64,000 nucleotides of DNA from Candidatus Micrarchaeota archaeon (lineage in GTDB: Archaea > Micrarchaeota > Micrarchaeia > Micrarchaeales > CABMGC01), in the NCBI GenBank assembly GCA_028867115.1, contig JAGWGY010000001.1, positions 8,380 to 72,379 on the forward strand. The letters are read 5' to 3'. The position numbers and the translations under genes are program-made. A model generated the notes under the pieces. It had not been told where the DNA came from. It saw nothing but the letters and a program-made list of their open reading frames with translations, and made no database searches. Shown here piece after piece: positions 1 through 64,000 of the stretch (within the stretch, counting starts at the first letter, position 1; the number at the start of each line of letters is the position of its first letter).

Positions 1-3
1 AAA

Positions 4-294
4 ATGCGACCGGCAAACATATACAGGATATCTAAGGTCAAGAGGATCATAGAGGTCGTAGCCTACGGCTCGCTCATACTCGATTTTGCGATAAGCATAG
101 TGACGCTGGTCTCGATAAACACCAAGACAACCAGCCTTGCGAGCCTGCAGTGGTTCCTGAATGTTGCACTGAGCGGAGTGATAGTGCTAACGACCATACT
201 GTTCCTTACTGTCCTCTTCCTCTCGCAGTACGACAACATAGTCTACGGATTCAGCAAGACTGGGATCAGCATAAAGTACAAGAAGAGGGGCTAG
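4..294 (+). CDS. hypothetical small membrane protein
   Basis: 96-aa ORF with two long hydrophobic segments (VVAYGSLILDFAISIVTLV; VALSGVIVLTTILFLTVLFL); no family recognised. Confidence 0.35.
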   Translation: MRPANIYRISKVKRIIEVVAYGSLILDFAISIVTLVSINTKTTSLASLQWFLNVALSGVIVLTTILFLTVLFLSQYDNIVYGFSKTGISIKYKKRG

Positions 295-337
295 CCGCGA
301 ATTTAGGGGTTTAAATCCTGGCGAAAGCTAAGAATAG

Positions 338-348
338 TTTTAAATACC
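338..348 (+). promoter_or_regulatory. TATA-box-like element upstream of 376..1626
   Basis: GTTTTAAATAC lies 28-38 nt upstream of the ATG at 376; similar (G)GTTTAAATA-like cores precede many first-in-unit genes in this window. Confidence 0.4.
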
Positions 349-375
349 TCGGGAGAGCAATTTATCCAGATATAG

Positions 376-1626
376 ATGGCTAGACGAAAAACCGTGCGCA
401 GGGAGAAGAACGATCGGCTGCTCGTGCTAGCTATAGACATAGACAACGACCTGTACCGCAAGACGAAGATAAGCGGGCCTGTCATGGGCAGGGTCCAGAA
501 CCTCAATGCGGCAAACCAGCTGATACTGGCAGACCCGGAGGACACCGATGGGAACACGATGTTCCAGGCGGTGAAGACGTATGATGATCTCAAGAAGGAG
601 GGCTACTCCGTCAACATAGCGACGATAACAGGCACGGAGAACGAGGGGTATGATGCCGACAGGGAGATCGCGAGGCAGCTCGAGCTCGTCCTCTCCAGCT
701 ACAAGGTGGATGCGTGCGTCTTCGTGACTGACGGCGCGAGCGACAACCGCGTCCTGCCGATAGTCGAGTCCAGGATAAAGATAAACAGCGTAAAGCTGGT
801 CACGATCAAGCAGGCGCGCGAGCTTGAGAACACCTATTTTGTCATGCTAGAGAAGCTCAAGGAGCCCCACTACGCAAGGATAGTATTCGGGATACCGGCG
901 ATACTGCTGCTGCTCTTCGCCGTGAGCTTTGCGCTAGGGCTTGGATGGGAGCCACCCGTTGCGCTTATTGGAATATACCTGGTGATGAAGGGCTTCGGAC
1001 TTGAGGACATGATAGTCGAGTCCTTCAGGGGGTTCGGGTTCAGCATAGACAGGATAAGCTTTGTCTTCTACCTCAGCTCGATGATATTCTTCTTCGCAAG
1101 CCTCCTGATAGCGTACGGAAACTATGCGACCGAGCTTGGCGTGACGAGCTCCCCGCTCCAGCTTGGCGCATACACTATCGAGGGGTTCCTTATACTCACC
1201 CCCATAATGCTGATACTCTACCTTATCGGGAGGATACTTGACGCAAAGAACAGCAGGTACCTGTTCAGGAACTTCAAGTACGGCACTTACATCGGCTCAT
1301 CTGTGATACTATGGGTGCTGCTCTATTCGTTCGTGGCGTGGGTGATAGGTCAGATATACTTCGGTCAGATGCTCGACTACGCGATAGGCGCGATTGTGAT
1401 AGGCATAGGCATCTCTGTCGCTACCGGGATGCTGCGGGTGAAGGCGCTTAGGACAAGGAGGATGAAGGACAAGCTTGTGGTGAACGAGCTAGGCGCACTT
1501 ATCGGGAAGGTTTCCGGAGTCGACATAAGGAGGGGCTCGCTAATAATCAACACCAGCTTCGGCAACCCTATCCGATACAGCGTGGACAGGATTGTTGATG
1601 TCTCTAACAAGGTAGTGATAAAGTAG
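376..1626 (+). CDS. DUF373-like integral membrane protein
   Basis: 416 aa; soluble N-domain (LLVLAIDIDNDL, ADPEDTDGN, VFVTDGASDNRVLP) followed by about 7 hydrophobic helices; architecture resembles archaeal DUF373 family (by eye). Confidence 0.55.
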   Translation: MARRKTVRREKNDRLLVLAIDIDNDLYRKTKISGPVMGRVQNLNAANQLILADPEDTDGNTMFQAVKTYDDLKKEGYSVNIATITGTENEGYDADREIARQLELVLSSYKVDACVFVTDGASDNRVLPIVESRIKINSVKLVTIKQARELENTYFVMLEKLKEPHYARIVFGIPAILLLLFAVSFALGLGWEPPVALIGIYLVMKGFGLEDMIVESFRGFGFSIDRISFVFYLSSMIFFFASLLIAYGNYATELGVTSSPLQLGAYTIEGFLILTPIMLILYLIGRILDAKNSRYLFRNFKYGTYIGSSVILWVLLYSFVAWVIGQIYFGQMLDYAIGAIVIGIGISVATGMLRVKALRTRRMKDKLVVNELGALIGKVSGVDIRRGSLIINTSFGNPIRYSVDRIVDVSNKVVIK

Positions 1627-1983
1627 CTATTTCGGTGCGAAATTCGGGAATAGCTTCTTCCACATCTGACTTACCTCCTTCTGGCCTTCTTCCACCAGCT
1701 TTTCTTTTTCCTTCTCAAGGCGCACGAGATCTTGTGGTGAGTCGCGTATCTGGCCCATGAGCGCCCTGCCCGCCTCGCTGAGCACCTTGACGCTTTCGAC
1801 GCATGAGAACTGCTTCCCCTCCCACGAGTATGTCGGCGTTTCAACAAGCCCGAGCGCGGAGAGCTCGGCTACCGCCTTTCTTGCACTTTTGGAGAGTGGG
1901 TCTACCACCATCGGAGTCTGCAGCACTTTCATCACAAGGTACTGCTGCCCATCTACACCGCTAAGTTTGAAGCTCTTTGGCAT
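1627..1983 (-). CDS. hypothetical protein, winged-helix-like N-domain plus charged coiled tail
   Basis: 118 aa, 4 nt downstream of 1988..2593 on same strand; N-terminal ~75 aa share a helix/GL[LIV] pattern with 1988..2593 and 20808..21158; tail LVRLEKEKEKLVEEGQKE. Confidence 0.45.
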   Translation of the reverse strand: MPKSFKLSGVDGQQYLVMKVLQTPMVVDPLSKSARKAVAELSALGLVETPTYSWEGKQFSCVESVKVLSEAGRALMGQIRDSPQDLVRLEKEKEKLVEEGQKEVSQMWKKLFPNFAPK

Positions 1984-1987
1984 CCGA

Positions 1988-2593
1988 TCACTCGACGTAG
2001 AGAAGCGCCTGGCCCATCTTCACCTCTTCTCCCTTCCCAACGCAAACATCCTTCACCACGCCAGGCCTGTGGGCTTTTATGTTCAGCAGCATCATCATCG
2101 ATTCCACAGTGAACAGCACCTGGCCGACATTTATCCTCTCGCCTTTTGAGACCTTTACCGACTTTATGTGGCCCGGAACCTGGCTTTTAAGTGCGTATTT
2201 GTCCTCGTATGCCATGTCGCGCAGGATCTCACTGAATGGCCTTGCGCAAAAGTCCGGGTTTATTATCTCACCCAGGGTTTTTGATGGGTCGCGATTTAGC
2301 TTCTCCACAACCGCTTTAAGGTCGGTCATGCCCTCCATTATCGAGGACCTCACCCTGTCACCGAGCCTGCTCACGTGAAGCCTCTGGACATTATCCATGT
2401 AGATGCTTGCCCCGCTCCCAAAAGCAAGAAGCCCCGCTTTGTGCAGCTCCTCTAGAGCCTGCGCATAGGGCTCTGCGTAAATGCGCCTCTCGTCCTTCCA
2501 AAACGACGTGCCCGACAGTCCTGCATCCACAAGCATCCCAAGATGGTATCCTGTCAGTTCTGCGGCACTCTCCGGTATCTTTTTTGTCTTCAT
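1988..2593 (-). CDS. winged-helix-like domain fused to biotinyl/lipoyl-type hybrid-motif domain lacking the modifiable lysine
   Basis: 201 aa; C-terminus PGHIKSVKVSKGERINVGQVLFTVESMMMLLNIKAHRPGVVKDVCVGKGEEVKMGQALLYVE follows the BCCP pattern but canonical E-A-M-K-M is E-S-M-M-M. Confidence 0.55.
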   Translation of the reverse strand: MKTKKIPESAAELTGYHLGMLVDAGLSGTSFWKDERRIYAEPYAQALEELHKAGLLAFGSGASIYMDNVQRLHVSRLGDRVRSSIMEGMTDLKAVVEKLNRDPSKTLGEIINPDFCARPFSEILRDMAYEDKYALKSQVPGHIKSVKVSKGERINVGQVLFTVESMMMLLNIKAHRPGVVKDVCVGKGEEVKMGQALLYVE

Positions 2594-2770
2594 CTGCTCC
2601 CCGCGAATAGTCGGCGTTGAGTTTATTTAAAGATGCTCTACAAATTCCGCCTACTTTCAGCTCGCAGTCGGATTGCTCTTTCCCTCTCCTGCGTGCACTT
2701 GGGCAACATCGCTGAGGCAAGGTTTAAATACTTGTTCGGGATATAAAAATGTGCAAGAAGCAATAGCTTC

Positions 2771-3061
2771 ATGCGATACAACAACAGGAACATAGTTCTT
2801 GGCGAGCTCATCGGGCTCAAGGCAAGGGTTGTAAAGTGCCTAGACAGAAAGCAGGTTGGCCTGCAGGGCACGATCATCGATGAGACAAAAAACATGTTTT
2901 TCCTCGAGACAAAACATGGAACCAAGAAGGTTGTTAAAGCGACTGCAACATTCCGGTTTTACGCCGGTGGAAAGTCGTATGTTGTGAAAGGTGAAGAGGT
3001 AAACTTCAGGCCCGAGGAGCGGCTTGAGAAAAGCATGAAGTATTACAGGCTAAGAGATTGA
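2771..3061 (+). CDS. rnp1: RNase P protein component 1 (Rpp29/Pop4)
   Basis: 96 aa; LIGLKARVVKCLDRKQVGLQGTIIDETKNMFFLET Sm-like barrel pattern typical of Rpp29; located immediately before S17 as in archaeal clusters. Confidence 0.8.
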   Translation: MRYNNRNIVLGELIGLKARVVKCLDRKQVGLQGTIIDETKNMFFLETKHGTKKVVKATATFRFYAGGKSYVVKGEEVNFRPEERLEKSMKYYRLRD

Positions 3062-3071
3062 AAGTGATAAC

Positions 3072-3365
3072 TTGGAATGCAGCGATCCCAAATGCGCAAT
3101 ACACGGAGGGCTCAAGACTAGGGGAGCCGAGTTCACGGGGAGAGTTGTAAGCGACCGCGCGAAGAAAACCGCGATCGTGGAGCGCGATTATACGATGTAC
3201 ATGTACAAGTACGAGAGGTACCTCAGAAAGAGGTCGAGGATACCTGCCCACAACCCGGAGTGCATCGACGCTAAGGTCGGGGACGTGGTAAGGATTGCTG
3301 AGAGCCGCAAGCTCAGCAAGACAAAGGCATTTGTGATAACTGCGGTAGTGAAGAAAGCTGAATAG
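3072..3365 (+). CDS. rps17: 30S ribosomal protein uS17
   Basis: 97 aa, TTG start; GRVVSDRAKKTAIVERDY...RIPAHNP...GDVVRIAESRKLSKTK; conserved order rnp1-S17-L14. Confidence 0.9.
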   Translation: MECSDPKCAIHGGLKTRGAEFTGRVVSDRAKKTAIVERDYTMYMYKYERYLRKRSRIPAHNPECIDAKVGDVVRIAESRKLSKTKAFVITAVVKKAE

Positions 3366-3367
3366 GT

Positions 3368-3772
3368 GTGATTATGAAGGCGCTATCCTCAAAAGTATCA
3401 AAGTCGCTCGTTCCTGGGGCTGTGCTCGTATGCGCAGACAACAGCGGCGCGCTTGAGTTCAGGATGATACACATAATAGGAAAGGGAGGAAAGCACGGCA
3501 GGATGGCCTCAGCTGGCGTCGGTGATGTGATATCGGCAAGCGTCAGGAAGGGGACTGCAACATACCTAAAGAAGCCGGTTAGAGTGGTCGTGATAAGGCA
3601 GCGCGACGAGATCCGCAGGCCAAACAACGTTAGGCTGATGTTCGAGGACAATGCGGGAATTATGATAAATGACGACAACCTCCCTGTCGGAACGGAGGTA
3701 AAGGGCGCGATGGCAAGGGAGGTGGCAGAGAGGTTCGTGAAGGTCGCGGGGATCGCCTCGAGGATTGTGTGA
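3368..3772 (+). CDS. rpl14: 50S ribosomal protein uL14
   Basis: 134 aa; VLVCADNSGA...IRRPNNVRLMFEDNAGIMIN; GTG 3368 or ATG 3374 start; GGTG SD-like upstream. Confidence 0.9.
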   Translation: MIMKALSSKVSKSLVPGAVLVCADNSGALEFRMIHIIGKGGKHGRMASAGVGDVISASVRKGTATYLKKPVRVVVIRQRDEIRRPNNVRLMFEDNAGIMINDDNLPVGTEVKGAMAREVAERFVKVAGIASRIV

Positions 3773-3776
3773 TCAT

Positions 3777-4154
3777 ATGTTCATCCAGAGCAGCAAATCA
3801 AGAAAGCAGCGAAAGTTCAGGTACACTGCGCCGCTTCACGTCAGGCAAGGCTTCGTGCACGTCCATATCTCAAAGGAACTGGCTACAAAGCTCGGGATAA
3901 AGAAGAGGACGATAGCGGTCAGGAAGGGAGACACAATCAAGGTGATGGCAGGCGGGCAGAAGGGAAAGAGCGGGAAGGTGAGCAGCGTGAACCTTCGCAG
4001 CGCCAAGATACTCGTCGAAGGGATAGTGCGCAAGAACATGAAAGGCAAGGAGAGCATGATACCGATAAGCTCGTCGAACGTATACCTTACGGAGATAGAC
4101 GCCAAGGACAAGCTCAGACAGGAGATGATCAACAGGTTCAAGTCAGCAAAGTGA
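3777..4154 (+). CDS. rpl24: 50S ribosomal protein uL24
   Basis: KOW motif VRKGDTIKVMAGGQKGKSGKV; ATG at 3777 preferred over upstream TTG 3765 that overlaps L14. Confidence 0.88.
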   Translation: MFIQSSKSRKQRKFRYTAPLHVRQGFVHVHISKELATKLGIKKRTIAVRKGDTIKVMAGGQKGKSGKVSSVNLRSAKILVEGIVRKNMKGKESMIPISSSNVYLTEIDAKDKLRQEMINRFKSAK

Positions 4155-4158
4155 GAAA

Positions 4159-4839
4159 ATGGGAGGAAAAGGAGGAAGTAGACATCTGAAGAGGCTCGCA
4201 TCGCCAAGCTACATGAAGGTGAGGCGAAAGGACTCGAAGTTCATGCTCAGGCCTAGCCCCGGCAGGCACACCAAGGAGGGCAGCATAGCAATCTCAACGT
4301 TCCTGCGCGAGAAGATCGGCGTTGCATCGAGCGCTGCGGAGGCGCGTAAGGTAATAATAGCAGGCAAGGTGGAGATCAACGGGAGGGTGAGGAGGTCTTA
4401 CAAGTACCCGATAGGCTTCGGTGACATAGTCAGGATCATACCTAGCAACGAGAGCTACATAATAGCGGCAGGCAAGTACGGCGCATTCGAGCCAAAGAAG
4501 GTGGAGAAGGACGCCAAGAGGACGCTCAAGGTTGTTGGCAAGTACATCGCAGAGGGCAAGAAGCAGATGATAAGGCTCAACAACGGCAACATATTCAACT
4601 TTGACAAGGAGGTCAAGGTCAACGACTCGGTCATAGTAGACCAGAGGAAGATATCGAAGGTGCTCAAGTTCGAGAAGGGCGCGAGCTGCATCGTGATAAA
4701 GGGGATGCACGCGCCTGAATCCGGCAAGATCTCGGAGATCAAGGAGGGCACAGCGCTCAGGGACGCGACAGTAACGATCCAGGGCAAGGGCGGCTCGTTT
4801 GAGACCATTGTTGAAAACATAATTGTGACAGGTGAATGA
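4159..4839 (+). CDS. rps4e: 30S ribosomal protein eS4
   Basis: 226 aa; GSRHLKRLASP...RPSPGRH...GKVEINGRVRRSYKYPIGFGDIV; archaeal order L24-S4e-L5. Confidence 0.9.
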   Translation: MGGKGGSRHLKRLASPSYMKVRRKDSKFMLRPSPGRHTKEGSIAISTFLREKIGVASSAAEARKVIIAGKVEINGRVRRSYKYPIGFGDIVRIIPSNESYIIAAGKYGAFEPKKVEKDAKRTLKVVGKYIAEGKKQMIRLNNGNIFNFDKEVKVNDSVIVDQRKISKVLKFEKGASCIVIKGMHAPESGKISEIKEGTALRDATVTIQGKGGSFETIVENIIVTGE

Positions 4840-5357
4840 ATATGACCAATCCCATGAGAGAGATAGTTCTTGACAAGGTCGTGGTGAACATAGGGATTGG
4901 ATCAAACGACCAGCTCTTCCAGAACTCGAAGATGCTCATCAGCAAGCTGACAGGCAGGAATGCGGTCGCAACAAAGGCCCGAAAGAGAGACCCTTCCCTT
5001 AACATAAAGAGAGGGCAGGTGATAGGCGCGATGGTGACATTGAGGAAGGGGGCCGCATCAGACATGCTCAAGCGCGCTCTGGACGCAAACAACAACACGC
5101 TCAAGGAGAGGTCGATAATCGACAACTCCCTCAGCTTCGGCATAAAGGAGTACATAGACTTCGCAGGAGTGAAGTACGACCCGAAGATAGGCATGATGGG
5201 GATGAACATCAACGCGAACTTCTCAAGGAAGGGCAAGCGCGTGGAAATGCGAAGGCGCATGCGCGGAAAGGAGGACCACGAGCACAGGCGCGTGAGCAGG
5301 GAGGAGATAACTCAGTTCATGGAGAAGAATTTCGGCGTCAAGATTTCAAACGAGTGA
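4836..5357 (+). CDS. rpl5: 50S ribosomal protein uL5
   Basis: 173 aa; NPMREIVLDKVVVNIGIG...FGIKEYIDF...GMMGMNI; ATGA overlap with S4e stop. Confidence 0.9.
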   Translation: MNMTNPMREIVLDKVVVNIGIGSNDQLFQNSKMLISKLTGRNAVATKARKRDPSLNIKRGQVIGAMVTLRKGAASDMLKRALDANNNTLKERSIIDNSLSFGIKEYIDFAGVKYDPKIGMMGMNINANFSRKGKRVEMRRRMRGKEDHEHRRVSREEITQFMEKNFGVKISNE

Positions 5358-5364
5358 TGATCAT

Positions 5365-5523
5365 ATGGCAATAAGATATGAACTTAGGCAAAGGGGCAAG
5401 GGGATGCGCAAGTGCAAGATATGCGGCGGCTCGCGCGCGCTTATCCGCTCTTACAAGCTCTACGTCTGCAGAAGGTGCTTTAGGGAGAACGCAGAGCGCC
5501 TGGGTTTCGAGAAGCTTTCGTGA
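5365..5523 (+). CDS. rps14: 30S ribosomal protein uS14 (zinc-ribbon type)
   Basis: 52-aa ORF below the ORF-track cutoff, hand-translated: MAIRYELRQRGKGMRKCKICGGSRALIRSYKLYVCRRCFRENAERLGFEKLS; CxxC..CxxC; between L5 and S8. Confidence 0.85.
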   Translation: MAIRYELRQRGKGMRKCKICGGSRALIRSYKLYVCRRCFRENAERLGFEKLS

Positions 5524-5527
5524 TATC

Positions 5528-5755
5528 ATGCTGGGACATAAGATTAATAACGAGGACCTGCTAAAGGAGGAGGAGCTGCGCGCAAGGACCCCTGCAGAGC
5601 TTGAGCAGATATACAACAACTGCAAGAAGGCGCTCAGGGAGGATGCGAAGGCGCAGCTTGGCAACAAGAGCGTTCCTGCAGGCTCTGAGTCAATATCAAA
5701 GATAATGAATGCTGCAGGTAGGATTTACCTGGAGAAGACAGGAAGGGCGATATAG
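5528..5755 (+). CDS. uL29-like small ribosomal-cluster protein (tentative)
   Basis: 75 aa from the ATG 4 nt after the S14 stop, abutting the S8 ATG; EEELRARTPAELEQIY....ALRED...AGRIYLE resembles the L29 two-helix pattern (I-R-x-x-T/S-x-x-E-L ... A-R-I); the ORF-track N-terminal extension from 5378 overlaps S14 and is discarded. Confidence 0.5.
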   Translation: MLGHKINNEDLLKEEELRARTPAELEQIYNNCKKALREDAKAQLGNKSVPAGSESISKIMNAAGRIYLEKTGRAI

Positions 5756-6136
5756 ATGGATCTGCTAGCTGATACAATCAACACGATAAAGGTCAACGAG
5801 AATGCCGGGCTCGCCTCATGCACCGTACGCGACACGAAGCTGATAAAGTCCGTGATCGAGGTGATGAAGAGGAGCGGCTACATAACCGACTACGATGTCA
5901 TAAAGGAGGGCAAGAGGACTGCGATAAAGGTCTCGCTTGCGAAGAAGATAAACGACGTCGGGATAATAAAGCCCAGGTTCGCGGTTGGGCTTGCGGATTT
6001 CCAGAAGTACGAGACAAGGTACATCCCGAGCAAGGACTTCGGGATATTGATACTCTCAACCCCAAAGGGGATCATGACAAACAGGGAGGCAAAGGAGCAG
6101 AGGATGGGGGGCAGGCTGCTCGCATACGTATATTAG
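5756..6136 (+). CDS. rps8: 30S ribosomal protein uS8
   Basis: 126 aa; LADTINTIKVNE...GYITDY...ILSTPKGIMTNREAKEQRMGGRLLAYVY. Confidence 0.9.
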   Translation: MDLLADTINTIKVNENAGLASCTVRDTKLIKSVIEVMKRSGYITDYDVIKEGKRTAIKVSLAKKINDVGIIKPRFAVGLADFQKYETRYIPSKDFGILILSTPKGIMTNREAKEQRMGGRLLAYVY

Positions 6137-6144
6137 TGATATTC

Positions 6145-6669
6145 ATGTTCGAGATCGAGATACCAAACGGCATCGAGGTGCACATCGAGGGCGACATTGC
6201 CACGGTGAAGGGAAAGAACGGAGGCACCACCAAGAAGTTCTCGTCAAAGCTCGTGGATGCAAAGGCGGATGGCAAGAAGATAACCGTTGAGGCGGTAAAG
6301 GAGAAGAAGCTTGCGAGGAAGGCCGCCCTTGCCGCGCACGCCTTCGCGACCGTGATAAAGAACGCGGTTGAGGGCACTGACAAAGGGGTAGAGAAGAAGC
6401 TCCAGATAGTTTCGGCCCACTTCCCGATATCCCTCGAGGTCAAGGGCAAGACGATATTCATCAAGAACATCTTCGGTGAGAGGGTCCCAAGGGAAGTCGC
6501 AATACAGGGGGACACGAAGATAGAGGTGAAGGGTCAGGAGGTGAAGGTAAAGGGAGTTGATATTTACGATGTCACACAGACAATCGCGAACATACGCAAG
6601 GGCTGCTACGCCTGCGGGCACGACACAAGGGTGTTCCAGGACGGGCTCTACCTTGTGAGAGAGGAATGA
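6145..6669 (+). CDS. rpl6: 50S ribosomal protein uL6
   Basis: In-frame ATG 6145 (GTG 6136 possible) within ORF 5818..6669; IPNGIEVHIEGDIATVKGKNG...RVFQDGLYL; upstream part of the ORF overlaps S8 and is spurious. Confidence 0.88.
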   Translation: MFEIEIPNGIEVHIEGDIATVKGKNGGTTKKFSSKLVDAKADGKKITVEAVKEKKLARKAALAAHAFATVIKNAVEGTDKGVEKKLQIVSAHFPISLEVKGKTIFIKNIFGERVPREVAIQGDTKIEVKGQEVKVKGVDIYDVTQTIANIRKGCYACGHDTRVFQDGLYLVREE

Positions 6670-6673
6670 TCAT

Positions 6674-7147
6674 ATGAAGATTAGCAAGAAGAACCACCCA
6701 AGATTCGTTGTGCCAGGATACGGGACAAAGAACAGGTCAAGGATCCCAGACCGATGGAGAAAGCAGCGCGGAACCGACAACAAGAAGAGGGTAGCGCTCA
6801 GCGGATACGGGGCAACCCCGCACATAGGCTACAGGAACAGCGACTCAGTCAGGTTCCTCAGGGCGGACGGCAGCAGGGAGGTGCTTGTGCACAACCACAA
6901 CGAACTCATGGCGCTTACATCCAATCCGAAGGAGATAGTCGTAGTGCTTGCACACGACCTTTCGAGGAGAAAGAGGCTGGAGATGCAGGGCGTGGCAGAC
7001 AAGTTCAAGCTCAGGATAGCAAACAGGACTAAGGCCCCTGAGCCAAAGCCGCAGAAGAAGGCGCCCGCCAAGGCAGAGCAGAAGAAGCCTGATGCTACGG
7101 ATGCTAAGAAGGAGGCAGCGCAGGGCGCTGGAGAGAAGAAGGTGTAG
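6674..7147 (+). CDS. rpl32e: 50S ribosomal protein eL32 with K/A/P-rich C-terminal tail
   Basis: 157 aa; PRFVVPGYGTKNRSRIPDRWRKQRGTDNKKR...YRNSDSVR; tail PEPKPQKKAPAKAEQKKPDATDAKKE. Confidence 0.88.
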   Translation: MKISKKNHPRFVVPGYGTKNRSRIPDRWRKQRGTDNKKRVALSGYGATPHIGYRNSDSVRFLRADGSREVLVHNHNELMALTSNPKEIVVVLAHDLSRRKRLEMQGVADKFKLRIANRTKAPEPKPQKKAPAKAEQKKPDATDAKKEAAQGAGEKKV

Positions 7148-7149
7148 AT

Positions 7150-7641
7150 ATGACGCTTAAATTCGCAAGGAGAGTAGCAGCCCAGATCCTAAAGAGGGGA
7201 GAGAGCGCAATCAGGTTCAACTCGGATGCAACCGAGGAGATAGGCAAGGCGCTCACCCGCGAGGACATCAGGAGACTGGTAGGCGAAGGAAAGATAATCG
7301 CGCTCAAGGCAAAGGACAATGTGAGCAGGAGGTCAAAGATACTGCGCCAGAAGAGGGCCGAGGGAAGAAAGAGGGGTCCTGGAAGGAGAAAGGGAACCTC
7401 GAAGGCAAGGCGCGGCAGCACCTGGGAGAAGAAGGTGAGGTCCCAGAGGATCTTCCTCAAGCAGCTAAGGATGGCGGACAAGCTCGACTCCAAGTCCTTC
7501 AGGAAGTTTTACATGCTGATAAAGGGCAACGCTTTCAACAGCAAGGCGTCGATGCTCCTGCACATGAAAGAGCAGGGGATAAGCGTGAGCGAGGCTGAGG
7601 TTGCCAAGATTAACGAGAACATAAAGAAGATGTATGAGTGA
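7150..7641 (+). CDS. rpl19e: 50S ribosomal protein eL19
   Basis: 163 aa; LKFARRVAAQILKRGESAIRF...RRKGTSKARRGSTWEKKVRSQR. Confidence 0.9.
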   Translation: MTLKFARRVAAQILKRGESAIRFNSDATEEIGKALTREDIRRLVGEGKIIALKAKDNVSRRSKILRQKRAEGRKRGPGRRKGTSKARRGSTWEKKVRSQRIFLKQLRMADKLDSKSFRKFYMLIKGNAFNSKASMLLHMKEQGISVSEAEVAKINENIKKMYE

Positions 7642-7646
7642 TTTTT

Positions 7647-8225
7647 ATGCCAAGGTCAACAATGCAGGTATTGAAGTTCAGGCGAAGGCGAGAGAGCAAG
7701 ACGAACTACGTCAAGAGGCTCGCGCTCGTCAAGGGAAACATGGACAGGATAGTCGTCAGGAAGAGCAACAGGCGCATAATCGGGCAGATCGTCAGGTACG
7801 ACGAGAAGGGCGACGTTGTAAGGTACAGCGCCGACTCAAACGAGCTCAAGGCGATGGGATGGCCGAGCAGGAGCAACAAGCCTACCGCATACCTGACAGG
7901 GATACTGCTAGGCTCAAAGATAAAGGCGGAGGACAAGGGCAGCGAATTCATACTCGACATAGGGCTCAGCTCTCCTGTGAAGGACTCGATACCTTTCGTT
8001 TTCGCGAAGGGATGCATTGAGGGCGGGATGAAGGTCAGGGGCAACATCGAGATAGAGCAGAAGGCGTATGACGCCTCGCTGATTGCAAATTACGCAAAGG
8101 AGCTAAAGGAGAAGGACCAGAAGGCCTACCAGAGGCAGTTCGGCTCGTACATAAAGGAGAATGTTCAGATAGAGGAGATGCCAAAGCTCTTTGCAGAGGC
8201 GAAGCAGAAGATAATGAAGAAGTGA
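7647..8225 (+). CDS. rpl18: 50S ribosomal protein uL18
   Basis: FRRRRESKTNYVKRLALV...RIVVRKSNRRIIGQIV; ATG 7647 preferred (GTG 7638 overlaps the L19e stop). Confidence 0.9.
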   Translation: MPRSTMQVLKFRRRRESKTNYVKRLALVKGNMDRIVVRKSNRRIIGQIVRYDEKGDVVRYSADSNELKAMGWPSRSNKPTAYLTGILLGSKIKAEDKGSEFILDIGLSSPVKDSIPFVFAKGCIEGGMKVRGNIEIEQKAYDASLIANYAKELKEKDQKAYQRQFGSYIKENVQIEEMPKLFAEAKQKIMKK

Positions 8226-8229
8226 TGTT

Positions 8230-8898
8230 TTGGATTACCGCAGATACGATAGAAGGGACAGGGAAGAGGTGAAGTTCAACCCTGAGAACTGGACGCCCAG
8301 GACCAAGATAGGAGAGATGGTCAAGAACAAGCAGATAGTGAGCGTCGAGCAGATATTCGAGAGCGGCAAGCCGATAAAGGAGGTCGAGATAGTAGACACG
8401 CTACTCCCGAACCTCGAGATGAAGGTTCTTGAGGTCTCATCGGTCCAGAGGATGACAAAGAACAACAGGAAGGGCAAGTACAGGGCAACCGTAGTCGTTG
8501 GAGACAGGAACGGCCACGTAGGAATCGGTTCGGGGAAGGACGTAGAGGTCAAGCCTGCTATAGACTCGGCCCTAAAGGACGCGAAGAAGAAGATAATCAG
8601 CATTAACTTCGGGTGCGGGTCGTGGGAATGCAGCTGCGGGACGCAGCACAGCCTGCCGCTCCAGGTGAGGGGCAAGTGCGGAAGCGCGGAGATCAAGCTC
8701 ATGCCGGCCCCGAGAGGAGTCGGAGTAGTCGCAGGGGAGGTTGCAAAGCAGGTTCTGGAGGTCGCAGGGATCAAGGACGTATGGAGCTTCTCGCGCGGAA
8801 GGACAAGGGACATCTACAACATCGCGATTGCAACTTACATCGCTCTAAAGCAGATAAGCAAGCTCAAGAGCATAGAGAGGCTCAAGGCAACCGCCTGA
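8230..8898 (+). CDS. rps5: 30S ribosomal protein uS5
   Basis: 222 aa, TTG start; WTPRTKIGEMVKN...VVVGDRNGHVGIGSGKDVEVKPAI...APRGVGVVAG. Confidence 0.9.
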   Translation: MDYRRYDRRDREEVKFNPENWTPRTKIGEMVKNKQIVSVEQIFESGKPIKEVEIVDTLLPNLEMKVLEVSSVQRMTKNNRKGKYRATVVVGDRNGHVGIGSGKDVEVKPAIDSALKDAKKKIISINFGCGSWECSCGTQHSLPLQVRGKCGSAEIKLMPAPRGVGVVAGEVAKQVLEVAGIKDVWSFSRGRTRDIYNIAIATYIALKQISKLKSIERLKATA

Positions 8899-8908
8899 TC
8901 GGGATATT

Positions 8909-8992
8909 ATGCGACGGATAACAAAGAAGACAAGGCACAAGATGAAGATGAGGCGACTCAGGAAGATGCACGGCAGCGTGAGTGGCAGATAG
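8909..8992 (+). CDS. eL41-like very basic 27-aa ORF (tentative)
   Basis: Hand-translated MRRITKKTRHKMKMRRLRKMHGSVSGR, 10 nt after the S5 stop; KMKMRRLRKM resembles the [14 protein letters not shown] core of eukaryotic eL41. Confidence 0.4.
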   Translation: MRRITKKTRHKMKMRRLRKMHGSVSGR

Positions 8993-9219
8993 ACGGGAAC
9001 ATACTTTTTCTTCAAACTGCCGCGGCCATTAAAGCCAGGGGATTTCTTAGGCTGCAGCATGTATAATCGGCTAATGGCACTGTATTTGCCAGGGCGCCAA
9101 GCTTGGATACGCTTGGGGGAACTGCCCCGCTTGGCCTATTTTTCTTTGCCATAAAATCCCGATGATACGGCGCGGAGAGGGCATTTATGATTTAAGGGGA
9201 ACAAAGAGTTCTGACGTTT

Positions 9220-9915
9220 CTATCTTGACCTGACTACGCTTCCGCGGAAGTTACTTCCCTTTATCGTGAGTATGAGGTTCTTCTCATCAAGGTTCGAGAA
9301 GCGCACCTCTATGTTCTCCCTCTTTGCAATCTTCGAGGCCTCGAGATCAAAGATGAAGTGCGTGCCGGGCTTTCGGTTGTCGAATCTGCGCGCTATGCGC
9401 AGCATGGTCTGATGGTCGAGGGAATGGATTGCACGCGCCCCCTTTGCCGTCGGTTTCTTGTTGTACACATACATCACCGCGCTAACATTTACGAGCAGCT
9501 TCGAACGTAGCTTCTTGCACGCAAGCGCTGCGACTGCGTCCGTTGATATCCCGGGACGCAGCCCTCCCATGACCGCGACCCTGTGCCCGCGAAGGGCGCC
9601 TGGGAGCTCTTCTAGAGTCTGGAGCACTTTAGGGAAGGTGCTTATTTTCTTGGATAGGTACTTCATTACTATGAGCGCATTCACCCTTGTTACCGCAATG
9701 CCGACCTCGTCCAGGTCCCGATCATTCCCAAGGAGTTTCGTTGAGGAGCTTATGTACTGCCTGCTCGCCGCCCCTCCTCCCACAACCACGACGAACTTGT
9801 CGGATTTTTCAGACCGTGATAGCGCGGAGGCGAAATGCTCCAGATTATCAGGGATTATTCCGCGCTTGCCCAGGATGCTACTTCCACCCAATGAGATGCA
9901 TATTGTGTTCGTCAT
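9220..9915 (-). CDS. pyrH: uridylate (UMP) kinase, archaeal type
   Basis: Amino-acid-kinase fold pattern ICISLGGSS...FVVVVGGGAASRQY...AVMGGLRPGISTDAVAA; start set at internal Met (MTNTICISLGG); longer ORF to 10020 overlaps the divergent gene. Confidence 0.75.
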   Translation of the reverse strand: MTNTICISLGGSSILGKRGIIPDNLEHFASALSRSEKSDKFVVVVGGGAASRQYISSSTKLLGNDRDLDEVGIAVTRVNALIVMKYLSKKISTFPKVLQTLEELPGALRGHRVAVMGGLRPGISTDAVAALACKKLRSKLLVNVSAVMYVYNKKPTAKGARAIHSLDHQTMLRIARRFDNRKPGTHFIFDLEASKIAKRENIEVRFSNLDEKNLILTIKGSNFRGSVVRSR

Positions 9916-9985
9916 AAGAATCCAGCTTGTGGGCATATTATTCTGCAGAATACCCATTTTTAAATTGTCGCATTGATATATATCC

Positions 9986-10882
9986 ATGACATCAGTAACC
10001 CTCACGCGCGTGGACCCCATCTCGTATGGGAAGATTCAGGCAGTCTTCGCTGCAATAGTGGGATTTGCCTATGGCATATTCGCCGCTTTCATCCTCGGTA
10101 CATTGGGGATCTTAGGCGGAAGCACGATGGTTATAAGCGGAGGGCTTGCCATCGCAATGCCTTTCTTTGGGATTATAGGCGGTGTGATACTGGGATTCAT
10201 TTTTGCAGCGATATCTGCAATAGTATACAATCGCGTGGCTGGGGCCATAGGCGGCGTTACAATTGACCTTGGTTCAAAGCCGACCGTCATCAACAGCATA
10301 AACAAGATGTCGCTTGCAAAGATTGCGGCGGTAGTCGCACTAATAGTATTCATAGTTATTGCAATAATCATGGTTGCCGCATTTCCGGTCATAATCGGCA
10401 TGATTGGGGGCGGGATTGCAGCATCGTCTGTTACGGGTCAGGCGGCAACAACCGGAATAAGCAGTACCCTGACATCCGAACTGCAGGGAGTTTCAGGGAC
10501 AGTCGAGGTGCTGCTCCTCATAATCATCCCGATCGTGGGAGTTATCGGGGGCTTCATATACGGCTTCCTTTACGCGCTGATATATGACTTCCTTGCAGGC
10601 GAGATTGGCGGGATAAAGTTCACCCTCTCTGCGAAGCCTTCTACAATCACCGCAGTGGACCCGATGTCTTATGCAAAGATGTCCGCTTCGATTGCGGCGG
10701 TAATCGCTTTGATTACAAGCCTGATTGACTTTGTGATACACCACACCATAATAAGCGCATTGAGCGTTATTGGGATACCCATATTCGACTTTGTGATAGG
10801 ATTCGTGGTGACCTTCATCTTTGCGTGGATCTACAACGCAATTGCGCCAAGGATAGGCGGAATACAGATTGTGCTGAAATAA
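9986..10882 (+). CDS. polytopic membrane protein built from three tandem repeats
   Basis: 298 aa; module [VDP-x-SY-x-K ... G-rich TM ... IYN/IYD-x-x-A-x-x-IGG-[VI]-x-[IF]-x-L] occurs three times. Confidence 0.6.
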   Translation: MTSVTLTRVDPISYGKIQAVFAAIVGFAYGIFAAFILGTLGILGGSTMVISGGLAIAMPFFGIIGGVILGFIFAAISAIVYNRVAGAIGGVTIDLGSKPTVINSINKMSLAKIAAVVALIVFIVIAIIMVAAFPVIIGMIGGGIAASSVTGQAATTGISSTLTSELQGVSGTVEVLLLIIIPIVGVIGGFIYGFLYALIYDFLAGEIGGIKFTLSAKPSTITAVDPMSYAKMSASIAAVIALITSLIDFVIHHTIISALSVIGIPIFDFVIGFVVTFIFAWIYNAIAPRIGGIQIVLK

Positions 10883-10958
10883 CACAATCTTTAGATTAGC
10901 TAACTGACGAATTGCCGCATAGATTAAAATAGCGGGTAAGGACATCCTTATCGATTCG

Positions 10959-11519
10959 ATGCCTGAAAACAAGGTTAAAAGACTGAGCGAGAAAGTGCTG
11001 TACTCAAATGAGAAGGGCAGCATGAAGCTGATAGAGACCATCGATATTGTTGGCGGAAAGGAGATAAAGAAAAGATTCGTGCGTGAGGGTGACAGCGTGA
11101 CAATCATCCCGCTGCTTGGCGACAATAGGATAGTAATGTTGAGAAATTACAGGGCAGCAGGGCTTAGGAAGGGAAGCGAGGAGGACGCATTCTCCTACGA
11201 ACTCCCAAGCGGCCACATAAACGATGGCGAGGACCCCATGGCTGCGGTAAGGAGGGAGCTGAAGGAGGAGACGGGCTTTTCCGTTAGTGATGTAGAGCCG
11301 CTTATGTCGCACTACATAGGCCTGTATATAACCGCACTAAAGGACCATGTCTTTGTTGCCAGGGGGCTTGAGGAGGGGAGAACAAGGCTTGAGGATGATG
11401 AGTCAATAACCTGGGAGGCCGTAAAAGTGAGCGAGCTTCGAGAGTTACTGCGGAACGGCACAATAAAGGACGCGAGTTCGCGTGATGCCCTCTTCCACTG
11501 GCTGGCGTTTGGAAAGTGA
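10959..11519 (+). CDS. NUDIX hydrolase (ADP-ribose pyrophosphatase-like)
   Basis: 186 aa; Nudix box GHINDGEDPMAAVRRELKEETGF. Confidence 0.8.
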   Translation: MPENKVKRLSEKVLYSNEKGSMKLIETIDIVGGKEIKKRFVREGDSVTIIPLLGDNRIVMLRNYRAAGLRKGSEEDAFSYELPSGHINDGEDPMAAVRRELKEETGFSVSDVEPLMSHYIGLYITALKDHVFVARGLEEGRTRLEDDESITWEAVKVSELRELLRNGTIKDASSRDALFHWLAFGK

Positions 11520-11520
11520 A

Positions 11521-11531
11521 GGTTTATAAAT
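11521..11531 (+). promoter_or_regulatory. BRE/TATA-like promoter of 5S rRNA
   Basis: GGTTTATAAAT about 25 nt upstream of the inferred 5S 5' end. Confidence 0.5.
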
Positions 11532-11550
11532 TTTAAATCCTATGTAAATA

Positions 11551-11669
11551 GCGTCATACGGCCATAGGAACAGGGAAACGCCCGAACCCTTACCGAACTC
11601 GGAAGCTAAGCCTGTTCACGACATGAAATACTGCCCCTTTGGGCGGGAACGCGTGTTGCCGTCTGGCAC
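11551..11669 (+). rRNA. 5S ribosomal RNA (stand-alone)
   Basis: CGGCCATAGGAACAGGGAAACGCCCGAACCCTTACCGAACTCGGAAGCTAAGCC matches the conserved 5S loop A/helix II-III/loop C region; termini GCGTCATACGGC / GCCGTCTGGCAC pair as helix I; ends +/- a few nt. Confidence 0.85.
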
Positions 11670-11672
11670 TTT

Positions 11673-12695
11673 CTATTTCTTTCTGACATAGAGCTCTTCG
11701 ATAGCCGAGAGCATTATCTTCGTATACTCGTTGTCCGGCAGCATGCCTCTATAATGCTCTATCGTTTCAGTGGCCTTCCTGCCATAGTGCTTTGCCTTCT
11801 CCTCTGCGTACTCGAGGCCCCCGTACTTTGCTATCATGCTTCTGAGGAAATCGATCTCCTCTCTTGTCTTGCTCTCCCTTGCCTTGCGGTATATCGCGTC
11901 AATCCTGTCGCGCTCCTCCGGGGTTGCCTTCTCGTACGTATGCAGTATCATCAGGGTCAGTTTACCCTCGTAGAGGTCCCCGAAGTTCCTCTTGCCGAAC
12001 ACCTTCTCGTCCGCAGTCATGTCGAGTATGTCGTCGACAATCTGGAACGCGATTCCGGCGTTTGTCCCTATCTCCCTTAGCATCTCAAGAACGTTGTCCG
12101 GCTGGTCCGCGGCTATCGCTCCGAGCTGCATTGGGCCGTACACCGTGTAGAAGCAGGTCTTGCTGTCAAGGATCCTATAGTATAGATTCTCAGACGCCTT
12201 ACGGAGATCCTTTGTGTTGTGTATGAACATGTTCTCCACGTACTGGCCCTCTACAGTATACGCAATCATCTCGTAGAACTTCTCATAGAGGCGGTTGCCC
12301 TTCTTTTCTCCTACCTGCAGTAGGTAGTCCTTGAGCATCTTCCACATCGACATCTGGCCACTGTTTGTGGCATTCATCGCATGCACCCAGCCGTGCAGCC
12401 TCTGCGCCGCGGGCTTGCCTCTCCTCAGCTCCGAATCATCCTCAACGTCATCCTGCATCAGTATCCAGTCCTCCGAGAGCTGCTCTGCCGCTGCAGGCAG
12501 TACCAGGTCTGAGAGCTTTGCGCCGAACATCTGCCCGGTGAGCATAACCAGCCCTGGCCTTCTGTAGCTTCCCTGCCTGTCGATATAGTCCCTCATTATC
12601 CCGTAGTGCCCAGTGGGCTCCTTCACTTTGACGTACTCGCATATTTTTGAGTATACTTCGGCCCTATGAAGCTCTATGTATTCCTTGAAATTCAT
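11673..12695 (-). CDS. trans-polyprenyl diphosphate synthase (GGPP-synthase-like) 1
   Basis: Start at internal ATG (MNFKEYIEL); FARM MQDDVEDDSELRRGKP and SARM FQIVDDILD; longer ORF to 12803 overlaps the upstream paralog. Confidence 0.8.
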   Translation of the reverse strand: MNFKEYIELHRAEVYSKICEYVKVKEPTGHYGIMRDYIDRQGSYRRPGLVMLTGQMFGAKLSDLVLPAAAEQLSEDWILMQDDVEDDSELRRGKPAAQRLHGWVHAMNATNSGQMSMWKMLKDYLLQVGEKKGNRLYEKFYEMIAYTVEGQYVENMFIHNTKDLRKASENLYYRILDSKTCFYTVYGPMQLGAIAADQPDNVLEMLREIGTNAGIAFQIVDDILDMTADEKVFGKRNFGDLYEGKLTLMILHTYEKATPEERDRIDAIYRKARESKTREEIDFLRSMIAKYGGLEYAEEKAKHYGRKATETIEHYRGMLPDNEYTKIMLSAIEELYVRKK

Positions 12696-12714
12696 CAAAT
12701 CAACTTTTGAACGC

Positions 12715-13854
12715 CTAGCTCGTCCTTGTAACCGCAAATGTTGCAAGCTGCTTGAGGAACGTCTTCGCCTCCGAGTCGGGCAGGAACTTCTCAACGATGT
12801 CAATCGCTACGGAGCTTTTCGCCGCGGCTTCCTTCTCCGCCTTCTCCTTCCCGCCATACTTGTCGACTATCCCAATCGCCTCAGCTATCAGTTTTTCATC
12901 CTCTGTCTTCATCCCTAGAATGGAAAAGAACCTCTTCTTGTCCTGCTCGCCTGCCTCTCGCATCGCCTTTATCATTGGAAGGGTATACTTGCCATCGGTA
13001 ATGTCCTCGCCCACCTTCCCCTTGTTGCTCGCAACCTCGCTTGCGCTGATGTTTAGCACATCGTCGTGTATCTGAAATGCGAGGCCCAGGTTGATCCCGA
13101 ACTCCTCAAGCGCCTTGAGCGTCTTCTTGTCGACTCCGGCGACTATGCCGCCGACCTTTGCCGCAAACCCCATCAGCACGCCGCTCTTGTTTGCGATTAT
13201 CTCCATGTAGTTGCCCTCGGTCCTCTTCATTTTGTAACTTATGTCTCCGCCCCCCATCTCAAGGTCCAGTGACTGGCCTAGGGCGAGCTTGAGCATGTCT
13301 ATCACGTACTCCCTTCGTATCGCGTCCTTCTGCTTCTCGTTTATCTTCTCGCTCCCCTCCAGCGGGACGATCGGGAGATAATAGGCTGCAACACTCGAAT
13401 TAAACGATCTCGCCTCCCCGAACTTGACGTGCACGGCTGGCTTGCCCCTTCGCGTCAGGGAGGAGTCCTCTATGTCGTCTTGTATTAGCGACGCGTTGTG
13501 TATCGCCTCCGGGATTGCGGAGAACTCGACGTAGTTGTCGGAATTTTTTGTAAAGGCGTCCATGACAAGTAGAGTCAGCGCGCCCCTCATCCTCTTCCCG
13601 CCCAGCCCGTAGAGGTAGAGTAGAGGCTCTTTTATCCCCTTCCGCAGCGCCTCGCGGTCGTGCTTGAACCCCTCCCTCTCGAGCAGCTTGTCAAGGAGGT
13701 CGGACTTGAGGATCTTCTCAAGGTACTCGTTTATCAGGGGGATTTTCTGCTCCAGGTACGCAAAGATGTCTCTATCGCTCTTCTTTTCAGGTGGCTTTGT
13801 CCCCATCATTACCGCGCCCAACTCGATGTGTGTATTACTCATTGGTGAGTGCAT
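12715..13854 (-). CDS. trans-polyprenyl diphosphate synthase 2 (DDxxN second motif)
   Basis: 379 aa; FARM IQDDIEDSSLTRRGKP; second motif FQIHDDVLN; GKYTLP; start uncertain among several N-terminal Met. Confidence 0.75.
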   Translation of the reverse strand: MHSPMSNTHIELGAVMMGTKPPEKKSDRDIFAYLEQKIPLINEYLEKILKSDLLDKLLEREGFKHDREALRKGIKEPLLYLYGLGGKRMRGALTLLVMDAFTKNSDNYVEFSAIPEAIHNASLIQDDIEDSSLTRRGKPAVHVKFGEARSFNSSVAAYYLPIVPLEGSEKINEKQKDAIRREYVIDMLKLALGQSLDLEMGGGDISYKMKRTEGNYMEIIANKSGVLMGFAAKVGGIVAGVDKKTLKALEEFGINLGLAFQIHDDVLNISASEVASNKGKVGEDITDGKYTLPMIKAMREAGEQDKKRFFSILGMKTEDEKLIAEAIGIVDKYGGKEKAEKEAAAKSSVAIDIVEKFLPDSEAKTFLKQLATFAVTRTS

Positions 13855-13938
13855 ATAAAGGTATCAGTGGGGTTTGTCTAAATCGCCAGCTGACGCTACC
13901 CACCAGATGGTTTAAGTTGGTTGAGATTCAGTGCGGGA

Positions 13939-14406
13939 TCAGAGTTTGACTTCGCCGCTGTCGATCTTCTTTATCATCTCGACGGCGCTTACCCCTTCGC
14001 AGGTGATGTTCATGCTCTTGCACGTGCCAAGGACCTGCTTGACCCTATCCGCAACAGAGTTGCCGTAGAGCGATGCCTCCTTCTGCTTTGCAATCTTCTT
14101 TACCTGCTCAATCGTGATGTTGCCTGCGACCTCGTCCTTTGTCTTTGCGCCCTTTGCAATTCCGAGCTCCTTGAGTATCAGCGCGCTGGTGGACGGGGAG
14201 CCGACTTCCACAGTGAATGACTTTGTGAGGGGGTCAACGGACACCTTCACCGCGATCTTCATGCCCTCGAACGCCTTCGTCTTCGCATTGATCTCGTTTA
14301 TTATGCTCGTAACGTTCACTCCCAATGGACCAAGCGCTGGCCCGAAAGGAGGGCCGCCGGTAGCCTTGCCCCCTTCAATTAGTCCGTTTATAACAATCTC
14401 TGCCAT
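13939..14406 (-). CDS. rpl11: 50S ribosomal protein uL11
   Basis: GGKATGGPPFGPALGPLGVN...; start at MAEIV. Confidence 0.9.
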   Translation of the reverse strand: MAEIVINGLIEGGKATGGPPFGPALGPLGVNVTSIINEINAKTKAFEGMKIAVKVSVDPLTKSFTVEVGSPSTSALILKELGIAKGAKTKDEVAGNITIEQVKKIAKQKEASLYGNSVADRVKQVLGTCKSMNITCEGVSAVEMIKKIDSGEVKL

Positions 14407-14407
14407 C

Positions 14408-14857
14408 TCATGCACCTGCTTCTGCCTTCTGGATTATCCTTGCTATGTTCGACTTGGTGGTTACCGGTATAGGAACAGCCACGTCCATTAGCTCTACAGT
14501 GATTTCATCCTTTGTCGAATCAACCTTAATTACCTTTGCCTTATATCCCTTGAACGGGCCTGATAGGAACTCCACTATGTCGTTTATCCCTATCTCCTGC
14601 ACCGTCCTCTTCACATCGAGCATCTTGTCAAGCTCCTCCTGGCTGAGCGGCTTCGGGAGCATTCCCTTGACGTGGGGCTCGTTCATTATCAGCTCGCGCA
14701 CTGCGACCTCGTTGTCCGCCTCTATTATCAGGTAGCCGCGCATCCCCTCGACCAGCACCACTGAGTGCACAGGTATGCTGGACTTTGAGATCTTGTACTC
14801 AAGTATGTCAGCCGTTATCTTCTCCTGGCTCGATGTTACTCTTACAACGAAATACAA
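14408..14857 (-). CDS. spt5: transcription elongation factor Spt5 (NusG homolog)
   Basis: 149 aa, TTG start; NGN domain (FVVRVTSSQEK...GYLIIEA) plus KOW (GPFKGYKAKVIKVD); directly upstream of L11. Confidence 0.85.
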   Translation of the reverse strand: MYFVVRVTSSQEKITADILEYKISKSSIPVHSVVLVEGMRGYLIIEADNEVAVRELIMNEPHVKGMLPKPLSQEELDKMLDVKRTVQEIGINDIVEFLSGPFKGYKAKVIKVDSTKDEITVELMDVAVPIPVTTKSNIARIIQKAEAGA

Positions 14858-14904
14858 ACAACCACTTCCTTAATCTTTTATACTTTGAATGAACAGCTTT
14901 CCTT

Positions 14905-15942
14905 GTGCTTGCCCTTAAAGTGAACAAGAAACAAGCCGAGAAGGCGCGCCACTACTTGGAGGTGCACGCTCAGCTATCCACTAAACACAAGATATATGGT
15001 GACAATTCATTTATATACCTACCTATAGGGCCCTCGGCTGATGACAAAACCGCCAGAGCCGCTGCGAAAAAGCTTGGGGCAAGCCTTGTCGAAAAGGGGT
15101 TTGAAAAGCTGCGGGAGAGGAGCGCATACAGGCAGATCCTTGCAAAGGAGCTTGGCGAGAAGTACGCGGAGGTCACCAAGAGCTATGATCTCATCGGCAA
15201 TATCGCCCTGATAGACGCAGAGGGCAGCGCTGCAAAGAAGATTGCAAGCGCGATCATGCAAACAAACAGGAACATACAGACCGTGATCAGCAAGGGTGGC
15301 GCGGTCAAGGGAAGGTACAGGACAAGGAGCTATAGGCACGTTGCCGGAAAGAGGAATTTCGTTGCAACTTACAAGGAGAACGGAGCCGTGCTAAAGTTTG
15401 ACATACGCAAAACATTCTTCTCATCAAGGCTTGCGTACGACAGGCTGAGGATAGCAAAGCTCGTCAAGGACAATGAGAACGTCCTGGTGATGTTTGCGGG
15501 GATGGGTCCATTTGCAATCGAGATAGGGATCATGCACAAGGGTGCGAATGTTGTGGGTATTGAACTCAACAGAAGCGCGTACGGGTACATGAGGCAGAAC
15601 ATAATCCTGAACCGCCTAAAGAACGTTACGGCGGAAGTTGGCGACGTCAAAAAGGCAGTTGCGAAGTACAGGGGGTTTGCGGACAGGATAGTCATGCCGC
15701 TTCCGAAAGACGCATATGATTTCCTTGGTTCGGCGCTCACCGCGGCAAAAAGGAGGTGCATAATACACTACTATGGGTTCGGTGGGAAGGACAGCGCATA
15801 TTCAGAGCACGAACAGAAGGTAAGGAGGTTCTTCGAATCGAAGGGGGTGAAGGTGAAGGTAATTGGGAGGAGGGAGGTGAGGAAGTATTCCCCCGCAGAA
15901 ATCGAGGTAGTGATAGACTTCCAAATATCAAAGCCGCGCTGA
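14905..15942 (+). CDS. trm5: tRNA (guanine37-N1)-methyltransferase Trm5/Taw22-like
   Basis: 345 aa, GTG start; class I SAM fold VLVMFAGMGPFAIEIG, IELNRSAY, DRIVMPLP. Confidence 0.7.
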   Translation: MLALKVNKKQAEKARHYLEVHAQLSTKHKIYGDNSFIYLPIGPSADDKTARAAAKKLGASLVEKGFEKLRERSAYRQILAKELGEKYAEVTKSYDLIGNIALIDAEGSAAKKIASAIMQTNRNIQTVISKGGAVKGRYRTRSYRHVAGKRNFVATYKENGAVLKFDIRKTFFSSRLAYDRLRIAKLVKDNENVLVMFAGMGPFAIEIGIMHKGANVVGIELNRSAYGYMRQNIILNRLKNVTAEVGDVKKAVAKYRGFADRIVMPLPKDAYDFLGSALTAAKRRCIIHYYGFGGKDSAYSEHEQKVRRFFESKGVKVKVIGRREVRKYSPAEIEVVIDFQISKPR

Positions 15943-15990
15943 AACGGAGACTGCGGGATAGTATATTAAGCCCGAAAAAAGATTTGGCAT

Positions 15991-16581
15991 ATGGGCTCTT
16001 TCACCATCAGTATAAGGGACTACAGGCCGCTTGAGGATGCGCTTCGAAGCGGGAAGATTATGAAGCTCGATGCACAGTGCACCCACAACAGCAACGTGAT
16101 AAGGGAGATACTAAGATATGCCCCAAGAGTGCTGCCGCAATTCGGCTCCCTCTCCGATGGCGAAGTCCGCCAGATCGCCGACAGTGTGGCATACCTGATG
16201 AGAACCGACATAATTAAGGCTGGGGCATTCGCATTCGGCCCGATGCCATTCCAAGGCAATCCAAAAAGGAGCAAGGTGTCAGGAACGGTGCATATCAGGG
16301 CGGAGGTAGAGGCGCTCTCGCCGGATTTTGAGATTCCTTACGAGAACAACCCCCGTGCGAACATGGCAGGGGAGCTTTTCCGGTGCTATGTTGCAACGCA
16401 GACCTGGATGAGCCTAACAGAGCGCCTGGATCCAAAGCACCGTTCGCTTGCACCCAGCTTCAAGCTCGCAGACCTCACCGCGCACCTGATAGAAACGGAT
16501 GACCTTGTTGACTATGTTTACACGGCCGAGGAGATAGCGCAATATAGGAAGGCCCTGTCAGGAGAGCTGCGCGATGTGTAG
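15991..16581 (+). CDS. hypothetical protein
   Basis: 196-aa ORF with host-like composition; no motif recognised. Confidence 0.4.
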   Translation: MGSFTISIRDYRPLEDALRSGKIMKLDAQCTHNSNVIREILRYAPRVLPQFGSLSDGEVRQIADSVAYLMRTDIIKAGAFAFGPMPFQGNPKRSKVSGTVHIRAEVEALSPDFEIPYENNPRANMAGELFRCYVATQTWMSLTERLDPKHRSLAPSFKLADLTAHLIETDDLVDYVYTAEEIAQYRKALSGELRDV

Positions 16582-16654
16582 CCCTCCGGTTTAGCAACCA
16601 ATAAAAACCTTTACTAACTAATATAGATTATAAAGTTCATTTCTTCGTGTTTTG

Positions 16655-17086
16655 ATGGCAAAGAAGAACCTTGAGAATAAACTACTTGCAGTGGTGCGGG
16701 TCAGAGGCCGCGCTAGAGTGAGGCAGAGCATCACGGAGACGCTCAACAGGCTAAACCTAAAGCGGGTCAACAACCTGGTGCTACTCTACGGAAGCAAATC
16801 AAACATAGGCATGCTCAACAAGTGCGTCGACTTTGTCACGTTCGGCGAAATAGACACCACAACTCTCGAGAAGCTTCTCAAAGAGAAGGGAGTCGAGGCG
16901 AAAAAGGAGCTTGTAGACGAACTTGAGAATGGAAAGAAGAACATGAAGGAGGTAAAGGTCCAGCTCCCCATGAGGATGCACCCGCCTAAGCACGGATACG
17001 AGGGGATAAAGGTGTCGTATAACGCCGGCGGCGCGCTAGGATACAGGGGCGCAGAGATAAACGACCTCATAAAGAGAATGATGTGA
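16655..17086 (+). CDS. rpl30: 50S ribosomal protein uL30
   Basis: LLAVVRVRGRARVRQSITETLNRLNLKRVNN...; ATG 16655 (TTG 16652 alternative); own A/T-rich upstream region. Confidence 0.88.
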   Translation: MAKKNLENKLLAVVRVRGRARVRQSITETLNRLNLKRVNNLVLLYGSKSNIGMLNKCVDFVTFGEIDTTTLEKLLKEKGVEAKKELVDELENGKKNMKEVKVQLPMRMHPPKHGYEGIKVSYNAGGALGYRGAEINDLIKRMM

Positions 17087-17090
17087 TCAA

Positions 17091-17492
17091 TTGGTAGTCA
17101 GAATAAAGCAAAGGAACAGAAAGTACCTAGGCACTAGGAGATGGGGCATGGGCAACATCAAGAACGCCAGGGGCGCGGGAGACCGCGGAGGCGTCGGGTT
17201 TGCAGGCCGAAAGCACAAGTGGACAAGGATAGTCAAGTACGCACCGGAGACGATCAGGAAGAAGGGATTCGTGAACAAGAACGGTGCATCAATTCTAAAG
17301 GAGACGGACCTCGGCAGGATCGCAGACATTGCGGCTGCATCAAAGGAGGGCAAGCCGACAGTTGAGCTCAAGGGATACAAGGTCCTTGGGGACGGGATGA
17401 TACAGAAGGCGATTGTCGTGAAGGCGAGCGGATTCTCAAAGAGCGCTGAGGAGAAGATAAAGAAGGCTGGAGGCGAAGCTATAAGAGTCTGA
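17091..17492 (+). CDS. rpl15: 50S ribosomal protein uL15
   Basis: 133 aa, TTG start; RGAGDRGGVGFAGRKHKW...YKVLGDG. Confidence 0.88.
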   Translation: MVVRIKQRNRKYLGTRRWGMGNIKNARGAGDRGGVGFAGRKHKWTRIVKYAPETIRKKGFVNKNGASILKETDLGRIADIAAASKEGKPTVELKGYKVLGDGMIQKAIVVKASGFSKSAEEKIKKAGGEAIRV

Positions 17493-17519
17493 TTGCTCAC
17501 CTTCAAAATCAGGTAATAC

Positions 17520-18686
17520 ATGGAGAACATTAACATTGCTTTTTACTCGGACACTTATCTCCCCGCGATGGACGGGGTCGTAAACTCGATGCTCAACTTC
17601 AAGCGGGAGCTGGAGAAGCGCGGCCACGGGGTCTACATCTTCACAACTGGCGATGAGCACGCAAAGAGGACGTACTCAGGCAGGAACGTGATAATGACAA
17701 CAGGCATCCCGTTCAAGCCCTACCCGCAGTACAAGATAGCGCTCTTCCCGTACAAGGCGATAATGAGGATGAGGTCGATGCGCATCGACGTGATACACGC
17801 GCAGACCCCTTTCACGATGGGTATAACTGCGATGTCGATTGCAAAGCTCGGGAAGTATCCGCTGGTCGGGTCGTTCCACACGATGATAAACAACCGCGCG
17901 ATAATCGAGAGCTACTATCCAAAGAACAAGGTGCTCAAGGAAGTCACAAGCAAGTACCTGTGGGAGTACACGAAGTTCTTCTACAGGAGATGCGACGCGA
18001 CAATAGTGCCATCGGAGGCGATAGGCAGCATGCTTACAAGGAGCAATGTGCCGAACACATATGTCGTCCCGAACAGCGTGGACACGCAGAACTTCAGCCC
18101 TAAGAACAGCGGCGATTTTGTCAGGCGCAAGCTGAAGATAAAGGACGACGATAAGGTTGTGCTGTACGTGGGAAGGGCGAGCAGGGAGAAGAGGATAGAG
18201 ATACTCTTGAAGGCTGCAAAGGGCATACTCAAAAAGCGCGATGACGTGAAATTCGTGATCGCAGGAACGGGCCCTGCGCTTGATTATTACAAGAATATGG
18301 CAACGCAGCTCAAGCTAGGGAGCCATGTTAAGTTCATAGGGTTCGTAGAGCAGCAGATGCTCCCTAAGGTTTACGCGGCGTGCGACGTGTTCTGCATACC
18401 GTCCACATTTGAGACCCAGGGGATAGTGGCCCTTGAGGCCATGGCAAGCGGCAAGCCGGTCGTAGGCGCGGACTACCTTGCGCTCAAGGAGCTGATAGTG
18501 AACGGCAAGAACGGCGAGAAGTTCGCTCCTGGCGATTACCAGGCGTGCGCCAAAAAGATAGAAAAGGCTTTAAATAATTCGAGCACATATAAACAACGTA
18601 CTGTAGAGACGGCAAGATCTTTTGCAATAGACAGGGCGACAGACAAGCTGCTTGATGTTTATAATCTTCTCTTGAATAACAATTAG
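17520..18686 (+). CDS. GT-B glycosyltransferase (family 4-like)
   Basis: 388 aa; VGRASREKRIEILL, PSTFETQGIVALEAMASGKPVVGAD (E-x7-E region). Confidence 0.75.
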   Translation: MENINIAFYSDTYLPAMDGVVNSMLNFKRELEKRGHGVYIFTTGDEHAKRTYSGRNVIMTTGIPFKPYPQYKIALFPYKAIMRMRSMRIDVIHAQTPFTMGITAMSIAKLGKYPLVGSFHTMINNRAIIESYYPKNKVLKEVTSKYLWEYTKFFYRRCDATIVPSEAIGSMLTRSNVPNTYVVPNSVDTQNFSPKNSGDFVRRKLKIKDDDKVVLYVGRASREKRIEILLKAAKGILKKRDDVKFVIAGTGPALDYYKNMATQLKLGSHVKFIGFVEQQMLPKVYAACDVFCIPSTFETQGIVALEAMASGKPVVGADYLALKELIVNGKNGEKFAPGDYQACAKKIEKALNNSSTYKQRTVETARSFAIDRATDKLLDVYNLLLNNN

Positions 18687-18697
18687 GGTAAGGCGAT

Positions 18698-19390
18698 TTG
18701 CTGGAAAGTAACGTAACAGAACAGGTAAAGGAAGTGAAGGTAGAGGACAAGGGAACAGAACAGCCAAAGCCGCCGCTCTCGCCAAAGGAGCAGAAGATTG
18801 CAGAGCTCAATTCCAAGATAGAGGAGGAGAGGAAGAAGAGGCTATCGCTAATCGACACCGCGCGAAGGCTCAAGTACAAGCTTGCATACAAGCAGGCGGA
18901 GCTCGCGGCGCTATCAAAGCTCACGGAGATCAAGCCAACCGAGAGGACTAAGAGCATCGGGTACCTAAAGAGGCAGAAGGAGAGGCTTGAGTTCAAGATA
19001 TCCACAGAGGCCTCCTCGCTGAGCGCTGAGAAGGACCTGATAAGGAGGATAAACGAGATAGACGAGGAGCTTGACAAGGCGATAAAGAGCTACAAGCAGA
19101 AGAAGAAGGTCGAACTGATAAAGGGAGACATAGAGGAGGCGATAAAGCTAATTGGGGAACAGGACAAGAAGATACTCGATTCAAACAAGGTGCTCGACCT
19201 GCTCTACGACGAGCTCAGGTCGATCACCGGATATCGCGGCGAGAGGAGGGAGTACAAGCCTGGAGAGAGGAGAGAACACAAGCCGCAGAAGCCTCAGGAG
19301 ATAAGCCTCGCGGACATAGCAATAATAAAGGATAAGAAGAACGGAAATGGAAACGACACTGAAGACGACATAGATTTCAGTAGCAACTAA
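18698..19390 (+). CDS. archaeal coiled-coil protein (COG1340-like architecture)
   Basis: 230 aa, heptad-rich K/E sequence; tandem GERREYKP/GERREHKP; acidic tail. Confidence 0.4.
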   Translation: MLESNVTEQVKEVKVEDKGTEQPKPPLSPKEQKIAELNSKIEEERKKRLSLIDTARRLKYKLAYKQAELAALSKLTEIKPTERTKSIGYLKRQKERLEFKISTEASSLSAEKDLIRRINEIDEELDKAIKSYKQKKKVELIKGDIEEAIKLIGEQDKKILDSNKVLDLLYDELRSITGYRGERREYKPGERREHKPQKPQEISLADIAIIKDKKNGNGNDTEDDIDFSSN

Positions 19391-19418
19391 ATGAAATAAC
19401 AGATAAAGGAAATAACAG

Positions 19419-20741
19419 ATGAATAACATGAAAATAAAGTTTTACGGAGCAGCAGGAGAAGTTGGACGAAGCTGCATACAGATAGAAGGAGCCAACACAA
19501 AGGTTCTGCTTGACGCAGGAGTTAAGCTCGGAAAACCCGAGCAGTATCCGGTCATAGAGGACAGCGAGCTCAAGAACGTTGATGCGATAATACTCTCGCA
19601 CGCACACCTTGACCACTGCGGATACCTTCCGCACATATTCAGCACAGGATGGAACGGCTACGTCTACACGACAAAGCCCACATTCGAACTGGTGAACATA
19701 CTTCTGAGCGACTACATGAAGATCTCAAACCCTAAGAACGTGACGAAGGAGGGTTTGAACAAGGTGAACAAGCACTTCAAGATAGTGGACTACGAGAAGG
19801 AGTTCCGCATCAAGGGGCTCAAGTTCAAGCTCTATCAGGCAGGGCACATGCTGGGAAGCTCGCTTGTCGAGGCAAGCGACGGGAAGCACACGGTGCTCTA
19901 CACAGGAGACATGAGCCTCAAGAAGACAAGGGTGCTCGAGCCTGCGCACATAGAGAACCTGCACGCGGACACGCTGATAATCGAGAGCACTAACGCAGGC
20001 GAGAAGGACCTGCCGAAGAGCGAGACCGAGACAATAAACAACATGGTCAAGAGCATCACCGACACGATAAAGCAGGGAGGCAAGGTTATCATACCCAGCT
20101 TTGCAACAGGAAGGGCGCAGGAGGTGCTGTTCATACTTGACGATTACATGAGATCTGGCGTGATACCCAAGGTGCCGATATTCATCGACGGGATGATCGG
20201 CAAGGTCACAAGGGTGCACAGGCACAACGTCATCTTCTGCAGAAAAGAGCTGCAGCAGAGGATACTCATGAGCGAGGACGACCCGTTCAAGAGCCCGAAC
20301 TTCCACAACATAACGACAAAGCAGATGCGAAACAAGGTAATAGGCGAGCACGACTCGTGCATAATAGTCACAACCAGCGGGATGCTTACGGGAGGGCCGA
20401 TAGTCAAGTACCTTGAGAAGATGGCAGGAGACCACAAGAACAAGCTGATGTTCGTCGGGTACCAGGTCGAGGGGACGCCGGGAAGGCAGATACTGGACGG
20501 TGCAAAGGAGGTGGAGCTTGACGGCAGGAAGGTGCAGATAAAGCTCGCGGTCGAGATGTCAAGGATATCCGGACACGCGGACCGCCAGCAGCTGATGCGC
20601 TTCATATCCGCGATAAAGGGGCTAAAGGAGGTCTTCTTGATCCACGGAGAGGAGGGCAAGAGGGCGGAGATGAAGGAGGCGCTGCCAAAGCACTTCAAGG
20701 TCATGCTCCCTGTGCTCGGGGAGGAGTTTGACCTCAAGTAA
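19419..20741 (+). CDS. beta-CASP metallo-beta-lactamase RNase (aCPSF2-like, no KH domains)
   Basis: 440 aa; ILSHAHLDHCGYLP (HxHxDH), GDMS, ...SGHADRQQL. Confidence 0.8.
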   Translation: MNNMKIKFYGAAGEVGRSCIQIEGANTKVLLDAGVKLGKPEQYPVIEDSELKNVDAIILSHAHLDHCGYLPHIFSTGWNGYVYTTKPTFELVNILLSDYMKISNPKNVTKEGLNKVNKHFKIVDYEKEFRIKGLKFKLYQAGHMLGSSLVEASDGKHTVLYTGDMSLKKTRVLEPAHIENLHADTLIIESTNAGEKDLPKSETETINNMVKSITDTIKQGGKVIIPSFATGRAQEVLFILDDYMRSGVIPKVPIFIDGMIGKVTRVHRHNVIFCRKELQQRILMSEDDPFKSPNFHNITTKQMRNKVIGEHDSCIIVTTSGMLTGGPIVKYLEKMAGDHKNKLMFVGYQVEGTPGRQILDGAKEVELDGRKVQIKLAVEMSRISGHADRQQLMRFISAIKGLKEVFLIHGEEGKRAEMKEALPKHFKVMLPVLGEEFDLK

Positions 20742-20807
20742 GATGGAAACGAAAGAGTGAAAGCCATTTATAAATCCCCCAGCGCCAGCCCTAACAAAGA
20801 TGGTTGA

Positions 20808-21158
20808 ATGGCTGTTAAGAAAAAGCTACCTGAGAACATATCCGAGATGACATACGCGCACTATGTTGTGCTTGAGGCGCTTGGAACGCCAAGGGAGATC
20901 AAGGAGTTTGACGGGAGGGGAGAGAAGCAGGCCTTCAAGGACCTCAAGAAAATGGGGCTGATCGCAAGATTTGAGACATTCACATGGCCCGCGTACATCA
21001 GAACCGAGCGCGGCAACTCGCTTTTCGATACAATAGAGGAAACTCCAAAAATAAAGGATAGGTTTGAGGCCATGGAAAAGGCAGAGGAGCTAAGGGGAGT
21101 GAAGAGGATAACGCTGGCGCCGATGGAGACTTTTGGCAAGGCTACGGTCAGGTACTGA
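20808..21158 (+). CDS. hypothetical protein, paralog of the N-domains of 1627..1983 and 1988..2593
   Basis: 116 aa; LPENISEMTYAHYVVLEALGTP...QAFKDLKKMGLIA parallels IPESAAELTGYHLGMLVDAG...QALEELHKAGLLA. Confidence 0.45.
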   Translation: MAVKKKLPENISEMTYAHYVVLEALGTPREIKEFDGRGEKQAFKDLKKMGLIARFETFTWPAYIRTERGNSLFDTIEETPKIKDRFEAMEKAEELRGVKRITLAPMETFGKATVRY

Positions 21159-21206
21159 GCCAGCAAGGCTTAAATAGCTGAATATTGAAGCAATATCGGT
21201 GTAATA

Positions 21207-21452
21207 ATGAAGAAAGGATTGCTTGTAATCGGCGTGATAGTGCTAATAGTAGGAATCGTGATTTTCGCTATGAGCTACGGAACTGTTGCAAAGTGCAACA
21301 CGTTCTTCGGAGGGCTCTTCGCAACAATCTCCACCCTTTTCGGAGGGAACGGCGCGCAGACGTGCTCGAACGCGAGGGCGTACGAGGTGATCGGCCCTGC
21401 GATTGCGATAATCGGGCTTGCCGGAATAATAATCGCATTCAGGCACAAGTAA
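21207..21452 (+). CDS. small two-TM membrane protein
   Basis: 81 aa; hydrophobic helices at both ends; AAGGCTTAAATAG TATA-like element about 30 nt upstream. Confidence 0.5.
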   Translation: MKKGLLVIGVIVLIVGIVIFAMSYGTVAKCNTFFGGLFATISTLFGGNGAQTCSNARAYEVIGPAIAIIGLAGIIIAFRHK

Positions 21453-21551
21453 GCGCGGAGAGCTAATCTTTTTATATATTGCCGGCGCAATATATTCAGC
21501 TAAAGATAGCTACTTTTCCCGCTATCACTGCAATTTGCAGGAGGGTTCAAC

Positions 21552-22187
21552 ATGGAACAGGTAAAGCTAGACGAAATAACCAAGTTCATCGGCGAGAACA
21601 AAGGCAAGCGAAAGTTCAAGCAGTCAGTCGAGCTCGCGATAAACTTCAAGGGCGTAGACTTCAACAAGCAGGACAACAAGCTCAATTTGGAGGTCAGCCT
21701 GCCCCACGGCAAGGGCAAGGTGAAGAAGCTTGCGGTTTTCGCAACAGACAAGAACATACTCGAATCGGCGCAGAAGCTCGGGATAGAGGTTTTTGACGGG
21801 AACCGACTCGGAGAGATTGCAGCTGACCAGGTGAGGCTCAGCACGCTTCTGAACTACGACCTTGTGGCGCAGCAGAGCCTGATGCCGCAGATCGCAAAGT
21901 TCCTGGGTCAGTTCCTAGGGCCTAGGAACAAGATGCCAAAGCCGCTTCTCGGAAATGCAACCCTTGCAACGATCGCAAACGACATGAGCAAGAGGATCAC
22001 GATCAGGACAAAAGGCAAGAACCTCCCCACTGTGCACTGCATAGTGGGCAGCGAGGACCTCGAGCCGCAGAAGATATTCGAGAATGTCAACGAAGTGATA
22101 AGCAGCGTGACAAAGAAGGTCGGACAGAACAGGATAAGGTCGGTCTACCTAAAGCTCAGCATGAGCAAGCCGATCAAGGTGATGTAA
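21552..22187 (+). CDS. rpl1: 50S ribosomal protein uL1
   Basis: 211 aa; KRKFKQSVELAINFKGVD...LGPRNKMP. Confidence 0.9.
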   Translation: MEQVKLDEITKFIGENKGKRKFKQSVELAINFKGVDFNKQDNKLNLEVSLPHGKGKVKKLAVFATDKNILESAQKLGIEVFDGNRLGEIAADQVRLSTLLNYDLVAQQSLMPQIAKFLGQFLGPRNKMPKPLLGNATLATIANDMSKRITIRTKGKNLPTVHCIVGSEDLEPQKIFENVNEVISSVTKKVGQNRIRSVYLKLSMSKPIKVM

Positions 22188-23029
22188 TGGTAATGCTCAA
22201 AGCGCAAAAGGTCGCATACGCAAAGAAGCTCAAAGAGGAGATAAAGCGCTACCACACCGTGGGAGTGCTCCCCCTAGGCGCACTGCCTGACCGATTGCTC
22301 CAGAAGGTGCGAAACCAGATAAAGCCGGACACGAAGCTCATAATCGCAAGGAAGAGCCTTGTGCTCAAGGCGATGGAAGGGGACGCAAGGCTGGACAAGC
22401 TCAAGCCTTACATAGAGAAGAACGTCGCAGTAGTGCTAACTAACAAGAATCCATTCGAGCTTCATAGGATGATAGCATCCAACAGGCTGAAGCTTGCCGC
22501 AAAGCCGAACCAGATCTCGCCCGATGACATACCTATAGAGTCAGGGGAGACCGCAATTGCGCCAGGGCAGGCCGTAACAGACCTTAAGGCTGCAGGAATC
22601 GACGTGCAGATACAGAAGGGCAAGGTAGTGATAGCAAAGAGCAAGGTTCTGGTGGCGAAGGGGGCTAAGATAACGCTTCAGGTCGCGAAGGCGCTAAAGA
22701 TGCTAGACATAAAGCCGTTCGAGACTGGCGCGTCGCTTGAGGCGCTCATATCAAACGATCTGTTCATAACAAGGGAAGTGCTCAACATAACCCCTGAACT
22801 TGTGACAATGCAGGTTTCAGAGGGCTTCAGCGTTGCAAACGCGCTCACGACCAACATTGGATATGTGACGCCTTACAACGTATCGACGCTGGTGAAGCGC
22901 GCATACATGAGCGCTCTTGGGGTCGGGCTTGCGGCGAAGTGCTACGAGCCAGGGATAGTTGAGAAGCTGCTTGCCGAGGCTGTGCTTCAGGCGGTATCGG
23001 TATCAGGCGCTGCGCCGACGGCACAATGA
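22187..23029 (+). CDS. rpl10: ribosomal stalk protein uL10 (P0), short form without acidic tail
   Basis: 280 aa; KEEIKRYHTVGVLPLGALP...; ends AVSVSGAAPTAQ with no E/D-rich ...LFG tail. Confidence 0.85.
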   Translation: MVMLKAQKVAYAKKLKEEIKRYHTVGVLPLGALPDRLLQKVRNQIKPDTKLIIARKSLVLKAMEGDARLDKLKPYIEKNVAVVLTNKNPFELHRMIASNRLKLAAKPNQISPDDIPIESGETAIAPGQAVTDLKAAGIDVQIQKGKVVIAKSKVLVAKGAKITLQVAKALKMLDIKPFETGASLEALISNDLFITREVLNITPELVTMQVSEGFSVANALTTNIGYVTPYNVSTLVKRAYMSALGVGLAAKCYEPGIVEKLLAEAVLQAVSVSGAAPTAQ

Positions 23030-23046
23030 CACTTAAGGTGAAATAG

Positions 23047-23349
23047 ATGGAATACATATACGCTGCACTCTTGCTTGATGCAGCTGGAAAGGAGATAAGC
23101 GAGCAGAATCTGGAAAGCATCGTTAAGGCGGCGGGGATGTCCCCTGACCAGGCTAGGGCTAAGGCAATAGTCGAGTCCCTAAAGGGAGTCAACATAAAGG
23201 ACATCATAAAGAACGCGCAGAACGTCCAGGCAGCCGCACCAGCAGCACACGGCGGAGCAGCCCCTGAGGCAAAGAAGGAGAAGCCAAAGGAAGAGGAGAA
23301 GAAGAGCGAGGAGGAAGCGGCAAGCGGACTTGCAAGCCTCTTCGGCTGA
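23047..23349 (+). CDS. rpl12: ribosomal stalk protein P1 (aL12)
   Basis: 100 aa; MEYIYAALLL...; tail KKSEEEAASGLASLFG. Confidence 0.9.
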   Translation: MEYIYAALLLDAAGKEISEQNLESIVKAAGMSPDQARAKAIVESLKGVNIKDIIKNAQNVQAAAPAAHGGAAPEAKKEKPKEEEKKSEEEAASGLASLFG

Positions 23350-23355
23350 TCTTCC

Positions 23356-24750
23356 ATGGCTGATGGCCAGGCTCTAGCAGAATATGCTGTCGCCCTAGCT
23401 GAGAGGAGGGGATTCGGTTATGGCGAGGCATATTTTGAGCAGAGCTCTGGCACAGGCTACGCGATTGAGCAGGGCAGGCTGAACAGCTCATCCTATTTTG
23501 AGAAGAGCGGCCTGCGAATCCGCCTCCTAAAAGAAGGGAGGATGTACGTCTTCTCAACAAACATCCTAGAGAAGGATGCGATAAGGAATGCGATCGAGGG
23601 TTTCAGGAGATTCGAGAGCTCAAGGACGCAGCTCTCTAGGGAAAGCCCGCAGAAGGCCAAGGTTGCAGTAAAAGAAAGGAAGAAATTCGACAAAGAGAGA
23701 CTACTAAAGGACCTGCTCTCTCTAGATAAGACGCTCGCATCTAAGAGATATATCAAATTCAGGAGCCTCTATGCTGGCTTCGGCAAAGATTCTAGCTTCA
23801 TGACAAACAGCGATGGCAGCTCGATACTTCAGGAGACCCCTAGGGTGGATTCCACCTTCAGCATAATAGTAGGGAAGGGGAAGGAAACAAGGCAGAGGAT
23901 GTCCCAGTTCGGCGGAGTCGGCGGATACGAGATGCTGAATATACAGAGGATAGAGGAGCAGCTGCTTGGAGATTCGAAGGCCATGCTCGATGTGATTGAG
24001 AAGGGGGTTAGGCTCAGCGATCCGGAGCTCAGGAAGATAGAGAATGTTTTGATCTCCCCGGAGATTGCGGGGATTGCGGTTCACGAGAGCGTAGGCCATC
24101 CGAACGAGGCGGACAGGGTGTTTATGAGGGAGGCGGCGCAGGCTGGCACCAGCTATGTGAACCCAGATAACCTGGGGCTGAGCATAGGCAGCGAGCATGT
24201 CACGATAATTGATGATCCCACAATCCCGAACAGCTTCGGGTTCTACAGATATGATGACGAGGGAGTCAAGGCAAGGGCGAAGCAGATTGTTAGCAGGGGC
24301 AAGCAGAACGAGCTGCTGAACAACAGGGAATACGCCAAAATACTCAAAACGAAGAGCAACGGCTCTGCAAGGAGCGACTCTTACAGCAATGAACCGATAG
24401 TAAGAATGTCGAATACGTACCTCAAAAAGGGCAGTGCGAGCTTCGAAGAGCTGGTAGGGGAAGCAGGGAATGGGGTGTACATAAAGAACTTCATGGAGTG
24501 GAATATCGACGACACCAGGACGTTTTCGCGCTACCAGGGCAACGAGGCGTACATGATAAAGAACGGCTCTGTTGAAAAGCCGATAAAGAATTATAGGCTC
24601 GAGACGAAGACACTGGATTTCTGGCACGCAGTAGCACTTCTTGGGAAGGACTTTGAGCTCTCATTAGGAAACTGCGGCAAGGGAGAGCCGATGCAGGGCG
24701 TCCCAGTTACGATGGGCGGGCCGCATGCGCTGCTCTGTTTTGGGAGGTAG
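23356..24750 (+). CDS. tldD: TldD-family metalloprotease (peptidase U62)
   Basis: 464 aa; HESVGHPNEADRV; C-terminal GNCGKGEP...GGP pattern. Confidence 0.8.
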   Translation: MADGQALAEYAVALAERRGFGYGEAYFEQSSGTGYAIEQGRLNSSSYFEKSGLRIRLLKEGRMYVFSTNILEKDAIRNAIEGFRRFESSRTQLSRESPQKAKVAVKERKKFDKERLLKDLLSLDKTLASKRYIKFRSLYAGFGKDSSFMTNSDGSSILQETPRVDSTFSIIVGKGKETRQRMSQFGGVGGYEMLNIQRIEEQLLGDSKAMLDVIEKGVRLSDPELRKIENVLISPEIAGIAVHESVGHPNEADRVFMREAAQAGTSYVNPDNLGLSIGSEHVTIIDDPTIPNSFGFYRYDDEGVKARAKQIVSRGKQNELLNNREYAKILKTKSNGSARSDSYSNEPIVRMSNTYLKKGSASFEELVGEAGNGVYIKNFMEWNIDDTRTFSRYQGNEAYMIKNGSVEKPIKNYRLETKTLDFWHAVALLGKDFELSLGNCGKGEPMQGVPVTMGGPHALLCFGR

Positions 24751-24754
24751 TTGA

Positions 24755-26107
24755 ATGGCAAGGAGCGCTGAGGAGATAGTGAAGATCGCAATGGGTCGCG
24801 GGTTCGATGAGGCAGTCGCAAACGTGTTTACCTATAGGGTAAGCTACCTCAAGATAGCAAATTCTGCGGTCGACTCGATAGTTACAAAACTGGAGAACAC
24901 CGCAAACCTGTTCGTTTCGGGCAAGAAGAGGGTATTTTTCACGAACATAGACAGGGTTGAAGACGGCAATATCGCAAGCGCAATCAAGGTAGCAAAGGAG
25001 ACCATTCCGATGCTAAAGCCAAAGGAGGACTATAATGGGATAGTCGAGGGGCCTTTCAGTTACGAGTGCAAGTGCATATACCAGAAGAAGATGGCCAACT
25101 TCGACAACAAGATGATGTCCGATATCGCTTATGCTGCCATAAACTCCGCGCTTGAGAGCGGGGCAGATAGCATAGCAGGCACTCTTGAGATGACGGACTT
25201 CACAAAGGAGATGGCAACCAGCAAGGATGCGGCAGGAACAGAGAAGTGCGCATTCGCAAGGCTCTCTCTCAGGGTGTTCAGGAAAGGGCTGTCAGCGCAA
25301 AAAGTCGTGGCAACAAAGAAGATAGGGGAGATAAAGCCAGAGGCGTTGGGGAGGACAACCACCGAACTTGCCAGCCTTACGAATGAGAAGGGCAAGGTGT
25401 CTAACGGGAATTACGACATAATCTACATGCAGCAACCTGCAGGGCTGCTTCTAGCGGATGTCAACGACATGGCATGCATAGGCAGCGTGGAGACGGGAGG
25501 ATTCCTTACAGGCAAGCTCCACAAGGAGGTAGCGAACAAAAACATCAAGATTTACGATGACGGCAAGAGCCCCGAGCTTATCGCAACCTCCGACTTCGAC
25601 GACGAAGGTTACCCCACGCAGAAGACCACACTTATAGAGGGTGGAAAGTTGAGGGGATACCTTCACAACCATTCGACGGCAGTCAAGTACAAAACGAAAA
25701 GCACAGGAAATGCGGGATTGGTACTTCCGGAGTCAAATGCGTTTGTGATGGAGCACAAGAAGAAGGCAAGGGACATAGATGCGCTTATAAGGAAGATTGA
25801 CAGGGGGATACTAGTTACAAATACGTGGTACACCAGGTACAGCGATTACCTTGTGGGGAATTTCTCCACTGTGCCAAGGGACGCCGCAATATACATAGAG
25901 AATGGGGAGCCGAAGTTCGCAATCAAGCAGCTGGGCCACACCTCAGGCACAGGGATAAGGATAAGCGACAACATCATAAGGATGCTAAAGAACACAGAAT
26001 GCGCAGCAGACGACTCGATGCAGACGGCATCGTGGGACTCCGGATCGAATTACTACGTGACACCCAGCGTGCTCGTTAGGGGGGTCGATGTCACAGTCGC
26101 GCACTGA
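24755..26107 (+). CDS. pmbA: PmbA/TldE-family protein (peptidase U62 partner)
   Basis: 450 aa, 4 nt after tldD; same fold pattern without the HExxxH site. Confidence 0.7.
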   Translation: MARSAEEIVKIAMGRGFDEAVANVFTYRVSYLKIANSAVDSIVTKLENTANLFVSGKKRVFFTNIDRVEDGNIASAIKVAKETIPMLKPKEDYNGIVEGPFSYECKCIYQKKMANFDNKMMSDIAYAAINSALESGADSIAGTLEMTDFTKEMATSKDAAGTEKCAFARLSLRVFRKGLSAQKVVATKKIGEIKPEALGRTTTELASLTNEKGKVSNGNYDIIYMQQPAGLLLADVNDMACIGSVETGGFLTGKLHKEVANKNIKIYDDGKSPELIATSDFDDEGYPTQKTTLIEGGKLRGYLHNHSTAVKYKTKSTGNAGLVLPESNAFVMEHKKKARDIDALIRKIDRGILVTNTWYTRYSDYLVGNFSTVPRDAAIYIENGEPKFAIKQLGHTSGTGIRISDNIIRMLKNTECAADDSMQTASWDSGSNYYVTPSVLVRGVDVTVAH

Positions 26108-26158
26108 TACTTCGATAAACGTGTCGGGGCGTGCCTTTTTAAGAATTGCCGCGGCATA

Positions 26159-26512
26159 ATGGATTATTCAAAGAGTGAGAGAATGGACGTATACGTTGAC
26201 AAGCCGAAGTGCACAGGTTGCCAGCACTGCAAGGATGTCTGCCCAGTGGCAGTGTTCGAGATGATTCCGCTAAACCAGGAGATTAACAAGGACAACGCCC
26301 CTGAGGAGATGAAGTGGAAGGGCACGCACGACCCTGAGATACACGCGAAGTTCGCGACCGTGCAGGACGGCCACACCCACTACACTGAGAAGTCTGTCGC
26401 AGTAAACGGCAGCGCATGCATTCTCTGCCAGGCGTGCCTGATAGAGTGCGAAGGGGAATGCATCCACATAATTGACGACAACGGCGTCAAGTACCAGTCG
26501 ATCTACAAATAG
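26159..26512 (+). CDS. 2x[4Fe-4S] ferredoxin-like protein with long inter-cluster insert
   Basis: 117 aa; CTGCQHCKDVCP and CILCQACLIECEGEC separated by about 55 residues. Confidence 0.7.
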   Translation: MDYSKSERMDVYVDKPKCTGCQHCKDVCPVAVFEMIPLNQEINKDNAPEEMKWKGTHDPEIHAKFATVQDGHTHYTEKSVAVNGSACILCQACLIECEGECIHIIDDNGVKYQSIYK

Positions 26513-26522
26513 GGATAACAGC

Positions 26523-28148
26523 TCACTTCAATCCTTGGATTGCCACGGCATATGCGCTCCAGGCATCACTCCCACCAGTGGTGGGTTCTACGGATGATGC
26601 GCTATATTTGCAGGTGCCGGTAAGCCCGGGACAGTACCATATTACGGTCTTTGGTATGTTTGCGCTAACTTGCTTTGCTGAAACGATATTATACGAAACA
26701 TAAAGTATGTTTCCCGTAGTAACTGTTCCTGTTATCTTTGAATACCCTGAGGGGAAGGTCATCTTATCGGTGTAGTGGGATGGGGATGTCACTGCTATCA
26801 GGATGTCGTTTGCATGGTTTGTGTTGTAATATGCGTAGGCGTTGAAGGAGTGTGCGCTTGCGGACATCGAGAGGGTATTTGGGATTAGGGAATTAAGATC
26901 AAAGGGGGTCACGGTGTTTTCCCCAGACCAGGTCGATACTGATACCTGGTAGTAGATGAGCCCGCTCAGCGGCCCGTATGTGACAATAATGTTGTCGCTT
27001 GTAAGCTTGTTCGGCACTATCGCGTAATAGACTCCAGGGGGATATACGCTACTGCTGTACTGTGTAAATGATAGAAGACCCTGAGAGTCGGTAACTGATT
27101 CCAATGGCTCCCCTGTATATTGCATCATGACAAGGACAAGTTCCTGCGAATATGCAGTAGTAATGCCGGTGAATTTCACGACGTTTGTTGAGGGGTTTGT
27201 CGGAGGAATGCAGCATGCGAGGCCAGAGTCCGCATACTGGTCCAGTGCAAGTGGCGCTGTTGTTGAGGTTGTGGAGGTTGAGGTGCTTGTTGTAGATGAA
27301 GTGGTGGAGGTTGAGGTGGAAGTAGTTGATGTTGTGGTTGTTGAGGTTGAAGTGGAAGTGGTAGTTGAAGTTGTTGTTGTAGAATAGAATGTCGCAATGA
27401 GATTACCCGGGGATATGGTGTTCATTACGGTGTTTTGTGATGTTGTAGATATGACGCTAACACCACCCTGGGTGCTCCAGCTGGAGAAGAAGTACGAGCT
27501 CGGTGGAAGTGCATAGATCGTGTAAGGGCTCTGGTAGAGAAGGATTATCTGCGTATTCGAGGGGTATGCCACCCCATCCACAACAATCTGACCAGGAACA
27601 GGGTTTGTCTGCAGATTTACCTTAAGTATCGGGTTTGCAACTTGAGGAGAGATGCCCATTGAAGCAAACCCTGTTGTATTTATTGTGTTTGCGGAGGATA
27701 TTGGAAATACGCAACTGGGTTTCTGGCATACCTGATAGTTGAGAAGGAATTTTGGGCTTATCTGCGTCCCTGGAGAAGCTATTGATTTTGAGATTGTAAC
27801 ATTGCAAGTTACGACGGCGCCCTTGACCGCATTGTAGGGAAGGCAGATGCCATTGTAAGTCTGCCCGGAGAAGGTCGGATTCACCACTATCCCGTTTATA
27901 TTAGGGAAGCTTATCTGGGTGCCAAGGTTGTTTATGAATATAACGATGAACCTTGAAGATGCGGAGTTTGACATGAATACGGACGTTACGCATGGGAAAC
28001 TAGGCGAGATGTAGCAGCTTGAAGGGGTAAACCCTGATGGATTGCGGACGGTGACAACAGCGAGTATGAAGGCCAAAAAGACTGCGATTGCAAGGAAGGC
28101 CCAGGAGTAGGTGAGCAGGAACTCTATAGACGACTGGAGTTTACCCAT
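26523..28148 (-). CDS. large secreted protein with class III (type IV pilin-like, QxSxE) signal peptide and Thr/Ser linker, paralog A
   Basis: 541 aa; N-terminus MGKL-QSSIEFLLTYSWAFLAIAVFLAF; about 40-residue T/S run; many N-x-S/T sequons. Confidence 0.7.
   Translation of the reverse strand: MGKLQSSIEFLLTYSWAFLAIAVFLAFILAVVTVRNPSGFTPSSCYISPSFPCVTSVFMSNSASSRFIVIFINNLGTQISFPNINGIVVNPTFSGQTYNGICLPYNAVKGAVVTCNVTISKSIASPGTQISPKFLLNYQVCQKPSCVFPISSANTINTTGFASMGISPQVANPILKVNLQTNPVPGQIVVDGVAYPSNTQIILLYQSPYTIYALPPSSYFFSSWSTQGGVSVISTTSQNTVMNTISPGNLIATFYSTTTTSTTTSTSTSTTTTSTTSTSTSTTSSTTSTSTSTTSTTAPLALDQYADSGLACCIPPTNPSTNVVKFTGITTAYSQELVLVMMQYTGEPLESVTDSQGLLSFTQYSSSVYPPGVYYAIVPNKLTSDNIIVTYGPLSGLIYYQVSVSTWSGENTVTPFDLNSLIPNTLSMSASAHSFNAYAYYNTNHANDILIAVTSPSHYTDKMTFPSGYSKITGTVTTGNILYVSYNIVSAKQVSANIPKTVIWYCPGLTGTCKYSASSVEPTTGGSDAWSAYAVAIQGLK
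27258..27381 (-). repeat. low-complexity poly-Thr/Ser coding repeat (linker of paralog A)
   Basis: Plus strand reads GTTGAGGTTGTGGAGGTTGAGGTG...; translates on minus strand as STTTTSTTTSTSTSTTTTSTTSTSTSTTSSTTSTSTSTTSTT. Confidence 0.85.
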
Positions 28149-28253
28149 CCAAACACTTGTTTTTGCTATAGTCTAACTATAAACCTTTTTATGCCTTACA
28201 ACTGCAACTGGGGGGCAAATATAGTGGGAACCGTAGGCGGCCATGAACAGAGA

Positions 28254-29888
28254 CTATGGAAAACCTTGGATTGCAACTGCAAAATCAACCCACCCGTCGC
28301 TACCCCCTGCTGTTGGCTCTTGTGATGTTGGTACGTATTTGCAGGTCTTGTCCTTGTAGCTAGGGCAGTAGAACACAAGGGTCTTTGGGGTGTTTGCGCT
28401 TGCTTGGATTGCACTGACAACATTATATGAGACATATAGTATGTTGCCTGTTGAGACGCTGCCTGTTATCTTGGTGTATCCGCTTGGAAACTTGAAGTTG
28501 TCCCATAGGTGGCTGGGAGTTATAGCGGATATGAGAATGTCATTGGCATTGCTAGTTGTGTAGTATGCAAACGCATTAAAGGAACGTGATGTTGCGGCCA
28601 TACTCATTGTGTTTGGTATCTTTGAGTTTGTGTCGAATGGAGTCACGGTATTCTCGCCAGACCAGAGCGAGAGCGATACCTGGTCATCTATGAGCCCTGA
28701 GAGCGGACCGTATGTTACAGATACCTGGTCGTTTGTAAGAGTTCCTGGGACTATGGCGTAATATACTGTCGGATCAACAGATGTGCCATACTGTGAGAAC
28801 GTGAGCTGGCCCTGAGAGTCTGTGACGGACTCTATGGGCTCCCCTGCCTGGTCTGACATGACCAGCACCAGCTCGTCGCTGTAAGTGGTTGTAATCCCTG
28901 TGAAAGTGACCACGTTTGTTGACGGGTTGGTTGGCGGGCTGCAGCACGCAAGCCCTGAATCCCCATACTTGTCAAGCCCAAGTGGCGCTGTGGTTGTGGA
29001 GGTTGAGGAAGTCGTGGAGGAGGTTGTTGACGTGCTTGTAGTGGAAGTTGTCGAAGTTGAAGTTAAGGAGGTTGTGGTGGAGGAGGTTGATGTGGAAGTA
29101 ATGGTGGATGTCGTAGTCGTGGAGTAGAATACTGCAATGATGTTCCCAGGGGATATTGCGTTCACAATCGCGTTCTGGGTTGTTGCAGGTGATACGCTGA
29201 CGCCGCCTGTCGTCGCCCAGCTGGAGAAGAAGTATGAGCTTGGAGGGAGAGCATACACTGTGTAGGGATACCCGTACAGGAGGTGGACCAACACGTTTGA
29301 GGGGTATACTACGCTGTTAAGCACTATCTCCCCTCCGACCGGCAGGGTCTGCAGTCCCGCTAGTACGATCGCGTTGGGCACCATCGGGGATACTTCCATC
29401 GTGGAAAAGCCCGACGTGTAGAGAAGGTTTTGAGGTACAATCGGGAAGTCGCACCCGTCGCTATGGCACAACTCGTAGTTTAGCGTGAATTTCGGACTTA
29501 TCTGCGCCCCCACAGATGCGAGTTGCTTTGGCGCAGTGACGTTGCAGGTTACAACAGAGCCTATAGGCGCATTGTAGGGCAGGCAGACCCCGTTATAAAT
29601 CAGGCCCGAGAACGTGGGGTTCATCGTTATGCCGTTCGATTCGGGGAAGCTTATCGCCCTTCCCAGATTGTTTTTGAAGATTAGGATGAAAGCGGATGCT
29701 GCAGTGTTTGTCATGAATACCGAAGTTCTGCACAAAAGCCTTGTGTTTATGTAGCAGCTTCCTGGAGTCAGGCTTGCAGGATTTCTCACCGTTACCACGG
29801 CGAGTAGGAATGCGAGAAATACGGCAATCGCTAGAAAGGCCCAGGAGTAGGTGAGCAGGAACTCTATAGACGACTGGAGCTTACGCAT
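28254..29888 (-). CDS. large secreted protein with class III signal peptide and Thr/Ser linker, paralog B
   Basis: 544 aa; MRKL-QSSIEFLLTYSWAFLAIAVFLAF; collinear with paralog A; 44-nt identical stretch over the signal peptide (28096-28139 = 29836-29879). Confidence 0.7.
   Translation of the reverse strand: MRKLQSSIEFLLTYSWAFLAIAVFLAFLLAVVTVRNPASLTPGSCYINTRLLCRTSVFMTNTAASAFILIFKNNLGRAISFPESNGITMNPTFSGLIYNGVCLPYNAPIGSVVTCNVTAPKQLASVGAQISPKFTLNYELCHSDGCDFPIVPQNLLYTSGFSTMEVSPMVPNAIVLAGLQTLPVGGEIVLNSVVYPSNVLVHLLYGYPYTVYALPPSSYFFSSWATTGGVSVSPATTQNAIVNAISPGNIIAVFYSTTTTSTITSTSTSSTTTSLTSTSTTSTTSTSTTSSTTSSTSTTTAPLGLDKYGDSGLACCSPPTNPSTNVVTFTGITTTYSDELVLVMSDQAGEPIESVTDSQGQLTFSQYGTSVDPTVYYAIVPGTLTNDQVSVTYGPLSGLIDDQVSLSLWSGENTVTPFDTNSKIPNTMSMAATSRSFNAFAYYTTSNANDILISAITPSHLWDNFKFPSGYTKITGSVSTGNILYVSYNVVSAIQASANTPKTLVFYCPSYKDKTCKYVPTSQEPTAGGSDGWVDFAVAIQGFP
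28989..29123 (-). repeat. low-complexity poly-Thr/Ser coding repeat (linker of paralog B)
   Basis: Translates as STTTTSTITSTSTSSTTTSLTSTSTTSTTSTSTTSSTTSSTSTTT. Confidence 0.85.
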
Positions 29889-29999
29889 TGATAGCCCTAC
29901 ATATTTAATCCTTTTATTACTTTATCAACACCAGACAAATTAGTAATTGCCCCTATCTGCATATGGCCAGGTATGGGCGTGGTTTACCTGAGTGAATTC

Positions 30000-30806
30000 A
30001 TGATAGGGATTATTTATTCCGCAGATGACCCAGCCTCTGCAAACGCCGCAGGGCAATTGAAGGAGACTCACGATTTTAGTGAGTCAAGAATTTCTGGAAG
30101 AACGTGCTGGAAAAACGGGGATATTGTCCTCTGGGAAGCGGACTCAAGACTTATCGATGCCAAATCCGTTGACACGATGGGGTTTGAGGTAGCATACTTT
30201 CTTAGCAAGCACAAGAGTGCAAACGGGGTCGGCGCATTTACTACGCACCCTCTTGGGAACTGGACAGCAGAGGCTGCGATAGGAGGGACACCAAGAGAGC
30301 TCTCTATAGCCGCGCCTGCAGAGATGCTCTGCGTTCTCGCTGCAATCGCGCGCATAGATGCGGTTGGGATTGAGAGGACATATGAGGCAACCCATCACGG
30401 TCCGCTTCTCAATACCCCCTCACTCTTTGTTGAGCTTGGAGGAAATGACGCTGCAATCGGCAACGTCCAACTAGCACACAAGCTTGCGGATGCGGTTTTT
30501 TCGGCGCTTTCTGGAAAACAGGATCTTCAGGATAAAGTTGTGATTGGAATCGGGGGAACGCACTACCCTGTAAAGTTTACCAAGCTCGCGCTTGAGAAGG
30601 GTTATGCGTTTGCGCATATAATGCCAAAACACGCCATACTCAATCATGATGGGAGCGACAATCTAGGGATGCTTTCGCAGGCAGTTGAGCGATCAAAAGC
30701 GCCACCTGAAGCTGCGGTGATAGATTGGAAAAGTATAAATGCGGAGACAAGGAATAAGGTGCTAAAGGAGCTATCCGCAATTGGTATTGACTATGAGAGG
30801 GTTTGA
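30000..30806 (+). CDS. dtdA: D-aminoacyl-tRNA deacylase, archaeal DTD2 type
   Basis: FTTHPLGNW, YEATHHGP, IGIGGTHY, VIDWKS; start at MIGIIYS (ORF track starts 29973). Confidence 0.8.
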   Translation: MIGIIYSADDPASANAAGQLKETHDFSESRISGRTCWKNGDIVLWEADSRLIDAKSVDTMGFEVAYFLSKHKSANGVGAFTTHPLGNWTAEAAIGGTPRELSIAAPAEMLCVLAAIARIDAVGIERTYEATHHGPLLNTPSLFVELGGNDAAIGNVQLAHKLADAVFSALSGKQDLQDKVVIGIGGTHYPVKFTKLALEKGYAFAHIMPKHAILNHDGSDNLGMLSQAVERSKAPPEAAVIDWKSINAETRNKVLKELSAIGIDYERV

Positions 30807-32793
30807 GCGCGGTATTTATACGGTGTGCATTCTCTCCCTTCTGCTTATGGGATCGGCCAACGCACAGTACTGGTACCAGTTCGGAGCAAGGGGAGGAATA
30901 ACCTCAACAGGCAACTCTGGGGCGTCTGTATCAATACAGACGATAACCCCCCAGACAAGCGACTTCGGATCCATAGGGTACTGGGTGGGCGAGGACCTGA
31001 GCAACGGCGCATTCCTCCAGGCAGGATACGTCATTGAGAACCAGTCCGGCTCGTACCCAAGCTTCTGCGACATGTCAGGGTGCTCCAACTACCAGCAGCT
31101 TAATGCAGGGGATGCGCAATGGTTCTACGAATATTTCCCTGCGGGCTTTTCCGGAGGATTCCTTGGGAGGATAGGGCCTGCAGATTCGGCAGGCAGGAAC
31201 GGCACTTTCCATTCATACTCATTCTACTTTACAAACGGCCAGTGGGACTTTGCAGTTGATGGCAACGTGGTTGGAAATACGACATTGGGCACTTCTACTT
31301 CAGGCTCAAACGCGCCAGTGGCGTTCGGTGAGATAGCAAACACAACAGGGGTTGCAGCGACACTGCCGCATGTGATTTTTAATAATCTGTCTGCATACAA
31401 GAACGGCGCCTGGTTCCCTGCGCAATCTGGCACAGCGTACATAGGCTACGGCGTGGGCAGCCTCACTAACCTGAAAAATCCGTACGGGGTTGAGGAGATA
31501 ACAAATAGGGTAAATTATTTTGCGGTAGGCTCAGGCCTCCCGCAGCCAAGGAACAACTCCCAGCTATGGAGCCTTGGTTACGGCCTTAGTGTTGTCTCGG
31601 CATACGGCAATCTCTCCTCAAGCGGCGCTTACGTCGCATACTCGAACGTGAAGATATCTGCGCCGCAGAGCGTACAGCTATCTGGCAACACGAGGGTGGT
31701 ATTCGCGGGATGGAAGGGGACTGGTATAGGCTCTTATAGCGGTCCGCTAGACAGCGTCACGCTCGCTATGGACAGCAACATAACAGAGACAGCGCAGTGG
31801 CAGACCCAGTATCTGCTGAACGTCTCCTCGCCATATGGACAAACGTACGGAAGCGGGTGGTATGCCTTGGGCAGCTCGGCAGGATACGGGATAAGAAATG
31901 GCACCGTGCCCACTAGCGCTACCTCCCGAGAGGTTTTCGAGGATTGGAGCAACGGGAATGCTGCTCTTGGCGGGACGGCCACAATGAACGGCCCCACAAA
32001 CATCAACGCGACATGGACGCAGCAGTTCCTAGTAACCCTGCAGTCGCAGTACGGCAACGCGACAGGAGGGGGATGGTACAATTATGGAGGGGAGGCAAAG
32101 ATAGGGATAAACATAGGCAACATAACAGTCTCGCCAAGCGAGAGGATAGCCTTCTATCAGTGGAGCAACGGGAATTTGAACCGCAGTTTCTTCCTTAACG
32201 TAACAGGGCCGCAGTTCTTAACAGCGCAGTTCAGGAAAATAGGGCTTGCGACCTTCAACCCCCAGAACGCGAATGGGGAAAGCCTGGGCAACGTGACTCT
32301 TTATATGGGCAATTCAACTGTAGGGCAGAGCGAGTTCCTCTTCGAGAACCAATCCTACACGATAAGCTACGCATATTATAAGGGGGTCAGGATGATTGTC
32401 AGCGACACGTTCACTTTCTCATCTTCCGGCCCTGTTGATGTGAAGCTGCCGGTGTATAACGTGCAGATAGCGACAAGGGACCTGTTCGGCCAGCCTATAC
32501 AGTCTGCCGTAAGCGTCAGGTTCTCAAACGACAGTGTGCTCAGGGCAACAACTGGATCAAGCGGGATGATAAACTTCACCAACGTACCGTACGGCTACGT
32601 TAACGTGACTGCAAGCAACCTGGGCATAACACAGCAGGCGGTCGCAAGAAACGGAGGCACCACAAGCCTGCTCTTTGTCTCGAATTTGGACATGGCGATC
32701 TTTGCAGGGGTGATAGCTGCGATTGCGGGGGCGTTCTTCGTTGCAAGGCACTTTGCGCGCAGGCCAGGCCAAAGCAGCGCGCAGCAGGCATAA
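30793..32793 (+). CDS. cell-surface glycoprotein: signal peptide, jelly-roll N-domain, repeated beta-sandwich modules, C-terminal TM anchor
   Basis: N-terminus MRGFERGIYTVCILSLLLMGSANAQ; about 25 N-x-S/T sequons; repeats F-x-x-W-x-G...Q-[YF]-L-[LV]-x-[VL]-x-S-x-YG...G-x-GWY; C-terminus IFAGVIAAIAGAFFVARHFARR. Confidence 0.65.
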   Translation: MRGFERGIYTVCILSLLLMGSANAQYWYQFGARGGITSTGNSGASVSIQTITPQTSDFGSIGYWVGEDLSNGAFLQAGYVIENQSGSYPSFCDMSGCSNYQQLNAGDAQWFYEYFPAGFSGGFLGRIGPADSAGRNGTFHSYSFYFTNGQWDFAVDGNVVGNTTLGTSTSGSNAPVAFGEIANTTGVAATLPHVIFNNLSAYKNGAWFPAQSGTAYIGYGVGSLTNLKNPYGVEEITNRVNYFAVGSGLPQPRNNSQLWSLGYGLSVVSAYGNLSSSGAYVAYSNVKISAPQSVQLSGNTRVVFAGWKGTGIGSYSGPLDSVTLAMDSNITETAQWQTQYLLNVSSPYGQTYGSGWYALGSSAGYGIRNGTVPTSATSREVFEDWSNGNAALGGTATMNGPTNINATWTQQFLVTLQSQYGNATGGGWYNYGGEAKIGINIGNITVSPSERIAFYQWSNGNLNRSFFLNVTGPQFLTAQFRKIGLATFNPQNANGESLGNVTLYMGNSTVGQSEFLFENQSYTISYAYYKGVRMIVSDTFTFSSSGPVDVKLPVYNVQIATRDLFGQPIQSAVSVRFSNDSVLRATTGSSGMINFTNVPYGYVNVTASNLGITQQAVARNGGTTSLLFVSNLDMAIFAGVIAAIAGAFFVARHFARRPGQSSAQQA

Positions 32794-32847
32794 GACGGCG
32801 TCGCAGGATAAATTTATAGCTTGTTGTTCAGAAGCTATACCGATTGG

Positions 32848-33375
32848 ATGAGGGCGCTGATTGTCATAACCCCAAGGAACTTCCGCGACGAGACGGTATC
32901 GCTTGCGCGGCTGCTTTTCGGAAAGTGGGGAGTTACCCCAGTCATAGCAAGCTACACAAAGGGGGAGAAGGAGTGCGTTGGGACCCATGGCGCAATCTAC
33001 AAGCCAGAGCTCAACGCCACAAAGCTCACCTCTGAGGGGTTCGATGCGCTCCTTGTTGTTGACGGGCCGGGAGTTGACGAGTACAAGCTGCATGATTTCA
33101 GGCCGCTGCTCGATCTGATAAAGGATTTTGTTTCGAACAAGAAGGTCGTAGGCGCCATAGGGAACTCAGTAAAGGTTGTCGCCAGGGCGAATGTAATCAC
33201 AGACAGGACGATATCCGCACCGAAGGATGAAGAGATCTCAAGGCTAGTCCGCATATACAGGGGGAGGGAGTCGGAGAAGCCGATAGAGTACGACAAGTTC
33301 CTGCTTACAGCAAGGAACCCGCAGAGCGCAGAGCAGTTCCTAAATGCAATGCTAGAGCAGATGGGCGTAAAGTGA
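32848..33375 (+). CDS. DJ-1/PfpI-fold protein lacking the nucleophile Cys
   Basis: ALLVVDGPG...KKVVGAIGNSVKVVARANV aligns to the PfpI elbow A-I-C-H-G-P but has G-N in place of C-H. Confidence 0.55.
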   Translation: MRALIVITPRNFRDETVSLARLLFGKWGVTPVIASYTKGEKECVGTHGAIYKPELNATKLTSEGFDALLVVDGPGVDEYKLHDFRPLLDLIKDFVSNKKVVGAIGNSVKVVARANVITDRTISAPKDEEISRLVRIYRGRESEKPIEYDKFLLTARNPQSAEQFLNAMLEQMGVK

Positions 33376-33687
33376 CTATTTGTAAAAGACGTGGGTCTCT
33401 GCTCCGCATTCGCACTTATAGGCCACGTAACCTTTTGAGCTTGCAAGCCGGACTGTGCAGTTGAGGCCGGTGACAAAAACGTTGCCGCACTTTTTACATA
33501 TCCTTTCCCTGATATCATTAGGCATCCTGACCTTGTAGTGGGTGCTTATCTTATTGGCTATTTTGACATACCTTTTTGCAAGCCTCCTAGAATCGCTATC
33601 TCCCTTTTTCGTTCTCTGCTGCGCTAGCTCAAAGAGCCTGTGTATCCTGTCCAGCGCAACCTCATTGACAAAAGAGTCCTTTTGCAT
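33376..33687 (-). CDS. rnp4: RNase P protein component 4 (Rpp21)
   Basis: 103 aa; helical N-half (RIHRLFELAQ...AKRYVKIA) plus zinc ribbon CKKC...CECG. Confidence 0.8.
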   Translation of the reverse strand: MQKDSFVNEVALDRIHRLFELAQQRTKKGDSDSRRLAKRYVKIANKISTHYKVRMPNDIRERICKKCGNVFVTGLNCTVRLASSKGYVAYKCECGAETHVFYK

Positions 33688-33820
33688 AATACGTATCTGC
33701 GCGTTTGTCTTATATCCTTTGTCGTTGCACTAGATGCATGAAAAGCGAAAAGGGGATGAAGCAGACTAAGAACTTTGGGCGGTAGGTCATCGGAGCAGGG
33801 ATTAAATAAAACGGATTAGC

Positions 33821-34693
33821 ATGAAAATATATTTCAGAAACGAACTGCGTCTAAGAAAACTTCTCTTTATCTATGATTTGGGCGCTCCTGGGGCCCTTAC
33901 GAGTGCAATGAAAGAGGTGCCGTGGATCTTTGGGGACAGATTAGCATATTCGGTTAAAATTTACGATGAATATATAAGTGATGCGAGGTATCACAACAGG
34001 GTCTGGTACGCCCTCGCAACAAATAACCGCCCCAGGATTCTCACAAATAAAGAATATTCAAATTTGATAACGCTTCTAGATAAGATCGATGTTCCAATTT
34101 TAAGTGAAGGGGATCAATTCTTCGAGAAGCTTATTGGTGGCCTACAGAAAGTATACAATACGAATGAGGAGAGGATTGCAAAACACATTAAGGATGTTTT
34201 CGGATTTAAAATGCCAAAAGAGGCAACAGTCATACTTTCAGAGAGCGGGAGTAGGAGATTAAGTTTTGGCGGTGGGCTTGCTTTTGACAAGAAAAGAAAT
34301 TCTGTGATTTTTGGTCTGGGCGTTGGAAGAAATACGAAGAGCTGGAATAAGACGACAATGGCCGTTTTCATCCACGAGTTGCTGCACAAACTAATAGCAA
34401 TGAACGGCACCTTAAAAAAGAAGGTAGATGGGGATGAAAACCCTCAATACTTTGAAGAGGCAGTTCTTGATTACTTTGTCCCAAACGGCATTCTTGGTGA
34501 AAAGCTAGGACTTATGGAGAAAAAGGACATATCCAGCCATAAAAAGAAGAATGACGCACAGAGGGAAGTGGCAAAAGGGATATCAGACAGGCTGCTCATC
34601 CCAATCAAGGAGTACTCTAAATCCTATGGGAAAGTTACCATTTGGAACTTCCTTGCAAAGCGCGGGTTTGCAAAATATATAAACAACAAATAG
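33821..34693 (+). CDS. hypothetical protein with HExxH motif (possible minimal Zn-metallopeptidase)
   Basis: 290 aa; FIHELLHKL followed about 27 aa later by FEEAVLDY; gene noticeably more A/T-rich than neighbours. Confidence 0.4.
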   Translation: MKIYFRNELRLRKLLFIYDLGAPGALTSAMKEVPWIFGDRLAYSVKIYDEYISDARYHNRVWYALATNNRPRILTNKEYSNLITLLDKIDVPILSEGDQFFEKLIGGLQKVYNTNEERIAKHIKDVFGFKMPKEATVILSESGSRRLSFGGGLAFDKKRNSVIFGLGVGRNTKSWNKTTMAVFIHELLHKLIAMNGTLKKKVDGDENPQYFEEAVLDYFVPNGILGEKLGLMEKKDISSHKKKNDAQREVAKGISDRLLIPIKEYSKSYGKVTIWNFLAKRGFAKYINNK

Positions 34694-34745
34694 GTGTTGT
34701 GGATCGTTTTGCTCCCCCTTTGGAGTGCAGTTAAGGCTTCGGAAA

Positions 34746-35813
34746 CTAGATTAAACCCTTTGCGATAGCGTACTCTGCAGATGCAACGAGCCCGAGGCCT
34801 GCGCCTATCCCAGTATTATCTGTTGTCGCCCTGAACATAAGGGTGTTTTCATCGGCTTTCTTGATCTCACCTATCGCTGTGGCCATCGGTCCGAAGTTCT
34901 TTGTGTGCAGTTCTGGCACCACCTTCCCGTTCCACAGGACTATCGTGTTTGTAGGGAGCGTATAGAGTGAATAACCGTGTGTTGGGGTCAGTATTGCATT
35001 TAGTATCTCCCCGAGGTCGAATGAATTTTTCATCCTGACAAGTATGCGCTCGTCATGGACGTTCTCCCTGTAGACCCTTGTGCAGAACGCACTTATCTCA
35101 AAGTCAGCATCCTTTCGCATTGTATTTATTGCATCGAAAGATCCAAGGACCTGTTTTGACTCGCTCATCACTTTCTCGTTCTCCCCCTCTATGTACGGGT
35201 ACTTCCCGACCTTCCTTACCATAGACCTGTAGGCATTCCCCTCCTCAAGCCCCTTCTTTCCTGCTCCGGATAATGCTTGCTCTGTTGATACGGACACGTT
35301 CCTTATCCCATAATGCGCGACCTTCTTGAGCACGCTGACTATAGGGGAGGTCGTGCAGTTTGACTTCGAAACTATGAACCCTCGCCTGCCGAATTTTGCC
35401 TTCTGTGCCCCGACCATCTCCATATGCTCGTCGTTCACGGTGACGTTGTGTATCGGCACAAGGGATGCGTACCTGTTTGCGCTAGCCGCAGTGAAAACGG
35501 GGGTGTCTTCCGCGAATCTAGCTTCGTATTTTGCGGCAACATCCGAATCCAATGTTGAAAAGATAATCTCGCACTCTTTTGGGTCGAAGTTTTTTATGCC
35601 CTGGACAACCATGTCCATCACCCTTGTGCTAGGGACATTTGAATCAAGCTTTTGAAAGAAAGGAGTTATCGCATCTGCCAAGCGCTTGCCTGCCGAACTC
35701 TCTGATGCAACAACTCTTGCTACTTCGAGAAATGGATGGCGCTCCAGGTAGGCAACCAATTTTTGGCCCGCAGGGCCTGTTGCCCCCACAACGGCGCATT
35801 TGAGCTTCTCCAT
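34746..35813 (-). CDS. asd: aspartate-semialdehyde dehydrogenase
   Basis: 355 aa; VVGATGPAGQKLV Rossmann start, catalytic SNCTTSP. Confidence 0.75.
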   Translation of the reverse strand: MEKLKCAVVGATGPAGQKLVAYLERHPFLEVARVVASESSAGKRLADAITPFFQKLDSNVPSTRVMDMVVQGIKNFDPKECEIIFSTLDSDVAAKYEARFAEDTPVFTAASANRYASLVPIHNVTVNDEHMEMVGAQKAKFGRRGFIVSKSNCTTSPIVSVLKKVAHYGIRNVSVSTEQALSGAGKKGLEEGNAYRSMVRKVGKYPYIEGENEKVMSESKQVLGSFDAINTMRKDADFEISAFCTRVYRENVHDERILVRMKNSFDLGEILNAILTPTHGYSLYTLPTNTIVLWNGKVVPELHTKNFGPMATAIGEIKKADENTLMFRATTDNTGIGAGLGLVASAEYAIAKGLI

Positions 35814-35862
35814 AACAGGGATGGGGATTCAAGCGCTAAAAGGGTTCTCTACAGGGAGGCTT

Positions 35863-36456
35863 TTACTGTCTTATGCTGTCCCTGAACAGTATGTCACCGC
35901 TTATCGCGCTCTGCATGCCCTGTAGCACGCTGACAGCATGGAAATTCCTCTGATTGAGCCCGCTGTCAGGAGCGTGTTTTGAGGTCGCCTCATCAATCAG
36001 GACCAGCAGGGCGGCGCTCAGTGCCTTTGCAGGCTCTGTTTTGCTGAATGCGAATATCTCCGCGCAGCTCACTTTATGTTTCTGTTTTTCATTTCTATGA
36101 AGCGCCTCGAATGCGCGTTTTGTCATCTTAATATCGCTGGATTTCCAGGCGTCTTTGGAGTATGTTGGTTCGTATAATATGAAGTAGCTGCTCCCCGCCC
36201 AGCTCTCGCCCCTTTTTTTCTCCCTGAAGTGTATATTCCTGAGATCGCGAAGGTTGTGCACCCTGATATGGTAGACCTCGCTTGAGAAATTTGGCCTTAT
36301 CTCAAATGAGACTATCCCAAATTCCTTCATGCCGTCTTCTGGCGTGATTGCGGCCCTTACTGAATAGCTCTTGTCCTTGGATTTGCCAACATGAAATGTG
36401 CCTATGCCGCTATACCTTTCAAAATCGTAGCCATTGAAAACGGACTTCTGCCTCAT
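35863..36456 (-). CDS. hypothetical protein
   Basis: 197-aa ORF, no recognised motif. Confidence 0.35.
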   Translation of the reverse strand: MRQKSVFNGYDFERYSGIGTFHVGKSKDKSYSVRAAITPEDGMKEFGIVSFEIRPNFSSEVYHIRVHNLRDLRNIHFREKKRGESWAGSSYFILYEPTYSKDAWKSSDIKMTKRAFEALHRNEKQKHKVSCAEIFAFSKTEPAKALSAALLVLIDEATSKHAPDSGLNQRNFHAVSVLQGMQSAISGDILFRDSIRQ

Positions 36457-36520
36457 TCAATCGGGACTAATCGTCTTGCCCCGTTTTTATACATATACTT
36501 GAGGAACGTTTAGAACAGAA

Positions 36521-36609
36521 TGGGCCCAAGGGGATTTGAACCCCTGACATCTGGCTTTCTTACGGATTGATATAAGACCAGCGCTCTAACCAGGCTGAGC
36601 TATGAGCCC
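36521..36609 (-). tRNA. tRNA-Ile (anticodon UAU) with 14-nt intron at 37/38
   Basis: Minus strand GGGCTCA-TA-GCTC-AGCCTGGTTA-GAGC-G-CTGGT-CTTATA[TCAATCCGTAAGAA]A-GCCAG-ATGTC-AGGGG-TTCAAAT-CCCCT-TGGGCCC-A; 4-bp CTTA/TAAG helix flanked by 3-nt bulges (relaxed BHB); no encoded CCA. Confidence 0.8.
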
Positions 36610-36673
36610 CCAAAGTACACTATTATATTCGTTAACATTTTAATATTAATACTACTTTTGCGCGTTGGTTGCG

Positions 36674-37978
36674 ATGGATCTAGGAGAGGGTTTGAGGAAG
36701 GCGATCGCAAGGCTGAGCGGCGCCACAATCATAGATTCGAAGAGCATCAGGGAGTTCAACAAGGAGCTGCAGAAAGCGCTGCTCGGCAGCGATGTTGAGG
36801 TCAAGCTCGTCCTTGCCCTAACTAAAAAGATAGAGGAGGCTGCGCTAAAGTCCGACCTGCCCGAGGGAGTAACGCCAAGGGACTACATCACGAACCTCGT
36901 GTATGAGGAGCTCGTGAAGCTGATGGGCAAGAAGTATGAGCCTGTTCTCGAACCGAAGAGGATACTGCTCCTCGGGCTTTACGGCTCCGGTAAGACGACC
37001 ACGTCAGCAAAGCTCGCGAAGTTCTACCAGGACAGGGGCCTCAGCAGCGCTCTTGTGTGCTGCGACGTATCAAGGCCGGCCGCCTACGAGCAGCTGGAGA
37101 CTCTCGCAAAGCAGGCCGGAGTAGGGTTCTTCGGCATAAAAAACGAGAACAGTGTGCGCAGGATCGTGAAGGGCGCGGTTAGCGCGCTAAAGGACAAGAA
37201 AGTGGTGATATTCGACTCAAGCGGCAGGAACGCGCTTGACGCCCAGCTGATAGAGGAGCTCAAGGAGATAAACTCCGAGGCGGATCCGAAGGAGAAGATA
37301 CTCGTCATAAGCGCAGACATAGGGCAGGTCGCTGGCAAGCAGGCAAAGGAGTTCGATGAGGCAGTGAGGCTCACCGGGGTAATTGTCACAAAGCTGGACG
37401 GCTCGGGTAAGGGCGGAGGGGCGCTCAGCGCAGTGAACGCTGCAAATGTCAATATAACATTCATAGGCACCGGGGAGAAACTTGGGAACATAGAGCTGTA
37501 CGACTCGAAGAAGTTTGTCGGGAGGCTGCTTGGGATTCCTGACATAGAGTCGCTGATATCACACGTGCAGCAGGCGGTCAAGGAAGCGAACATCAATCCG
37601 GAGGAGATGGCGATGACAGAGCTCAACTTCGAGAGCTTCTATGCGCAGCTAAAGGCGATGTCGAAGATGGGGCCAATAAAGAACATGCTCGGCATGTTCG
37701 GGGTTGTGGACGCGCCAAAGGAGATGCTTGAGCAGAGCGAGGTCAAGATGAAGCGGTACAAGTCGATAATAGGCTCTATGACCGCCGAGGAGCGAAAGGA
37801 CGAGAGGCTGATGCACAATTCCGATAGGATAAAGCGGGTTGCTGTTGGCAGCGGCACGAGCGAGAAGGACGTTAGGGAGCTGCTCAAGGATTTTGGCAAG
37901 ATGAAGAAGATGGTCGGCGCGCTTCAGAACGACCGCGACATGAAGAGGAAATTGGCAAAATTCATGCCAAAGATGTGA
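36674..37978 (+). CDS. srp54: signal recognition particle protein SRP54
   Basis: GLYGSGKTTTSAKLA, DVSRPAA, TKLDGSGKGGGALS, Met-rich M domain. Confidence 0.9.
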   Translation: MDLGEGLRKAIARLSGATIIDSKSIREFNKELQKALLGSDVEVKLVLALTKKIEEAALKSDLPEGVTPRDYITNLVYEELVKLMGKKYEPVLEPKRILLLGLYGSGKTTTSAKLAKFYQDRGLSSALVCCDVSRPAAYEQLETLAKQAGVGFFGIKNENSVRRIVKGAVSALKDKKVVIFDSSGRNALDAQLIEELKEINSEADPKEKILVISADIGQVAGKQAKEFDEAVRLTGVIVTKLDGSGKGGGALSAVNAANVNITFIGTGEKLGNIELYDSKKFVGRLLGIPDIESLISHVQQAVKEANINPEEMAMTELNFESFYAQLKAMSKMGPIKNMLGMFGVVDAPKEMLEQSEVKMKRYKSIIGSMTAEERKDERLMHNSDRIKRVAVGSGTSEKDVRELLKDFGKMKKMVGALQNDRDMKRKLAKFMPKM

Positions 37979-38452
37979 CTACTTCCTCTGCGGCATGCGC
38001 AACACTATCTCGGTATTAGTGTCGTTAACTCCATCCGCCTTTCTTATCAGTTCTATGCGATCGTTGAGCTCCTTCTTATTGGGCGCATATATTATTGCCA
38101 CTACATCATGCTCCCCGCTTGTCTCGTAGATGTTTGATATCCACCCGTAATGGCGCAGATCATCTGAAACTTTTGAGGTCGTTACGCCCGGCAGTATTTT
38201 GATGTTGACTATCGCCTGATGATACTCCTCGCCTATGTCTGTCGTTGATCCGCCGAGTTTCTTTGCGCCCCTGAGACTTTTTATCCATGCCGTGACTTCT
38301 GCATCTTTCATCTTGAGAGACTTTGCCATCTCGGAAACTGAGGCGTTCGCATCGCGAACCAGCATTGAGATTATCTGCTGCTCTATGTATTCAGGGGATT
38401 TCGCCACTCCGCCCTTTTCCTTTGCAGCGCCTGCGTCAACTGACCTTTTCAT
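37979..38452 (-). CDS. Lrp/AsnC-like transcriptional regulator
   Basis: 157 aa; HTH (ASVSEMAKSLKMKDAEVTAWIKSL) plus RAM-like C-domain (IYETSGEHDVVAIIYAP). Confidence 0.6.
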   Translation of the reverse strand: MKRSVDAGAAKEKGGVAKSPEYIEQQIISMLVRDANASVSEMAKSLKMKDAEVTAWIKSLRGAKKLGGSTTDIGEEYHQAIVNIKILPGVTTSKVSDDLRHYGWISNIYETSGEHDVVAIIYAPNKKELNDRIELIRKADGVNDTNTEIVLRMPQRK

Positions 38453-38591
38453 ATTCCCACTTACTTATCATTATTTGGTTGGGTTAATTAAAACTCTCTA
38501 CAGTTTTGTACGATAAAGAATCAGATGGAGAGAAAAAGAAGAAAAGGAGAAAAGAAAAGAAAAAACAAAAGGTTTTACCTAGTTAAAGGTT

Positions 38592-38666
38592 TTACCTCCT
38601 TGACTTCTTTCTCCTTGTCGTCTTCTTTGCACTCTTTCTCTTAGTCGCTTTTTTTCTCATTGCCAT
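38592..38666 (-). CDS. candidate 24-aa highly basic mini-protein
   Basis: Hand-translated MAMRKKATKRKSAKKTTRRKKSRR; A/T-rich TATA-like AATATTTTTAAA about 20-30 nt upstream on the minus strand; followed by multiple oligo-T runs. Confidence 0.35.
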   Translation of the reverse strand: MAMRKKATKRKSAKKTTRRKKSRR

Positions 38667-38764
38667 TTTATCCCTTTTGGTAACGTTTAAAAATATTATT
38701 TAGAAAGGTATTTAGAGTGTCGTAATCTAAGCGTGCATTCATATAAACGAATTGCGCATTCTAA

Positions 38765-39895
38765 TTGCGCATTTTACTGGGGAATTATTTGGTAGACGAG
38801 TCACTCAAGAGGAAACTAGATGAGCTTCAGCAGGAATACTCCAAGACCAGCTACAACAAGGCAACCAACAAGCACCTTGGGATACTGCGCGCGAAAATAT
38901 CTAACATCAAGAAAAAGATGACCGAGAGGAAGACAAAGAAGGGGAAGGGATTCTCGGTAAAGAAGACTGGAGATGCGACAGTCGCTCTCGTCGGCTTTCC
39001 GAACGCAGGAAAATCATCGCTGCTCAAGCTGCTGACAAACGTGGACTCAAAAGTTGCAGACTACGCCTTCACAACCCTTGATGCGATACCAGGGATACTG
39101 CATTACAATGGCGCAAAGATCCAGGTGTTTGACCTTCCCGGACTGATCGAGGGAGCGCATCTCGGCAAGGGGGGAGGAGCGCAGATCGCAAGCGCAATAC
39201 GCGTCTCTGACCTCCTTCTATTCGTGATAGACTCTCGCAGCCAGCAGAACCTATACACGCTTGTGAAGGAGCTTTCTGATCTTGGAATACATGCAGGAAA
39301 GGAGAAACCGGAGATAAAGGTTGAGCGCACGAACTCCGGAGGGATAAAGGTGGAGAACAAGGGGTACAAGATACCGGACAAGGGCACAACAGCAAAGATA
39401 CTAAACGAATTCGGGATATACAACTGCAACATAAAGTTCTACAACGACTCCGGCGAGGACGACATAATAGACTACCTTGCAGGGAATGACGCTTACGTAA
39501 AGGCGATGGTCGCTCTGAACAAGATAGACCTGAACAGCGATTACCAAAAAGTTGCCACCGAGATATCAGGCAAAACAAAGATGAAGGTCGTTCCGATCAG
39601 CGTCCTCAAGGGAACAAACATAGACCAGCTCAAGGCGGACCTGTTTTCATCGCTGCACCTCTCACGCATATACCTCAAGCCAAAAGACGGCGAACCTGAC
39701 TACAAAAAGCCGATGATAGTCAGGGAGGACAGCACAGTATTTGAAGTTGCAAAGAAGATCCACACAGACCTTGCAAAAAGCCTGAGGTATGCATATGTCA
39801 CAGGCAAGAGCGTGAAGTTCCGGGGGCAGAAAGTGGGCAAGGAGCACGTGCTTGCAGACGAGGACATTGTCACGATGGTCTATCAAAACGCTTAA
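38765..39895 (+). CDS. DRG-family GTPase (Obg-like) with TGS domain
   Basis: G1 GFPNAGKSSLL, G3 DLPGLIEGA, G4 NKID, C-terminal TGS; exact start uncertain (TTG 38765). Confidence 0.85.
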   Translation: MRILLGNYLVDESLKRKLDELQQEYSKTSYNKATNKHLGILRAKISNIKKKMTERKTKKGKGFSVKKTGDATVALVGFPNAGKSSLLKLLTNVDSKVADYAFTTLDAIPGILHYNGAKIQVFDLPGLIEGAHLGKGGGAQIASAIRVSDLLLFVIDSRSQQNLYTLVKELSDLGIHAGKEKPEIKVERTNSGGIKVENKGYKIPDKGTTAKILNEFGIYNCNIKFYNDSGEDDIIDYLAGNDAYVKAMVALNKIDLNSDYQKVATEISGKTKMKVVPISVLKGTNIDQLKADLFSSLHLSRIYLKPKDGEPDYKKPMIVREDSTVFEVAKKIHTDLAKSLRYAYVTGKSVKFRGQKVGKEHVLADEDIVTMVYQNA

Positions 39896-39917
39896 TAACT
39901 TGCGATATTCCATAATA

Positions 39918-40406
39918 GTGGCGATTTCGGTGTCTATAAAGTACTGGGAGTGGGAGGATGCACCGCTTCGTGAGAAGCTAAAGAACCCTAACGTTAGGGA
40001 GATTGCAAGGTTCTATTTTGAGAACGAGACAAAGGCCAGCAGGCTCGCAAAGGCGCTGACCGAGGTCAAGAAGCGCGGAAACCTGAGGCTGAAGGACTGC
40101 GGGAAGGAGCTGCCGCTTGCCACGTGGAAGAGGTACCTCGACTTTGCAGTCAACGTCGGGATCCTAAAGCACGAGAGCAATTCCTACTCGTTCACTGACA
40201 GGTACTCAAAGCCCCTCAAGAACTTCGGCGAGTACATCAAGAAGTGGATGGAGAGGGAGGAGGCTGAGGACCTTGCGGTGCTCTTTGCAAATGCAAGGAA
40301 CGAGAGGCAGGTGAAGAGGGGAGGGAGAAGGATGATAAAGGAGAGCGAGGCAATAGAGGCCGAGCTGGAAGGGGAGGAGAAGAAGGAGGAGAACGTAGCA
40401 GCCTGA
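39918..40406 (+). CDS. hypothetical protein (possible winged-helix), acidic tail
   Basis: GTG 39918 chosen to avoid overlap with the DRG gene; ORF track starts 39852; tail EAELEGEEKKEEN. Confidence 0.4.
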   Translation: MAISVSIKYWEWEDAPLREKLKNPNVREIARFYFENETKASRLAKALTEVKKRGNLRLKDCGKELPLATWKRYLDFAVNVGILKHESNSYSFTDRYSKPLKNFGEYIKKWMEREEAEDLAVLFANARNERQVKRGGRRMIKESEAIEAELEGEEKKEENVAA

Positions 40407-40408
40407 TT

Positions 40409-41176
40409 TCAGCTTATGCTCTGGTTGACTATTATCTGGCCGTAGTTCGGATACGGCGAGCGGCCCTGCACAAAGTCGCCGATCGCTATGTACTGCTTGC
40501 TTGTTGTGTAGCTCCCCACCACGTCAGCCACCACCCTTATCGAGACATTCTGGCATAGTACCGTAGACATTGGCATGCTGCCGTTTAGGAACTGGCTGAA
40601 AGGATAGAGGTTGGACTGCGTGTATGTATTGAAGTGCGTCACGACCTTGGGCACGCCGTTGGCAAGGATCTCGACGTACAGCGCGCCGTTCTGCGGCGAT
40701 ATTATCTTGAAGTTTAGGAAAGGCTCTGTCACAAGGAACGTATTTGATGTGAGGTTGCCTGGCTGGACGCCCAGGCCGCCGTGGAAGGTGCTTGCGAAGA
40801 ATGTTCCGTTATATCCGATCCAGGTGTGGTTGAAGTACCCGCCGTTCTGGTTTGCCTGAGTTGAGTTGAGGGGCGCAAGGCCGAATCCCCCGCCGGTCTG
40901 GTTCCATCCTTCGTATGTCCCCGTAGAAAAGTTGCCATTGAATATTTTTACTGTTGGTGAAGAGGAGAGGCAGCTTGAGAAAGGCACCGTCGTGGTCGAG
41001 AGCACAATCGTTGTGCTGGCTGAGGATACGGGGGTTGTGGTTGTGGGAACGCTCGTCGTGGCTTTCGAAGGTATCGATGTAGTCGTCACTATCCCTTTCG
41101 CGGGATTGTATGTGAAATAGGCGAATATTCCTATGACTACTAGTATCCCTACATAAACGAGGACCGACTTCTTCAT
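40409..41176 (-). CDS. membrane-anchored surface glycoprotein with Thr-rich stalk and jelly-roll-like domain
   Basis: 255 aa; N-terminal TM (VLVYVGILVVIGIFAYF), T/S-rich stalk, FNGNFSTGTYEGWNQTGGGFG pattern, about 9 N-x-S/T sequons. Confidence 0.55.
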   Translation of the reverse strand: MKKSVLVYVGILVVIGIFAYFTYNPAKGIVTTTSIPSKATTSVPTTTTPVSSASTTIVLSTTTVPFSSCLSSSPTVKIFNGNFSTGTYEGWNQTGGGFGLAPLNSTQANQNGGYFNHTWIGYNGTFFASTFHGGLGVQPGNLTSNTFLVTEPFLNFKIISPQNGALYVEILANGVPKVVTHFNTYTQSNLYPFSQFLNGSMPMSTVLCQNVSIRVVADVVGSYTTSKQYIAIGDFVQGRSPYPNYGQIIVNQSIS

Positions 41177-41363
41177 GGGTTCACTACACCTATTCTTGGA
41201 TGTATATTATTTAAACATTATTAAAAGCGCCCTGAAGGCGCCTTGGGATTTTGGTGGCTTGTAGTGGCAGTGCGCTCTGGTTTAAAAACATATATAAAGG
41301 TTTTTATACTAATACATTTTTATCTAACCATCTTGTTAGAGCTAGTGCTGTGGCCTAGGTGAA

Positions 41364-41618
41364 TTGTTGGCGGGAGAGAGAGAGCAATCCATCGTATCTT
41401 ACGAAAACGTTTTGGTACCAAAACACGAGATCCTTAGCGACGCAGAGGCAAAGAAGGCCCTCGAAGAGCTCGGAGCAACTGGAGAGAAGCTCCCGAGGAT
41501 TTTGTCCACCGACCCTGCGCTTGCCGGAAAGGCAAAGCCTGGACAGGTGATAAGGATACACAGGGAGGACCTGAAGGGCAGGAAGTACCTCTACTACAGG
41601 ATAGTGATAGAAGGCTAG
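41364..41618 (+). CDS. rpoH: RNA polymerase subunit H (Rpo5)
   Basis: 84 aa; LVPKHEILSDAEAKKALEELG...LPRILSTDPA...GQVIRIHR. Confidence 0.88.
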   Translation: MLAGEREQSIVSYENVLVPKHEILSDAEAKKALEELGATGEKLPRILSTDPALAGKAKPGQVIRIHREDLKGRKYLYYRIVIEG

Positions 41619-41621
41619 GCC

Positions 41622-43106
41622 TTGGTGAAATCTATGGGAAATGAACTTATTGACGCTTACGTAACATCAACCTCTCTTATGCAGCACCAGATAGAGAGCT
41701 ACAACAGGTTCCTCGATTTCGGACTGCAGAAGATAATAGACAAGCAGGCATCGATAGAGCCGAATGTCGAGGGATTCTCGCTCAAGCTGGGCAAGATCAG
41801 GCTTGACAAGCCATCGATAATCGAGGCTGACAGCTCGAGGAGGAATATCTTCCCGAACGAGGCGAGGCTGCGAAACCTGACATATGCTGCGCCAATGTTC
41901 CTTGAGTTCGTACCGGTAGTCAGGGGGATAGAGAAGCCCGCGTCATACGGAGAGGTATTCGTTGGCGAGCTTCCGGTGATGCTCAGGAGCAGCATCTGCC
42001 ACATGAAGGTGATGACAAAGTCGCAGCTGCAGGAGAACGGGGAGGACCCGGAGGATCCTGGCGGATATTTCATAATCAAGGGGACCGAGAGGGTCCTTAT
42101 CGGGCTCGAGGACCTTGCGCCAAACAGGATAATGACAACCCGAGAGAAGGGAGGAGCAGAGGTCGTGAGCAAGGTGTTCTCTACCGCCGCAGGCTTCAGG
42201 GCAAGGTGCGTCGTGACTAGGGACCAGCACGGAAACCTTAATGTCAACTTCCCGACTGCGCCTAAGGCGATAAACTTCACGATGATGCTGCGCGCTCTGG
42301 GCGTGCAGGCAAAGGAGATACTGGAGATGGCAGACGACATACAGGCGGTCAAGAACGACCTGCTGCTCAACATAGAGATAAGCGACGCAAAGGACATGGG
42401 CCCTACCGACGCAATACTCGAAATCGGGAAGCTCGCTGCGCCAGGGCAGGCAAAGGAGTACCAGCAAAAGAGGGCTGAGACGCAGATAGACACATACCTG
42501 CTGCCGCACCTCGGGACCGACCCTGCCGCAAGGAAGGAGAAGGCAAGGTACATAGTTGAGATGGCAAAGAAGGCATCGCTCGTTTCAAACAGGTACGTCA
42601 AGCAGGACGACAAGGACCACTACGCAAACAAGAGGGTGAAGTTCGCAGGCGAGCTGATGGAGGAGCTCTTCGCATACGCGTTCAGGTTCTTCGTGAAGGA
42701 CGTGAAGTACCAGATAGAGAGGACGAGCGCAAGGGGTAGGAAGATGACGATTCAGACGATCATCAGCCCAGACACGCTAACAGAGAAGATCAACTACGCA
42801 ATGGGCACAGGGACATGGGTCGCAGGACAGACCGGAGTGTCGCAGGTTCTTGACAGGACGAACCTGATCAGCACGTACACCCACCTGCGAAGGATCAAGT
42901 CGCCGCTTGCAAAGAAGCACCCGCACTTCCGCGCAAGGGACGTTCACGGAACGCAGTGGGGCAAGATCTGCCCGTCTGAAACGCCTGAAGGTCAGGAGGT
43001 AGGGCTCACCAAGTACCTTGCGGTAATGGCAAAGGTTACAGTGGGGGCAGATGAGAAGCTTACTACACAGAAGCTCAAGGACGTTGGCGGGCTAGAAGAG
43101 GATTGA
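41622..43106 (+). CDS. rpoB2: RNA polymerase subunit B'' (Rpo2 N-terminal half)
   Basis: 494 aa; QHQIESYNRF, GYFIIKGTERVLI, ...LRRIKSPL...CPSETPEG; TTG 41622 or ATG 41634 start. Confidence 0.92.
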   Translation: MVKSMGNELIDAYVTSTSLMQHQIESYNRFLDFGLQKIIDKQASIEPNVEGFSLKLGKIRLDKPSIIEADSSRRNIFPNEARLRNLTYAAPMFLEFVPVVRGIEKPASYGEVFVGELPVMLRSSICHMKVMTKSQLQENGEDPEDPGGYFIIKGTERVLIGLEDLAPNRIMTTREKGGAEVVSKVFSTAAGFRARCVVTRDQHGNLNVNFPTAPKAINFTMMLRALGVQAKEILEMADDIQAVKNDLLLNIEISDAKDMGPTDAILEIGKLAAPGQAKEYQQKRAETQIDTYLLPHLGTDPAARKEKARYIVEMAKKASLVSNRYVKQDDKDHYANKRVKFAGELMEELFAYAFRFFVKDVKYQIERTSARGRKMTIQTIISPDTLTEKINYAMGTGTWVAGQTGVSQVLDRTNLISTYTHLRRIKSPLAKKHPHFRARDVHGTQWGKICPSETPEGQEVGLTKYLAVMAKVTVGADEKLTTQKLKDVGGLEED

Positions 43107-43110
43107 TTAT

Positions 43111-44943
43111 TTGGCAAAGAGAGCAATAAATGATAAATGCTATGTTTACATAAACGGCAAGATACTCGGCTACGTAAAGGACGGGAGGGCGTACGCAAAC
43201 GAGATCAGGACCGCGAGGAGGGGAGGAGTACTCTCCGGAGAGGTGAACGTCTCATACGTCAAGAAGCTCAATGCAGTCCACATAAACACAGACAGCGGAA
43301 GGATCAGGAAGCCGTACATAATCGTCGAGGGCGGCAAGTCGAAGCTCACCCCAGAGCTGATCGAGAAGCTTCAGAAGAAGGAGGTTGACTTCAACTACCT
43401 GCTGAGGCACGGAGTCCTCGAGTACCTAGACGCTGAGGAGGAGGAGAACGCCCTTGTTGTCTTCAAGGAGGCTGATGCCACACCTGATACGACGCACCTT
43501 GAGGTCGACACAACTTCCATATTCGGATTCACGCTAAACACATCCCCATTCCCGGAGCACAACAACGCTGCAAGGCACGCGATGCTCTCGAACTTCATCA
43601 AGCAGAGCCAGGGACTCTACGCGACGAACTTCAACCTGAGGTTCGACTCGAGGGCGTACTTGCTTTTCTATCCGCAGGCCCCGATCGTGAGCACGGCGGT
43701 TTATGACGCCGCAAGGATGCAGCAGCACCCTAGCGGGCAGAACTTCGTTGTCGCGCTAACCACGTACTACGGATACAACATGGCAGACGCCATAGTGATA
43801 AACAAGGGCGCAGTTGACAGGGGGCTTGGAAGGAGCATGTTCTATAAGACATACACTGACGAGGAGAGAAGGTACCCTGGAGGCCAAAAGGACGTGTTCA
43901 GGGTTCCGCCTCCGACTGCAGAGGGGTATCTTGGAGAGCACGCCTACTCAAAGCTCAGCGAAGACGGGATAATCGAGCCCGAGACCACGGTCGAGGAGGG
44001 GGACGTACTCATCGGAAAGGTGGCGCCGCCTAGGTTCCTTGAGGAGAGCATCAGCGCAAGCGGGCTTGAGGAGAAGATCAGGGACGACTCGTCCACACTG
44101 AAGGCAGGAGAGCGCGGAGTCGTCGACAGCGTAGTGTTCACAGAATCAACAGGGGCGACGAAGGTCGTAAAGGTCAGGATAAAGAGCCTGCGAATCCCAG
44201 AGAAGGGGGACAAGTTTGCAAGCAGGCAGGGTCAGAAGGGAGTAGCAGCGTACATAGTGCCGCAGGAGGACATGCCTTTCAACGACCACGGAATAGTTCC
44301 GGACCTTTTGCTAAACCCGCACTCTGTACCTAACAGACTTACATTCGGGCACCTGCTTGAGGAGATCGCAGGAAAGGCTGGCGCGCTTTCGGGAAAGAAG
44401 ATTGACGGGACAGCATTTGCAGAGAAGGGATCCTCCAGAATTGAGGAATATGGAAAGACGCTGGAGGAGAACGGATTCGACAAGTTCGGGGACGAGACAC
44501 TCTATGACGGGATAACAGGCAGGAGGTTCAAGGCGAAGATATTCAACGGGATCGTATACTACAACAGGCTCTACCACATGGTCAGCAACAAGCTGCAGGT
44601 GAGAAGCCGCGGACCGGTACAGATACTCACCCACCAGCCTACGGAAGGAAAGGCAAGGCAGGGAGGTCTGCGATTCGGAGAGATGGAACGTGACGTTCTT
44701 GTAGGATACGGAGCAAGCCTGCTGCTCAAGGAGAGGCTGCTCGACCAGAGCGACAAGGCGACGGTGCTCATCTGCAAGGAGTGCGGGAACATCGGATATT
44801 ATGATTACATAAAGAGGACGGTTGTCTGCCCTATAGATGGCGGAACGGCGATGTCAGAGGTCGAGATAAGCTACGCTTTCAAGCTGCTGCTCGACGAGAT
44901 AAAGTCGATGCACATCTTCCCTGGGCTGAAACTGAAGGAGTGA
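43111..44943 (+). CDS. rpoB1: RNA polymerase subunit B' (Rpo2 C-terminal half)
   Basis: 610 aa; GDKFASRQGQKG, FGEMERD, C-terminal zinc ribbon CKECG...CP. Confidence 0.92.
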   Translation: MAKRAINDKCYVYINGKILGYVKDGRAYANEIRTARRGGVLSGEVNVSYVKKLNAVHINTDSGRIRKPYIIVEGGKSKLTPELIEKLQKKEVDFNYLLRHGVLEYLDAEEEENALVVFKEADATPDTTHLEVDTTSIFGFTLNTSPFPEHNNAARHAMLSNFIKQSQGLYATNFNLRFDSRAYLLFYPQAPIVSTAVYDAARMQQHPSGQNFVVALTTYYGYNMADAIVINKGAVDRGLGRSMFYKTYTDEERRYPGGQKDVFRVPPPTAEGYLGEHAYSKLSEDGIIEPETTVEEGDVLIGKVAPPRFLEESISASGLEEKIRDDSSTLKAGERGVVDSVVFTESTGATKVVKVRIKSLRIPEKGDKFASRQGQKGVAAYIVPQEDMPFNDHGIVPDLLLNPHSVPNRLTFGHLLEEIAGKAGALSGKKIDGTAFAEKGSSRIEEYGKTLEENGFDKFGDETLYDGITGRRFKAKIFNGIVYYNRLYHMVSNKLQVRSRGPVQILTHQPTEGKARQGGLRFGEMERDVLVGYGASLLLKERLLDQSDKATVLICKECGNIGYYDYIKRTVVCPIDGGTAMSEVEISYAFKLLLDEIKSMHIFPGLKLKE

Positions 44944-44947
44944 TTGT

Positions 44948-47500
44948 ATGCAGGCAGAGATAATAGACCATGTAAAATTCGGGATTCTTTCAGTGGACCA
45001 GATACGAAGGCTCAGCGTCGCAAAGCTCACCGTGCCTGACACGTACAACGAGGACGGCTACCCTATCGACGGAGGGCTGCTCGACCAGAGGCTTGGAGTT
45101 ATAGACCCGGGACTCATCTGCAAGACGTGCGGCGCTCGCGCAAAGGTCTGCCCAGGCCACTTCGGCCACATAGACCTTGTGAGGCCTGTCATCCACTCGG
45201 AATTCTCGAAGATCCTCTACCTGTTTTTGCAGTCAACATGCCAGCAGTGCCACAGGATACTGCTCAACGAGGAACAGGTCGAGCAGGTCAAGGGCAAGAT
45301 AAAGAACATAGTGGAGGCGGAGATAACGGACATCAACATAGGCACCGAGAGCGAGAGGATGGACGAGAGGGACACGATGTTCAAGAAGCTAAAGAGCATC
45401 AAGAAGTGCCCGCACTGCGGATCGGTGCAGCAAAAGGTCAAGTTCGAATCGCCCACATACTTCTATTTCGGAGACATCAGGCTCAAGCCTGACGAGATAA
45501 GGGACATGCTCTCAAAGGTCACAAACGATGACCTGCAGGTTCTGGGCATAGACCCGAGGACTAGCAGGCCGGAGTGGCTGATAATATCGGCGCTCCTTGT
45601 TCCGCCTGTAAATGTCAGGCCATCGATCACCCTCGAATCCGGTGAGAGGAGCGAGGACGACCTGACGCACAAGCTTGTCGACATAATGAGGATAAACCAG
45701 AGGCTAGAGCAGAACATAAACGCCGGCGCCCCTCAGATAATAATCGACGACCTATGGGAGCTGCTCCAGTACAACGTAACAACATACTTCAACAACGAGA
45801 CGCCAGGCATTCCTCCCGCAAGGCACAGGAGCGGAAGGGCGCTAAAGACCCTTGCGCAGAGGCTCAAGGGAAAGGAAGGCAGGTTCAGGTACAACCTGTC
45901 GGGAAAGAGAGTCAACTACTCGGCGAGAACGGTCATATCCGTTGACCCGTACCTTGACATCGACCAGGTCGGTGTACCGTTTGAAATAGCATCAAGGCTC
46001 ACAGTCCCATTCTTCGTAACGGCATGGAATCTCGATGCGGCAAAGGCGCTAGCGGAGAGGAAGGAATACCCAATGGTAATGGGGGTGACAAGCAAGGACG
46101 GCAAGAGGAAGAGGATCTCGGACATCAACAGGGAGGAGGTCGTGAAGGCGATAGGCATAGGGGACATACTTGAGAGGCAGGTCACGAACGGGGACATCGC
46201 GCTCTTCAACAGGCAGCCTTCGCTGCACAGGCCGTCAATCATGATGCACAGGATAAAGGTGTTGCCAGGCAAGACATTTAGGCTAAACTACTGCACAACC
46301 CACCCGTACAATGCCGACTTCGACGGAGACGAAATGAACCTGCACATCCCTCAGACACTTGAGGCACAGGCAGAGGCCGAGTACCTCATGTCGGTCAAGG
46401 ACCAGATCTTCTCGCCGAGGAACGGAGAGGCGATCATCTCGAACAACGAGGACGGCATAACGGGAGTGTACCTGCTTACAAACGATCAGACGAAGCTCAC
46501 AAAGGAGGAGGCTTCCCACCTGCTCAGCCTGGCGGAGATATACGAGCTGCCCGAGGCGGAGAAGAACGGCACATACGACGGCAAGGCGGTATTTTCTATG
46601 CTGCTCCCTAAGGGACTCAACTTCGAGCAGAAGACGAAGAGGGGGATGTTCAGGGTCAAGAACGGAAAGCTTGTGGAGGGAGTGCTTGCAAAGTCCACAT
46701 TCGGACTAGGCAGCAAGCTTCTTGCAAAGATATCCGCAGACTACGGCAACGACGTGCTAAAGGACTTCATCTCAAAGGCGAGCAGGGTAAGCTATGCATA
46801 TTCAACAACCCACGGAATCACCGTCGGCATAAAGGAGTACCTCATCACCCCGAAGATTGCGGAGAGCAGGGAGAGGATACTCAAGGAGACGTTCGGAAAG
46901 GTGAGCGCGCTTATCGAGCAGTACAGGAACAAGAAGCTCGAGTCGCTCATCGGCTACACGCTAAAGCAGTCCCTTGAGCAGCTGATAATGGCAGAGCTCG
47001 ATAGGGCAAGGGAAAAGGCAGGGGAGGAGATAGTGGCATACACCACTGTCGACAACCACGCAATAACCATGGTCAACGCAGGATCGAGGGGAAGCATTCT
47101 CAACCTTGTCCAGATGAGCATGCTTCTAGGCCAGCAGGCGACATCATCGGGAGGCAGGATCAAGCGCGGATACGGCACTAATAGGGTGCTCCCGCACATC
47201 AAGCCAGGGGACATCAGCCCGATCGCAAAGGGATTCGTGACTACTAGCTACTTCATGGGATTCGAGCCGATCGACATGTACATGCACGCGATAGGTTCAA
47301 GGACATCTGTGGTCTACAAGGCGATGCTCACCGCAAAGTCGGGTTACCTGCAGAGAAGGCTGATAAACGCGCTGCAGGACTACCAGATAGAGAAGGACCT
47401 GACAGTCAGGGACGTCCACGGCAACATCGTCCAGACAAGCTACGGCGGCGACTCGATAGACCCGACAAAGATCGACATAGCCAAGGTGGCAGAAGAGTGA
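44948..47500 (+). CDS. rpoA1: RNA polymerase subunit A' (Rpo1 N-terminal part)
   Basis: 850 aa; CKTCGA...CPGHFGHI, catalytic [10 protein letters not shown]. Confidence 0.93.
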
Positions 47501-47504
47501 TATC

Positions 47505-48554
47505 ATGGCAGATAAAAAAGACAGATTTATTGTGACTACAGGAGAACCGGTGGGAGTCATCGCTGCGCAGTCGATAGGGGAGCCTGGAACCCAGATGGTC
47601 CTCAGATCGTTCCACTACGCAGGAGTCGCATCATCCATAGCAACGTCTGGTCTGCCAAGACTCGTGGAGATCGTGGACACAAGGAAGAAGCCTGCGACCC
47701 CATTCTCATACGTATACCTGAAGGGCAAGGCTGCAAAGAACTTCGAGGACGCTGAGAAGGTCGTCAAGAAGATAAGCGAAGTGAGGGTAAATGACATCGC
47801 AAGGAGGATACTTGAGAACTTCTCAAAGGGCACGATACTCATCAAGCTCGACGACCAGAGGATGGAGGCGAACGAGCTGACCGCAAAGGGGGTCGCGTCC
47901 AAGATAGAGAAGCTGACAAAAATTGAGTGCAGCGCATCAGAGAACGCAATACTTGTAAAGACCCACACTAAGAACACCAAGCAGATAAGGAGCATGGCCG
48001 TCCAGATAGGAAAGCTCACCGTTAACGGCATAGAGAATGCGGGCAGGGCGGTGATAAAGCAGGACAAGGAGACTGGGGAGTTCTACATTGTAACAAACAA
48101 CAGCAACCTGGTCGGGATACTCGGCATCGAGGATGTGGATTCTTCAAAGATTTACACCAACGACATCTTCGAGATATACAGAGTATTCGGAGTCGAAGCC
48201 GCAAGGAATGCAATCGCAAGGGAACTCGACACAGTGCTGAGGGAACAGGGCATAAACGTGGACAAGAGGCACCTATTCATACTAGCTGACGCAATGACAC
48301 TCTCCGGAGGCATAAAGAACGTCGGAAGGCGCGGTCTGAGCGGCGAGAAGGAGTCAATATTCGCAAGGGCAGCATACGAGGAAACCGTAAAGCACCTGAT
48401 CAACGCAGCGGCTTTCGGGGAAAGGGACGACATGCGCGGCGTAACTGAGAACGTGCTAATAGGCAAGCAGATAATGCTCGGGACCGGGTCAGTCACGCTT
48501 GCAATAAAGAAGGAGGACCTTGCTAAGATCAGCGAGAAGAAGGGAAAGAAATAA
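47505..48554 (+). CDS. rpoA2: RNA polymerase subunit A'' (Rpo1 C-terminal part)
   Basis: 349 aa; [19 protein letters not shown]... Confidence 0.92.
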
Positions 48555-48603
48555 TAAGATGCTTCTTTTAAGGATATGAGTTTGTTTTATTTTTGGTGAA
48601 CTG

Positions 48604-48825
48604 ATGAACGAGAGACCATTCGATCTTCTGAACAAGTCAATTGGACAGCAGGTCCTAATTAGGCTGAAGAACGGCACAGACATAAGGGGCAAGATGTCCG
48701 CATTCGACATCCACATGAACCTGGTGTTAGACAACGCGGAGGAGCTTGAGGACGGGAACCTCAAGACAAAGGTGGGCACGATACTTCTGCGCGGCGGGAA
48801 CATCCTCTGGGTCTCCCCTGCCTGA
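48604..48825 (+). CDS. Sm-like archaeal protein (SmAP/LSm)
   Basis: 73 aa; Sm1 (VLIRLKNGTDIRGKMSAFDIHMNLVLDNAEE) and Sm2 (ILLRGGNILWVSP). Confidence 0.88.
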   Translation: MNERPFDLLNKSIGQQVLIRLKNGTDIRGKMSAFDIHMNLVLDNAEELEDGNLKTKVGTILLRGGNILWVSPA

Positions 48826-48870
48826 TTGCATTTGATAATCCAAAGCGCTTAGCAGCGCCCTTGTTAAAAT

Positions 48871-48880
48871 GCTTAAATAA
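48871..48880 (+). promoter_or_regulatory. TATA-like element upstream of tRNA-Ala
   Basis: GCTTAAATAA about 30 nt upstream of tRNA position 1. Confidence 0.4.
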
Positions 48881-48908
48881 TTGCCCTACGTATCTCTTAT
48901 GTTCGCTT

Positions 48909-48980
48909 GGGCTCCTGGCGCAACGGTAGCGCGCCTGCATGGCATGCAGGAGGTTGCGGGTTCGAATCCCGCGGAGTCCA
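48909..48980 (+). tRNA. tRNA-Ala (anticodon GGC)
   Basis: GGGCTCC-TG-GCGC-AACGGTA-GCGC-G-CCTGC-ATGGCAT-GCAGG-AGGTT-GCGGG-TTCGAAT-CCCGC-GGAGTCC-A; G3:U70 Ala identity pair; 3' end plus trailer (CGCGGAGTCCAGAC, 48970-48983) is the core of three downstream repeats. Confidence 0.9.
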
Positions 48981-48987
48981 GACCTTT

Positions 48988-49596
48988 TTATTTGGTGAAA
49001 TTTATTGATAGCGTTGCAACTCTAGTAAGGTATGCCTCCCAGGAATCTAAAATTGACGAATTGTAAGCTAAAGTCCCATCTAAATTATTTACAATTATAT
49101 TAGATACTTTACTAGATCCGTCAATCTCTACAACGCCCCTACCAGCTATTGAAAAAACCGACATTGGCACGTAGGGACCTAAGGCGTTCAGTTTTGGCAG
49201 CGGAGGTGCGGGTGAGAATGTGGTATTTATTGGTTGCTTGACAACCCAAGGATAACCGGACTGTGATTCTAAATTTGATAGTTGTACAAATTGTTGAAAA
49301 TATGACCTTGCATCATTATCGTCTGTAAATGCCCTATAGTATACACTTATGTCATCAGGTATTGAATCATTAGAATTTATTCTCATAAGCTGCTGGGTGC
49401 AATAAAAGATTTGCCCGGCGTTTGTTGATGTATTAGTGCAATAGGGATTTATCGAAGCCGAATAATTACCATTAATTATCCCGATTTTTGATAAATCAGG
49501 CAAAGGTCGAGGATGATAACTTAAAAAATTAAAGTAGAAAAGTACTGAAATAATTATTATTGCAATAAGCAAAAATACGATAAGTTTTGGATTCAC
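48988..49596 (-). CDS. membrane-anchored hypothetical protein (AT-rich module)
   Basis: 202 aa; N-terminal TM IVFLLIAIIIISVLFYF; N/S/I-rich composition; a 60-nt line in this gene (49081-49140) has about 30% G+C by my count. Confidence 0.5.
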   Translation of the reverse strand: MNPKLIVFLLIAIIIISVLFYFNFLSYHPRPLPDLSKIGIINGNYSASINPYCTNTSTNAGQIFYCTQQLMRINSNDSIPDDISVYYRAFTDDNDARSYFQQFVQLSNLESQSGYPWVVKQPINTTFSPAPPLPKLNALGPYVPMSVFSIAGRGVVEIDGSSKVSNIIVNNLDGTLAYNSSILDSWEAYLTRVATLSINFTK

Positions 49597-49655
49597 ATCA
49601 TCAACTAAATTTTGCGTTTGAATATATAAACCTATAAACTATTATATAAAACACC

Positions 49656-50234
49656 ATGTCAACAAAAACATTCAGATACATCGTTTCCATTTTTAGTATA
49701 TTCATTGGATTATTCTTCGTGCAATCTTCGCCAAATTACAATGTTCTGATTTTTATTTTGGGTATTTTGCTAATAATTGGCGGCGTGATAGTCTCTTTGG
49801 GAACGAGCAATAAACTTGGTGGCTGGCTAGTTATCATTGGGGGGATAATATATTTGTTGGGAAAAGGGCCTGGCATCTTTAGCTCGTTTCCATATTGGCT
49901 CTCAGTCTACGGGCAACCAAATTTATTGTACATGTTTTATAATTTTGGTCAATTAATAGCACCATTCGTCATTGGTGTATTGGTACTCTGGAAAAAATCC
50001 GCAGCGTTTAGGATACTTGGGGGCAGTCTATCTATATTGCTCTTTATCTGGTTAAATATATTCTATAATGGGTTTAGTCCTGGTTGTAAAGCGCCAGATG
50101 TTATGGTGTGGCTGCTAAATTGCTTCTCCGTATATTATGCGTGGGTTTTATTTTTACTCGGGGGTATTGTGATTATTTTGGCAGCTTGTAAACCCATTTT
50201 TAAGCTATTTACTACTAAATACTATCAAAAATAA
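49656..50234 (+). CDS. polytopic membrane protein (AT-rich module)
   Basis: 192 aa, about 6 hydrophobic helices; stop codon lies inside repeat R1 left arm. Confidence 0.5.
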   Translation: MSTKTFRYIVSIFSIFIGLFFVQSSPNYNVLIFILGILLIIGGVIVSLGTSNKLGGWLVIIGGIIYLLGKGPGIFSSFPYWLSVYGQPNLLYMFYNFGQLIAPFVIGVLVLWKKSAAFRILGGSLSILLFIWLNIFYNGFSPGCKAPDVMVWLLNCFSVYYAWVLFLLGGIVIILAACKPIFKLFTTKYYQK

Positions 50235-50280
50235 CCCCAACCCGACGTGGGAAGTTCGCGGAGTCCAGACTTTCTATTTA
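50221..50280 (+). repeat. tRNA-Ala 3'-end-derived direct repeat R1 (att-like)
   Basis: ACTATCAAAAATAACCCCAACCCGACGTGGGAAGTT-CGCGGAGTCCAGAC-TTTCTATTTA; core 50257-50270 identical to 48970-48983. Confidence 0.8.
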
Positions 50281-52478
50281 ACTGTTGACATTTCAGCCAA
50301 CCTACTAAGCAATTGCTGCACATCCTTCGTGCCGTGGAGGTTGAACCGCGCATACGACTGTGCCATCCCTACCCTTATAGAATATGCGCTTTTCGGCAGT
50401 GACTTGAACGTATCCTCGTCAGTATAATCATCGCCTATCGCAAGAATGAAATCGGGGCTGTGCAAATTTATGAAATGCGCCGCTGCTACGCCCTTGTTGA
50501 CGCCTGAGTTCTTAACCTCGATTATCTTGTTCCCCTTACACACCTGTACATCCGCGTTTGCGGTAATCTTACTGAGATTGTCAAAAAGTTCTGAGACTCT
50601 GAGTGATGCAAATTCCGATTCAGACTTTCTATAGTGCCATACAATAGAGAATTCCTTCTCTTCTACAAACGACCCTGGCAGCCTACCTGCGTAGTCGTTT
50701 ATTATGGGCATTATCATCGGCTTCCATTCTGCCGTCAGCGGTCTAATGAGGCGCCAGTCTGCGCCGCGTTCTTTTATAAAAACTCCGTGCTCGGCAACCA
50801 ATGAAACGCCGATTCCCGAAAACCATTTGTCTAGCGTAGCCTTGTCCCTCCCGCTGGTCACAACGACCTCGTTTTTAGGGTCGCTGCACAGTGACCTTAG
50901 CATGTCAAGGGTCTGCTTTGTGGGCGACGCTTTCCTAGGTTCCTCTGTGAATGGGACCATCGTTCCATCGTAATCCAGCAGCAGGAGTGCCTTCCCGGCC
51001 TTCCCATGGTCGGACAGCAAGGCGGCTTCATTGCCGCCAAGAAGCTTTGCATTGAAGACTTCCTGCATCTCCTTAAGCTTTGCAAGCTCCTTCATGAAAT
51101 CATTCCCCCATCTTACTATGTCATATGACCTCACCCTCTCCTGCATCGCAATCATTCGGCGCATCTGCTCCTCTATGGGCATGGTGAGCGCCGTTTCCAG
51201 CGCATTGCATATCTCGCCGGGGTGGTTTGGGTTGACCATCACCGCTTCCCCGAGTTCTTTGGATGCTCCGGCCATCTCGCTGAGCACGAGAACGCCGGGG
51301 GATTCTAGCTTGCTTGCAACATATTCTTTTGCGATAAGGTTCATGCCGTCACGCAAAGGCGTCACCAATGCCACATCTGCCATATTAAATAGAGCGGAAA
51401 GGGTGCTCGAATCGAGGAACCTATACTGATATGTGATAGGTGCCCAGTCGATTGCACCGAACCTGCCGTTTATTCTCCCTACCTTCTCATCGATCGCCAT
51501 CTTCAGCTTCTTGTATTCCCTGACTCCCTCCCTTGATGGCACGACCACTAGTACAAGGCGGACCCTTCCCCGCATCTGCGGGTGCCTCTCCAAGAAAAGA
51601 TCATAGCCGTTTAGCCTGTTCAGGATTCCCTTTGTGTAATCCAGCCTGTCTATCGAGAAGATTATCTTCGCATCACCTATGCTCTTTTTGAGTTTGTCCT
51701 TCTCCTTTGCGACAGAATCGCTCCTGGAGAGCGCCTGCAAATTGCCGAAATCTATGCCCATTGGGAATGCATCAACCCTCTTTAGCTCGGAGTCCGGCCC
51801 CTCTATGTATCCAAGATTGCTGTCATATCCTAGCAACCTTGAGACGCTAGTCACAAAATCCTGCATGTAATCGTACGTGTGGAACCCTATCAGGTCTGCG
51901 CCCAAAAGCCTCGACAGCAGAGCCCTGCCCCATCCGCCCGGCAGGAGCCTGAAGACTTCATAAGACGGGAACGGTATATGCAGGAAGAATCCTATCCTTG
52001 CTTGCGGCCTGCGCCCCTTTAGCATGGCGGGCAGCAGCATCAGGTGGTAGTCGTGGATCCAGACAATGTCGCCAGGCTGCACGATGCCGGCCACTTCCTC
52101 GCAAAACCGCTCGTTAACCTTGCGGTAGGCTTCCCATTCGTCATCGTCGTAATTGGCGTACTCTGTAAAGTAATGGAAGAGTGGCTGCAGGGTGCTGTTG
52201 CAAAAGCCGTTGTAGAAGCCCTCATAGTCCTTTTCGGCAAGGAAGACCGGGGAACATTTGGACTTGCCTGCCATCCTCCTTATGTCCTTCCTGTCGCTAT
52301 CGTCATCAAATACCCCGCCCGGCCACCCCACCCAGAGGTAATCATCGATTTTTGCAGCCTTGAGATAGGATTTTATTCCACTTGCAAGCCCTCCAGCCGC
52401 TTCGGAAACGGCGATCTTCCCATCAGGGCCCTTTGTGAAAGATAGCGGCAGCCTGTTGGACACTATTATGTACCTCAT
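50274..52478 (-). CDS. bifunctional trehalose-6-phosphate synthase/phosphatase (OtsA-OtsB fusion)
   Basis: GT20 motifs [39 protein letters not shown]; C-terminal [12 protein letters not shown] ... [10 protein letters not shown]; ATG 52478 preferred (GTG 52487 in ORF track). Confidence 0.9.
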
Positions 52479-52500
52479 CCATGCCACCGTCGCACTTTTC

Positions 52501-52524
52501 CTGAGCCAGAACTATCTGGCTCAG
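52501..52524. other. perfect 10-bp inverted repeat (hairpin) between the DUF1059 stop and the ots start
   Basis: CTGAGCCAGA-ACTA-TCTGGCTCAG; overlaps the stop codon at 52521-52523; 22 nt upstream of the ots ATG on the minus strand. Confidence 0.7.
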
Positions 52525-52694
52525 GCGTCCTTTATTGCAGCGCTGACTTTTGCCTTAGTGGCATCATCAAGCTGCGCCATGTTGTGGGCGACCCTGGCAT
52601 GGTCTGCGATCTTCGGCATCAGCTCCTCCACAGTTGCCCCCTCTGCCGTAAAATCACATGCAAAACCTATGTCCCTGCACACAAACTTCTTCAT
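52521..52694 (-). CDS. DUF1059-like small protein
   Basis: 57-aa ORF below the ORF-track cutoff, hand-translated: MKKFVCRDIGFACDFTAEGATVEELMPKIADHARVAHNMAQLDDATKAKVSAAIKDA; matches the DUF1059 pattern (F-x-C-x-D-x-G-x-x-C-x-F ... H-A-x-x-x-H). Confidence 0.6.
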   Translation of the reverse strand: MKKFVCRDIGFACDFTAEGATVEELMPKIADHARVAHNMAQLDDATKAKVSAAIKDA

Positions 52695-52760
52695 GACAAT
52701 CGTAAGGCTTGGCGAATCGGACGTATATATCGCTTTTCGATCTGGGACAGAATTGCGCGC

Positions 52761-53174
52761 TCAGCCGAGCAGCATGTCTCGCATCTTGAGCAGCGCCAGG
52801 TACACCTGGCCGTCGTTGCGGAGCCTCTCTATGCTCTTGTAACCGAGGTGGATCCCGCTGATGGAGGAGAAAAGCGTGAGCATATATGACATCCCCCTGT
52901 TGCTCATGCCCATAAGCTGCTGCACCAGGAGTATTATCAGCTTCTGCTCAAGGTCCAGGCTCGGCTTCCTGCCCCTTCCCAAACTTGGCCTAACCGATAT
53001 CGATGCGTCACGTATTGTTGGCATGAGTATCCTAATGGTCTTCTTTATCTGGCTTGACCTTTTCTGCCTATAAGTCCTCCAGTCGCTTATTGCATACCTC
53101 GGAAGCACCCGCTCCCTGACTATGGACTCTATCTCGCATAGCAGCGCGTTGATGCCTATCAGAGCTTCTTCCAT
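52761..53174 (-). mobile_element. IS-type transposase N-terminal (HTH) fragment, catalytic domain absent
   Basis: 137 aa; GRGRKPSLDLEQKLIILLVQQLMGMSNRGMSYML resembles the HTH region preceding DDE domains in IS4/IS5-like transposases; ORF stops after it. Confidence 0.4.
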
Positions 53175-53269
53175 GGTTCCTATGCGCTAGGAAAAATTAA
53201 ATTAGTTATGTCCAAATGCGCGGCAAGCAATGCATAAACTTTTATGATTTTGGCTGGATAATAGAATCG

Positions 53270-54187
53270 ATGCAGATGCCTGCTCAAAAGCCAAACCCCC
53301 ACATCGGGTACTTCGTTCTATTCCTAGTCGCGCTCGCACTGGGCATATCCCTAGCGCTGCTCTCCGGCAAGGTGCTTGCGGGGGTGGGCATAACCTCGCC
53401 TCAGTATCTGGAGTATGCTGATATCCTCATAACCGTGGCGTTCGGCTATGCCGCGCTCAAGCTGCTCTCAGATTCGATAATCGAGTATGGGAAGAGGAGG
53501 CCGCGGATAGACGAGAGGCTGCTAGCAAAAGTCGTGCGCATCATAGGGTATGTGATAATAGTGCTGTTGGTGATGTCGATCTTTAGGATAGACCTGACCG
53601 GGGTGCTGATAAGCGCGGGCTTTTTGGGCATAGTGATAGGTCTTGCTGCTCAGTCCACATTGGGCAACCTCTTTGCAGGCATCTCGATGATGGCCGCAAA
53701 GCCGTTTGCCAACGGGGACAGGGTAACTTTCTCCTCATGGCAGTACGGCGCGCTGCCCCCATCCTACGCACACAGGTTCCTCAGGCTTGGCTTTTCAGGC
53801 ATCATAGAGGAGATAGACCTTATGTATACGAGGCTGAGGCAGGATGACGGCACAGTGCTGTATGTGCCAAACGGCGTGATGAATGGCGCGGCAATAATAA
53901 ACTACTCGGTATCTGATGTCATAGACGTGAATTTCAGGCTTGAGCTCCCTCTGGAGGCCGACTTTGCGTCTTTTAGGTCAAAAGTGCTCAAGGAGATTGA
54001 CAGGCACAGCAGGCTTCACAAGGCCATAAAGGGAAAGCCCGAAGTCATAATAACCGACATAGCCTCACAGATGTACGGGGTGGATGTGATAGCTAGAAGC
54101 GAGATACGCAGCGAAGCGTACGTAAAATCCGAAATAGCTGCTATCGTGCTGCGCATAGCCTCAAAAACCATGGAGGGGGGAAAATAG
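53270..54187 (+). CDS. mscS: small-conductance mechanosensitive channel (MscS family)
   Basis: Three TM helices then LGNLFAGISMMAAKPFANGDRVTF; start at ATG 53270 (ORF track 53216). Confidence 0.8.
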   Translation: MQMPAQKPNPHIGYFVLFLVALALGISLALLSGKVLAGVGITSPQYLEYADILITVAFGYAALKLLSDSIIEYGKRRPRIDERLLAKVVRIIGYVIIVLLVMSIFRIDLTGVLISAGFLGIVIGLAAQSTLGNLFAGISMMAAKPFANGDRVTFSSWQYGALPPSYAHRFLRLGFSGIIEEIDLMYTRLRQDDGTVLYVPNGVMNGAAIINYSVSDVIDVNFRLELPLEADFASFRSKVLKEIDRHSRLHKAIKGKPEVIITDIASQMYGVDVIARSEIRSEAYVKSEIAAIVLRIASKTMEGGK

Positions 54188-54204
54188 GGAATACGAACAG
54201 CATT

Positions 54205-54272
54205 TACTATCAAATGATATCAAAAATAACCCCAACCTGACGTGAGAGGTCCGCGGAGTCCAGACCTTTTTA
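54205..54272 (+). repeat. tRNA-Ala 3'-end-derived direct repeat R2 (att-like)
   Basis: TACTATCAAATGATATCAAAAATAACCCCAACCTGACGTGAGAGGTC-CGCGGAGTCCAGAC-CTTTTTTAA; core 54252-54265. Confidence 0.8.
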
Positions 54273-54318
54273 ACCCAAAAGCTTAAAATATCATAACTGA
54301 CGTAATATTAGTGACTAA

Positions 54319-54528
54319 ATGGGCAGAAAATACACGATAATCATAACCAAGGGAGAAGTCGCATATGTCGCTTATTGTGAGGAGCTCGGAATAGCGAGCC
54401 AGGGAAAGAGCGTAAAGGAGGCAAGGAAGAACATAAAGGAGGCAATAGAACTATACACTGAAGAGGCAAAAGACTCGAAGCTCGCTAAGTCAGCTTTGCC
54501 CATAGTGACAACGATAAGCGTGGGATGA
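54319..54528 (+). CDS. hicB: HicB-like antitoxin (UPF0150 fold)
   Basis: 69 aa; YTIIITKGEVAYVAYCEELGIASQGKSVKEARKNIKEAIELY. Confidence 0.65.
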   Translation: MGRKYTIIITKGEVAYVAYCEELGIASQGKSVKEARKNIKEAIELYTEEAKDSKLAKSALPIVTTISVG

Positions 54529-54532
54529 TGAG

Positions 54533-54760
54533 ATGGGCAAACTTCCCATCGTTTCGGCGCTAGATGTTGTAAAGGTGCTCAGAAAGAACGGCTTTAGCAT
54601 ATCAAGGCAGAGGGGAAGCCACATAATACTTATAAAATTTGTTGATGACAAGAAACGGATAGTTGTCGTCCCTAACCACAGGCAGATTGACCCTGGTACA
54701 CTGCTTTCCATAATAGCCCAATCTGGCATGCTAAAAGACGAATTCCTTGATTCTTTGTGA
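54533..54760 (+). CDS. hicA: HicA-family mRNA-interferase toxin
   Basis: 75 aa; VVKVLRKNGFSISRQRGSHIIL...VVVPNHRQIDPGTLLSIIAQSGM. Confidence 0.75.
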   Translation: MGKLPIVSALDVVKVLRKNGFSISRQRGSHIILIKFVDDKKRIVVVPNHRQIDPGTLLSIIAQSGMLKDEFLDSL

Positions 54761-54773
54761 GGATGATAACATT

Positions 54774-54832
54774 CACTACCAAAAATAACCCAAACCTGAC
54801 GTGGGAGGTTCGCGGAGTCCAGACCTTTTTAT
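54774..54832 (+). repeat. tRNA-Ala 3'-end-derived direct repeat R3 (att-like)
   Basis: CACTACCAAAAATAACCCAAACCTGACGTGGGAGGTT-CGCGGAGTCCAGAC-CTTTTTAT; core 54811-54824. Confidence 0.8.
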
Positions 54833-54865
54833 GATTTTGAGTTCTAGGGGGGAAATAATCAGACT

Positions 54866-55087
54866 TTAATTACAGTTTGAGCGAGTTGGTGAGGAGAATT
54901 TTGGATAGCTATAATTGAACAGTACAACATTGTGAAAATTACATTCTAGTTCTTGTGTTGTCAAAAACACCGCGTAAGCATATGCCGTTTGAATACCATA
55001 AATGTATTTGGTCATAATATAATTTGAGTAGATTCCAGATATTACGAGCACCAATGATACTGCCAAAAATATCCCGTAAGCAGACAT
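54866..55087 (-). CDS. small membrane protein, last gene of pilus operon
   Basis: 73 aa; N-terminal hydrophobic helix; abuts the upstream gene. Confidence 0.4.
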   Translation of the reverse strand: MSAYGIFLAVSLVLVISGIYSNYIMTKYIYGIQTAYAYAVFLTTQELECNFHNVVLFNYSYPKFSSPTRSNCN

Positions 55088-55471
55088 TCAATCACCAACT
55101 TCAATGCAGAGCGTGCTATTCCTTTTGCCATAATAAATACATGTTTGTACCAAAGGTGAGTTGACATAGCCTAAGCTAATATTAGGTGCCTTTGCTGCAA
55201 TATTTACTTTGTATAATTTGTTATATATCAGAAATAAGTTGCTTAAACATGTAGAATTACTTGATGATAGGTTCTCAACACATAACTTCGTAGAGCCATT
55301 AAAATCTAGCTGATTGATAAGATCATATATGGCAAAGTTGCTTATCAATGCACTCTTCTGTGTAAAGAGGGTTAAAGTTGCAGAGTTCATGGCATTGGTA
55401 GTATAAGTAATAGCAAAAATTGCCAGCAAGATAGAGGTAACTGATTCGGCCACTGCAAATTGCGCCTTCAT
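55088..55471 (-). CDS. pilin-like protein (degenerate class III signal)
   Basis: 127 aa; MKA-QFAVAESVTSILLAIFAITY. Confidence 0.5.
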   Translation of the reverse strand: MKAQFAVAESVTSILLAIFAITYTTNAMNSATLTLFTQKSALISNFAIYDLINQLDFNGSTKLCVENLSSSNSTCLSNLFLIYNKLYKVNIAAKAPNISLGYVNSPLVQTCIYYGKRNSTLCIEVGD

Positions 55472-56737
55472 TTAAGCACCTTTTACGTTAATATAGGATC
55501 CAAGGTATTGAAGAGTCATATTTTCTATGCTAAGCCCATTAAAAGATGCATTTATGATGTATGAGAAAGGATATTGTGAGTAGCAAGTATAATTCTCTAT
55601 GTTGAAGGTACAGCCTTTGCCTAGAATTCCTGAGCTATTGAGCAGCTTATTTACTGTATTAATGTAGCTAAATCCCATGGATTCCAAAGCAGATGCGATA
55701 TCTGGCGAGACTTCTGATCCATTGTACGCACTAAGTTGGGAATATAGGGAGTTCTTATCGGATAGGTATGCCTGATAATTTGAGGAATTTACGGGTGAGA
55801 TCCCTTTGGGACCATCGAGGAAGTTTTGGTTTATTTGTTGTGCAATACCGCTCGCATTCTCTACTGACGCATTTCCTACATCCAGATTGTTTAATGTAAG
55901 CCTGCTGGATTTATTGTTCGAGATATTAGAGCGGATAGTAAAATTTTCTGAGGCTAATTTCAAAGTGAAGTTATAATGCAACGAGGCGCCTGCTTGCCCA
56001 GCGGACATATCCTGGTAGCCACTATCTACAGGGATAAAGCAGTAGGTTTCGGTATAGTAGCTACTTGTTTGGTAACAAACGTCTGAGAATACTGATACCG
56101 ACCACTCTCCACCAGAACCGCACTGTTGTCGTGTAGGCCCCCACCCATTTGCATAGGTACAGTGGGAGAATACCTGCATTTGAATTATGTTGCCGGCATC
56201 TAATAGTGGATATACGTATGACTCGTTTCTATTTAGTATAGTCGCTGTTAGCTGATTAGTCTGCAGTTGTATACCTTGTTTAGTTCCATAGGTGGAATAT
56301 GTAGTGTTTATTGTTCTTCTAATGTTATTGCACGTGGTCGTCGAATTTACGCTTATTTGGTTATACCCCATATTAAGAGGAGTAAAATAGATATCAAAAA
56401 CCTCAATGCCGCTTAAGGTGGAATTTAGCGAATCTTGTGAAAAAAGTACAGATTTAGAGATAAAATTTAGTCTTATTGACCCATTACACCCATATGCAAC
56501 GAGCCGCATTATGTTTGGGTTATCAAGAACTGCGCTCTGTGGTACAAAAACCCTTACCTCCATATTCTGCGGGTAAATAATTTGTGGACCGTATGTAGAT
56601 GCGTTAAAAGAACTAAAATTATTGAACTTAGATTGGTTAGAATGGATCGTTTGGCTGTAAGATGAGACCATTATAACAATCAGTACACTTATCGTGCTTG
56701 CAGCAAGTAGGAACTCTACACTAGCCTGCATTTTCAT
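55472..56737 (-). CDS. large pilin-like protein (class III signal plus about 390-aa N/S/T-rich domain)
   Basis: 421 aa; MKM-QASVEFLLAASTISVLIVIMV. Confidence 0.6.
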   Translation of the reverse strand: MKMQASVEFLLAASTISVLIVIMVSSYSQTIHSNQSKFNNFSSFNASTYGPQIIYPQNMEVRVFVPQSAVLDNPNIMRLVAYGCNGSIRLNFISKSVLFSQDSLNSTLSGIEVFDIYFTPLNMGYNQISVNSTTTCNNIRRTINTTYSTYGTKQGIQLQTNQLTATILNRNESYVYPLLDAGNIIQMQVFSHCTYANGWGPTRQQCGSGGEWSVSVFSDVCYQTSSYYTETYCFIPVDSGYQDMSAGQAGASLHYNFTLKLASENFTIRSNISNNKSSRLTLNNLDVGNASVENASGIAQQINQNFLDGPKGISPVNSSNYQAYLSDKNSLYSQLSAYNGSEVSPDIASALESMGFSYINTVNKLLNSSGILGKGCTFNIENYTCYSQYPFSYIINASFNGLSIENMTLQYLGSYINVKGA

Positions 56738-57101
56738 GACTTAACACCAGGATTATGCTCTTTCCATTTAGAGTGACTATTCGGCAAACCCCCATAGTTT
56801 CACAGCCAGCTGGAGAAGAGTTGGAAAGCTGTAGGATTTGCGATTGTATCAGGTTTTCTGAGGAGTAATTACTAATGAAAGAAATTAATCCAGAATTATT
56901 TTCTGGATAACTATCGATAACAGAAGCGATTATCTGCGAGATAGTGTAGAGCTTGAGCTGCATCACACTGTTTGTGGAAAGAGAGGATAACGAGAGCGTT
57001 TGCATATGCCAGGTGTAAAGTAATAGAAGCACTGCTGTCGAGACTATTGGCAAAGAGATAGTAAGATCTAGTGAAATGAGTGCACCAATAATTTTTGACA
57101 T
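56721..57101 (-). CDS. minor pilin-like protein
   Basis: 126 aa; MSKIIGA-LISLDLTISLPIVSTAVLLLL. Confidence 0.45.
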   Translation of the reverse strand: MSKIIGALISLDLTISLPIVSTAVLLLLYTWHMQTLSLSSLSTNSVMQLKLYTISQIIASVIDSYPENNSGLISFISNYSSENLIQSQILQLSNSSPAGCETMGVCRIVTLNGKSIILVLSHENAG

Positions 57102-57310
57102 GAAATCAACCTTAAATCAACTACACAACTGGCACACGAGGCGGCCAATTCTTCGGTATATGTAGCAGCGCTACAGGACGCATTCTTTTCAATCCCAATA
57201 ACTTTAGTTGCTCCAAAGTGGAGTTTTGAGAGCAGCAACAGCGAGGATAATGCAAATAACATAACTATTGACATACCTACAATAACCTCTAAACTAATCT
57301 GAGCTCGCAT
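57068..57310 (-). CDS. type IV pilin-like protein (QxSxE)
   Basis: 80 aa; MRA-QISLEVIVGMSIVMLFALSSLLLL. Confidence 0.6.
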   Translation of the reverse strand: MRAQISLEVIVGMSIVMLFALSSLLLLSKLHFGATKVIGIEKNASCSAATYTEELAASCASCVVDLRLISCQKLLVHSFH

Positions 57311-57693
57311 TACGACACCCTGTTTAGTATGTAATATTCTCCCTTGTAGGAAATGCTTAGGACCGATCCCCCTCCATCAGGACAAAATACCCCCTTAGGG
57401 ATAGAAATGCCATCTGCAATGCTTAGATTTCCATAAATTGTGGAAAGGACGCCAGATTTCACGTATGCACTGCACATCCCGCTTGGGAGATATGCCGAGA
57501 ACTCCTGGTAGGCTACTCCTGTGAGTGCTGCAGAGTTTAATTTAGAGACCATGGATGAGACCTGGTATTCACTGAGCAGGTAGGTGACGTGCACCATCCC
57601 AACACGTAGCGTGTTTGCAATGAACAGCAGTGATACGCCCGAGAGGGAGATGTAAGCAAGTACCTCAAGTGAGAGCTGCGCCCTCATCATCAC
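57310..57693 (-). CDS. type IV pilin-like protein (QxSxE)
   Basis: 127 aa; MMMRA-QLSLEVLAYISLSGVSLLFI. Confidence 0.6.
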   Translation of the reverse strand: MMMRAQLSLEVLAYISLSGVSLLFIANTLRVGMVHVTYLLSEYQVSSMVSKLNSAALTGVAYQEFSAYLPSGMCSAYVKSGVLSTIYGNLSIADGISIPKGVFCPDGGGSVLSISYKGEYYILNRVS

Positions 57694-57944
57694 TACACCA
57701 CATTAGATGAAAGCGAGGATAGCTCATGGGATATTGCACCGGATATGCTCATGTTGCTCCCATTTACCATTATATTTGAAGTCGCGGCACCTTTCAGCTT
57801 CACCACCATGGCCAAGGCTATCGCTATTACAAGACTAGCCGCTGCAAGCATCATTATGTACTCCAATGATCCTTGCCCCTTCTTTGACCTCGCCACTGCG
57901 AGCAACGCTTTTGCTTCCAAAAGGAATCTTATTCTATTTTCCAT
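57693..57944 (-). CDS. small type IV pilin (candidate major pilin)
   Basis: 83 aa from internal ATG 57944: MENRIRFLLEAKALLAVARSKKG-QGSLEYIMMLAAASLVIAIALAMVV; the longer ORF-track form overlaps the upstream gene. Confidence 0.6.
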   Translation of the reverse strand: MENRIRFLLEAKALLAVARSKKGQGSLEYIMMLAAASLVIAIALAMVVKLKGAATSNIMVNGSNMSISGAISHELSSLSSNVV

Positions 57945-57952
57945 TTTCCCAC

Positions 57953-58606
57953 CTATATTACATAAGAAGAAAAGCCAAAGGATGCAGATTGCAATGCATA
58001 TGCTATGCCCGCTAAGGGGGCAACATATTGCAGAATCTCGGAAATTCGTAGCCAAGGCTTGATTAGGATTCTGTTTATGCAAAGGACAATTATGATGTAG
58101 AGCATGCTTATCGATCTTATACCCCATGTCGTCACGGCTTTGCCAGTTCCAATCAATGAGCTGGAAGCTATACTTGATGCAATTCCGCTGAATAATGGGA
58201 AGAAAAGGATTACACCTATCACTGACAGTGTCTGCATCCCACTTACTTTGGCGTTCATCATGTTCCTAAGTTCGCTCTTCTGCAATTGTAAGGAGTGGAA
58301 ATCTTCCAGATTTTTCTCTATTTCAACCCCATTAGATGCACCTAAATGAAGTATTTTCAGAAGATTGTACATTTCCGCCCCGAATTTTTGTGGTATTTCT
58401 GCGCCAAAGTCGGACATCCTCCAACGTTTTGCGAGAACACATAGTGTTTCGTATTTAACATCATTAGAGACTGCCGCCTCGAGCGCCTTTATTGCAGAAT
58501 GCGAGGCCCTATAGTTATAGAGTACGCTTGAGCTGAGGGAGATTATTTCGGACAGGCTATCGCTATTTGCATTGATTAATACGGATGATCTAGACCACAT
58601 TTTCAA
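57953..58606 (-). CDS. pilus platform membrane protein, half 2 (single T2SSF/TadC-like domain)
   Basis: 217 aa; helical cytoplasmic N-part then 3 TM segments; follows half 1 with a 17-nt overlap. Confidence 0.5.
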   Translation of the reverse strand: MKMWSRSSVLINANSDSLSEIISLSSSVLYNYRASHSAIKALEAAVSNDVKYETLCVLAKRWRMSDFGAEIPQKFGAEMYNLLKILHLGASNGVEIEKNLEDFHSLQLQKSELRNMMNAKVSGMQTLSVIGVILFFPLFSGIASSIASSSLIGTGKAVTTWGIRSISMLYIIIVLCINRILIKPWLRISEILQYVAPLAGIAYALQSASFGFSSYVI

Positions 58607-59276
58607 TTAATCTCCTCGATAACGCAGTAACGCTTGTAGCATAGACAAAAGGCAGTACAATTAACAGCCCAATTGACAACCCGATAAGGCTAATGCTCGT
58701 TTGGCTGATAACAGTCGAACCAATATACCCAAAAATGAGAAATGAGGGCAATATTGCCGATAAAAACATGCTAATTGTAGAATAGCGCTGAATGGAATCT
58801 GATGCTGTTGATAGCCGCGCCTTTCGTTTTTGTAAAGAGGAGACAACAAATCTGCTTACTTTATCATATAAATCTCCAGAAGTGGGGATTGTGTTTTCAC
58901 CCCCAATAACCTCTATGAATTCTGCGTTTATTGCATTAAGGAGCGTATCCCCCAGGCGGATCCTGTTCTTTATCCTAATTAGGTTTGGTGGGCTGCTTGC
59001 CCCGAAAGACCTTTCTACCATCTCTTTTGAGGTTGCATTGCGATATTTGTAATAGATGATAGAGGATAGGAACTGCAGGACTTGGCCTTTAAGTATTGCT
59101 TTTTGGTAGAGGTCTGCAAGCAATCCCATGGCCCTTAACAGGAATAGCAGGAGAAATGCGCAGATTAGGAGGATATCGGTTTCAAGAAAGAGGCTTGTTA
59201 TCCCATTAATTACGACTATCAAAAAACAGACTAGGAGCGAAAGTGCAAGTGCGCTAATTAATTGATGATATTTCAT
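58590..59276 (-). CDS. pilus platform membrane protein, half 1 (single T2SSF/TadB-like domain)
   Basis: 228 aa; TM-helical-TM topology; ATGA overlap with the ATPase gene. Confidence 0.5.
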   Translation of the reverse strand: MKYHQLISALALSLLVCFLIVVINGITSLFLETDILLICAFLLLFLLRAMGLLADLYQKAILKGQVLQFLSSIIYYKYRNATSKEMVERSFGASSPPNLIRIKNRIRLGDTLLNAINAEFIEVIGGENTIPTSGDLYDKVSRFVVSSLQKRKARLSTASDSIQRYSTISMFLSAILPSFLIFGYIGSTVISQTSISLIGLSIGLLIVLPFVYATSVTALSRRLIENVV

Positions 59277-60766
59277 TTTTGTAACCCATATTGGTGTATA
59301 TATTCTACCAGTTCGATGGTAGCTGTAGTACCGCCAGACAGCTTCTTTAGGAAATCTGCGCGCTTTCGGAGCTCCTTGAGCGCCTGTGATTTAGAAACTG
59401 ACTTTTTCTTTGAATAGACTTCAATAATTTTTGATTCTGAGAGTGCTTTTTGATCGACTGCGGCATTTAAGGCCACCTCATTTGTGCTTAGCATATCATC
59501 ACCGATTTTTATGCCCCCTCCGAGAATTTCTGCCCTGCTTAGCCATTTGTACTCTGTAATCCCTGTTACCAATCGTGATCCGAACCCATTATGGGTCATC
59601 TGTACGGATATATCTAGAGAACTTAATGACTCCTGCTGCACGCTCATCGGATTAACCATGAGTCGCTTTATTACAGATATTCCCGCCTCGCTGCTGTGGA
59701 TAGTTGCTAGGAAAGGAACGCCAAAGTTTGCGCCAGTGAAGAGTTCCCGCGTCTCTTCGCCACGCAGCTCCCCGACCACCAGAAGGTCTGGGCGCATCCG
59801 AAGCGAGTTTATTACCTGGGACCTAACGTCCACACCTTTCCCGTGCCTGAACCCATTCAAAGCGACTACGCTCTGCACATTGGGATAGAACTTGAGCTCG
59901 TTTACGTCCTCCTCTATGGTTATAACCCTGCTGTGTGCTGGCGCTAATGCAATAAGAGAGCTGAGTAATGTCGTTTTGCCGCTTGCTGGCGCGCCGGAAA
60001 TAAGAATGCTTGCGCCACTCTCTATTGCAATCCACAAGTAAGCTGCAGAATCATAATTGATAGTAGAGGTTTGCAGCAAACGAACGATGTTGGACTCTTT
60101 CCTCCCTCCCATCCTTATTGTGGCACATGCCCCGTTTACAGCATAAGGCCTAAGCTGTGCGTGGATCCTAGCATCTGCTACCTGGACATCTATTACAGGA
60201 GTTGACTCGTTTATTTCAGCATCGCAATCGTAGATTAGCCTATTAATGGCACTGCGGAATTCTGTCTCTCCGCAAAATTGCAGATTTGTGACGCACCTGC
60301 CATATTTTGAGTGGTAGATTGAGATCGCAGAAGTTGGGGAGTTGATTTCTATTTCCTCTATATTGACCTTATCCTCCATCAGTATCCCGATAGGCCCATA
60401 GCCGATGGTGTCGTGTGCAACAATCTCTGCGAGTTTTCTGGCATTTTGAAAAGGCATGGCAGAGGAGAGTTCTGCGACTGCAATCTGCTTTGCACGCTCA
60501 AAATCTTCAGGAGTTATAGTACTTTTTGAAGAGAGTTCGTCCACTACTCTCCCTTTTGCAAAACCGGCTGCTTTAATCTCTGATTGTGCAAACTGCGCCT
60601 GGTCATATCCCACGAGATACTGTGGAATTTTTCCAGTGCGGCAAATACAGCGTTTAATCGGAAGGTCTACTACCTCTTCTATAGGGCCATGTTCTGTGGA
60701 ATAAATCGAGAATCCAAGTTTAGAATAAGGTTTGGGCTTCTGCGGTTCTTTTCTGAACGAAAACAT
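59273..60766 (-). CDS. type IV filament assembly ATPase (GspE/VirB11/ArlI-PilB superfamily)
   Basis: 497 aa; Walker A ISGAPASGKTT, Walker B/Asp box PDLLVVGELRGEE, His box ATIHS. Confidence 0.85.
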   Translation of the reverse strand: MFSFRKEPQKPKPYSKLGFSIYSTEHGPIEEVVDLPIKRCICRTGKIPQYLVGYDQAQFAQSEIKAAGFAKGRVVDELSSKSTITPEDFERAKQIAVAELSSAMPFQNARKLAEIVAHDTIGYGPIGILMEDKVNIEEIEINSPTSAISIYHSKYGRCVTNLQFCGETEFRSAINRLIYDCDAEINESTPVIDVQVADARIHAQLRPYAVNGACATIRMGGRKESNIVRLLQTSTINYDSAAYLWIAIESGASILISGAPASGKTTLLSSLIALAPAHSRVITIEEDVNELKFYPNVQSVVALNGFRHGKGVDVRSQVINSLRMRPDLLVVGELRGEETRELFTGANFGVPFLATIHSSEAGISVIKRLMVNPMSVQQESLSSLDISVQMTHNGFGSRLVTGITEYKWLSRAEILGGGIKIGDDMLSTNEVALNAAVDQKALSESKIIEVYSKKKSVSKSQALKELRKRADFLKKLSGGTTATIELVEYIHQYGLQK

Positions 60767-60785
60767 TTACTATAACACCATTTTG

Positions 60786-60797
60786 ATTATTTAAGTA
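60786..60797 (-). promoter_or_regulatory. TATA-like element for the pilus operon
   Basis: Minus strand ACTTAAATAAT ends about 20 nt upstream of the ATPase ATG (60766); extremely A/T-rich 150-nt region. Confidence 0.4.
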
Positions 60798-60925
60798 AAT
60801 AATATTTATTATAATATACATAATAAGATTTATATAGCTTGCGAAAAAAGTTTCCTGAAAGTAAAAGTATTTTCCACGGCGGGCCCCGAATATATCTTTA
60901 TAAAACTTCACGGAGATGTATTATC

Positions 60926-61252
60926 ATGGCAGGCAGAGAGAAGGAGAAAGACGAGATATGGAAGGTGCGCAAACTCCTCAGCAGACCCAATTATGCCGTG
61001 CTAAAGCTGCTCATGGAAAAGTCCCCAAGGACAACCCGCGAGCTCTACCAGAAGCTCGGGACCCATTTCACAAGAAAGACGCTAATCATAACGCTGCGCG
61101 ACCTCTCGATGCAGCTAAACGTGCTCCAGCCGACGCACATACGCACGGACAGGGGATACGGCCTGGGCTACAGCATAAACCCAAAGCTGAAGGAGGTCAT
61201 AAAGTCGGTTGAGAAGTTCGAGAAGGTCGTCGAGTCGCTAGGAGACAACTAA
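60926..61252 (+). CDS. winged-helix transcriptional regulator (ArsR/TrmB-like)
   Basis: 108 aa from ATG 60926; NYAVLKLLMEKSPRTTRELYQKLGTHFTRKTLIITLRDL. Confidence 0.55.
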   Translation: MAGREKEKDEIWKVRKLLSRPNYAVLKLLMEKSPRTTRELYQKLGTHFTRKTLIITLRDLSMQLNVLQPTHIRTDRGYGLGYSINPKLKEVIKSVEKFEKVVESLGDN

Positions 61253-61263
61253 ATAGTGGTTCT

Positions 61264-61680
61264 TTGCACAGGCTGCAGATCACCCCGGGCCTAAGGAAGG
61301 TGCTAGAGGAGGTGCACGAGAAGAAGCTCTCGCTTAAGCAGTCCGCAGACCTCCTTGCGGGATACAACATAGGCCCAGACACCCTGCGTGAGCTCTGGGG
61401 CATGATAGGGCTGAAGCCAAACTACGACTATTACGCAAAGAGCATGACGGATGAGGTTAGGGTGGATGTTGAAATCCTCTACGGGCAGAGGTACAGCCCG
61501 AAGGAGATCTCGATGGAGCTCAAGATCACCAAGAGGAACGCAGAGGAGGAGATTTGGCGGATAGACATAAGGAAGGCAAAGGAGAGGAATGATGCCCAGA
61601 AGACGCAGACACCACCAGCCAAGGACAATTGGGCTGGGATTTCGGATGCCTTCCCGACCTTTAACAAAAAGACAAAGTAA
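61264..61680 (+). CDS. hypothetical protein with HTH-like segments
   Basis: 138 aa, TTG start; SLKQSADLLAG... and YSPKEISMELKITKRNAE resemble HTH units. Confidence 0.4.
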   Translation: MHRLQITPGLRKVLEEVHEKKLSLKQSADLLAGYNIGPDTLRELWGMIGLKPNYDYYAKSMTDEVRVDVEILYGQRYSPKEISMELKITKRNAEEEIWRIDIRKAKERNDAQKTQTPPAKDNWAGISDAFPTFNKKTK

Positions 61681-61713
61681 TTTAAGTTTTGAAATGAAAA
61701 TGGGTATGGTTTT

Positions 61714-62436
61714 ATGATAACAAAAAAGCCTTACGTCATAACTGAGATAATAAAGGAGACGCCCGATGTGAGCCTTTTCAAGTTCAAGGCACAGGACGGC
61801 AGCACTCTTAGCTACGATCCTGGCATGTTCGTCATGATCCACTACCGCAACCCGCAGACGGGAGAAGAGATAGGCAGGGCTTTTTCCCTCGCATCAAAGC
61901 CAGATGATGCTGAGCTCGAGTTTGCGATCAGCATGATCCATGGCAGGTTCACATCGCATCTTGACACGGCAAATGTCGGGGACGTGTACTACTTCAGCGG
62001 GCCTTACGGCCAGTTCAAGTACAACCCTACGGAGAACAAGAAGGTTCTCTTCGTTGCAGGTGGCACAGGCGTTGCGCCGTTCCTGTCGATGCTCAGGCTT
62101 ATCGACGAGAAGAAGTACGACACTGACGTGAAGCTCATCTACAGCATGAGGCACCCCGAGGAGATAATAAGGAAGGGGGAGCTCGATTCGTACAAAAGCA
62201 CGATGAAGTTCGATTACGTTATCACTGTGACAAGGCAGGAGACAGATGCGGACAAGTCATGGCAGGGGGAGCACGGGCACGTTGATGCGGAGATGATCAA
62301 GAGGCACCTTAACGACACGCCTGAGAGGACCTGCTATGTGTGCGGTCCGCTCAAGTTCACTAAGGCGGTGCAGGATGCGCTCACCGCGATTGGGGTCGAC
62401 AAGTCCAGGATAAAGGCGGACGTCTGGGGGGAATGA
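61714..62436 (+). CDS. ferredoxin-NADP reductase-like FAD/NAD(P)-binding oxidoreductase
   Basis: 240 aa; RAFSLAS (RxYS), GPYG, VAGGTGVAPF, CYVCGP. Confidence 0.7.
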   Translation: MITKKPYVITEIIKETPDVSLFKFKAQDGSTLSYDPGMFVMIHYRNPQTGEEIGRAFSLASKPDDAELEFAISMIHGRFTSHLDTANVGDVYYFSGPYGQFKYNPTENKKVLFVAGGTGVAPFLSMLRLIDEKKYDTDVKLIYSMRHPEEIIRKGELDSYKSTMKFDYVITVTRQETDADKSWQGEHGHVDAEMIKRHLNDTPERTCYVCGPLKFTKAVQDALTAIGVDKSRIKADVWGE

Positions 62437-62867
62437 TTTTGATGAGATGCCTCTCGGTATCTCAGCCGTATGCCGACCTTATAGTCTCGGGCAAGAAGAC
62501 AATAGAACTTAGGGCATGGAACACCAAGTTCAGAGGCGAATTTTTAGTTCATGCGCCATTGAAGGTTGATGCCAATGCTTGCAGGGTACTTGGGATCAAT
62601 GCCGCCAACCTTAGAAAAGGTGCGATAATCGGGAAGGCAGAGATTTGGGGCGTGAAAAAGTACAGGACCATAAAAGAGCTAAGAGAAGACCAGGACGGGC
62701 ATCTTGCAGGAAAAGGGTATCTTGACCACAGGTACGGATTTTTACTTAGGAATCCGAAGAGCCTCGAGGTTCCGATACCATACAAGGGAGCTTTGGGCTT
62801 CTTTGAAGTAAAGCTAAAATCAAAAATGAGGTTTAGAAACAATGAGGCGACAAATCGCCATCCTTAG
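62433..62867 (+). CDS. ASCH (PUA-like) domain protein
   Basis: 144 aa; LSVSQPYADLIVSGKKTIELRAW... Confidence 0.5.
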   Translation: MILMRCLSVSQPYADLIVSGKKTIELRAWNTKFRGEFLVHAPLKVDANACRVLGINAANLRKGAIIGKAEIWGVKKYRTIKELREDQDGHLAGKGYLDHRYGFLLRNPKSLEVPIPYKGALGFFEVKLKSKMRFRNNEATNRHP

Positions 62868-63766
62868 AGCTCCTTGCTCGCGATGTACAGTATTATCGCC
62901 TTCTCGATGAGCAGCTTGTTCTTCGCCTGCTCGAACACCACGCTCTGCTTTCCGTCCAATACCTCTGCCGTTATCTCCTCGCCCCTGTGCGCAGGCAGCG
63001 GGTGCATCACTATCGCCTTCTCGTCCGCCATCCTCAGGACCTTTGCGTTGAGCTGGTATGGCATGAAGAGCTTGCGCCTAAGGTCCGCTTCGCCCTCCTC
63101 ACCCATGCTGACGAATGTGTCCGTGTAGAGCACGTCTGATCCGTCCACGCCCTCCTCGACGTCATCGGACATCTTCAGTATTCCGTACTCCTTAGCCTTT
63201 GCGACAAACTTTGGGTGGGGTATGTAGTTTGCAGGCCCTACAAGCGCAATCTCCATTCCCATCTTTGTGCCTGCGAGTATCAGGGAGTTGAACGTGTTGT
63301 TCGCAGTGTCCCCGAGCAGGGACATCTTCAGCCCGTGCAGCTTCCTCTTGTACTGCCTAATGGTGTAAAGGTCGCCAAGAGCCTGCGTCGGGTGCTCAAG
63401 GTCCGTTAGCGCATTGATCACAGGGACAGAAGAGTTCTTTGCGATCTCGAGCAGGTCGGAGTGATGGAACAGCCTAGGGATTATGAAATCCACGTAGCTG
63501 CTGATCACCTTCGCGGTGTCCCCCCAGCTCTCCCCACGCGAGAGCTGCGTGGTCCTCGGGTCCACATAGATGTAGTTCCCGCCCAGCTGCGCCATCGCAA
63601 CCTCAAACGAGATCCTCGTCCTTGTGGACGGCTTCTCGAAAATAAGGACTGCTATGGCCCCCTTCTTTAGTGAGAGCCTCTCCTTGCCCTTCTTGAGGTC
63701 GTCAGCTATCTCGAATATCTCCTCTATCTGCGACTTTGAGAAGTCTTCAACGCTCAAGAAGTGCAT
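62864..63766 (-). CDS. argF: ornithine carbamoyltransferase-family protein (HPLP variant)
   Basis: STRTR, HPTQALGD, DTFVSMGEE (OTC-type DxxxSMG) but VMHPLPAHRGEE instead of HCLP; start at MHFLSVEDF. Confidence 0.7.
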   Translation of the reverse strand: MHFLSVEDFSKSQIEEIFEIADDLKKGKERLSLKKGAIAVLIFEKPSTRTRISFEVAMAQLGGNYIYVDPRTTQLSRGESWGDTAKVISSYVDFIIPRLFHHSDLLEIAKNSSVPVINALTDLEHPTQALGDLYTIRQYKRKLHGLKMSLLGDTANNTFNSLILAGTKMGMEIALVGPANYIPHPKFVAKAKEYGILKMSDDVEEGVDGSDVLYTDTFVSMGEEGEADLRRKLFMPYQLNAKVLRMADEKAIVMHPLPAHRGEEITAEVLDGKQSVVFEQAKNKLLIEKAIILYIASKEL

Positions 63767-63773
63767 CAAGGTA

Positions 63774-63989
63774 TCAGCCAAACAGGTATCCGAATCCGCT
63801 CTCGGCCTTTGACTGTTCTTCAGCAATCGAAGCTATAATCTTTTTCTCCGTCTCCGGATCCGCCCTCTTGACCCCTTCCAGTTGGGCGGCGAGCTTCTTG
63901 TCCGCCTTTTCAAGGAACTCTTCCGTTGCGCTTATGTAGAGGTAGTTCTTCTCCCGGTCGAGGCCCAGGGCCGCGCCCTCCTTTATCAT
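63774..63989 (-). CDS. small hypothetical protein ending in a stalk-like GFGYLFG tail (may extend beyond window)
   Basis: 71 aa in window, no upstream stop before the window edge; C-terminus EEQSKAESGFGYLFG. Confidence 0.4.
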   Translation of the reverse strand: MIKEGAALGLDREKNYLYISATEEFLEKADKKLAAQLEGVKRADPETEKKIIASIAEEQSKAESGFGYLFG

Positions 63990-64000
63990 GCAGGTCTGCC

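Follow-up and report, generated by a model that had tools for sequence, protein, structure and literature searches.

The trehalose synthesis and MscS-family channel genes of a Candidatus Micrarchaeota (DPANN) genome probably form one cassette, hereafter module 2, in a tandem, integrase-less array of repeat-bounded units that have accreted onto the 3' end of a tRNA-Ala(GGC) gene, a reading to which we assign a probability of roughly 0.6. The array lies in a 64,000-nucleotide stretch of DNA (the window), in which the gene order ahead of the array (rpoB-rpoA'-rpoA''-Sm-tRNA-Ala) is archaeal, and for which the closest genomes are Candidatus Micrarchaeota MAGs. The absence of an integrase is the most interesting feature of the array. 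DPANN archaea have very small genomes and are host-dependent, and little is understood of how they acquire and rearrange accessory functions; this locus provides a concrete route, consisting of small cassettes stacked at a tRNA gene and turned over as whole units between 99.7% identical strains without an integrase of their own. The features of the array and its right flank, in window coordinates, are as follows.

48908-48981, plus strand: tRNA-Ala(GGC), anchor of the array (ARAGORN; Rfam tRNA, 65.6 bits)
48991-50206, no strand: module 1, two membrane or secreted ORFans (48988-49596, minus strand; 49656-50234, plus strand), GC 35.8%
50207-50277, plus strand: repeat R1 (arm and core), closing module 1 on the right and bounding module 2 on the left
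50274-52487, minus strand: otsAB, predicted bifunctional trehalose-6-phosphate synthase/phosphatase (Pfam and NF011071)
52521-52694, minus strand: DUF1059 small protein, 57 aa (Pfam E=5.4e-19), middle gene of a putative operon formed by the 137-aa gene, DUF1059 and otsAB
52761-53174, minus strand: 137-aa all-alpha protein, first gene of the putative operon, homologue of the N-terminal region of IS5-like DDE transposases
53216-54187, plus strand: MscS-family mechanosensitive channel (Pfam), divergent from the operon
54202-54272, plus strand: repeat R2 (arm and core), right end of module 2
54319-54760, plus strand: module 3, HicB-like antitoxin (54319-54528) and HicA toxin (54533-54760), GC 43.2%
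54761-54831, plus strand: repeat R3 (arm and core), outermost repeat, abutting the conserved chromosomal flank
54866-60766, minus strand: type IV pilus-like locus with class III signal-peptide pilin and T2SSE ATPase (Pfam), the conserved right flank

A previous, sequence-only reading of this DNA had placed a fused OtsA-OtsB, a DUF1059 ORF, an HTH-type ORF and an MscS channel exactly between two att-like repeats. All four ORFs were located there, bounded by R1 and R2, and the two repeats are real members of a wider set that also includes R3 and the tRNA-Ala 3' end. The shared element is a 14-nt core (CGCGGAGTCCAGAC) with one exact copy at each of these four places in the window, as compared with 0.45 occurrences expected at a threshold allowing up to two mismatches. 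Three of these copies remain identical over 21 nt; at the tRNA gene, this longer core encompasses the last 12 nt of the tRNA and 9 nt downstream (48970-48990, CGCGGAGTCCAGACCTTTTTA), and the last 22 nt of R2 (54251-54272) reproduce positions 48969-48990. Beyond the core, R1-R3 have in common a left arm of about 45-55 nt, which is found at the end of every unit and is not tRNA sequence. A 45-nt arm-plus-core pattern occurs three times in the window, with 0.00 occurrences expected, and an alignment of four repeat copies contains 47 invariant columns. Rfam searches for the arm as a known RNA returned the tRNA alone. The reading of module 2 as a repeat-bounded unit carried on a tRNA-associated array is supported.

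Repeats R1-R3 mark off three compact cassettes, in which the stop codons of the cargo genes fall inside the repeats or at most 14 nt away from them. The otsAB stop codon (50274-50276) lies within the tail of R1, that of the minus-strand ORF of module 1 sits in the TTTTTA of the core, and 14 nt separate the end of the MscS gene from R2. Each array ORF of 100 aa or more is either a named cargo gene or an overlapping antisense frame. The module 1 ORFs had no Pfam or NCBIfam matches, while module 3 encodes a HicA_toxin domain (66.1 bits, cut-off 27) preceded by a 69-aa protein matching HicB_lk_antitox and UPF0150 below cut-off only, which is the arrangement of a HicAB type II toxin-antitoxin system. 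The anatomy of the locus, with direct repeats duplicating the 3' part of the target tRNA on either side of inserted DNA, is that of a tRNA-targeting integrative element. The presence of att sites on both sides of units that contain no recombination or transfer genes corresponds to an accreted island or CIME (cis-mobilizable element).

Two MAG contigs (L015 and L016) with flanks 99.65-99.84% identical to those of the window carry one cassette more than the window. This module 0 (1,457 bp) contains a 146-aa ORF and a SAM methyltransferase gene, and terminates with its own arm and core (R0, a fifth copy of the core in L015). It is cleanly inserted at the 21-nt core, with the two BLAST alignments around it overlapping by exactly that core (48970-48990), although a deletion, through homologous recombination or slippage between 21-nt repeats, would explain the indel equally well. 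Near-identical strains thus differ by exactly one cassette, indicating that the stack changes cassette by cassette despite having no integrase. Module 2 also differs between these strains: between positions 50454 and 54251, L016 and the window show 63 mismatches where about 6 would be expected from the flank rate (Poisson P of about 2e-41), with the proviso that a MAG consensus may mix strains and could inflate or localise such divergence. The same comparison yields a single mismatch in module 1, and the excess divergence is therefore limited to module 2. The array family has been sampled in one species-level cluster, comprising the window, the two MAG contigs and a further contig (L030) that covers module 3 onwards. 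It is known only from this cluster, since searches of IMG/VR and JGI metagenomes with arm patterns returned either nothing or three chance matches lacking both arm similarity and a tRNA.

Each cassette thus has densely arranged cargo and, at the end away from the tRNA, one site of ~75 bp made up of the conserved arm (about 55 nt) and a core of at most 21 nt duplicating the tRNA 3' end. In the model that we propose, cassettes would enter and exit via recombination at the core, most likely catalyzed by a tRNA-targeting tyrosine recombinase acting in trans, an enzyme of a kind encoded at the corresponding tRNA of a related species, while cassette loss could fall back on homologous recombination between cores. 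A more ambitious version of this model, which we put forward tentatively, envisages an integron-like cassette-exchange platform in the Micrarchaeota, with the tRNA 3' end as its base, double-stranded arm-plus-core sites of ~75 bp, a tyrosine recombinase supplied in trans, and cassettes swapped between co-existing strains. Under such a platform, the cassettes would include a whole operon for stress protection and a toxin-antitoxin pair with a stabilising role. Should the recombinase be identified, the locus might offer a natural gene-delivery site for organisms that lack genetic tools.

Searches for a resident recombinase were negative throughout the array. Phage_integrase had no Pfam match among array ORFs, so that the array lacks the integrase of its own that characterizes tRNA-targeting integrative elements, and tblastn of two Micrarchaeota integrases against the whole window produced nothing except an overlap with the tRNA. 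Within the roughly 64-80 kb of genome covered, no recombinase acting on arm-plus-core sites was found, and matches in phage and plasmid databases were limited to the tRNA and to short otsA motifs. As regards an autonomous partner element, another species (L010) has an integrase at the corresponding tRNA, and the arm motif was not found in IMG/VR or JGI metagenomes. The arm was also considered, and rejected as unsupported, as the int(N) fragment of an SSV-type integrase: R2 and R0 have a stop at a Trp codon, R1 lacks a start, and a short ATG-initiated open frame exists only in R3 (54763-54834), in a frame different from that of the L010 integrase. No int(N)/int(C) border fragments were detected, and nothing resembling int(C) follows any of the cores.

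A rather unlikely alternative interprets the modules as fossils of gene capture, each derived from a full-size integrative plasmid or virus that brought its own integrase and later lost its integrase and replication genes, with the array being immobile and the module 0 difference reflecting a repeat-mediated deletion. Tandem integration and integrase-less integrated elements are documented in archaea (PMC8371274, PMC6563490), and both the integrase-bearing element at the same tRNA of L010 and the failure to find an active recombinase in the window would fit this explanation. However, none of the four cassettes, module 0 of L015 among them, retains any integrase remnant, and coding sequence touches the cores on both sides, so that four separate precise deletions would be needed. 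The arms also remain well conserved, as seen in their invariant columns, and the indel between 99.7% identical strains, together with the divergence restricted to module 2, argues for recent turnover of whole units.

The array site was also compared with that of related species. Four relatives with rpoA'' genes 80-83% identical to that of the window (L007, L008, L009 and L010) conserve the rpoB-A'-A''-Sm-tRNA-Ala order, and in all of them synteny with the window stops exactly at the tRNA 3' end. The three relatives with contigs extending past the tRNA (L007, L009 and L010) have none of modules 1-3 downstream of tRNA-Ala, and no module 0 homologues were found at the tRNA-Ala site in these three species; in L008 synteny is likewise lost at the tRNA, with the contig stopping about 100 nt later. 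In L009, unrelated genes intervene before synteny returns at the pilus locus (tblastx, L009 15699-20836). In L010, a methylase and an EcoO109I-type restriction enzyme come after a Phage_integrase ORF that reads outward from tRNA-Ala, the far end of this element lying beyond the contig. An empty site, with tRNA-Ala immediately beside the pilus flank, was not encountered. The comparison across related bins proposed with the original reading thus reveals a variable site, with presence/absence polymorphism evidenced by the synteny break at the tRNA and by the 1,457-bp indel, and the genes are accordingly not syntenic in all relatives. No tRNA-end repeats were identified (k-mers of 10-14 nt) at the otsAB or sucrose-synthase loci of L001, L011, L013, L017 and L018. 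Several otsAB or sucrose-synthase genes of other lineages are located only 0.7-4 kb from tRNA genes. A carbamoyltransferase considered as a gauge of relatedness between the window and L011 was uninformative, since the two proteins, apparently paralogues, are only 30% identical.

The base composition of module 2 (51.7 %GC, GC3 of 63-72%) is close to that of the core genome (51.4 %GC). Among relatives with an organism label, the closest to its MscS protein are mostly from Micrarchaeota, and those of the 137-aa gene are from Micrarchaeota. Acquisition of module 2 from a distant donor is thus not indicated, and exchange within the Micrarchaeota lineage fits better. The original interpretation, a horizontally acquired stress adaptation on a tRNA-associated cassette, is partly supported. 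The same features could be invoked in favor of a native, vertically inherited chromosomal region, with repeats arising by local duplication downstream of the tRNA and unrelated to mobility. This very improbable explanation is largely refuted by the lack of the region at the same site in three species with contigs past the tRNA, by the lower %GC of the neighbouring cassettes (38, 36 and 43% for modules 0, 1 and 3), by the same non-tRNA arm ending every unit, by the location of a cassette-sized indel at the core, and by the occurrence of OtsAB homologues (63-69% identity) in three other genomic contexts.

It is scarcely credible that the repeats are attC sites on which an IntI integrase encoded elsewhere acts in folded, single-stranded form: even though a tandem array of cargo followed by one site, with a toxin-antitoxin cassette, is integron-like, and archaeal MAGs are reported to contain integrons and CALINs (PMC9668308), single-stranded folds of R0-R3 are no better than those of shuffled sequences (z -0.11 to +0.74), R''/R' core sites at attC-length stem spacing are lacking (the sole AAC...GTT pair being 12 nt apart), and the array starts at a tRNA gene following rpoA''-Sm, whose 3' end provides the common core, rather than at an attI site beside an intI-like gene or any adjoining recombinase.

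Within module 2, otsAB is predicted to encode a bifunctional TPS/TPP fusion with GT20 and HAD-IIB phosphatase domains. The product (737 aa from a GTG start, or 734 aa from the ATG start of the NCBI record; P0001 is 100% identical) matches Glyco_transf_20 (PF00982, E=7.7e-141) and Trehalose_PPase (PF02358, E=1.8e-53), and aligns at full length with NCBIfam NF011071 (bifunctional TPS/TPP; 957.5 bits, cut-off 634). Three strains have an intact copy of the gene, in which 21 of 33 codons differing from L016 are synonymous; the genes of module 2 are intact and under purifying selection, and the module probably circulates among Micrarchaeota. The channel gene, which probably starts at 53276 to yield a 303-aa protein, as called in L015 and in agreement with homologues of about 295-300 aa, has the TM2/3 helices and beta-domain of the MscS family above Pfam gathering scores (MS_channel_2nd PF00924, 52.2 bits, cut-off 20.2; MS_channel_1st PF21088, 23.8 bits, barely over its cut-off of 23.1). 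Its scores against NCBIfam equivalogs are far under cut-offs, making it a family member and not an orthologue of E. coli MscS. Neither protein is in itself unusual; what is new is how they are packaged, together with their conserved partners, DUF1059 and the transposase-derived protein.

The 137-aa ORF, separated from DUF1059 by only 66 nt, had no direct match in Pfam or NCBIfam, and a word-based search retrieved only three clusters. An exhaustive profile search recovered 147 homologues, some of roughly 320-410 aa, and the family profile aligns to residues 1-140 of proteins of 321-409 aa (E 6e-29 to 1e-5). Of ten long homologues tested, nine weakly match the IS5 transposase model NF033579 (E 6e-14 to 7e-3, under cut-off) and two weakly match DDE_Tnp_1. 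This profile link to IS5-like transposases, which involves their N-terminal, DNA-binding region, rules out that the ORF is an orphan. The DDE catalytic domain is missing from the ORF and its orthologues, which stop at 137-146 aa, before the GDGTGY, SIRLD and SE..DKR blocks of the roughly 330-aa homologues. Its AF2 model (pLDDT 76) gave no fold matches with Foldseek. The earlier description of this ORF as a truncated IS-type HTH fragment holds for its transposase ancestry and fails for its decay, since full-length orthologues (54-56% identity) keep the DUF1059 and sugar-synthase neighbourhood, with the pair preceding a gene for sugar synthesis in three lineages; a pseudogene remnant is ruled out by this conservation and synteny. 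We infer that the protein may be a DNA-binding regulator.

The putative operon, comprising the transposase-derived DNA-binding protein, DUF1059 and otsAB, would make trehalose, with the divergently transcribed MscS as a release valve. The suggestion that solute synthesis and release valve form a functional pair gains independent support from DUF1059, which in two other lineages has genes for solute synthesis as neighbours and in a further one an MscS homologue. Trehalose also protects against acid, heat and desiccation, or stores carbon, and osmoadaptation is therefore one possible reading among these roles. A single cassette brings a full module of predicted compatible-solute synthase and release valve. 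In Micrarchaeota, DUF1059 and the IS5-type domain recur beside trehalose, sucrose-phosphate or glycosyltransferase genes, and MscS, providing a first functional context for DUF1059 and for a domesticated IS5-transposase N-terminal domain, both previously uncharacterised.

The array resembles integrons and accreted islands. Tandem accretion is described for the ICESt1/ICESt3 family of Streptococcus thermophilus (Pavlovic 2004, Bellanger 2011, as cited in PMC5357655), whose CIMEs, like the array units, are att-bounded, carry no recombination genes of their own and pile up at one integration site. Stacking there occurs via site-specific recombination into the attL or attR of a resident element, and a related integrase can mobilise the units. 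The array differs in its archaeal host, smaller units (0.56-4 kb) and tRNA gene target, and a helper element with the same att was not found. The tycheposon islands of Prochlorococcus (bioRxiv 10.1101/2020.12.28.424599) likewise stack niche-adaptation cargo beside a tRNA gene in a streamlined host, with partial tRNA copies alone separating elements whose presence varies within populations; tycheposons, however, carry their own integrase and replication modules, which the four units of this DPANN array do not. In SSV-type integrase gene capture, archaeal elements integrated at tRNA genes are trapped and their cargo becomes chromosomal (She et al. 2001, as cited in PMC8371274; PMC7253208). Such capture is defined by int(N)/int(C) border fragments, in contrast to the array, where the arm ORF is interrupted in R0 and R2. 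Integrons and CALINs, including archaeal ones (PMC9668308), have in common with the array compact cargo with one end site, a tandem arrangement, toxin-antitoxin genes and a recombinase that is not adjacent. They differ in their attC hairpins and attI anchor, whereas the array is anchored at a tRNA gene 3' end and its cassettes comprise 2-4 genes that point in either direction and presumably have promoters of their own.

The gene order upstream of the array is rpoB, rpoA', rpoA'' (47505-48554), an Sm protein gene (48604-48825) and tRNA-Ala(GGC) (48908-48981). The window is archaeal. Its nearest relatives among the genomes found, with rpoA'' identities of 80-83%, are MAGs of Candidatus Micrarchaeota. 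At 36521-36609 on the minus strand, ARAGORN predicts a tRNA-Tyr of 89 nt whose anticodon, ATA, is odd; the archaeal tRNA may contain an intron, or the call may be wrong. Anchored in the tRNA-Ala is a tandem array of units, each ending in a conserved site composed of a left arm and a core, in the order tRNA-core, module 1, arm-core, module 2, arm-core, module 3, arm-core and right flank.

Array features and right flank
48991-50206: module 1, two ORFans
50207-50277: repeat R1, left boundary of module 2
54202-54272: repeat R2, right boundary of module 2
54273-54760: module 3, HicB-like/HicA pair
54866-60766: type IV pilus-like locus, right flank of the array

Four copies of the 14-nt core, CGCGGAGTCCAGAC, are present in the window (at the tRNA 3' end and in R1, R2 and R3), all of them exact, with a chance expectation of 0.45 computed with up to two mismatches allowed; in the tRNA, R2 and R3, identity runs to 21-22 nt (…CCTTTTTA). 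R1-R3 also have in common a left arm of ~45 nt, CAAAAATAACCCnAACCnGACGTGnGAnGTn (arm motif CAAAAATAACCCnAACCnnACGTnnGAnGTnCGCGGAGTCCAGAC), which is not tRNA sequence. To the right of each core nothing is shared past CCTTTTTA, so that each unit has a single recombination-type site, located at its tRNA-distal end. Packing within the units is extremely tight: minus-strand ORFs at their left ends have stop codons within the core tails (48988-48990, 50274-50276), and their last plus-strand genes end within the arm or at most 14 nt ahead of it.

On its minus strand, each repeat has a short stem with an oligo-T run behind it (50235-50252, 54791-54812). Folded as single-stranded DNA, the repeats performed no better than shuffled sequence, and Rfam recognized only the tRNA. 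Every repeat carries an oligo-T run on both strands (T5 on the plus strand, at the CCTTTTTA core tails), and the repeats may therefore double as bidirectional transcription terminators insulating the cassettes from one another. Searches of IMG/VR and JGI metagenomes returned no other instance of the arm, and nothing similar was found in phage and plasmid collections.

To the left of the array, the rpoB-A'-A''-Sm-tRNA-Ala block is kept in all four related Micrarchaeota species, and similarity ends exactly at the tRNA 3' end in each of them. In one of these species (L009) similarity returns at the pilus locus, after ~2.8 kb of unrelated genes encoding a pentapeptide-repeat protein, a methyltransferase and a metallophosphoesterase. 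The pilus-like locus, which directly abuts the array in the window, has a low GC content (42%) and shares ~30-60% protein identity with that of L009, RNA polymerase subunits sharing 80-87%; it is a fast-evolving surface-structure locus. In another, a related Micrarchaeales MAG (L010, 11402-13968), a Phage_integrase (tyrosine-integrase) ORF reads straight out of the tRNA-Ala 3' end, with no in-frame start codon for at least about 80 codons past the tRNA; it may be a split integrase of the SSV type. Genes for an N6/N4 methylase and an EcoO109I-type endonuclease come next. In a sister species, therefore, an element with an integrase uses the same tRNA.

Variation also extends to near-identical strains. 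Two contigs from other MAGs, L015 (GCA_028867695.1) and L016 (GCA_028867775.1), closely match the window, with 99.65-99.84% identity over the left flank; array-wide, L015 is 99.7% and L016 98.8% identical. Their arrays are the same except for one further unit, module 0, which separates the tRNA from module 1:

L015 13489-14953, minus strand: module 0 (1,457 bp), a 146-aa ORF and a 256-aa SAM methyltransferase, ending in an additional repeat copy, R0

The window cleanly lacks module 0 at the 48990/48991 junction. When it is aligned to L015 with BLAST, the two resulting alignments have exactly the 21-nt core (48970-48990) in common, which is the footprint expected of the gain or loss of one cassette via recombination at the core. 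Strains may be mixed in a MAG consensus, a caveat to the comparison of L016 with the window. Of the 65 mismatches right of the tRNA, 63 fall in 50454-54251, within module 2 and its right repeat, where about 6 would be expected (Poisson P about 2e-41). By comparison, 12 mismatches are spread over 7,260 nt of left flank, and module 1 has a single one in about 1.2 kb. Divergence within module 2 is about ten times that of the flanks or of module 1. Since the excess is confined to module 2, this module has its own history as a unit. The excess suggests replacement of the whole module by a diverged allele, or strain mixing in the MAG consensus.

Module 2 had been described, without database searches, as osmoadaptation cargo lying between R1 and R2, and its four named genes are indeed present there. 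The observation is confirmed; the interpretation attached to it is partly supported.

Genes of module 2
50274-52487, minus strand: OtsA-OtsB fusion (MDE1846501.1 in the window's own MAG), Glyco_transf_20 and Trehalose_PPase (NCBIfam NF011071, 957 bits; cut-off 634)
52521-52694, minus strand: DUF1059 protein
52761-53174, minus strand: 137-aa ORF
53216-54187, plus strand: MscS-family channel

All four genes are intact in the three strains, and 21 of the 33 otsAB codons that differ between the window and L016 do so synonymously. The otsAB stop codon falls within the R1 tail; at the opposite end, 14 nt separate mscS from R2. The MscS ORF spans 323 aa; its homologues have about 295-300 aa, and the L015 call has 303 aa. 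The first 20 codons (53216-53275) are probably untranslated, in which case mscS and the 137-aa gene would have some 100 nt of divergent promoter region in common.

The 137-aa ORF had been read as a truncated IS-type helix-turn-helix fragment. Its IS-type ancestry is borne out by an exhaustive profile search with the 137-aa family, which yielded 147 homologues, among them proteins of 321-409 aa whose first ~140 residues match the family. Nine of ten long homologues tested weakly match the IS5-family model NF033579 (E 6e-14 to 7e-3, below cut-off), two of the ten match DDE_Tnp_1, and alignment reveals the DDE-type blocks GDGTGY, SIRLD and SE..DKR in the long homologues; the short proteins are devoid of them. 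A decaying fragment is ruled out by the conservation of the ORF as a stand-alone gene with stable neighbours. The only orthologues that a word-based search identified are from Micrarchaeota (137-146 aa, 54-56% identity). In both other lineages DUF1059 comes directly after the 137-aa-family gene, with a different sugar-synthesis gene behind it: in L017-L019 (8001-11111) a sucrose-phosphate synthase/phosphatase fusion of 752 aa, close to a VapBC pair and tRNA-Val, and in L020 (254-2715) and L021 a GT4 glycosyltransferase. Beside the sucrose-synthase operon, L017 (12327-13187) and L018 differ by a DDE_Tnp_1 IS insertion between the VapBC pair and tRNA-Val(GAC). Two further contigs, from another lineage (L024/L025, 5776-6900), have DUF1059 alone directly upstream of an MscS homologue (54% identity). 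These gene contexts point to a recurrent link of DUF1059 to solute and osmotic-stress genes, and the 137-aa protein would be a DNA-binding regulator of the 137aa-DUF1059-otsAB operon. Its AF2 model is all-alpha (pLDDT 76), and no significant structural neighbour of the model was found.

Composition sets the cassettes apart, with GC contents of 38.3% (module 0), 35.8% (module 1) and 43.2% (module 3), and leaves module 2 (51.7%; GC3 63-72%) indistinguishable from the core genome (51.4%). The closest MscS relatives (46-62% identity) are mostly Micrarchaeota among those with an organism label. OtsAB belongs to a tight homologue group at 63-69% identity, beyond which identity drops to 57% or less, and the three homologues examined all lie in archaeal gene contexts, in three different neighbourhoods. 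Two of them (65-66% identity) sit 0.7-4 kb downstream of tRNA-Arg genes, one beside an integrase: on L011 (3693-10232), 4.2 kb downstream of tRNA-Arg(CCG) with the integrase adjacent, and on L013 (7229-10202), 0.7 kb downstream of tRNA-Arg(GCG). A search for tRNA-end repeats at the three loci detected none. Taken together, composition, MscS relatives and OtsAB contexts do not indicate a distant donor, and movement within the phylum appears to fit better.

Units would enter and leave the array by site-specific recombination between the arm-plus-core site of a cassette and a resident core. The catalyst would be a tyrosine recombinase that targets tRNA genes, supplied in trans and similar in kind to those of L010 and L011. 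The array ORFs have no Phage_integrase match in Pfam, and a tblastn search of the whole window with two Micrarchaeota integrases gave no match apart from the tRNA overlap. The main rival explanation, that the units are fossils of complete elements, draws on the tandem integration and integrase-gene loss noted in archaeal reviews (PMC8371274; PMC6563490), but requires four separate precise deletions without any integrase remnant and fits the recent turnover poorly. An SSV-type captured provirus is ruled out by the absence of int(N) and int(C) fragments. HicAB may stabilize the array, as toxin-antitoxin cassettes are described as doing in chromosomal integrons (work cited in PMC9668308). Under osmotic or other stress, module 2 would allow the cell to make trehalose and would serve as its release valve.

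The best description of the locus is thus a cassette array of a DPANN archaeon that is anchored at a tRNA gene and has no integrase. One of its cassettes holds a stress module typical of the lineage, trehalose synthesis plus MscS, together with two partner genes newly placed in context. Its organization is like that of integrons and CALINs, but an integron is ruled out, the array having no attC hairpins, intI or attI. It works like accreted integrase-less islands (accretion: PMC5357655), and similar tRNA-linked stacks are formed by tycheposons in another streamlined genome.

Follow-up and report, generated by a model that had tools for sequence, protein, structure and literature searches.

Organization of the locus

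The sequence analysed here (the window) is a stretch of 64,000 nucleotides from the MAG of a tiny symbiotic archaeon of the Micrarchaeota (DPANN), in keeping with the small-genome archaeon supposed in the original prediction. Our ORF survey of the window identified ten co-oriented and tightly packed ORFs, g1-g10, on the minus strand at 54866-60766. These ORFs and the other features discussed below are as follows.

60926-61252, plus strand: 'up', divergent 108-aa basic protein, probably winged-helix
60767-60925: divergent promoter region, AT-rich, with two conserved, putative archaeal TATA-like boxes
59273-60766, minus strand: g1, secretion-superfamily pilus assembly ATPase, 497 aa
58590-59276, minus strand: g2, predicted platform half with a divergent single T2SSF domain, 228 aa
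57953-58600, minus strand: g3, predicted second platform half, 215 aa, starting at ATG 58600
57693-57944, minus strand: g4, predicted major pilin, 83 aa
57310-57693, minus strand: g5, minor pilin-like protein, about 125 aa
57068-57310, minus strand: g6, minor pilin-like protein, 80 aa
56721-57101, minus strand: g7, pilin-like protein with a degenerate signal, 126 aa
55472-56737, minus strand: g8, large pilin-like protein, 421 aa
55088-55471, minus strand: g9, minor pilin-like protein, 127 aa
54866-55087, minus strand: g10, small membrane protein, 73 aa
54761-54831: last copy of a tRNA-Ala-derived 67-nt repeat (repeat families D1 and D2)
26523-29888, minus strand: two tandem proteins of 541 and 544 aa with the N-terminus M[GR]KL↓QSSIEFLL (arrows mark putative cleavage sites throughout)

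Most junctions between g1 and g10 are overlapping or abutting (-4, -11, +8, -1, -1, -34, -17, 0 and 0 nt in order), and the ten ORFs and their spacing agree with the packed minus-strand operon that had been proposed. GGTG-type ribosome-binding sites located 4-11 nt upstream are clear for g1, g4, g5, g6, g8, g9 and g10 and weaker at g2, g3 and g7, the best Shine-Dalgarno sequence of the operon being that of g4 (AGGTGG, 4 nt upstream). Three of the genes (g6, g7 and g10) are absent from the NCBI annotation of the same MAG contig.

G+C content is 42.1% in the operon and 51.0% elsewhere in the window, with GC3 values of ~0.4 and ~0.7, respectively, and the sequence lines starting at 55201 and 59401, singled out earlier for low G+C, measured 20% and 30%. 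The description of the operon as AT-rich thus holds for this genome, but AT-richness is limited to this small clade and is not a property of the system. The repeat adjoining the operon is indeed tRNA-derived: the 3' end of a tRNA-Ala gene (48908-48981) recurs at three further sites (50256, 54251 and 54810-54831). The final copy stops 34 nt short of the g10 stop codon and so abuts the 3' end of the operon, not its beginning as had been stated. Just past the operon, this repeat yields a hairpin and T-run that form a terminator-like site on the minus strand (54812-54791).

Distribution and upstream region

The gene order seen here, a divergent winged-helix-type gene followed by g1-g9 (or g10), is found again in the majority of 84 Micrarchaeota genomes, with a complete g1-g9 set in ~50 of the 84 loci, and the same housekeeping genes flank the operon in the three relatives that were inspected. 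Because this order recurs across the Micrarchaeota, with the same housekeeping neighbours where inspected, the operon is inherited and not a recent island.

The upstream gene 'up' lies head-to-head with g1 in 76 of the 84 loci, is 65-91% identical across the phylum and has a native GC3 of 0.75. Its product is probably a winged-helix protein, as indicated by weak profile matches among 25 orthologues (HVO_A0114 in ten, HTH_20 in four and HTH_5 in three), and is a candidate regulator of the operon. The intergenic region between the two genes has a median length of 153 nt and a G+C content of 31% in 68 loci, where the commonest 8-mers are TTTATAAA, TATATAAA and AAGGTATA. In the window, one TATA-like box, GCAAGCTATATAAATC, precedes the g1 ATG by ~60 nt while the other, TTTTATAAAGATATAT, adjoins 'up'.

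ATPase, platform and peptidase

The ATPase g1 matches PF00437 (E 5e-23), and the Walker A motif GAPASGKT, IEED, VGELRG and a His box are invariant in 27 homologues. A Foldseek search with the AF2 model (pLDDT 82) ranked afGspE (2oap; TM 0.68, full length, ~500 aligned columns) above FlaI and CpaF; afGspE is also the best sequence match (125 bits, 33% identity), with CpaF as the second-best solved relative. Identity between afGspE and FlaI is 46%, and g1 falls outside that pair. A four-point analysis grouped the g1 family with CpaF, rather than with afGspE and FlaI, in 424 of 500 bootstraps, a grouping that may reflect long-branch attraction. The nearest outgroup representatives are a mixture of afGspE-like and CpaF-like proteins, and g1 is roughly equidistant from these two families. 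Membership of g1 in the Epd/Tad group, for which phylogenetic placement had been suggested as a check, is hence unsupported. Among NCBIfam models, FlaI scores highest for g1 (149 bits against an equivalog cut-off of 550); matches to BasE (85 bits, cut-off 1000) and to the ComGA model (7.8e-17) are weak. Several homologues are labelled 'flagellar protein FlaI' by JGI pipelines.

The window's own g2 and g3 gave no match in a Pfam search. Their platform identity is assigned because orthologues match T2SSF, by far the commonest Pfam match among them: PF00482 was detected in 13 of 33 orthologues of g2 (best E 1.7e-5) and 16 of 33 of g3 (best E 3.3e-6). The g2 family profile also matched PilC (3jc8, E 0.0026) and GspF (2vmb, E 0.031), and hhalign aligned g2 with g3 at a probability of 96.4% (E 1.2e-9). 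At the level of sequence, g2 and g3 are paralogous single-domain T2SSF platform halves, as the claim of two separate platform proteins requires.

No A24 (PibD/EppA-like) peptidase was found among window ORFs of at least 120 aa with several predicted membrane spans, in agreement with the original prediction. This trait is ordinary and does not distinguish the operon, as the sole A24 peptidase of Mia14 ('Ca. Mancarchaeum acidiphilum') is FlaK-like and encoded far from its pilus locus (Golyshina et al. 2017, PMC5498576).

Pilin-like proteins

A search for [KR]-x-Q-x-[SA]-x-[ED] ahead of a run of 20 hydrophobic residues returned six hits in 449 six-frame segments of at least 60 aa. Four of these hits are in the operon, which makes the motif a specific one within the window. 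The five class III-like N-termini reported from the sequence (KKG↓QGSLEY, MRA↓QLSLEV, MRA↓QISLEV, MKM↓QASVEF and MKA↓QFAVAE, in g4, g5, g6, g8 and g9) are present and are kept in orthologues, with M[KR]x↓Q.S.E as the pattern common to g5, g6, g8 and g9, and g7 is also pilin-like. The proposed Q+1/S+3/E+5 signals of the pilins are thereby upheld. Cleavage of g4 is predicted at ...SKKG↓QGSLEYIMML, leaving a mature protein of about 59 aa without a globular domain. This protein, which NCBI names a class III signal peptide-containing protein, passes the profile check with a PF04021 score of 25.3 bits against a cut-off of 23.7 (PF04021 being the former DUF361). Residues Q24, S26, L27, E28 and Y29 are invariant in 30 orthologues, which also keep an NGT/NxS sequon, and identity to relatives (60-81%) exceeds that of the ATPase, making g4 the most conserved structural gene. 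We predict from these features that g4 is the major pilin, of Flp/Epd-like type, and the division into major and minor subunits used here is likewise a prediction, made by analogy.

The start of g5 is ambiguous (57693, 57690 or 57687), giving M(M)(M)RA↓QLSLEV; the motif MKA↓QLSLE is kept in 75 orthologues and g5 is found in every operon variant, the short g1-g5 form included. Similar conservation is seen for g6 (M[KR]A↓Q[IL]SLE in 49 orthologues) and g9 (MKA↓QFA..E in 55 orthologues; five sequons). The signal of g7 is degenerate (MSKIIGA↓LISLDL), with 55 orthologues keeping K..(L or I)ISLD(L) followed by a hydrophobic helix. The smallest product, g10, starts with MSAYG and a TM helix. No g10 orthologues were detected by HMM, sequence similarity being too low, but the gene is conserved by position: 47 of 55 loci have a small ORF after g9, and ~35-40 of these start, by eye, with MS[FA]YG and a hydrophobic helix.

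The large protein g8 carries I, L or M at -1 in 58 orthologues. Its AF2 model (pLDDT 78) starts with an N-terminal helix (4-39) and continues into beta-sandwich domains and a helical hairpin, for which Foldseek retrieved only generic macroglobulin/Ig-like domains. The presence of 20 N-x-S/T sequons and eight invariant or near-invariant Cys fits an exposed adhesin-type subunit, and g8 is a candidate tip or adhesin subunit. The two tandem proteins of 541 and 544 aa show 66% mutual identity, contain S/T-rich linkers and have only the N-terminal motif in common with g8; this motif suggests that they are possible trans-encoded substrates of the g1-g10 system. Since Met, Leu or Ile at -1 is a non-canonical prepilin cleavage site, g8 and the 541/544-aa proteins may stay uncleaved.

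Discussion

The combination of a PF00437 ATPase, platform genes whose orthologues match T2SSF and a PF04021 pilin upholds the assignment to type IV pilus-type operons, and in our view its likely product is a type IV pilus-like filament at the surface of the Micrarchaeota cell. Drawing for most steps on type IV filament systems in general, we infer that g4-g10 would insert into the membrane via their N-terminal hydrophobic helices and that a class III (A24) signal peptidase from another locus of the genome would trim the short leader before Gln+1, at least in the products with Gly or Ala at -1 (g4, g5, g6 and g9). A hexamer of g1 would dock on g2 and g3, two single-T2SSF-domain halves that may jointly represent one PilC/ArlJ-type protein, and ATP hydrolysis would move pilins from the membrane into a helical fibre. 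The bulk subunit would be g4, a Flp/Epd-like helix of 59 aa whose N-glycosylation sequon is conserved, while g5, g6, g7 and g9 may prime assembly and bear g8 at the tip, where this large, cysteine-rich and heavily glycosylatable beta-sandwich protein would be the likely adhesin. Control of the operon probably lies with the divergent winged-helix gene, which is very conserved.

This Micrarchaeota-wide operon is a known kind of system. The type IV pili locus of Mia14 (MIA14_0252-0260), assigned to the 'euryarchaeal group' and not to Epd, comes from the same phylum, and key pilus components are common to many Micrarchaeota (Golyshina et al. 2017, PMC5498576). Its listed sequence of ATPase, TadC, 'component', several class III pilins, class III 'component' and pilin, together with a single A24 peptidase encoded far away, looks like the same locus type when compared by published annotation.

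It is possible, though we think it doubtful, that the operon truly belongs to the Epd-like/Tad clade (clade 1 of Makarova or 'System 1', which is reported in DPANN) and relies on an EppA-type peptidase encoded elsewhere. As in the Epd pilus of Methanococcus maripaludis, there are two platform genes, several minor pilins (125-155 aa in Epd) and a short major pilin (MMP1685, 74 aa and 62 mature) that shares with g4 Gln+1, Glu+5, the DUF361/PF04021 motif and N-glycosylation sequons. Bacterial Tad/Flp systems (TadA/CpaF, TadB, TadC, Flp) also have a split single-domain platform, and a pilin of ~60 residues cleaved after Gly with Glu+5-Tyr+6, as in g4. In its short size, Gln+1 and Glu+5, g4 matches the EppA-substrate pilins, whereas Tyr+6, which Epd pilins lack, is part of the defining motif of the short, Gln+1 Flp pilins (PMC3875500). 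The CpaF grouping of g1 would, if not an artefact of long branches, also point to this clade. In contrast, the best match of g1 is full-length afGspE, including a C-terminal extension missing from CpaF, and its nearest outgroup representatives are mixed. The operon starts with the ATPase and then the platform and has no TadZ/FlaH/MinD-type second ATPase, unlike Epd/Tad (PMC6668835); the window yielded no EppA; and g5, g6 and g9 have leaders of three residues ending in Ala as opposed to 5-13 residues ending in Gly in Epd. As compared with Tad/Flp, the operon lacks a secretin, TadZ, TadV and the pseudopilins TadE/F, g1 carries archaeal N-terminal and C-terminal extensions, and the cell is single-membrane. 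Split tadC genes, put forward as an Epd hallmark, occur also in non-Epd archaeal clades (Makarova 2016), and the architecture matches the Mia14 locus, with its 'euryarchaeal group' placement and FlaK-like peptidase. The original description as Epd/Tad-like thus survives for the G↓QGSLEY/PF04021 pilin and the split platform but not for gene order, the second ATPase or EppA.

The euryarchaeal clade 2 pili include A. fulgidus GspE (PDB 2OAP), the best sequence and structure match to g1, and have two tadC genes in many loci. Their large, all-beta, duplication-prone class III 'signature' minor pilin arCOG02911 (250-550 aa; Makarova 2016) resembles g8 and the 541/544-aa pair by description. These pili differ from the present operon in having a PilA-type major pilin (no archaeal pilin N-terminal domain was matched by Pfam among the ten products) and in that g1 lies outside the afGspE/FlaI pair.

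An improbable alternative is a pseudopilus or bindosome-like display machinery, in which a g4 stub anchors or presents g8 and the 541/544-aa proteins at the surface or S-layer. The Bas system of Sulfolobus displays sugar-binding proteins, and g1 has a weak match to the bindosome ATPase BasE, albeit far under the cut-off. The N-terminal motif is common to several large window proteins, including two encoded at a distance of 27 kb, and the 2026 preprint by Sivabalasarma and Albers argues that machineries of this sort are often functionalised by class III signal proteins, but none of the large proteins matched a substrate-binding family and g4 is of the filament-forming Flp/Epd type and highly conserved.

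We regard a DNA-uptake (competence-type) pilus, through which a genome-reduced symbiont could take up host DNA or nucleotides, as very unlikely. The single-operon order, in which ATPase and platform precede the major pilin and then about four minor pilins, mirrors Gram-positive comG, and g1 has the weak ComGA match; this similarity of gene order may be convergent, the ComG platform is a single gene, and the architecture of g1 is that of archaeal GspE/FlaI, not ComGA. Competent bacteria encode the DNA receptor and channel genes outside the comG operon, and no such genes were seen here: in four annotated loci, neither the operon nor the adjacent genes encode ComEA, ComEC or DNA-binding components. 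In Mia14, type IV pili were proposed, as speculation, to serve in DNA exchange (Golyshina et al. 2017, PMC5498576). An archaellum or degenerate remnant of one, as the FlaI labels and top-scoring FlaI model might imply, can be dismissed almost entirely, as was originally argued, given the score far below the equivalog cut-off, the lack of archaellin (PF01917), ArlH, ArlF/G or ArlC/D/E matches among the ten products, the split platform and a filament protein of only 59 residues.

A type IV pilus-like filament remains our preferred reading. Our literature search found no Micrarchaeota pilus with expression, proteomic or imaging data. Beyond the findings of Golyshina et al. 2017, we describe phylum-wide synteny, a conserved divergent regulator candidate and the pilin motifs. 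The likely role of the filament would be attachment to surfaces, biofilm or a Thermoplasmatales-type host cell, making this operon a good candidate for the host- or surface-attachment organ of the Micrarchaeota.

Organization and conservation of the operon

The pilus genes, designated g1 to g10, are ten ORFs arranged head to tail on the minus strand. They face a divergent gene, and a tandem pair of proteins with related N-termini is encoded elsewhere in the window:

54866-60766, minus strand, pilus operon read from 60766 to 54866: g1, ATPase; g2 and g3, platform proteins; g4, predicted major pilin; g5, g6, g7 and g9, minor pilin-like proteins; g8, large pilin-like protein; g10, 73-aa membrane protein
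60926-61252, plus strand, 108-aa basic protein
26523-28148, minus strand, 541-aa class III-like protein of the tandem pair
28254-29888, minus strand, 544-aa class III-like protein of the tandem pair

The tight packing described in the original prediction was confirmed, the successive junctions from g1 to g10 being -4, -11, +8, -1, -1, -34, -17, 0 and 0 nt. Most start codons are preceded at 4-11 nt by a GGTG-type ribosome-binding site, with weaker matches at g2, g3 and g7 and the best one, AGGTGG, in front of g4. In an NCBI record of the same DNA (JAGWFY010000005.1, MAG GCA_028867695.1) g6, g7 and g10 are not called. A small ORF nevertheless occurs 3' of g9 in 47 of 55 loci, and about 35-40 of these ORFs start, as judged by eye, with MS[FA]YG followed by a hydrophobic helix; this recurrence indicates that g10 is a real gene.

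The closest homologues of the g1 ATPase share 41-54% identity with it, and those with named sources are nearly all from Micrarchaeota. A scan of one genome per species yielded 80 loci, 74 of which have titles of the Micrarchaeota lineage, and these homologues and loci bear out the assignment of the DNA to a DPANN archaeon. Architectures were counted by iterated HMM searches of six-frame ORFs from all 84 related loci (L001, L002 and so on). The commonest arrangement, "up(-) g1 g2 g3 g4 g5 g6 g7 g8 g9", where "up" is the divergent gene, is complete in 34 of the 84 loci, and g1-g9 are present with small variations in about 50. In one Micrarchaeota subclade the operon stops at g5 and unrelated soluble proteins come next; the minor pilins g6-g9 of this subclade must be either absent or encoded elsewhere. 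Loci of this g5-ending type are L004 (13484-15786), L012, L020, L025, L027, L028, L030, L034 and L036. In the single example that was read, L004, g5 is succeeded by a pair of soluble paralogues of about 355-384 aa.

Genes for eIF-2 beta, eIF-1A, RIO1, ERCC4, S8e and ornithine carbamoyltransferase are common to the upstream regions of L001, L002 and L004, from which the upstream neighbourhood of L003 differs. The recurrence of these housekeeping genes indicates that the operon is an inherited part of the Micrarchaeota chromosome.

The divergent gene and the promoter region

The 108-aa basic protein is encoded head-to-head with g1 in 76 of the 84 loci and is 65-91% identical across the phylum, as against 42-54% for the ATPase that it faces. 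Its matches to winged-helix families (HVO_A0114, HTH_20 and the ArsR-type HTH_5) are weak. The intergenic region between the two genes, 159 bp long in the window, has a median length of 153 nt and a G+C content of 31%, and contains two conserved TATA-like boxes. We may reasonably infer that the 108-aa protein is a candidate regulator of the operon. A sigma-70 promoter scan was set aside as irrelevant for an archaeon; its matches were at chance level.

The secretion ATPase and the split platform

The identification of g1 as a secretion-superfamily ATPase (GspE/PilB/VirB11-type) is supported by a PF00437 match at 5e-23 and by Walker A, Walker B, Asp and His boxes that are invariant in 27 homologues. 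When its AlphaFold model (pLDDT 82) was compared using Foldseek, the predicted fold appeared closest to Archaeoglobus fulgidus GspE (afGspE, PDB 2OAP; full length, TM 0.68), then to FlaI and then to CpaF. The best sequence match is also afGspE (125 bits), reaching the C-terminal YIHQY/YIHAY. Across 258 shared columns, identity of the g1 family is 33% with afGspE, 29% with CpaF and 28% with FlaI, whereas afGspE and FlaI share 46%. A four-point bootstrap placed the g1 family with CpaF, and not with afGspE plus FlaI, in 424 of 500 replicates, a grouping that may reflect long-branch attraction. Among 1.84 billion representatives searched, the g1 family stood apart as about 40 clusters, and its nearest outgroups were an even mix of afGspE-like and CpaF-like sequences. 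Seven representatives with good g1 scores (P0264, P0275, P0290-P0292, P0294 and P0301) are 820-1600 aa long, have two to three ATPase stretches and are closest to CpaF; these may be fusions, or adjacent genes merged by gene calling.

Neither g2 nor g3 of the window has a Pfam match of its own. The two proteins are paralogues (hhalign probability 96.4%), and PF00482 (T2SSF), by far the most frequent family in Pfam scans of their orthologues, is matched by 13 of 33 g2 orthologues (best E 1.7e-5) and 16 of 33 g3 orthologues (best E 3.3e-6); the g2 profile also retrieved PilC and GspF from the PDB. The original reading of two single-domain platform proteins therefore stands.

Predicted major pilin and pilin-like proteins

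Class III signals had been proposed for at least five of the products, and this proposal held up in profile and orthologue comparisons. The 83-aa product of g4 scores above the gathering cut-off of PF04021 (Class_IIIsignal), which we take to be the former DUF361. Residues Q24, S26, L27, E28 and Y29 are invariant in 30 orthologues, with Gly or Ala at -1 and Lys or Arg at -2, and the predicted mature part of about 59 residues carries a conserved NGT/NxS sequon. We predict g4 to be the major pilin, one without a globular domain. Among the 120 matches listed for a g4 profile search, the named sources are Micrarchaeota or other uncultured-archaeon MAGs and none is 'Ca. Mancarchaeum acidiphilum' Mia14; a text search of the literature for the pilin motif returned nothing relevant.

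The N-termini of g5 and g6 (M[KR]A/Q[LI]SLE, the slash separating positions -1 and +1) and of g9 (MKA/QFA..E) are conserved in their orthologues, and g7 has a degenerate K..LISLD motif. The N-terminus of g8, M[KR][IML]/Q[TA]S[LV]EF, has a conserved but non-canonical hydrophobic residue at -1. This protein, of 421 aa, has 20 N-x-S/T sequons and eight invariant or near-invariant cysteines. It is modelled (pLDDT 78) as an N-terminal helix, beta-sandwich domains and a helical hairpin, and in a Foldseek comparison with the PDB this predicted structure resembled only generic macroglobulin/Ig-like domains. A g8 profile search found only 12 proteins.

A class III-like motif followed by a hydrophobic stretch occurs in six of 449 long six-frame segments of the window, four times in the operon and twice in the tandem pair, and is in this sense specific within the window. 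The members of this pair are 66% identical to each other, begin with M[GR]KL/QSSIEFLL (Leu at -1), have long Ser/Thr-rich linkers and match no Pfam family. The pilus system may use them as additional substrates, or they may belong to the surface layer.

Prepilin peptidase and archaellum components

A screen of window ORFs of at least 120 aa with several predicted membrane spans found no A24 prepilin peptidase, in agreement with the original prediction. Three polytopic ORFs are without obvious assignment, namely a DUF373 protein, a DUF3566 protein and a 192-aa protein, and a fourth, at 53216-54187, is an MscS channel (PF00924 in the NCBI record). The 192-aa ORF (49656-50234), with six predicted TM segments, was rejected as a cryptic peptidase on account of its single Asp and lack of a Pfam match. 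The annotated flanks of four loci (L001-L004) likewise contain no A24 peptidase. In archaea a peptidase encoded apart from the pilus operon is usual, and the weight placed on its absence was overstated. Mia14 is an example, its sole A24 peptidase, which is reported to be FlaK-like, being encoded at a distant locus (Golyshina et al. 2017, PMC5498576).

As the original prediction had argued, the operon is not an archaellum, since none of the ten products matches archaellin, ArlH or ArlF/G and g1 scores 149 bits against the FlaI equivalog model, whose cut-off is 550. Nearby arl accessory genes had been named as a contrary sign; the flanks of L001-L004 hold housekeeping genes.

Base composition and rate of change

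The spot counts of 20-30% G+C in the original prediction were reproduced (20% and 30% in the two lines concerned), and the whole operon is 42.1% G+C, whereas the remainder of the window is 51.0%. The difference resides in silent sites, with GC3 ranging from 0.34 to 0.54 across g1-g10 and from 0.63 to 0.76 across the window's housekeeping genes, among them the gene directly upstream. When averaged over 41 loci, however, the operon-flank difference is about zero. The dip is therefore not a general property of the system, and AT-richness had been given too much weight. A GC3 deficit of about 0.2 was seen only in the window and in L002 and L007, which are its closest relatives.

Divergence of the pilus genes was compared with that of their neighbours using the window against loci L002, L006, L007 and L008.

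Amino acid identity between the window and its closest relatives
OTCase, neighbour: 78-83%
FAD/NAD reductase, neighbour: 72-81%
Upstream 108-aa protein: 89-93%
g1, ATPase: 52-54%
g2 and g3, platform proteins: 27-39%
g8, large pilin-like protein: 34-40%
g4, predicted major pilin: 71-79%

The pilus machinery thus diverges much faster than the genes around it, with g4 as an exception. A pilin more conserved than its ATPase, as seen here for g4 and g1, is unusual. The close relatives are also mutually divergent in g1 (52-67% identity), which indicates that the machinery evolves fast throughout the clade and that the window is not an isolated replacement. Recent horizontal transfer, which would be the simple cause of the low G+C, was rejected in view of the conserved synteny; it is also countered by the sharing of the GC3 deficit with L002 and L007 and by the fact that the window is no lone outlier in g1. 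An older allele replacement within the clade of the window may have occurred.

The tRNA-Ala repeats

The last 22 nt of a tRNA-Ala gene (48908-48981), together with downstream bases, are repeated at 50256, 54251 and 54810-54831, and these tRNA-derived copies belong to a family of 67-nt repeats. The end of the last copy and the stop codon of g10 are separated by 34 nt; the gap given in the original prediction is thus correct, but it lies at the 3' end of the operon and not at its beginning. Read on the minus strand, this copy provides a hairpin and T-run directly after the operon. The repeats delimit three cassettes, the first with two AT-rich genes, the second with a trehalose-phosphate synthase/phosphatase, a DUF1059 protein, a 137-aa ORF and the MscS channel, and the third with a putative HicAB toxin-antitoxin pair of which only the HicA half has a Pfam match. 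The arrangement looks like the outcome of serial site-specific integrations at the tRNA; no integrase was seen among the cassettes (48908-54831). Inclusion of the pilus operon in this series was rejected, as the repeats occupy the interval from the tRNA to the 3' end of the operon, which itself lies outside them.

Immediately after the tRNA-Ala gene, 48988-50234 contains two genes of 35% G+C (GC3 0.29-0.38), encoding a 202-aa secreted-looking Asn/Ser-rich protein and the 192-aa six-TM protein. Elsewhere, the window has a 5S rRNA gene (11554-11667, plus strand) and an 89-nt tRNA (36521-36609, minus strand), called by ARAGORN as Tyr with anticodon ATA, whose length points to either an intron or a misreading of the anticodon.

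Relationship to known type IV pilus systems

The original prediction had labelled the operon Epd/Tad-like. Earlier surveys linked the Epd clade to Tad and described as its marks two single-domain platform genes, short pilins and a dedicated 9-TM peptidase, EppA (Makarova et al. 2016, PMC4858521; Denise et al. 2019, PMC6668835). The label fits the platform, with two adjacent genes of one T2SSF domain each, a trait that is not exclusive to that clade, since many loci of clades 2 and 4B likewise carry two tadC genes (Makarova 2016). It fits the pilin too, as g4 is short, lacks a globular domain, matches PF04021 and has Gln at +1 and Glu at +5. The pilins of M. maripaludis have Gly-1, Gln+1 and Glu+5 and lack the Tyr+6 of the Flp motif (PMC3875500); g4 has the full Flp-type Glu5-Tyr6 motif and adjoins a split platform. 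Two features of the clade are lacking in the window, the locus order with a second ATPase and an EppA gene in the locus. In Epd/Tad loci the platform genes of the core stand ahead of the ATPase gene and of a gene for a secondary TadZ/FlaH/MinD-type ATPase (PMC6668835), whereas in the present operon g1 comes before g2 and g3, and the ten products include no match to a second ATPase family. An EppA-type peptidase (arCOG02300), often found within Epd loci, is absent from the window and from the annotated flanks of its relatives. The ATPase comparisons point both ways, the bootstrap towards CpaF and the best sequence and structure matches towards afGspE. Membership of the Epd clade is at most putative, and the specific label was overstated.

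Clade 2, the euryarchaeal 'System 2' with ATPases of the afGspE/PilB(halo) clade, is the other candidate. Its signature is a large all-beta class III minor pilin of 250-550 aa (arCOG02911) that is prone to duplication (Makarova 2016), which by description resembles both g8, with its beta-sandwich domains, and the 541/544-aa pair. The best g1 match in the PDB is afGspE, but at 33% identity, and g1 and afGspE form no group from which FlaI is excluded.

Related loci have been reported before. 'System 1' (Makarova clade 1) is reported in DPANN archaea (2026 preprint), and Mia14 has both a clade 1 locus with a CpaF-family ATPase and two TadC proteins (MIA14_0170-0177) and a 'euryarchaeal group' locus (MIA14_0252-0260) with an ATPase, TadC, a component and several class III pilins, ending with a class III component and a pilin (Golyshina et al. 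2017). Compared by published annotation, the content of the second locus mirrors that of the present operon, and the locus type is thus already known at the annotation level.

We conclude that the operon represents a branch of archaeal type IV pili that is specific to Micrarchaeota and evolves fast; its pilin and platform traits are Epd/Tad-like and its ATPase architecture is that of archaeal GspE/FlaI. A bolder reading, that it is a separate, phylum-wide and vertically inherited lineage belonging neither to Epd/Tad nor to 'euryarchaeal clade 2', seems to us rather unlikely. If true, a Flp-type G/QxSLEY pilin and a fissioned platform would be joined to an ATPase of afGspE/FlaI architecture, a mosaic near the split that later gave rise to Epd and bacterial Tad pili. 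The large pilin-like subunits, hydrophobic at -1, would either depend on a peptidase of unusual specificity or stay anchored in the membrane, control would be exerted by an ultra-conserved winged-helix protein, and the operon would encode the main host-contact organ of Micrarchaeota.

Conclusions

Micrarchaeota are genome-reduced DPANN archaea that are attached to, or dependent on, Thermoplasmatales hosts. As one conserved surface-machine operon seen across the phylum, the Micrarchaeota-specific pilus operon is the best candidate for the attachment organ, with g8 as a candidate fast-diverging adhesin. The invariant 59-aa pilin g4, g8 and the putative divergent regulator provide concrete targets. 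The current picture of type IV filaments is unchanged, with one lineage filled in. Finally, the presence of a Glu5-Tyr6 archaeal pilin beside a split platform is relevant to the proposal that bacterial Tad pili arose in archaea, and makes this operon a data point for an archaeal origin of Flp-type pili.
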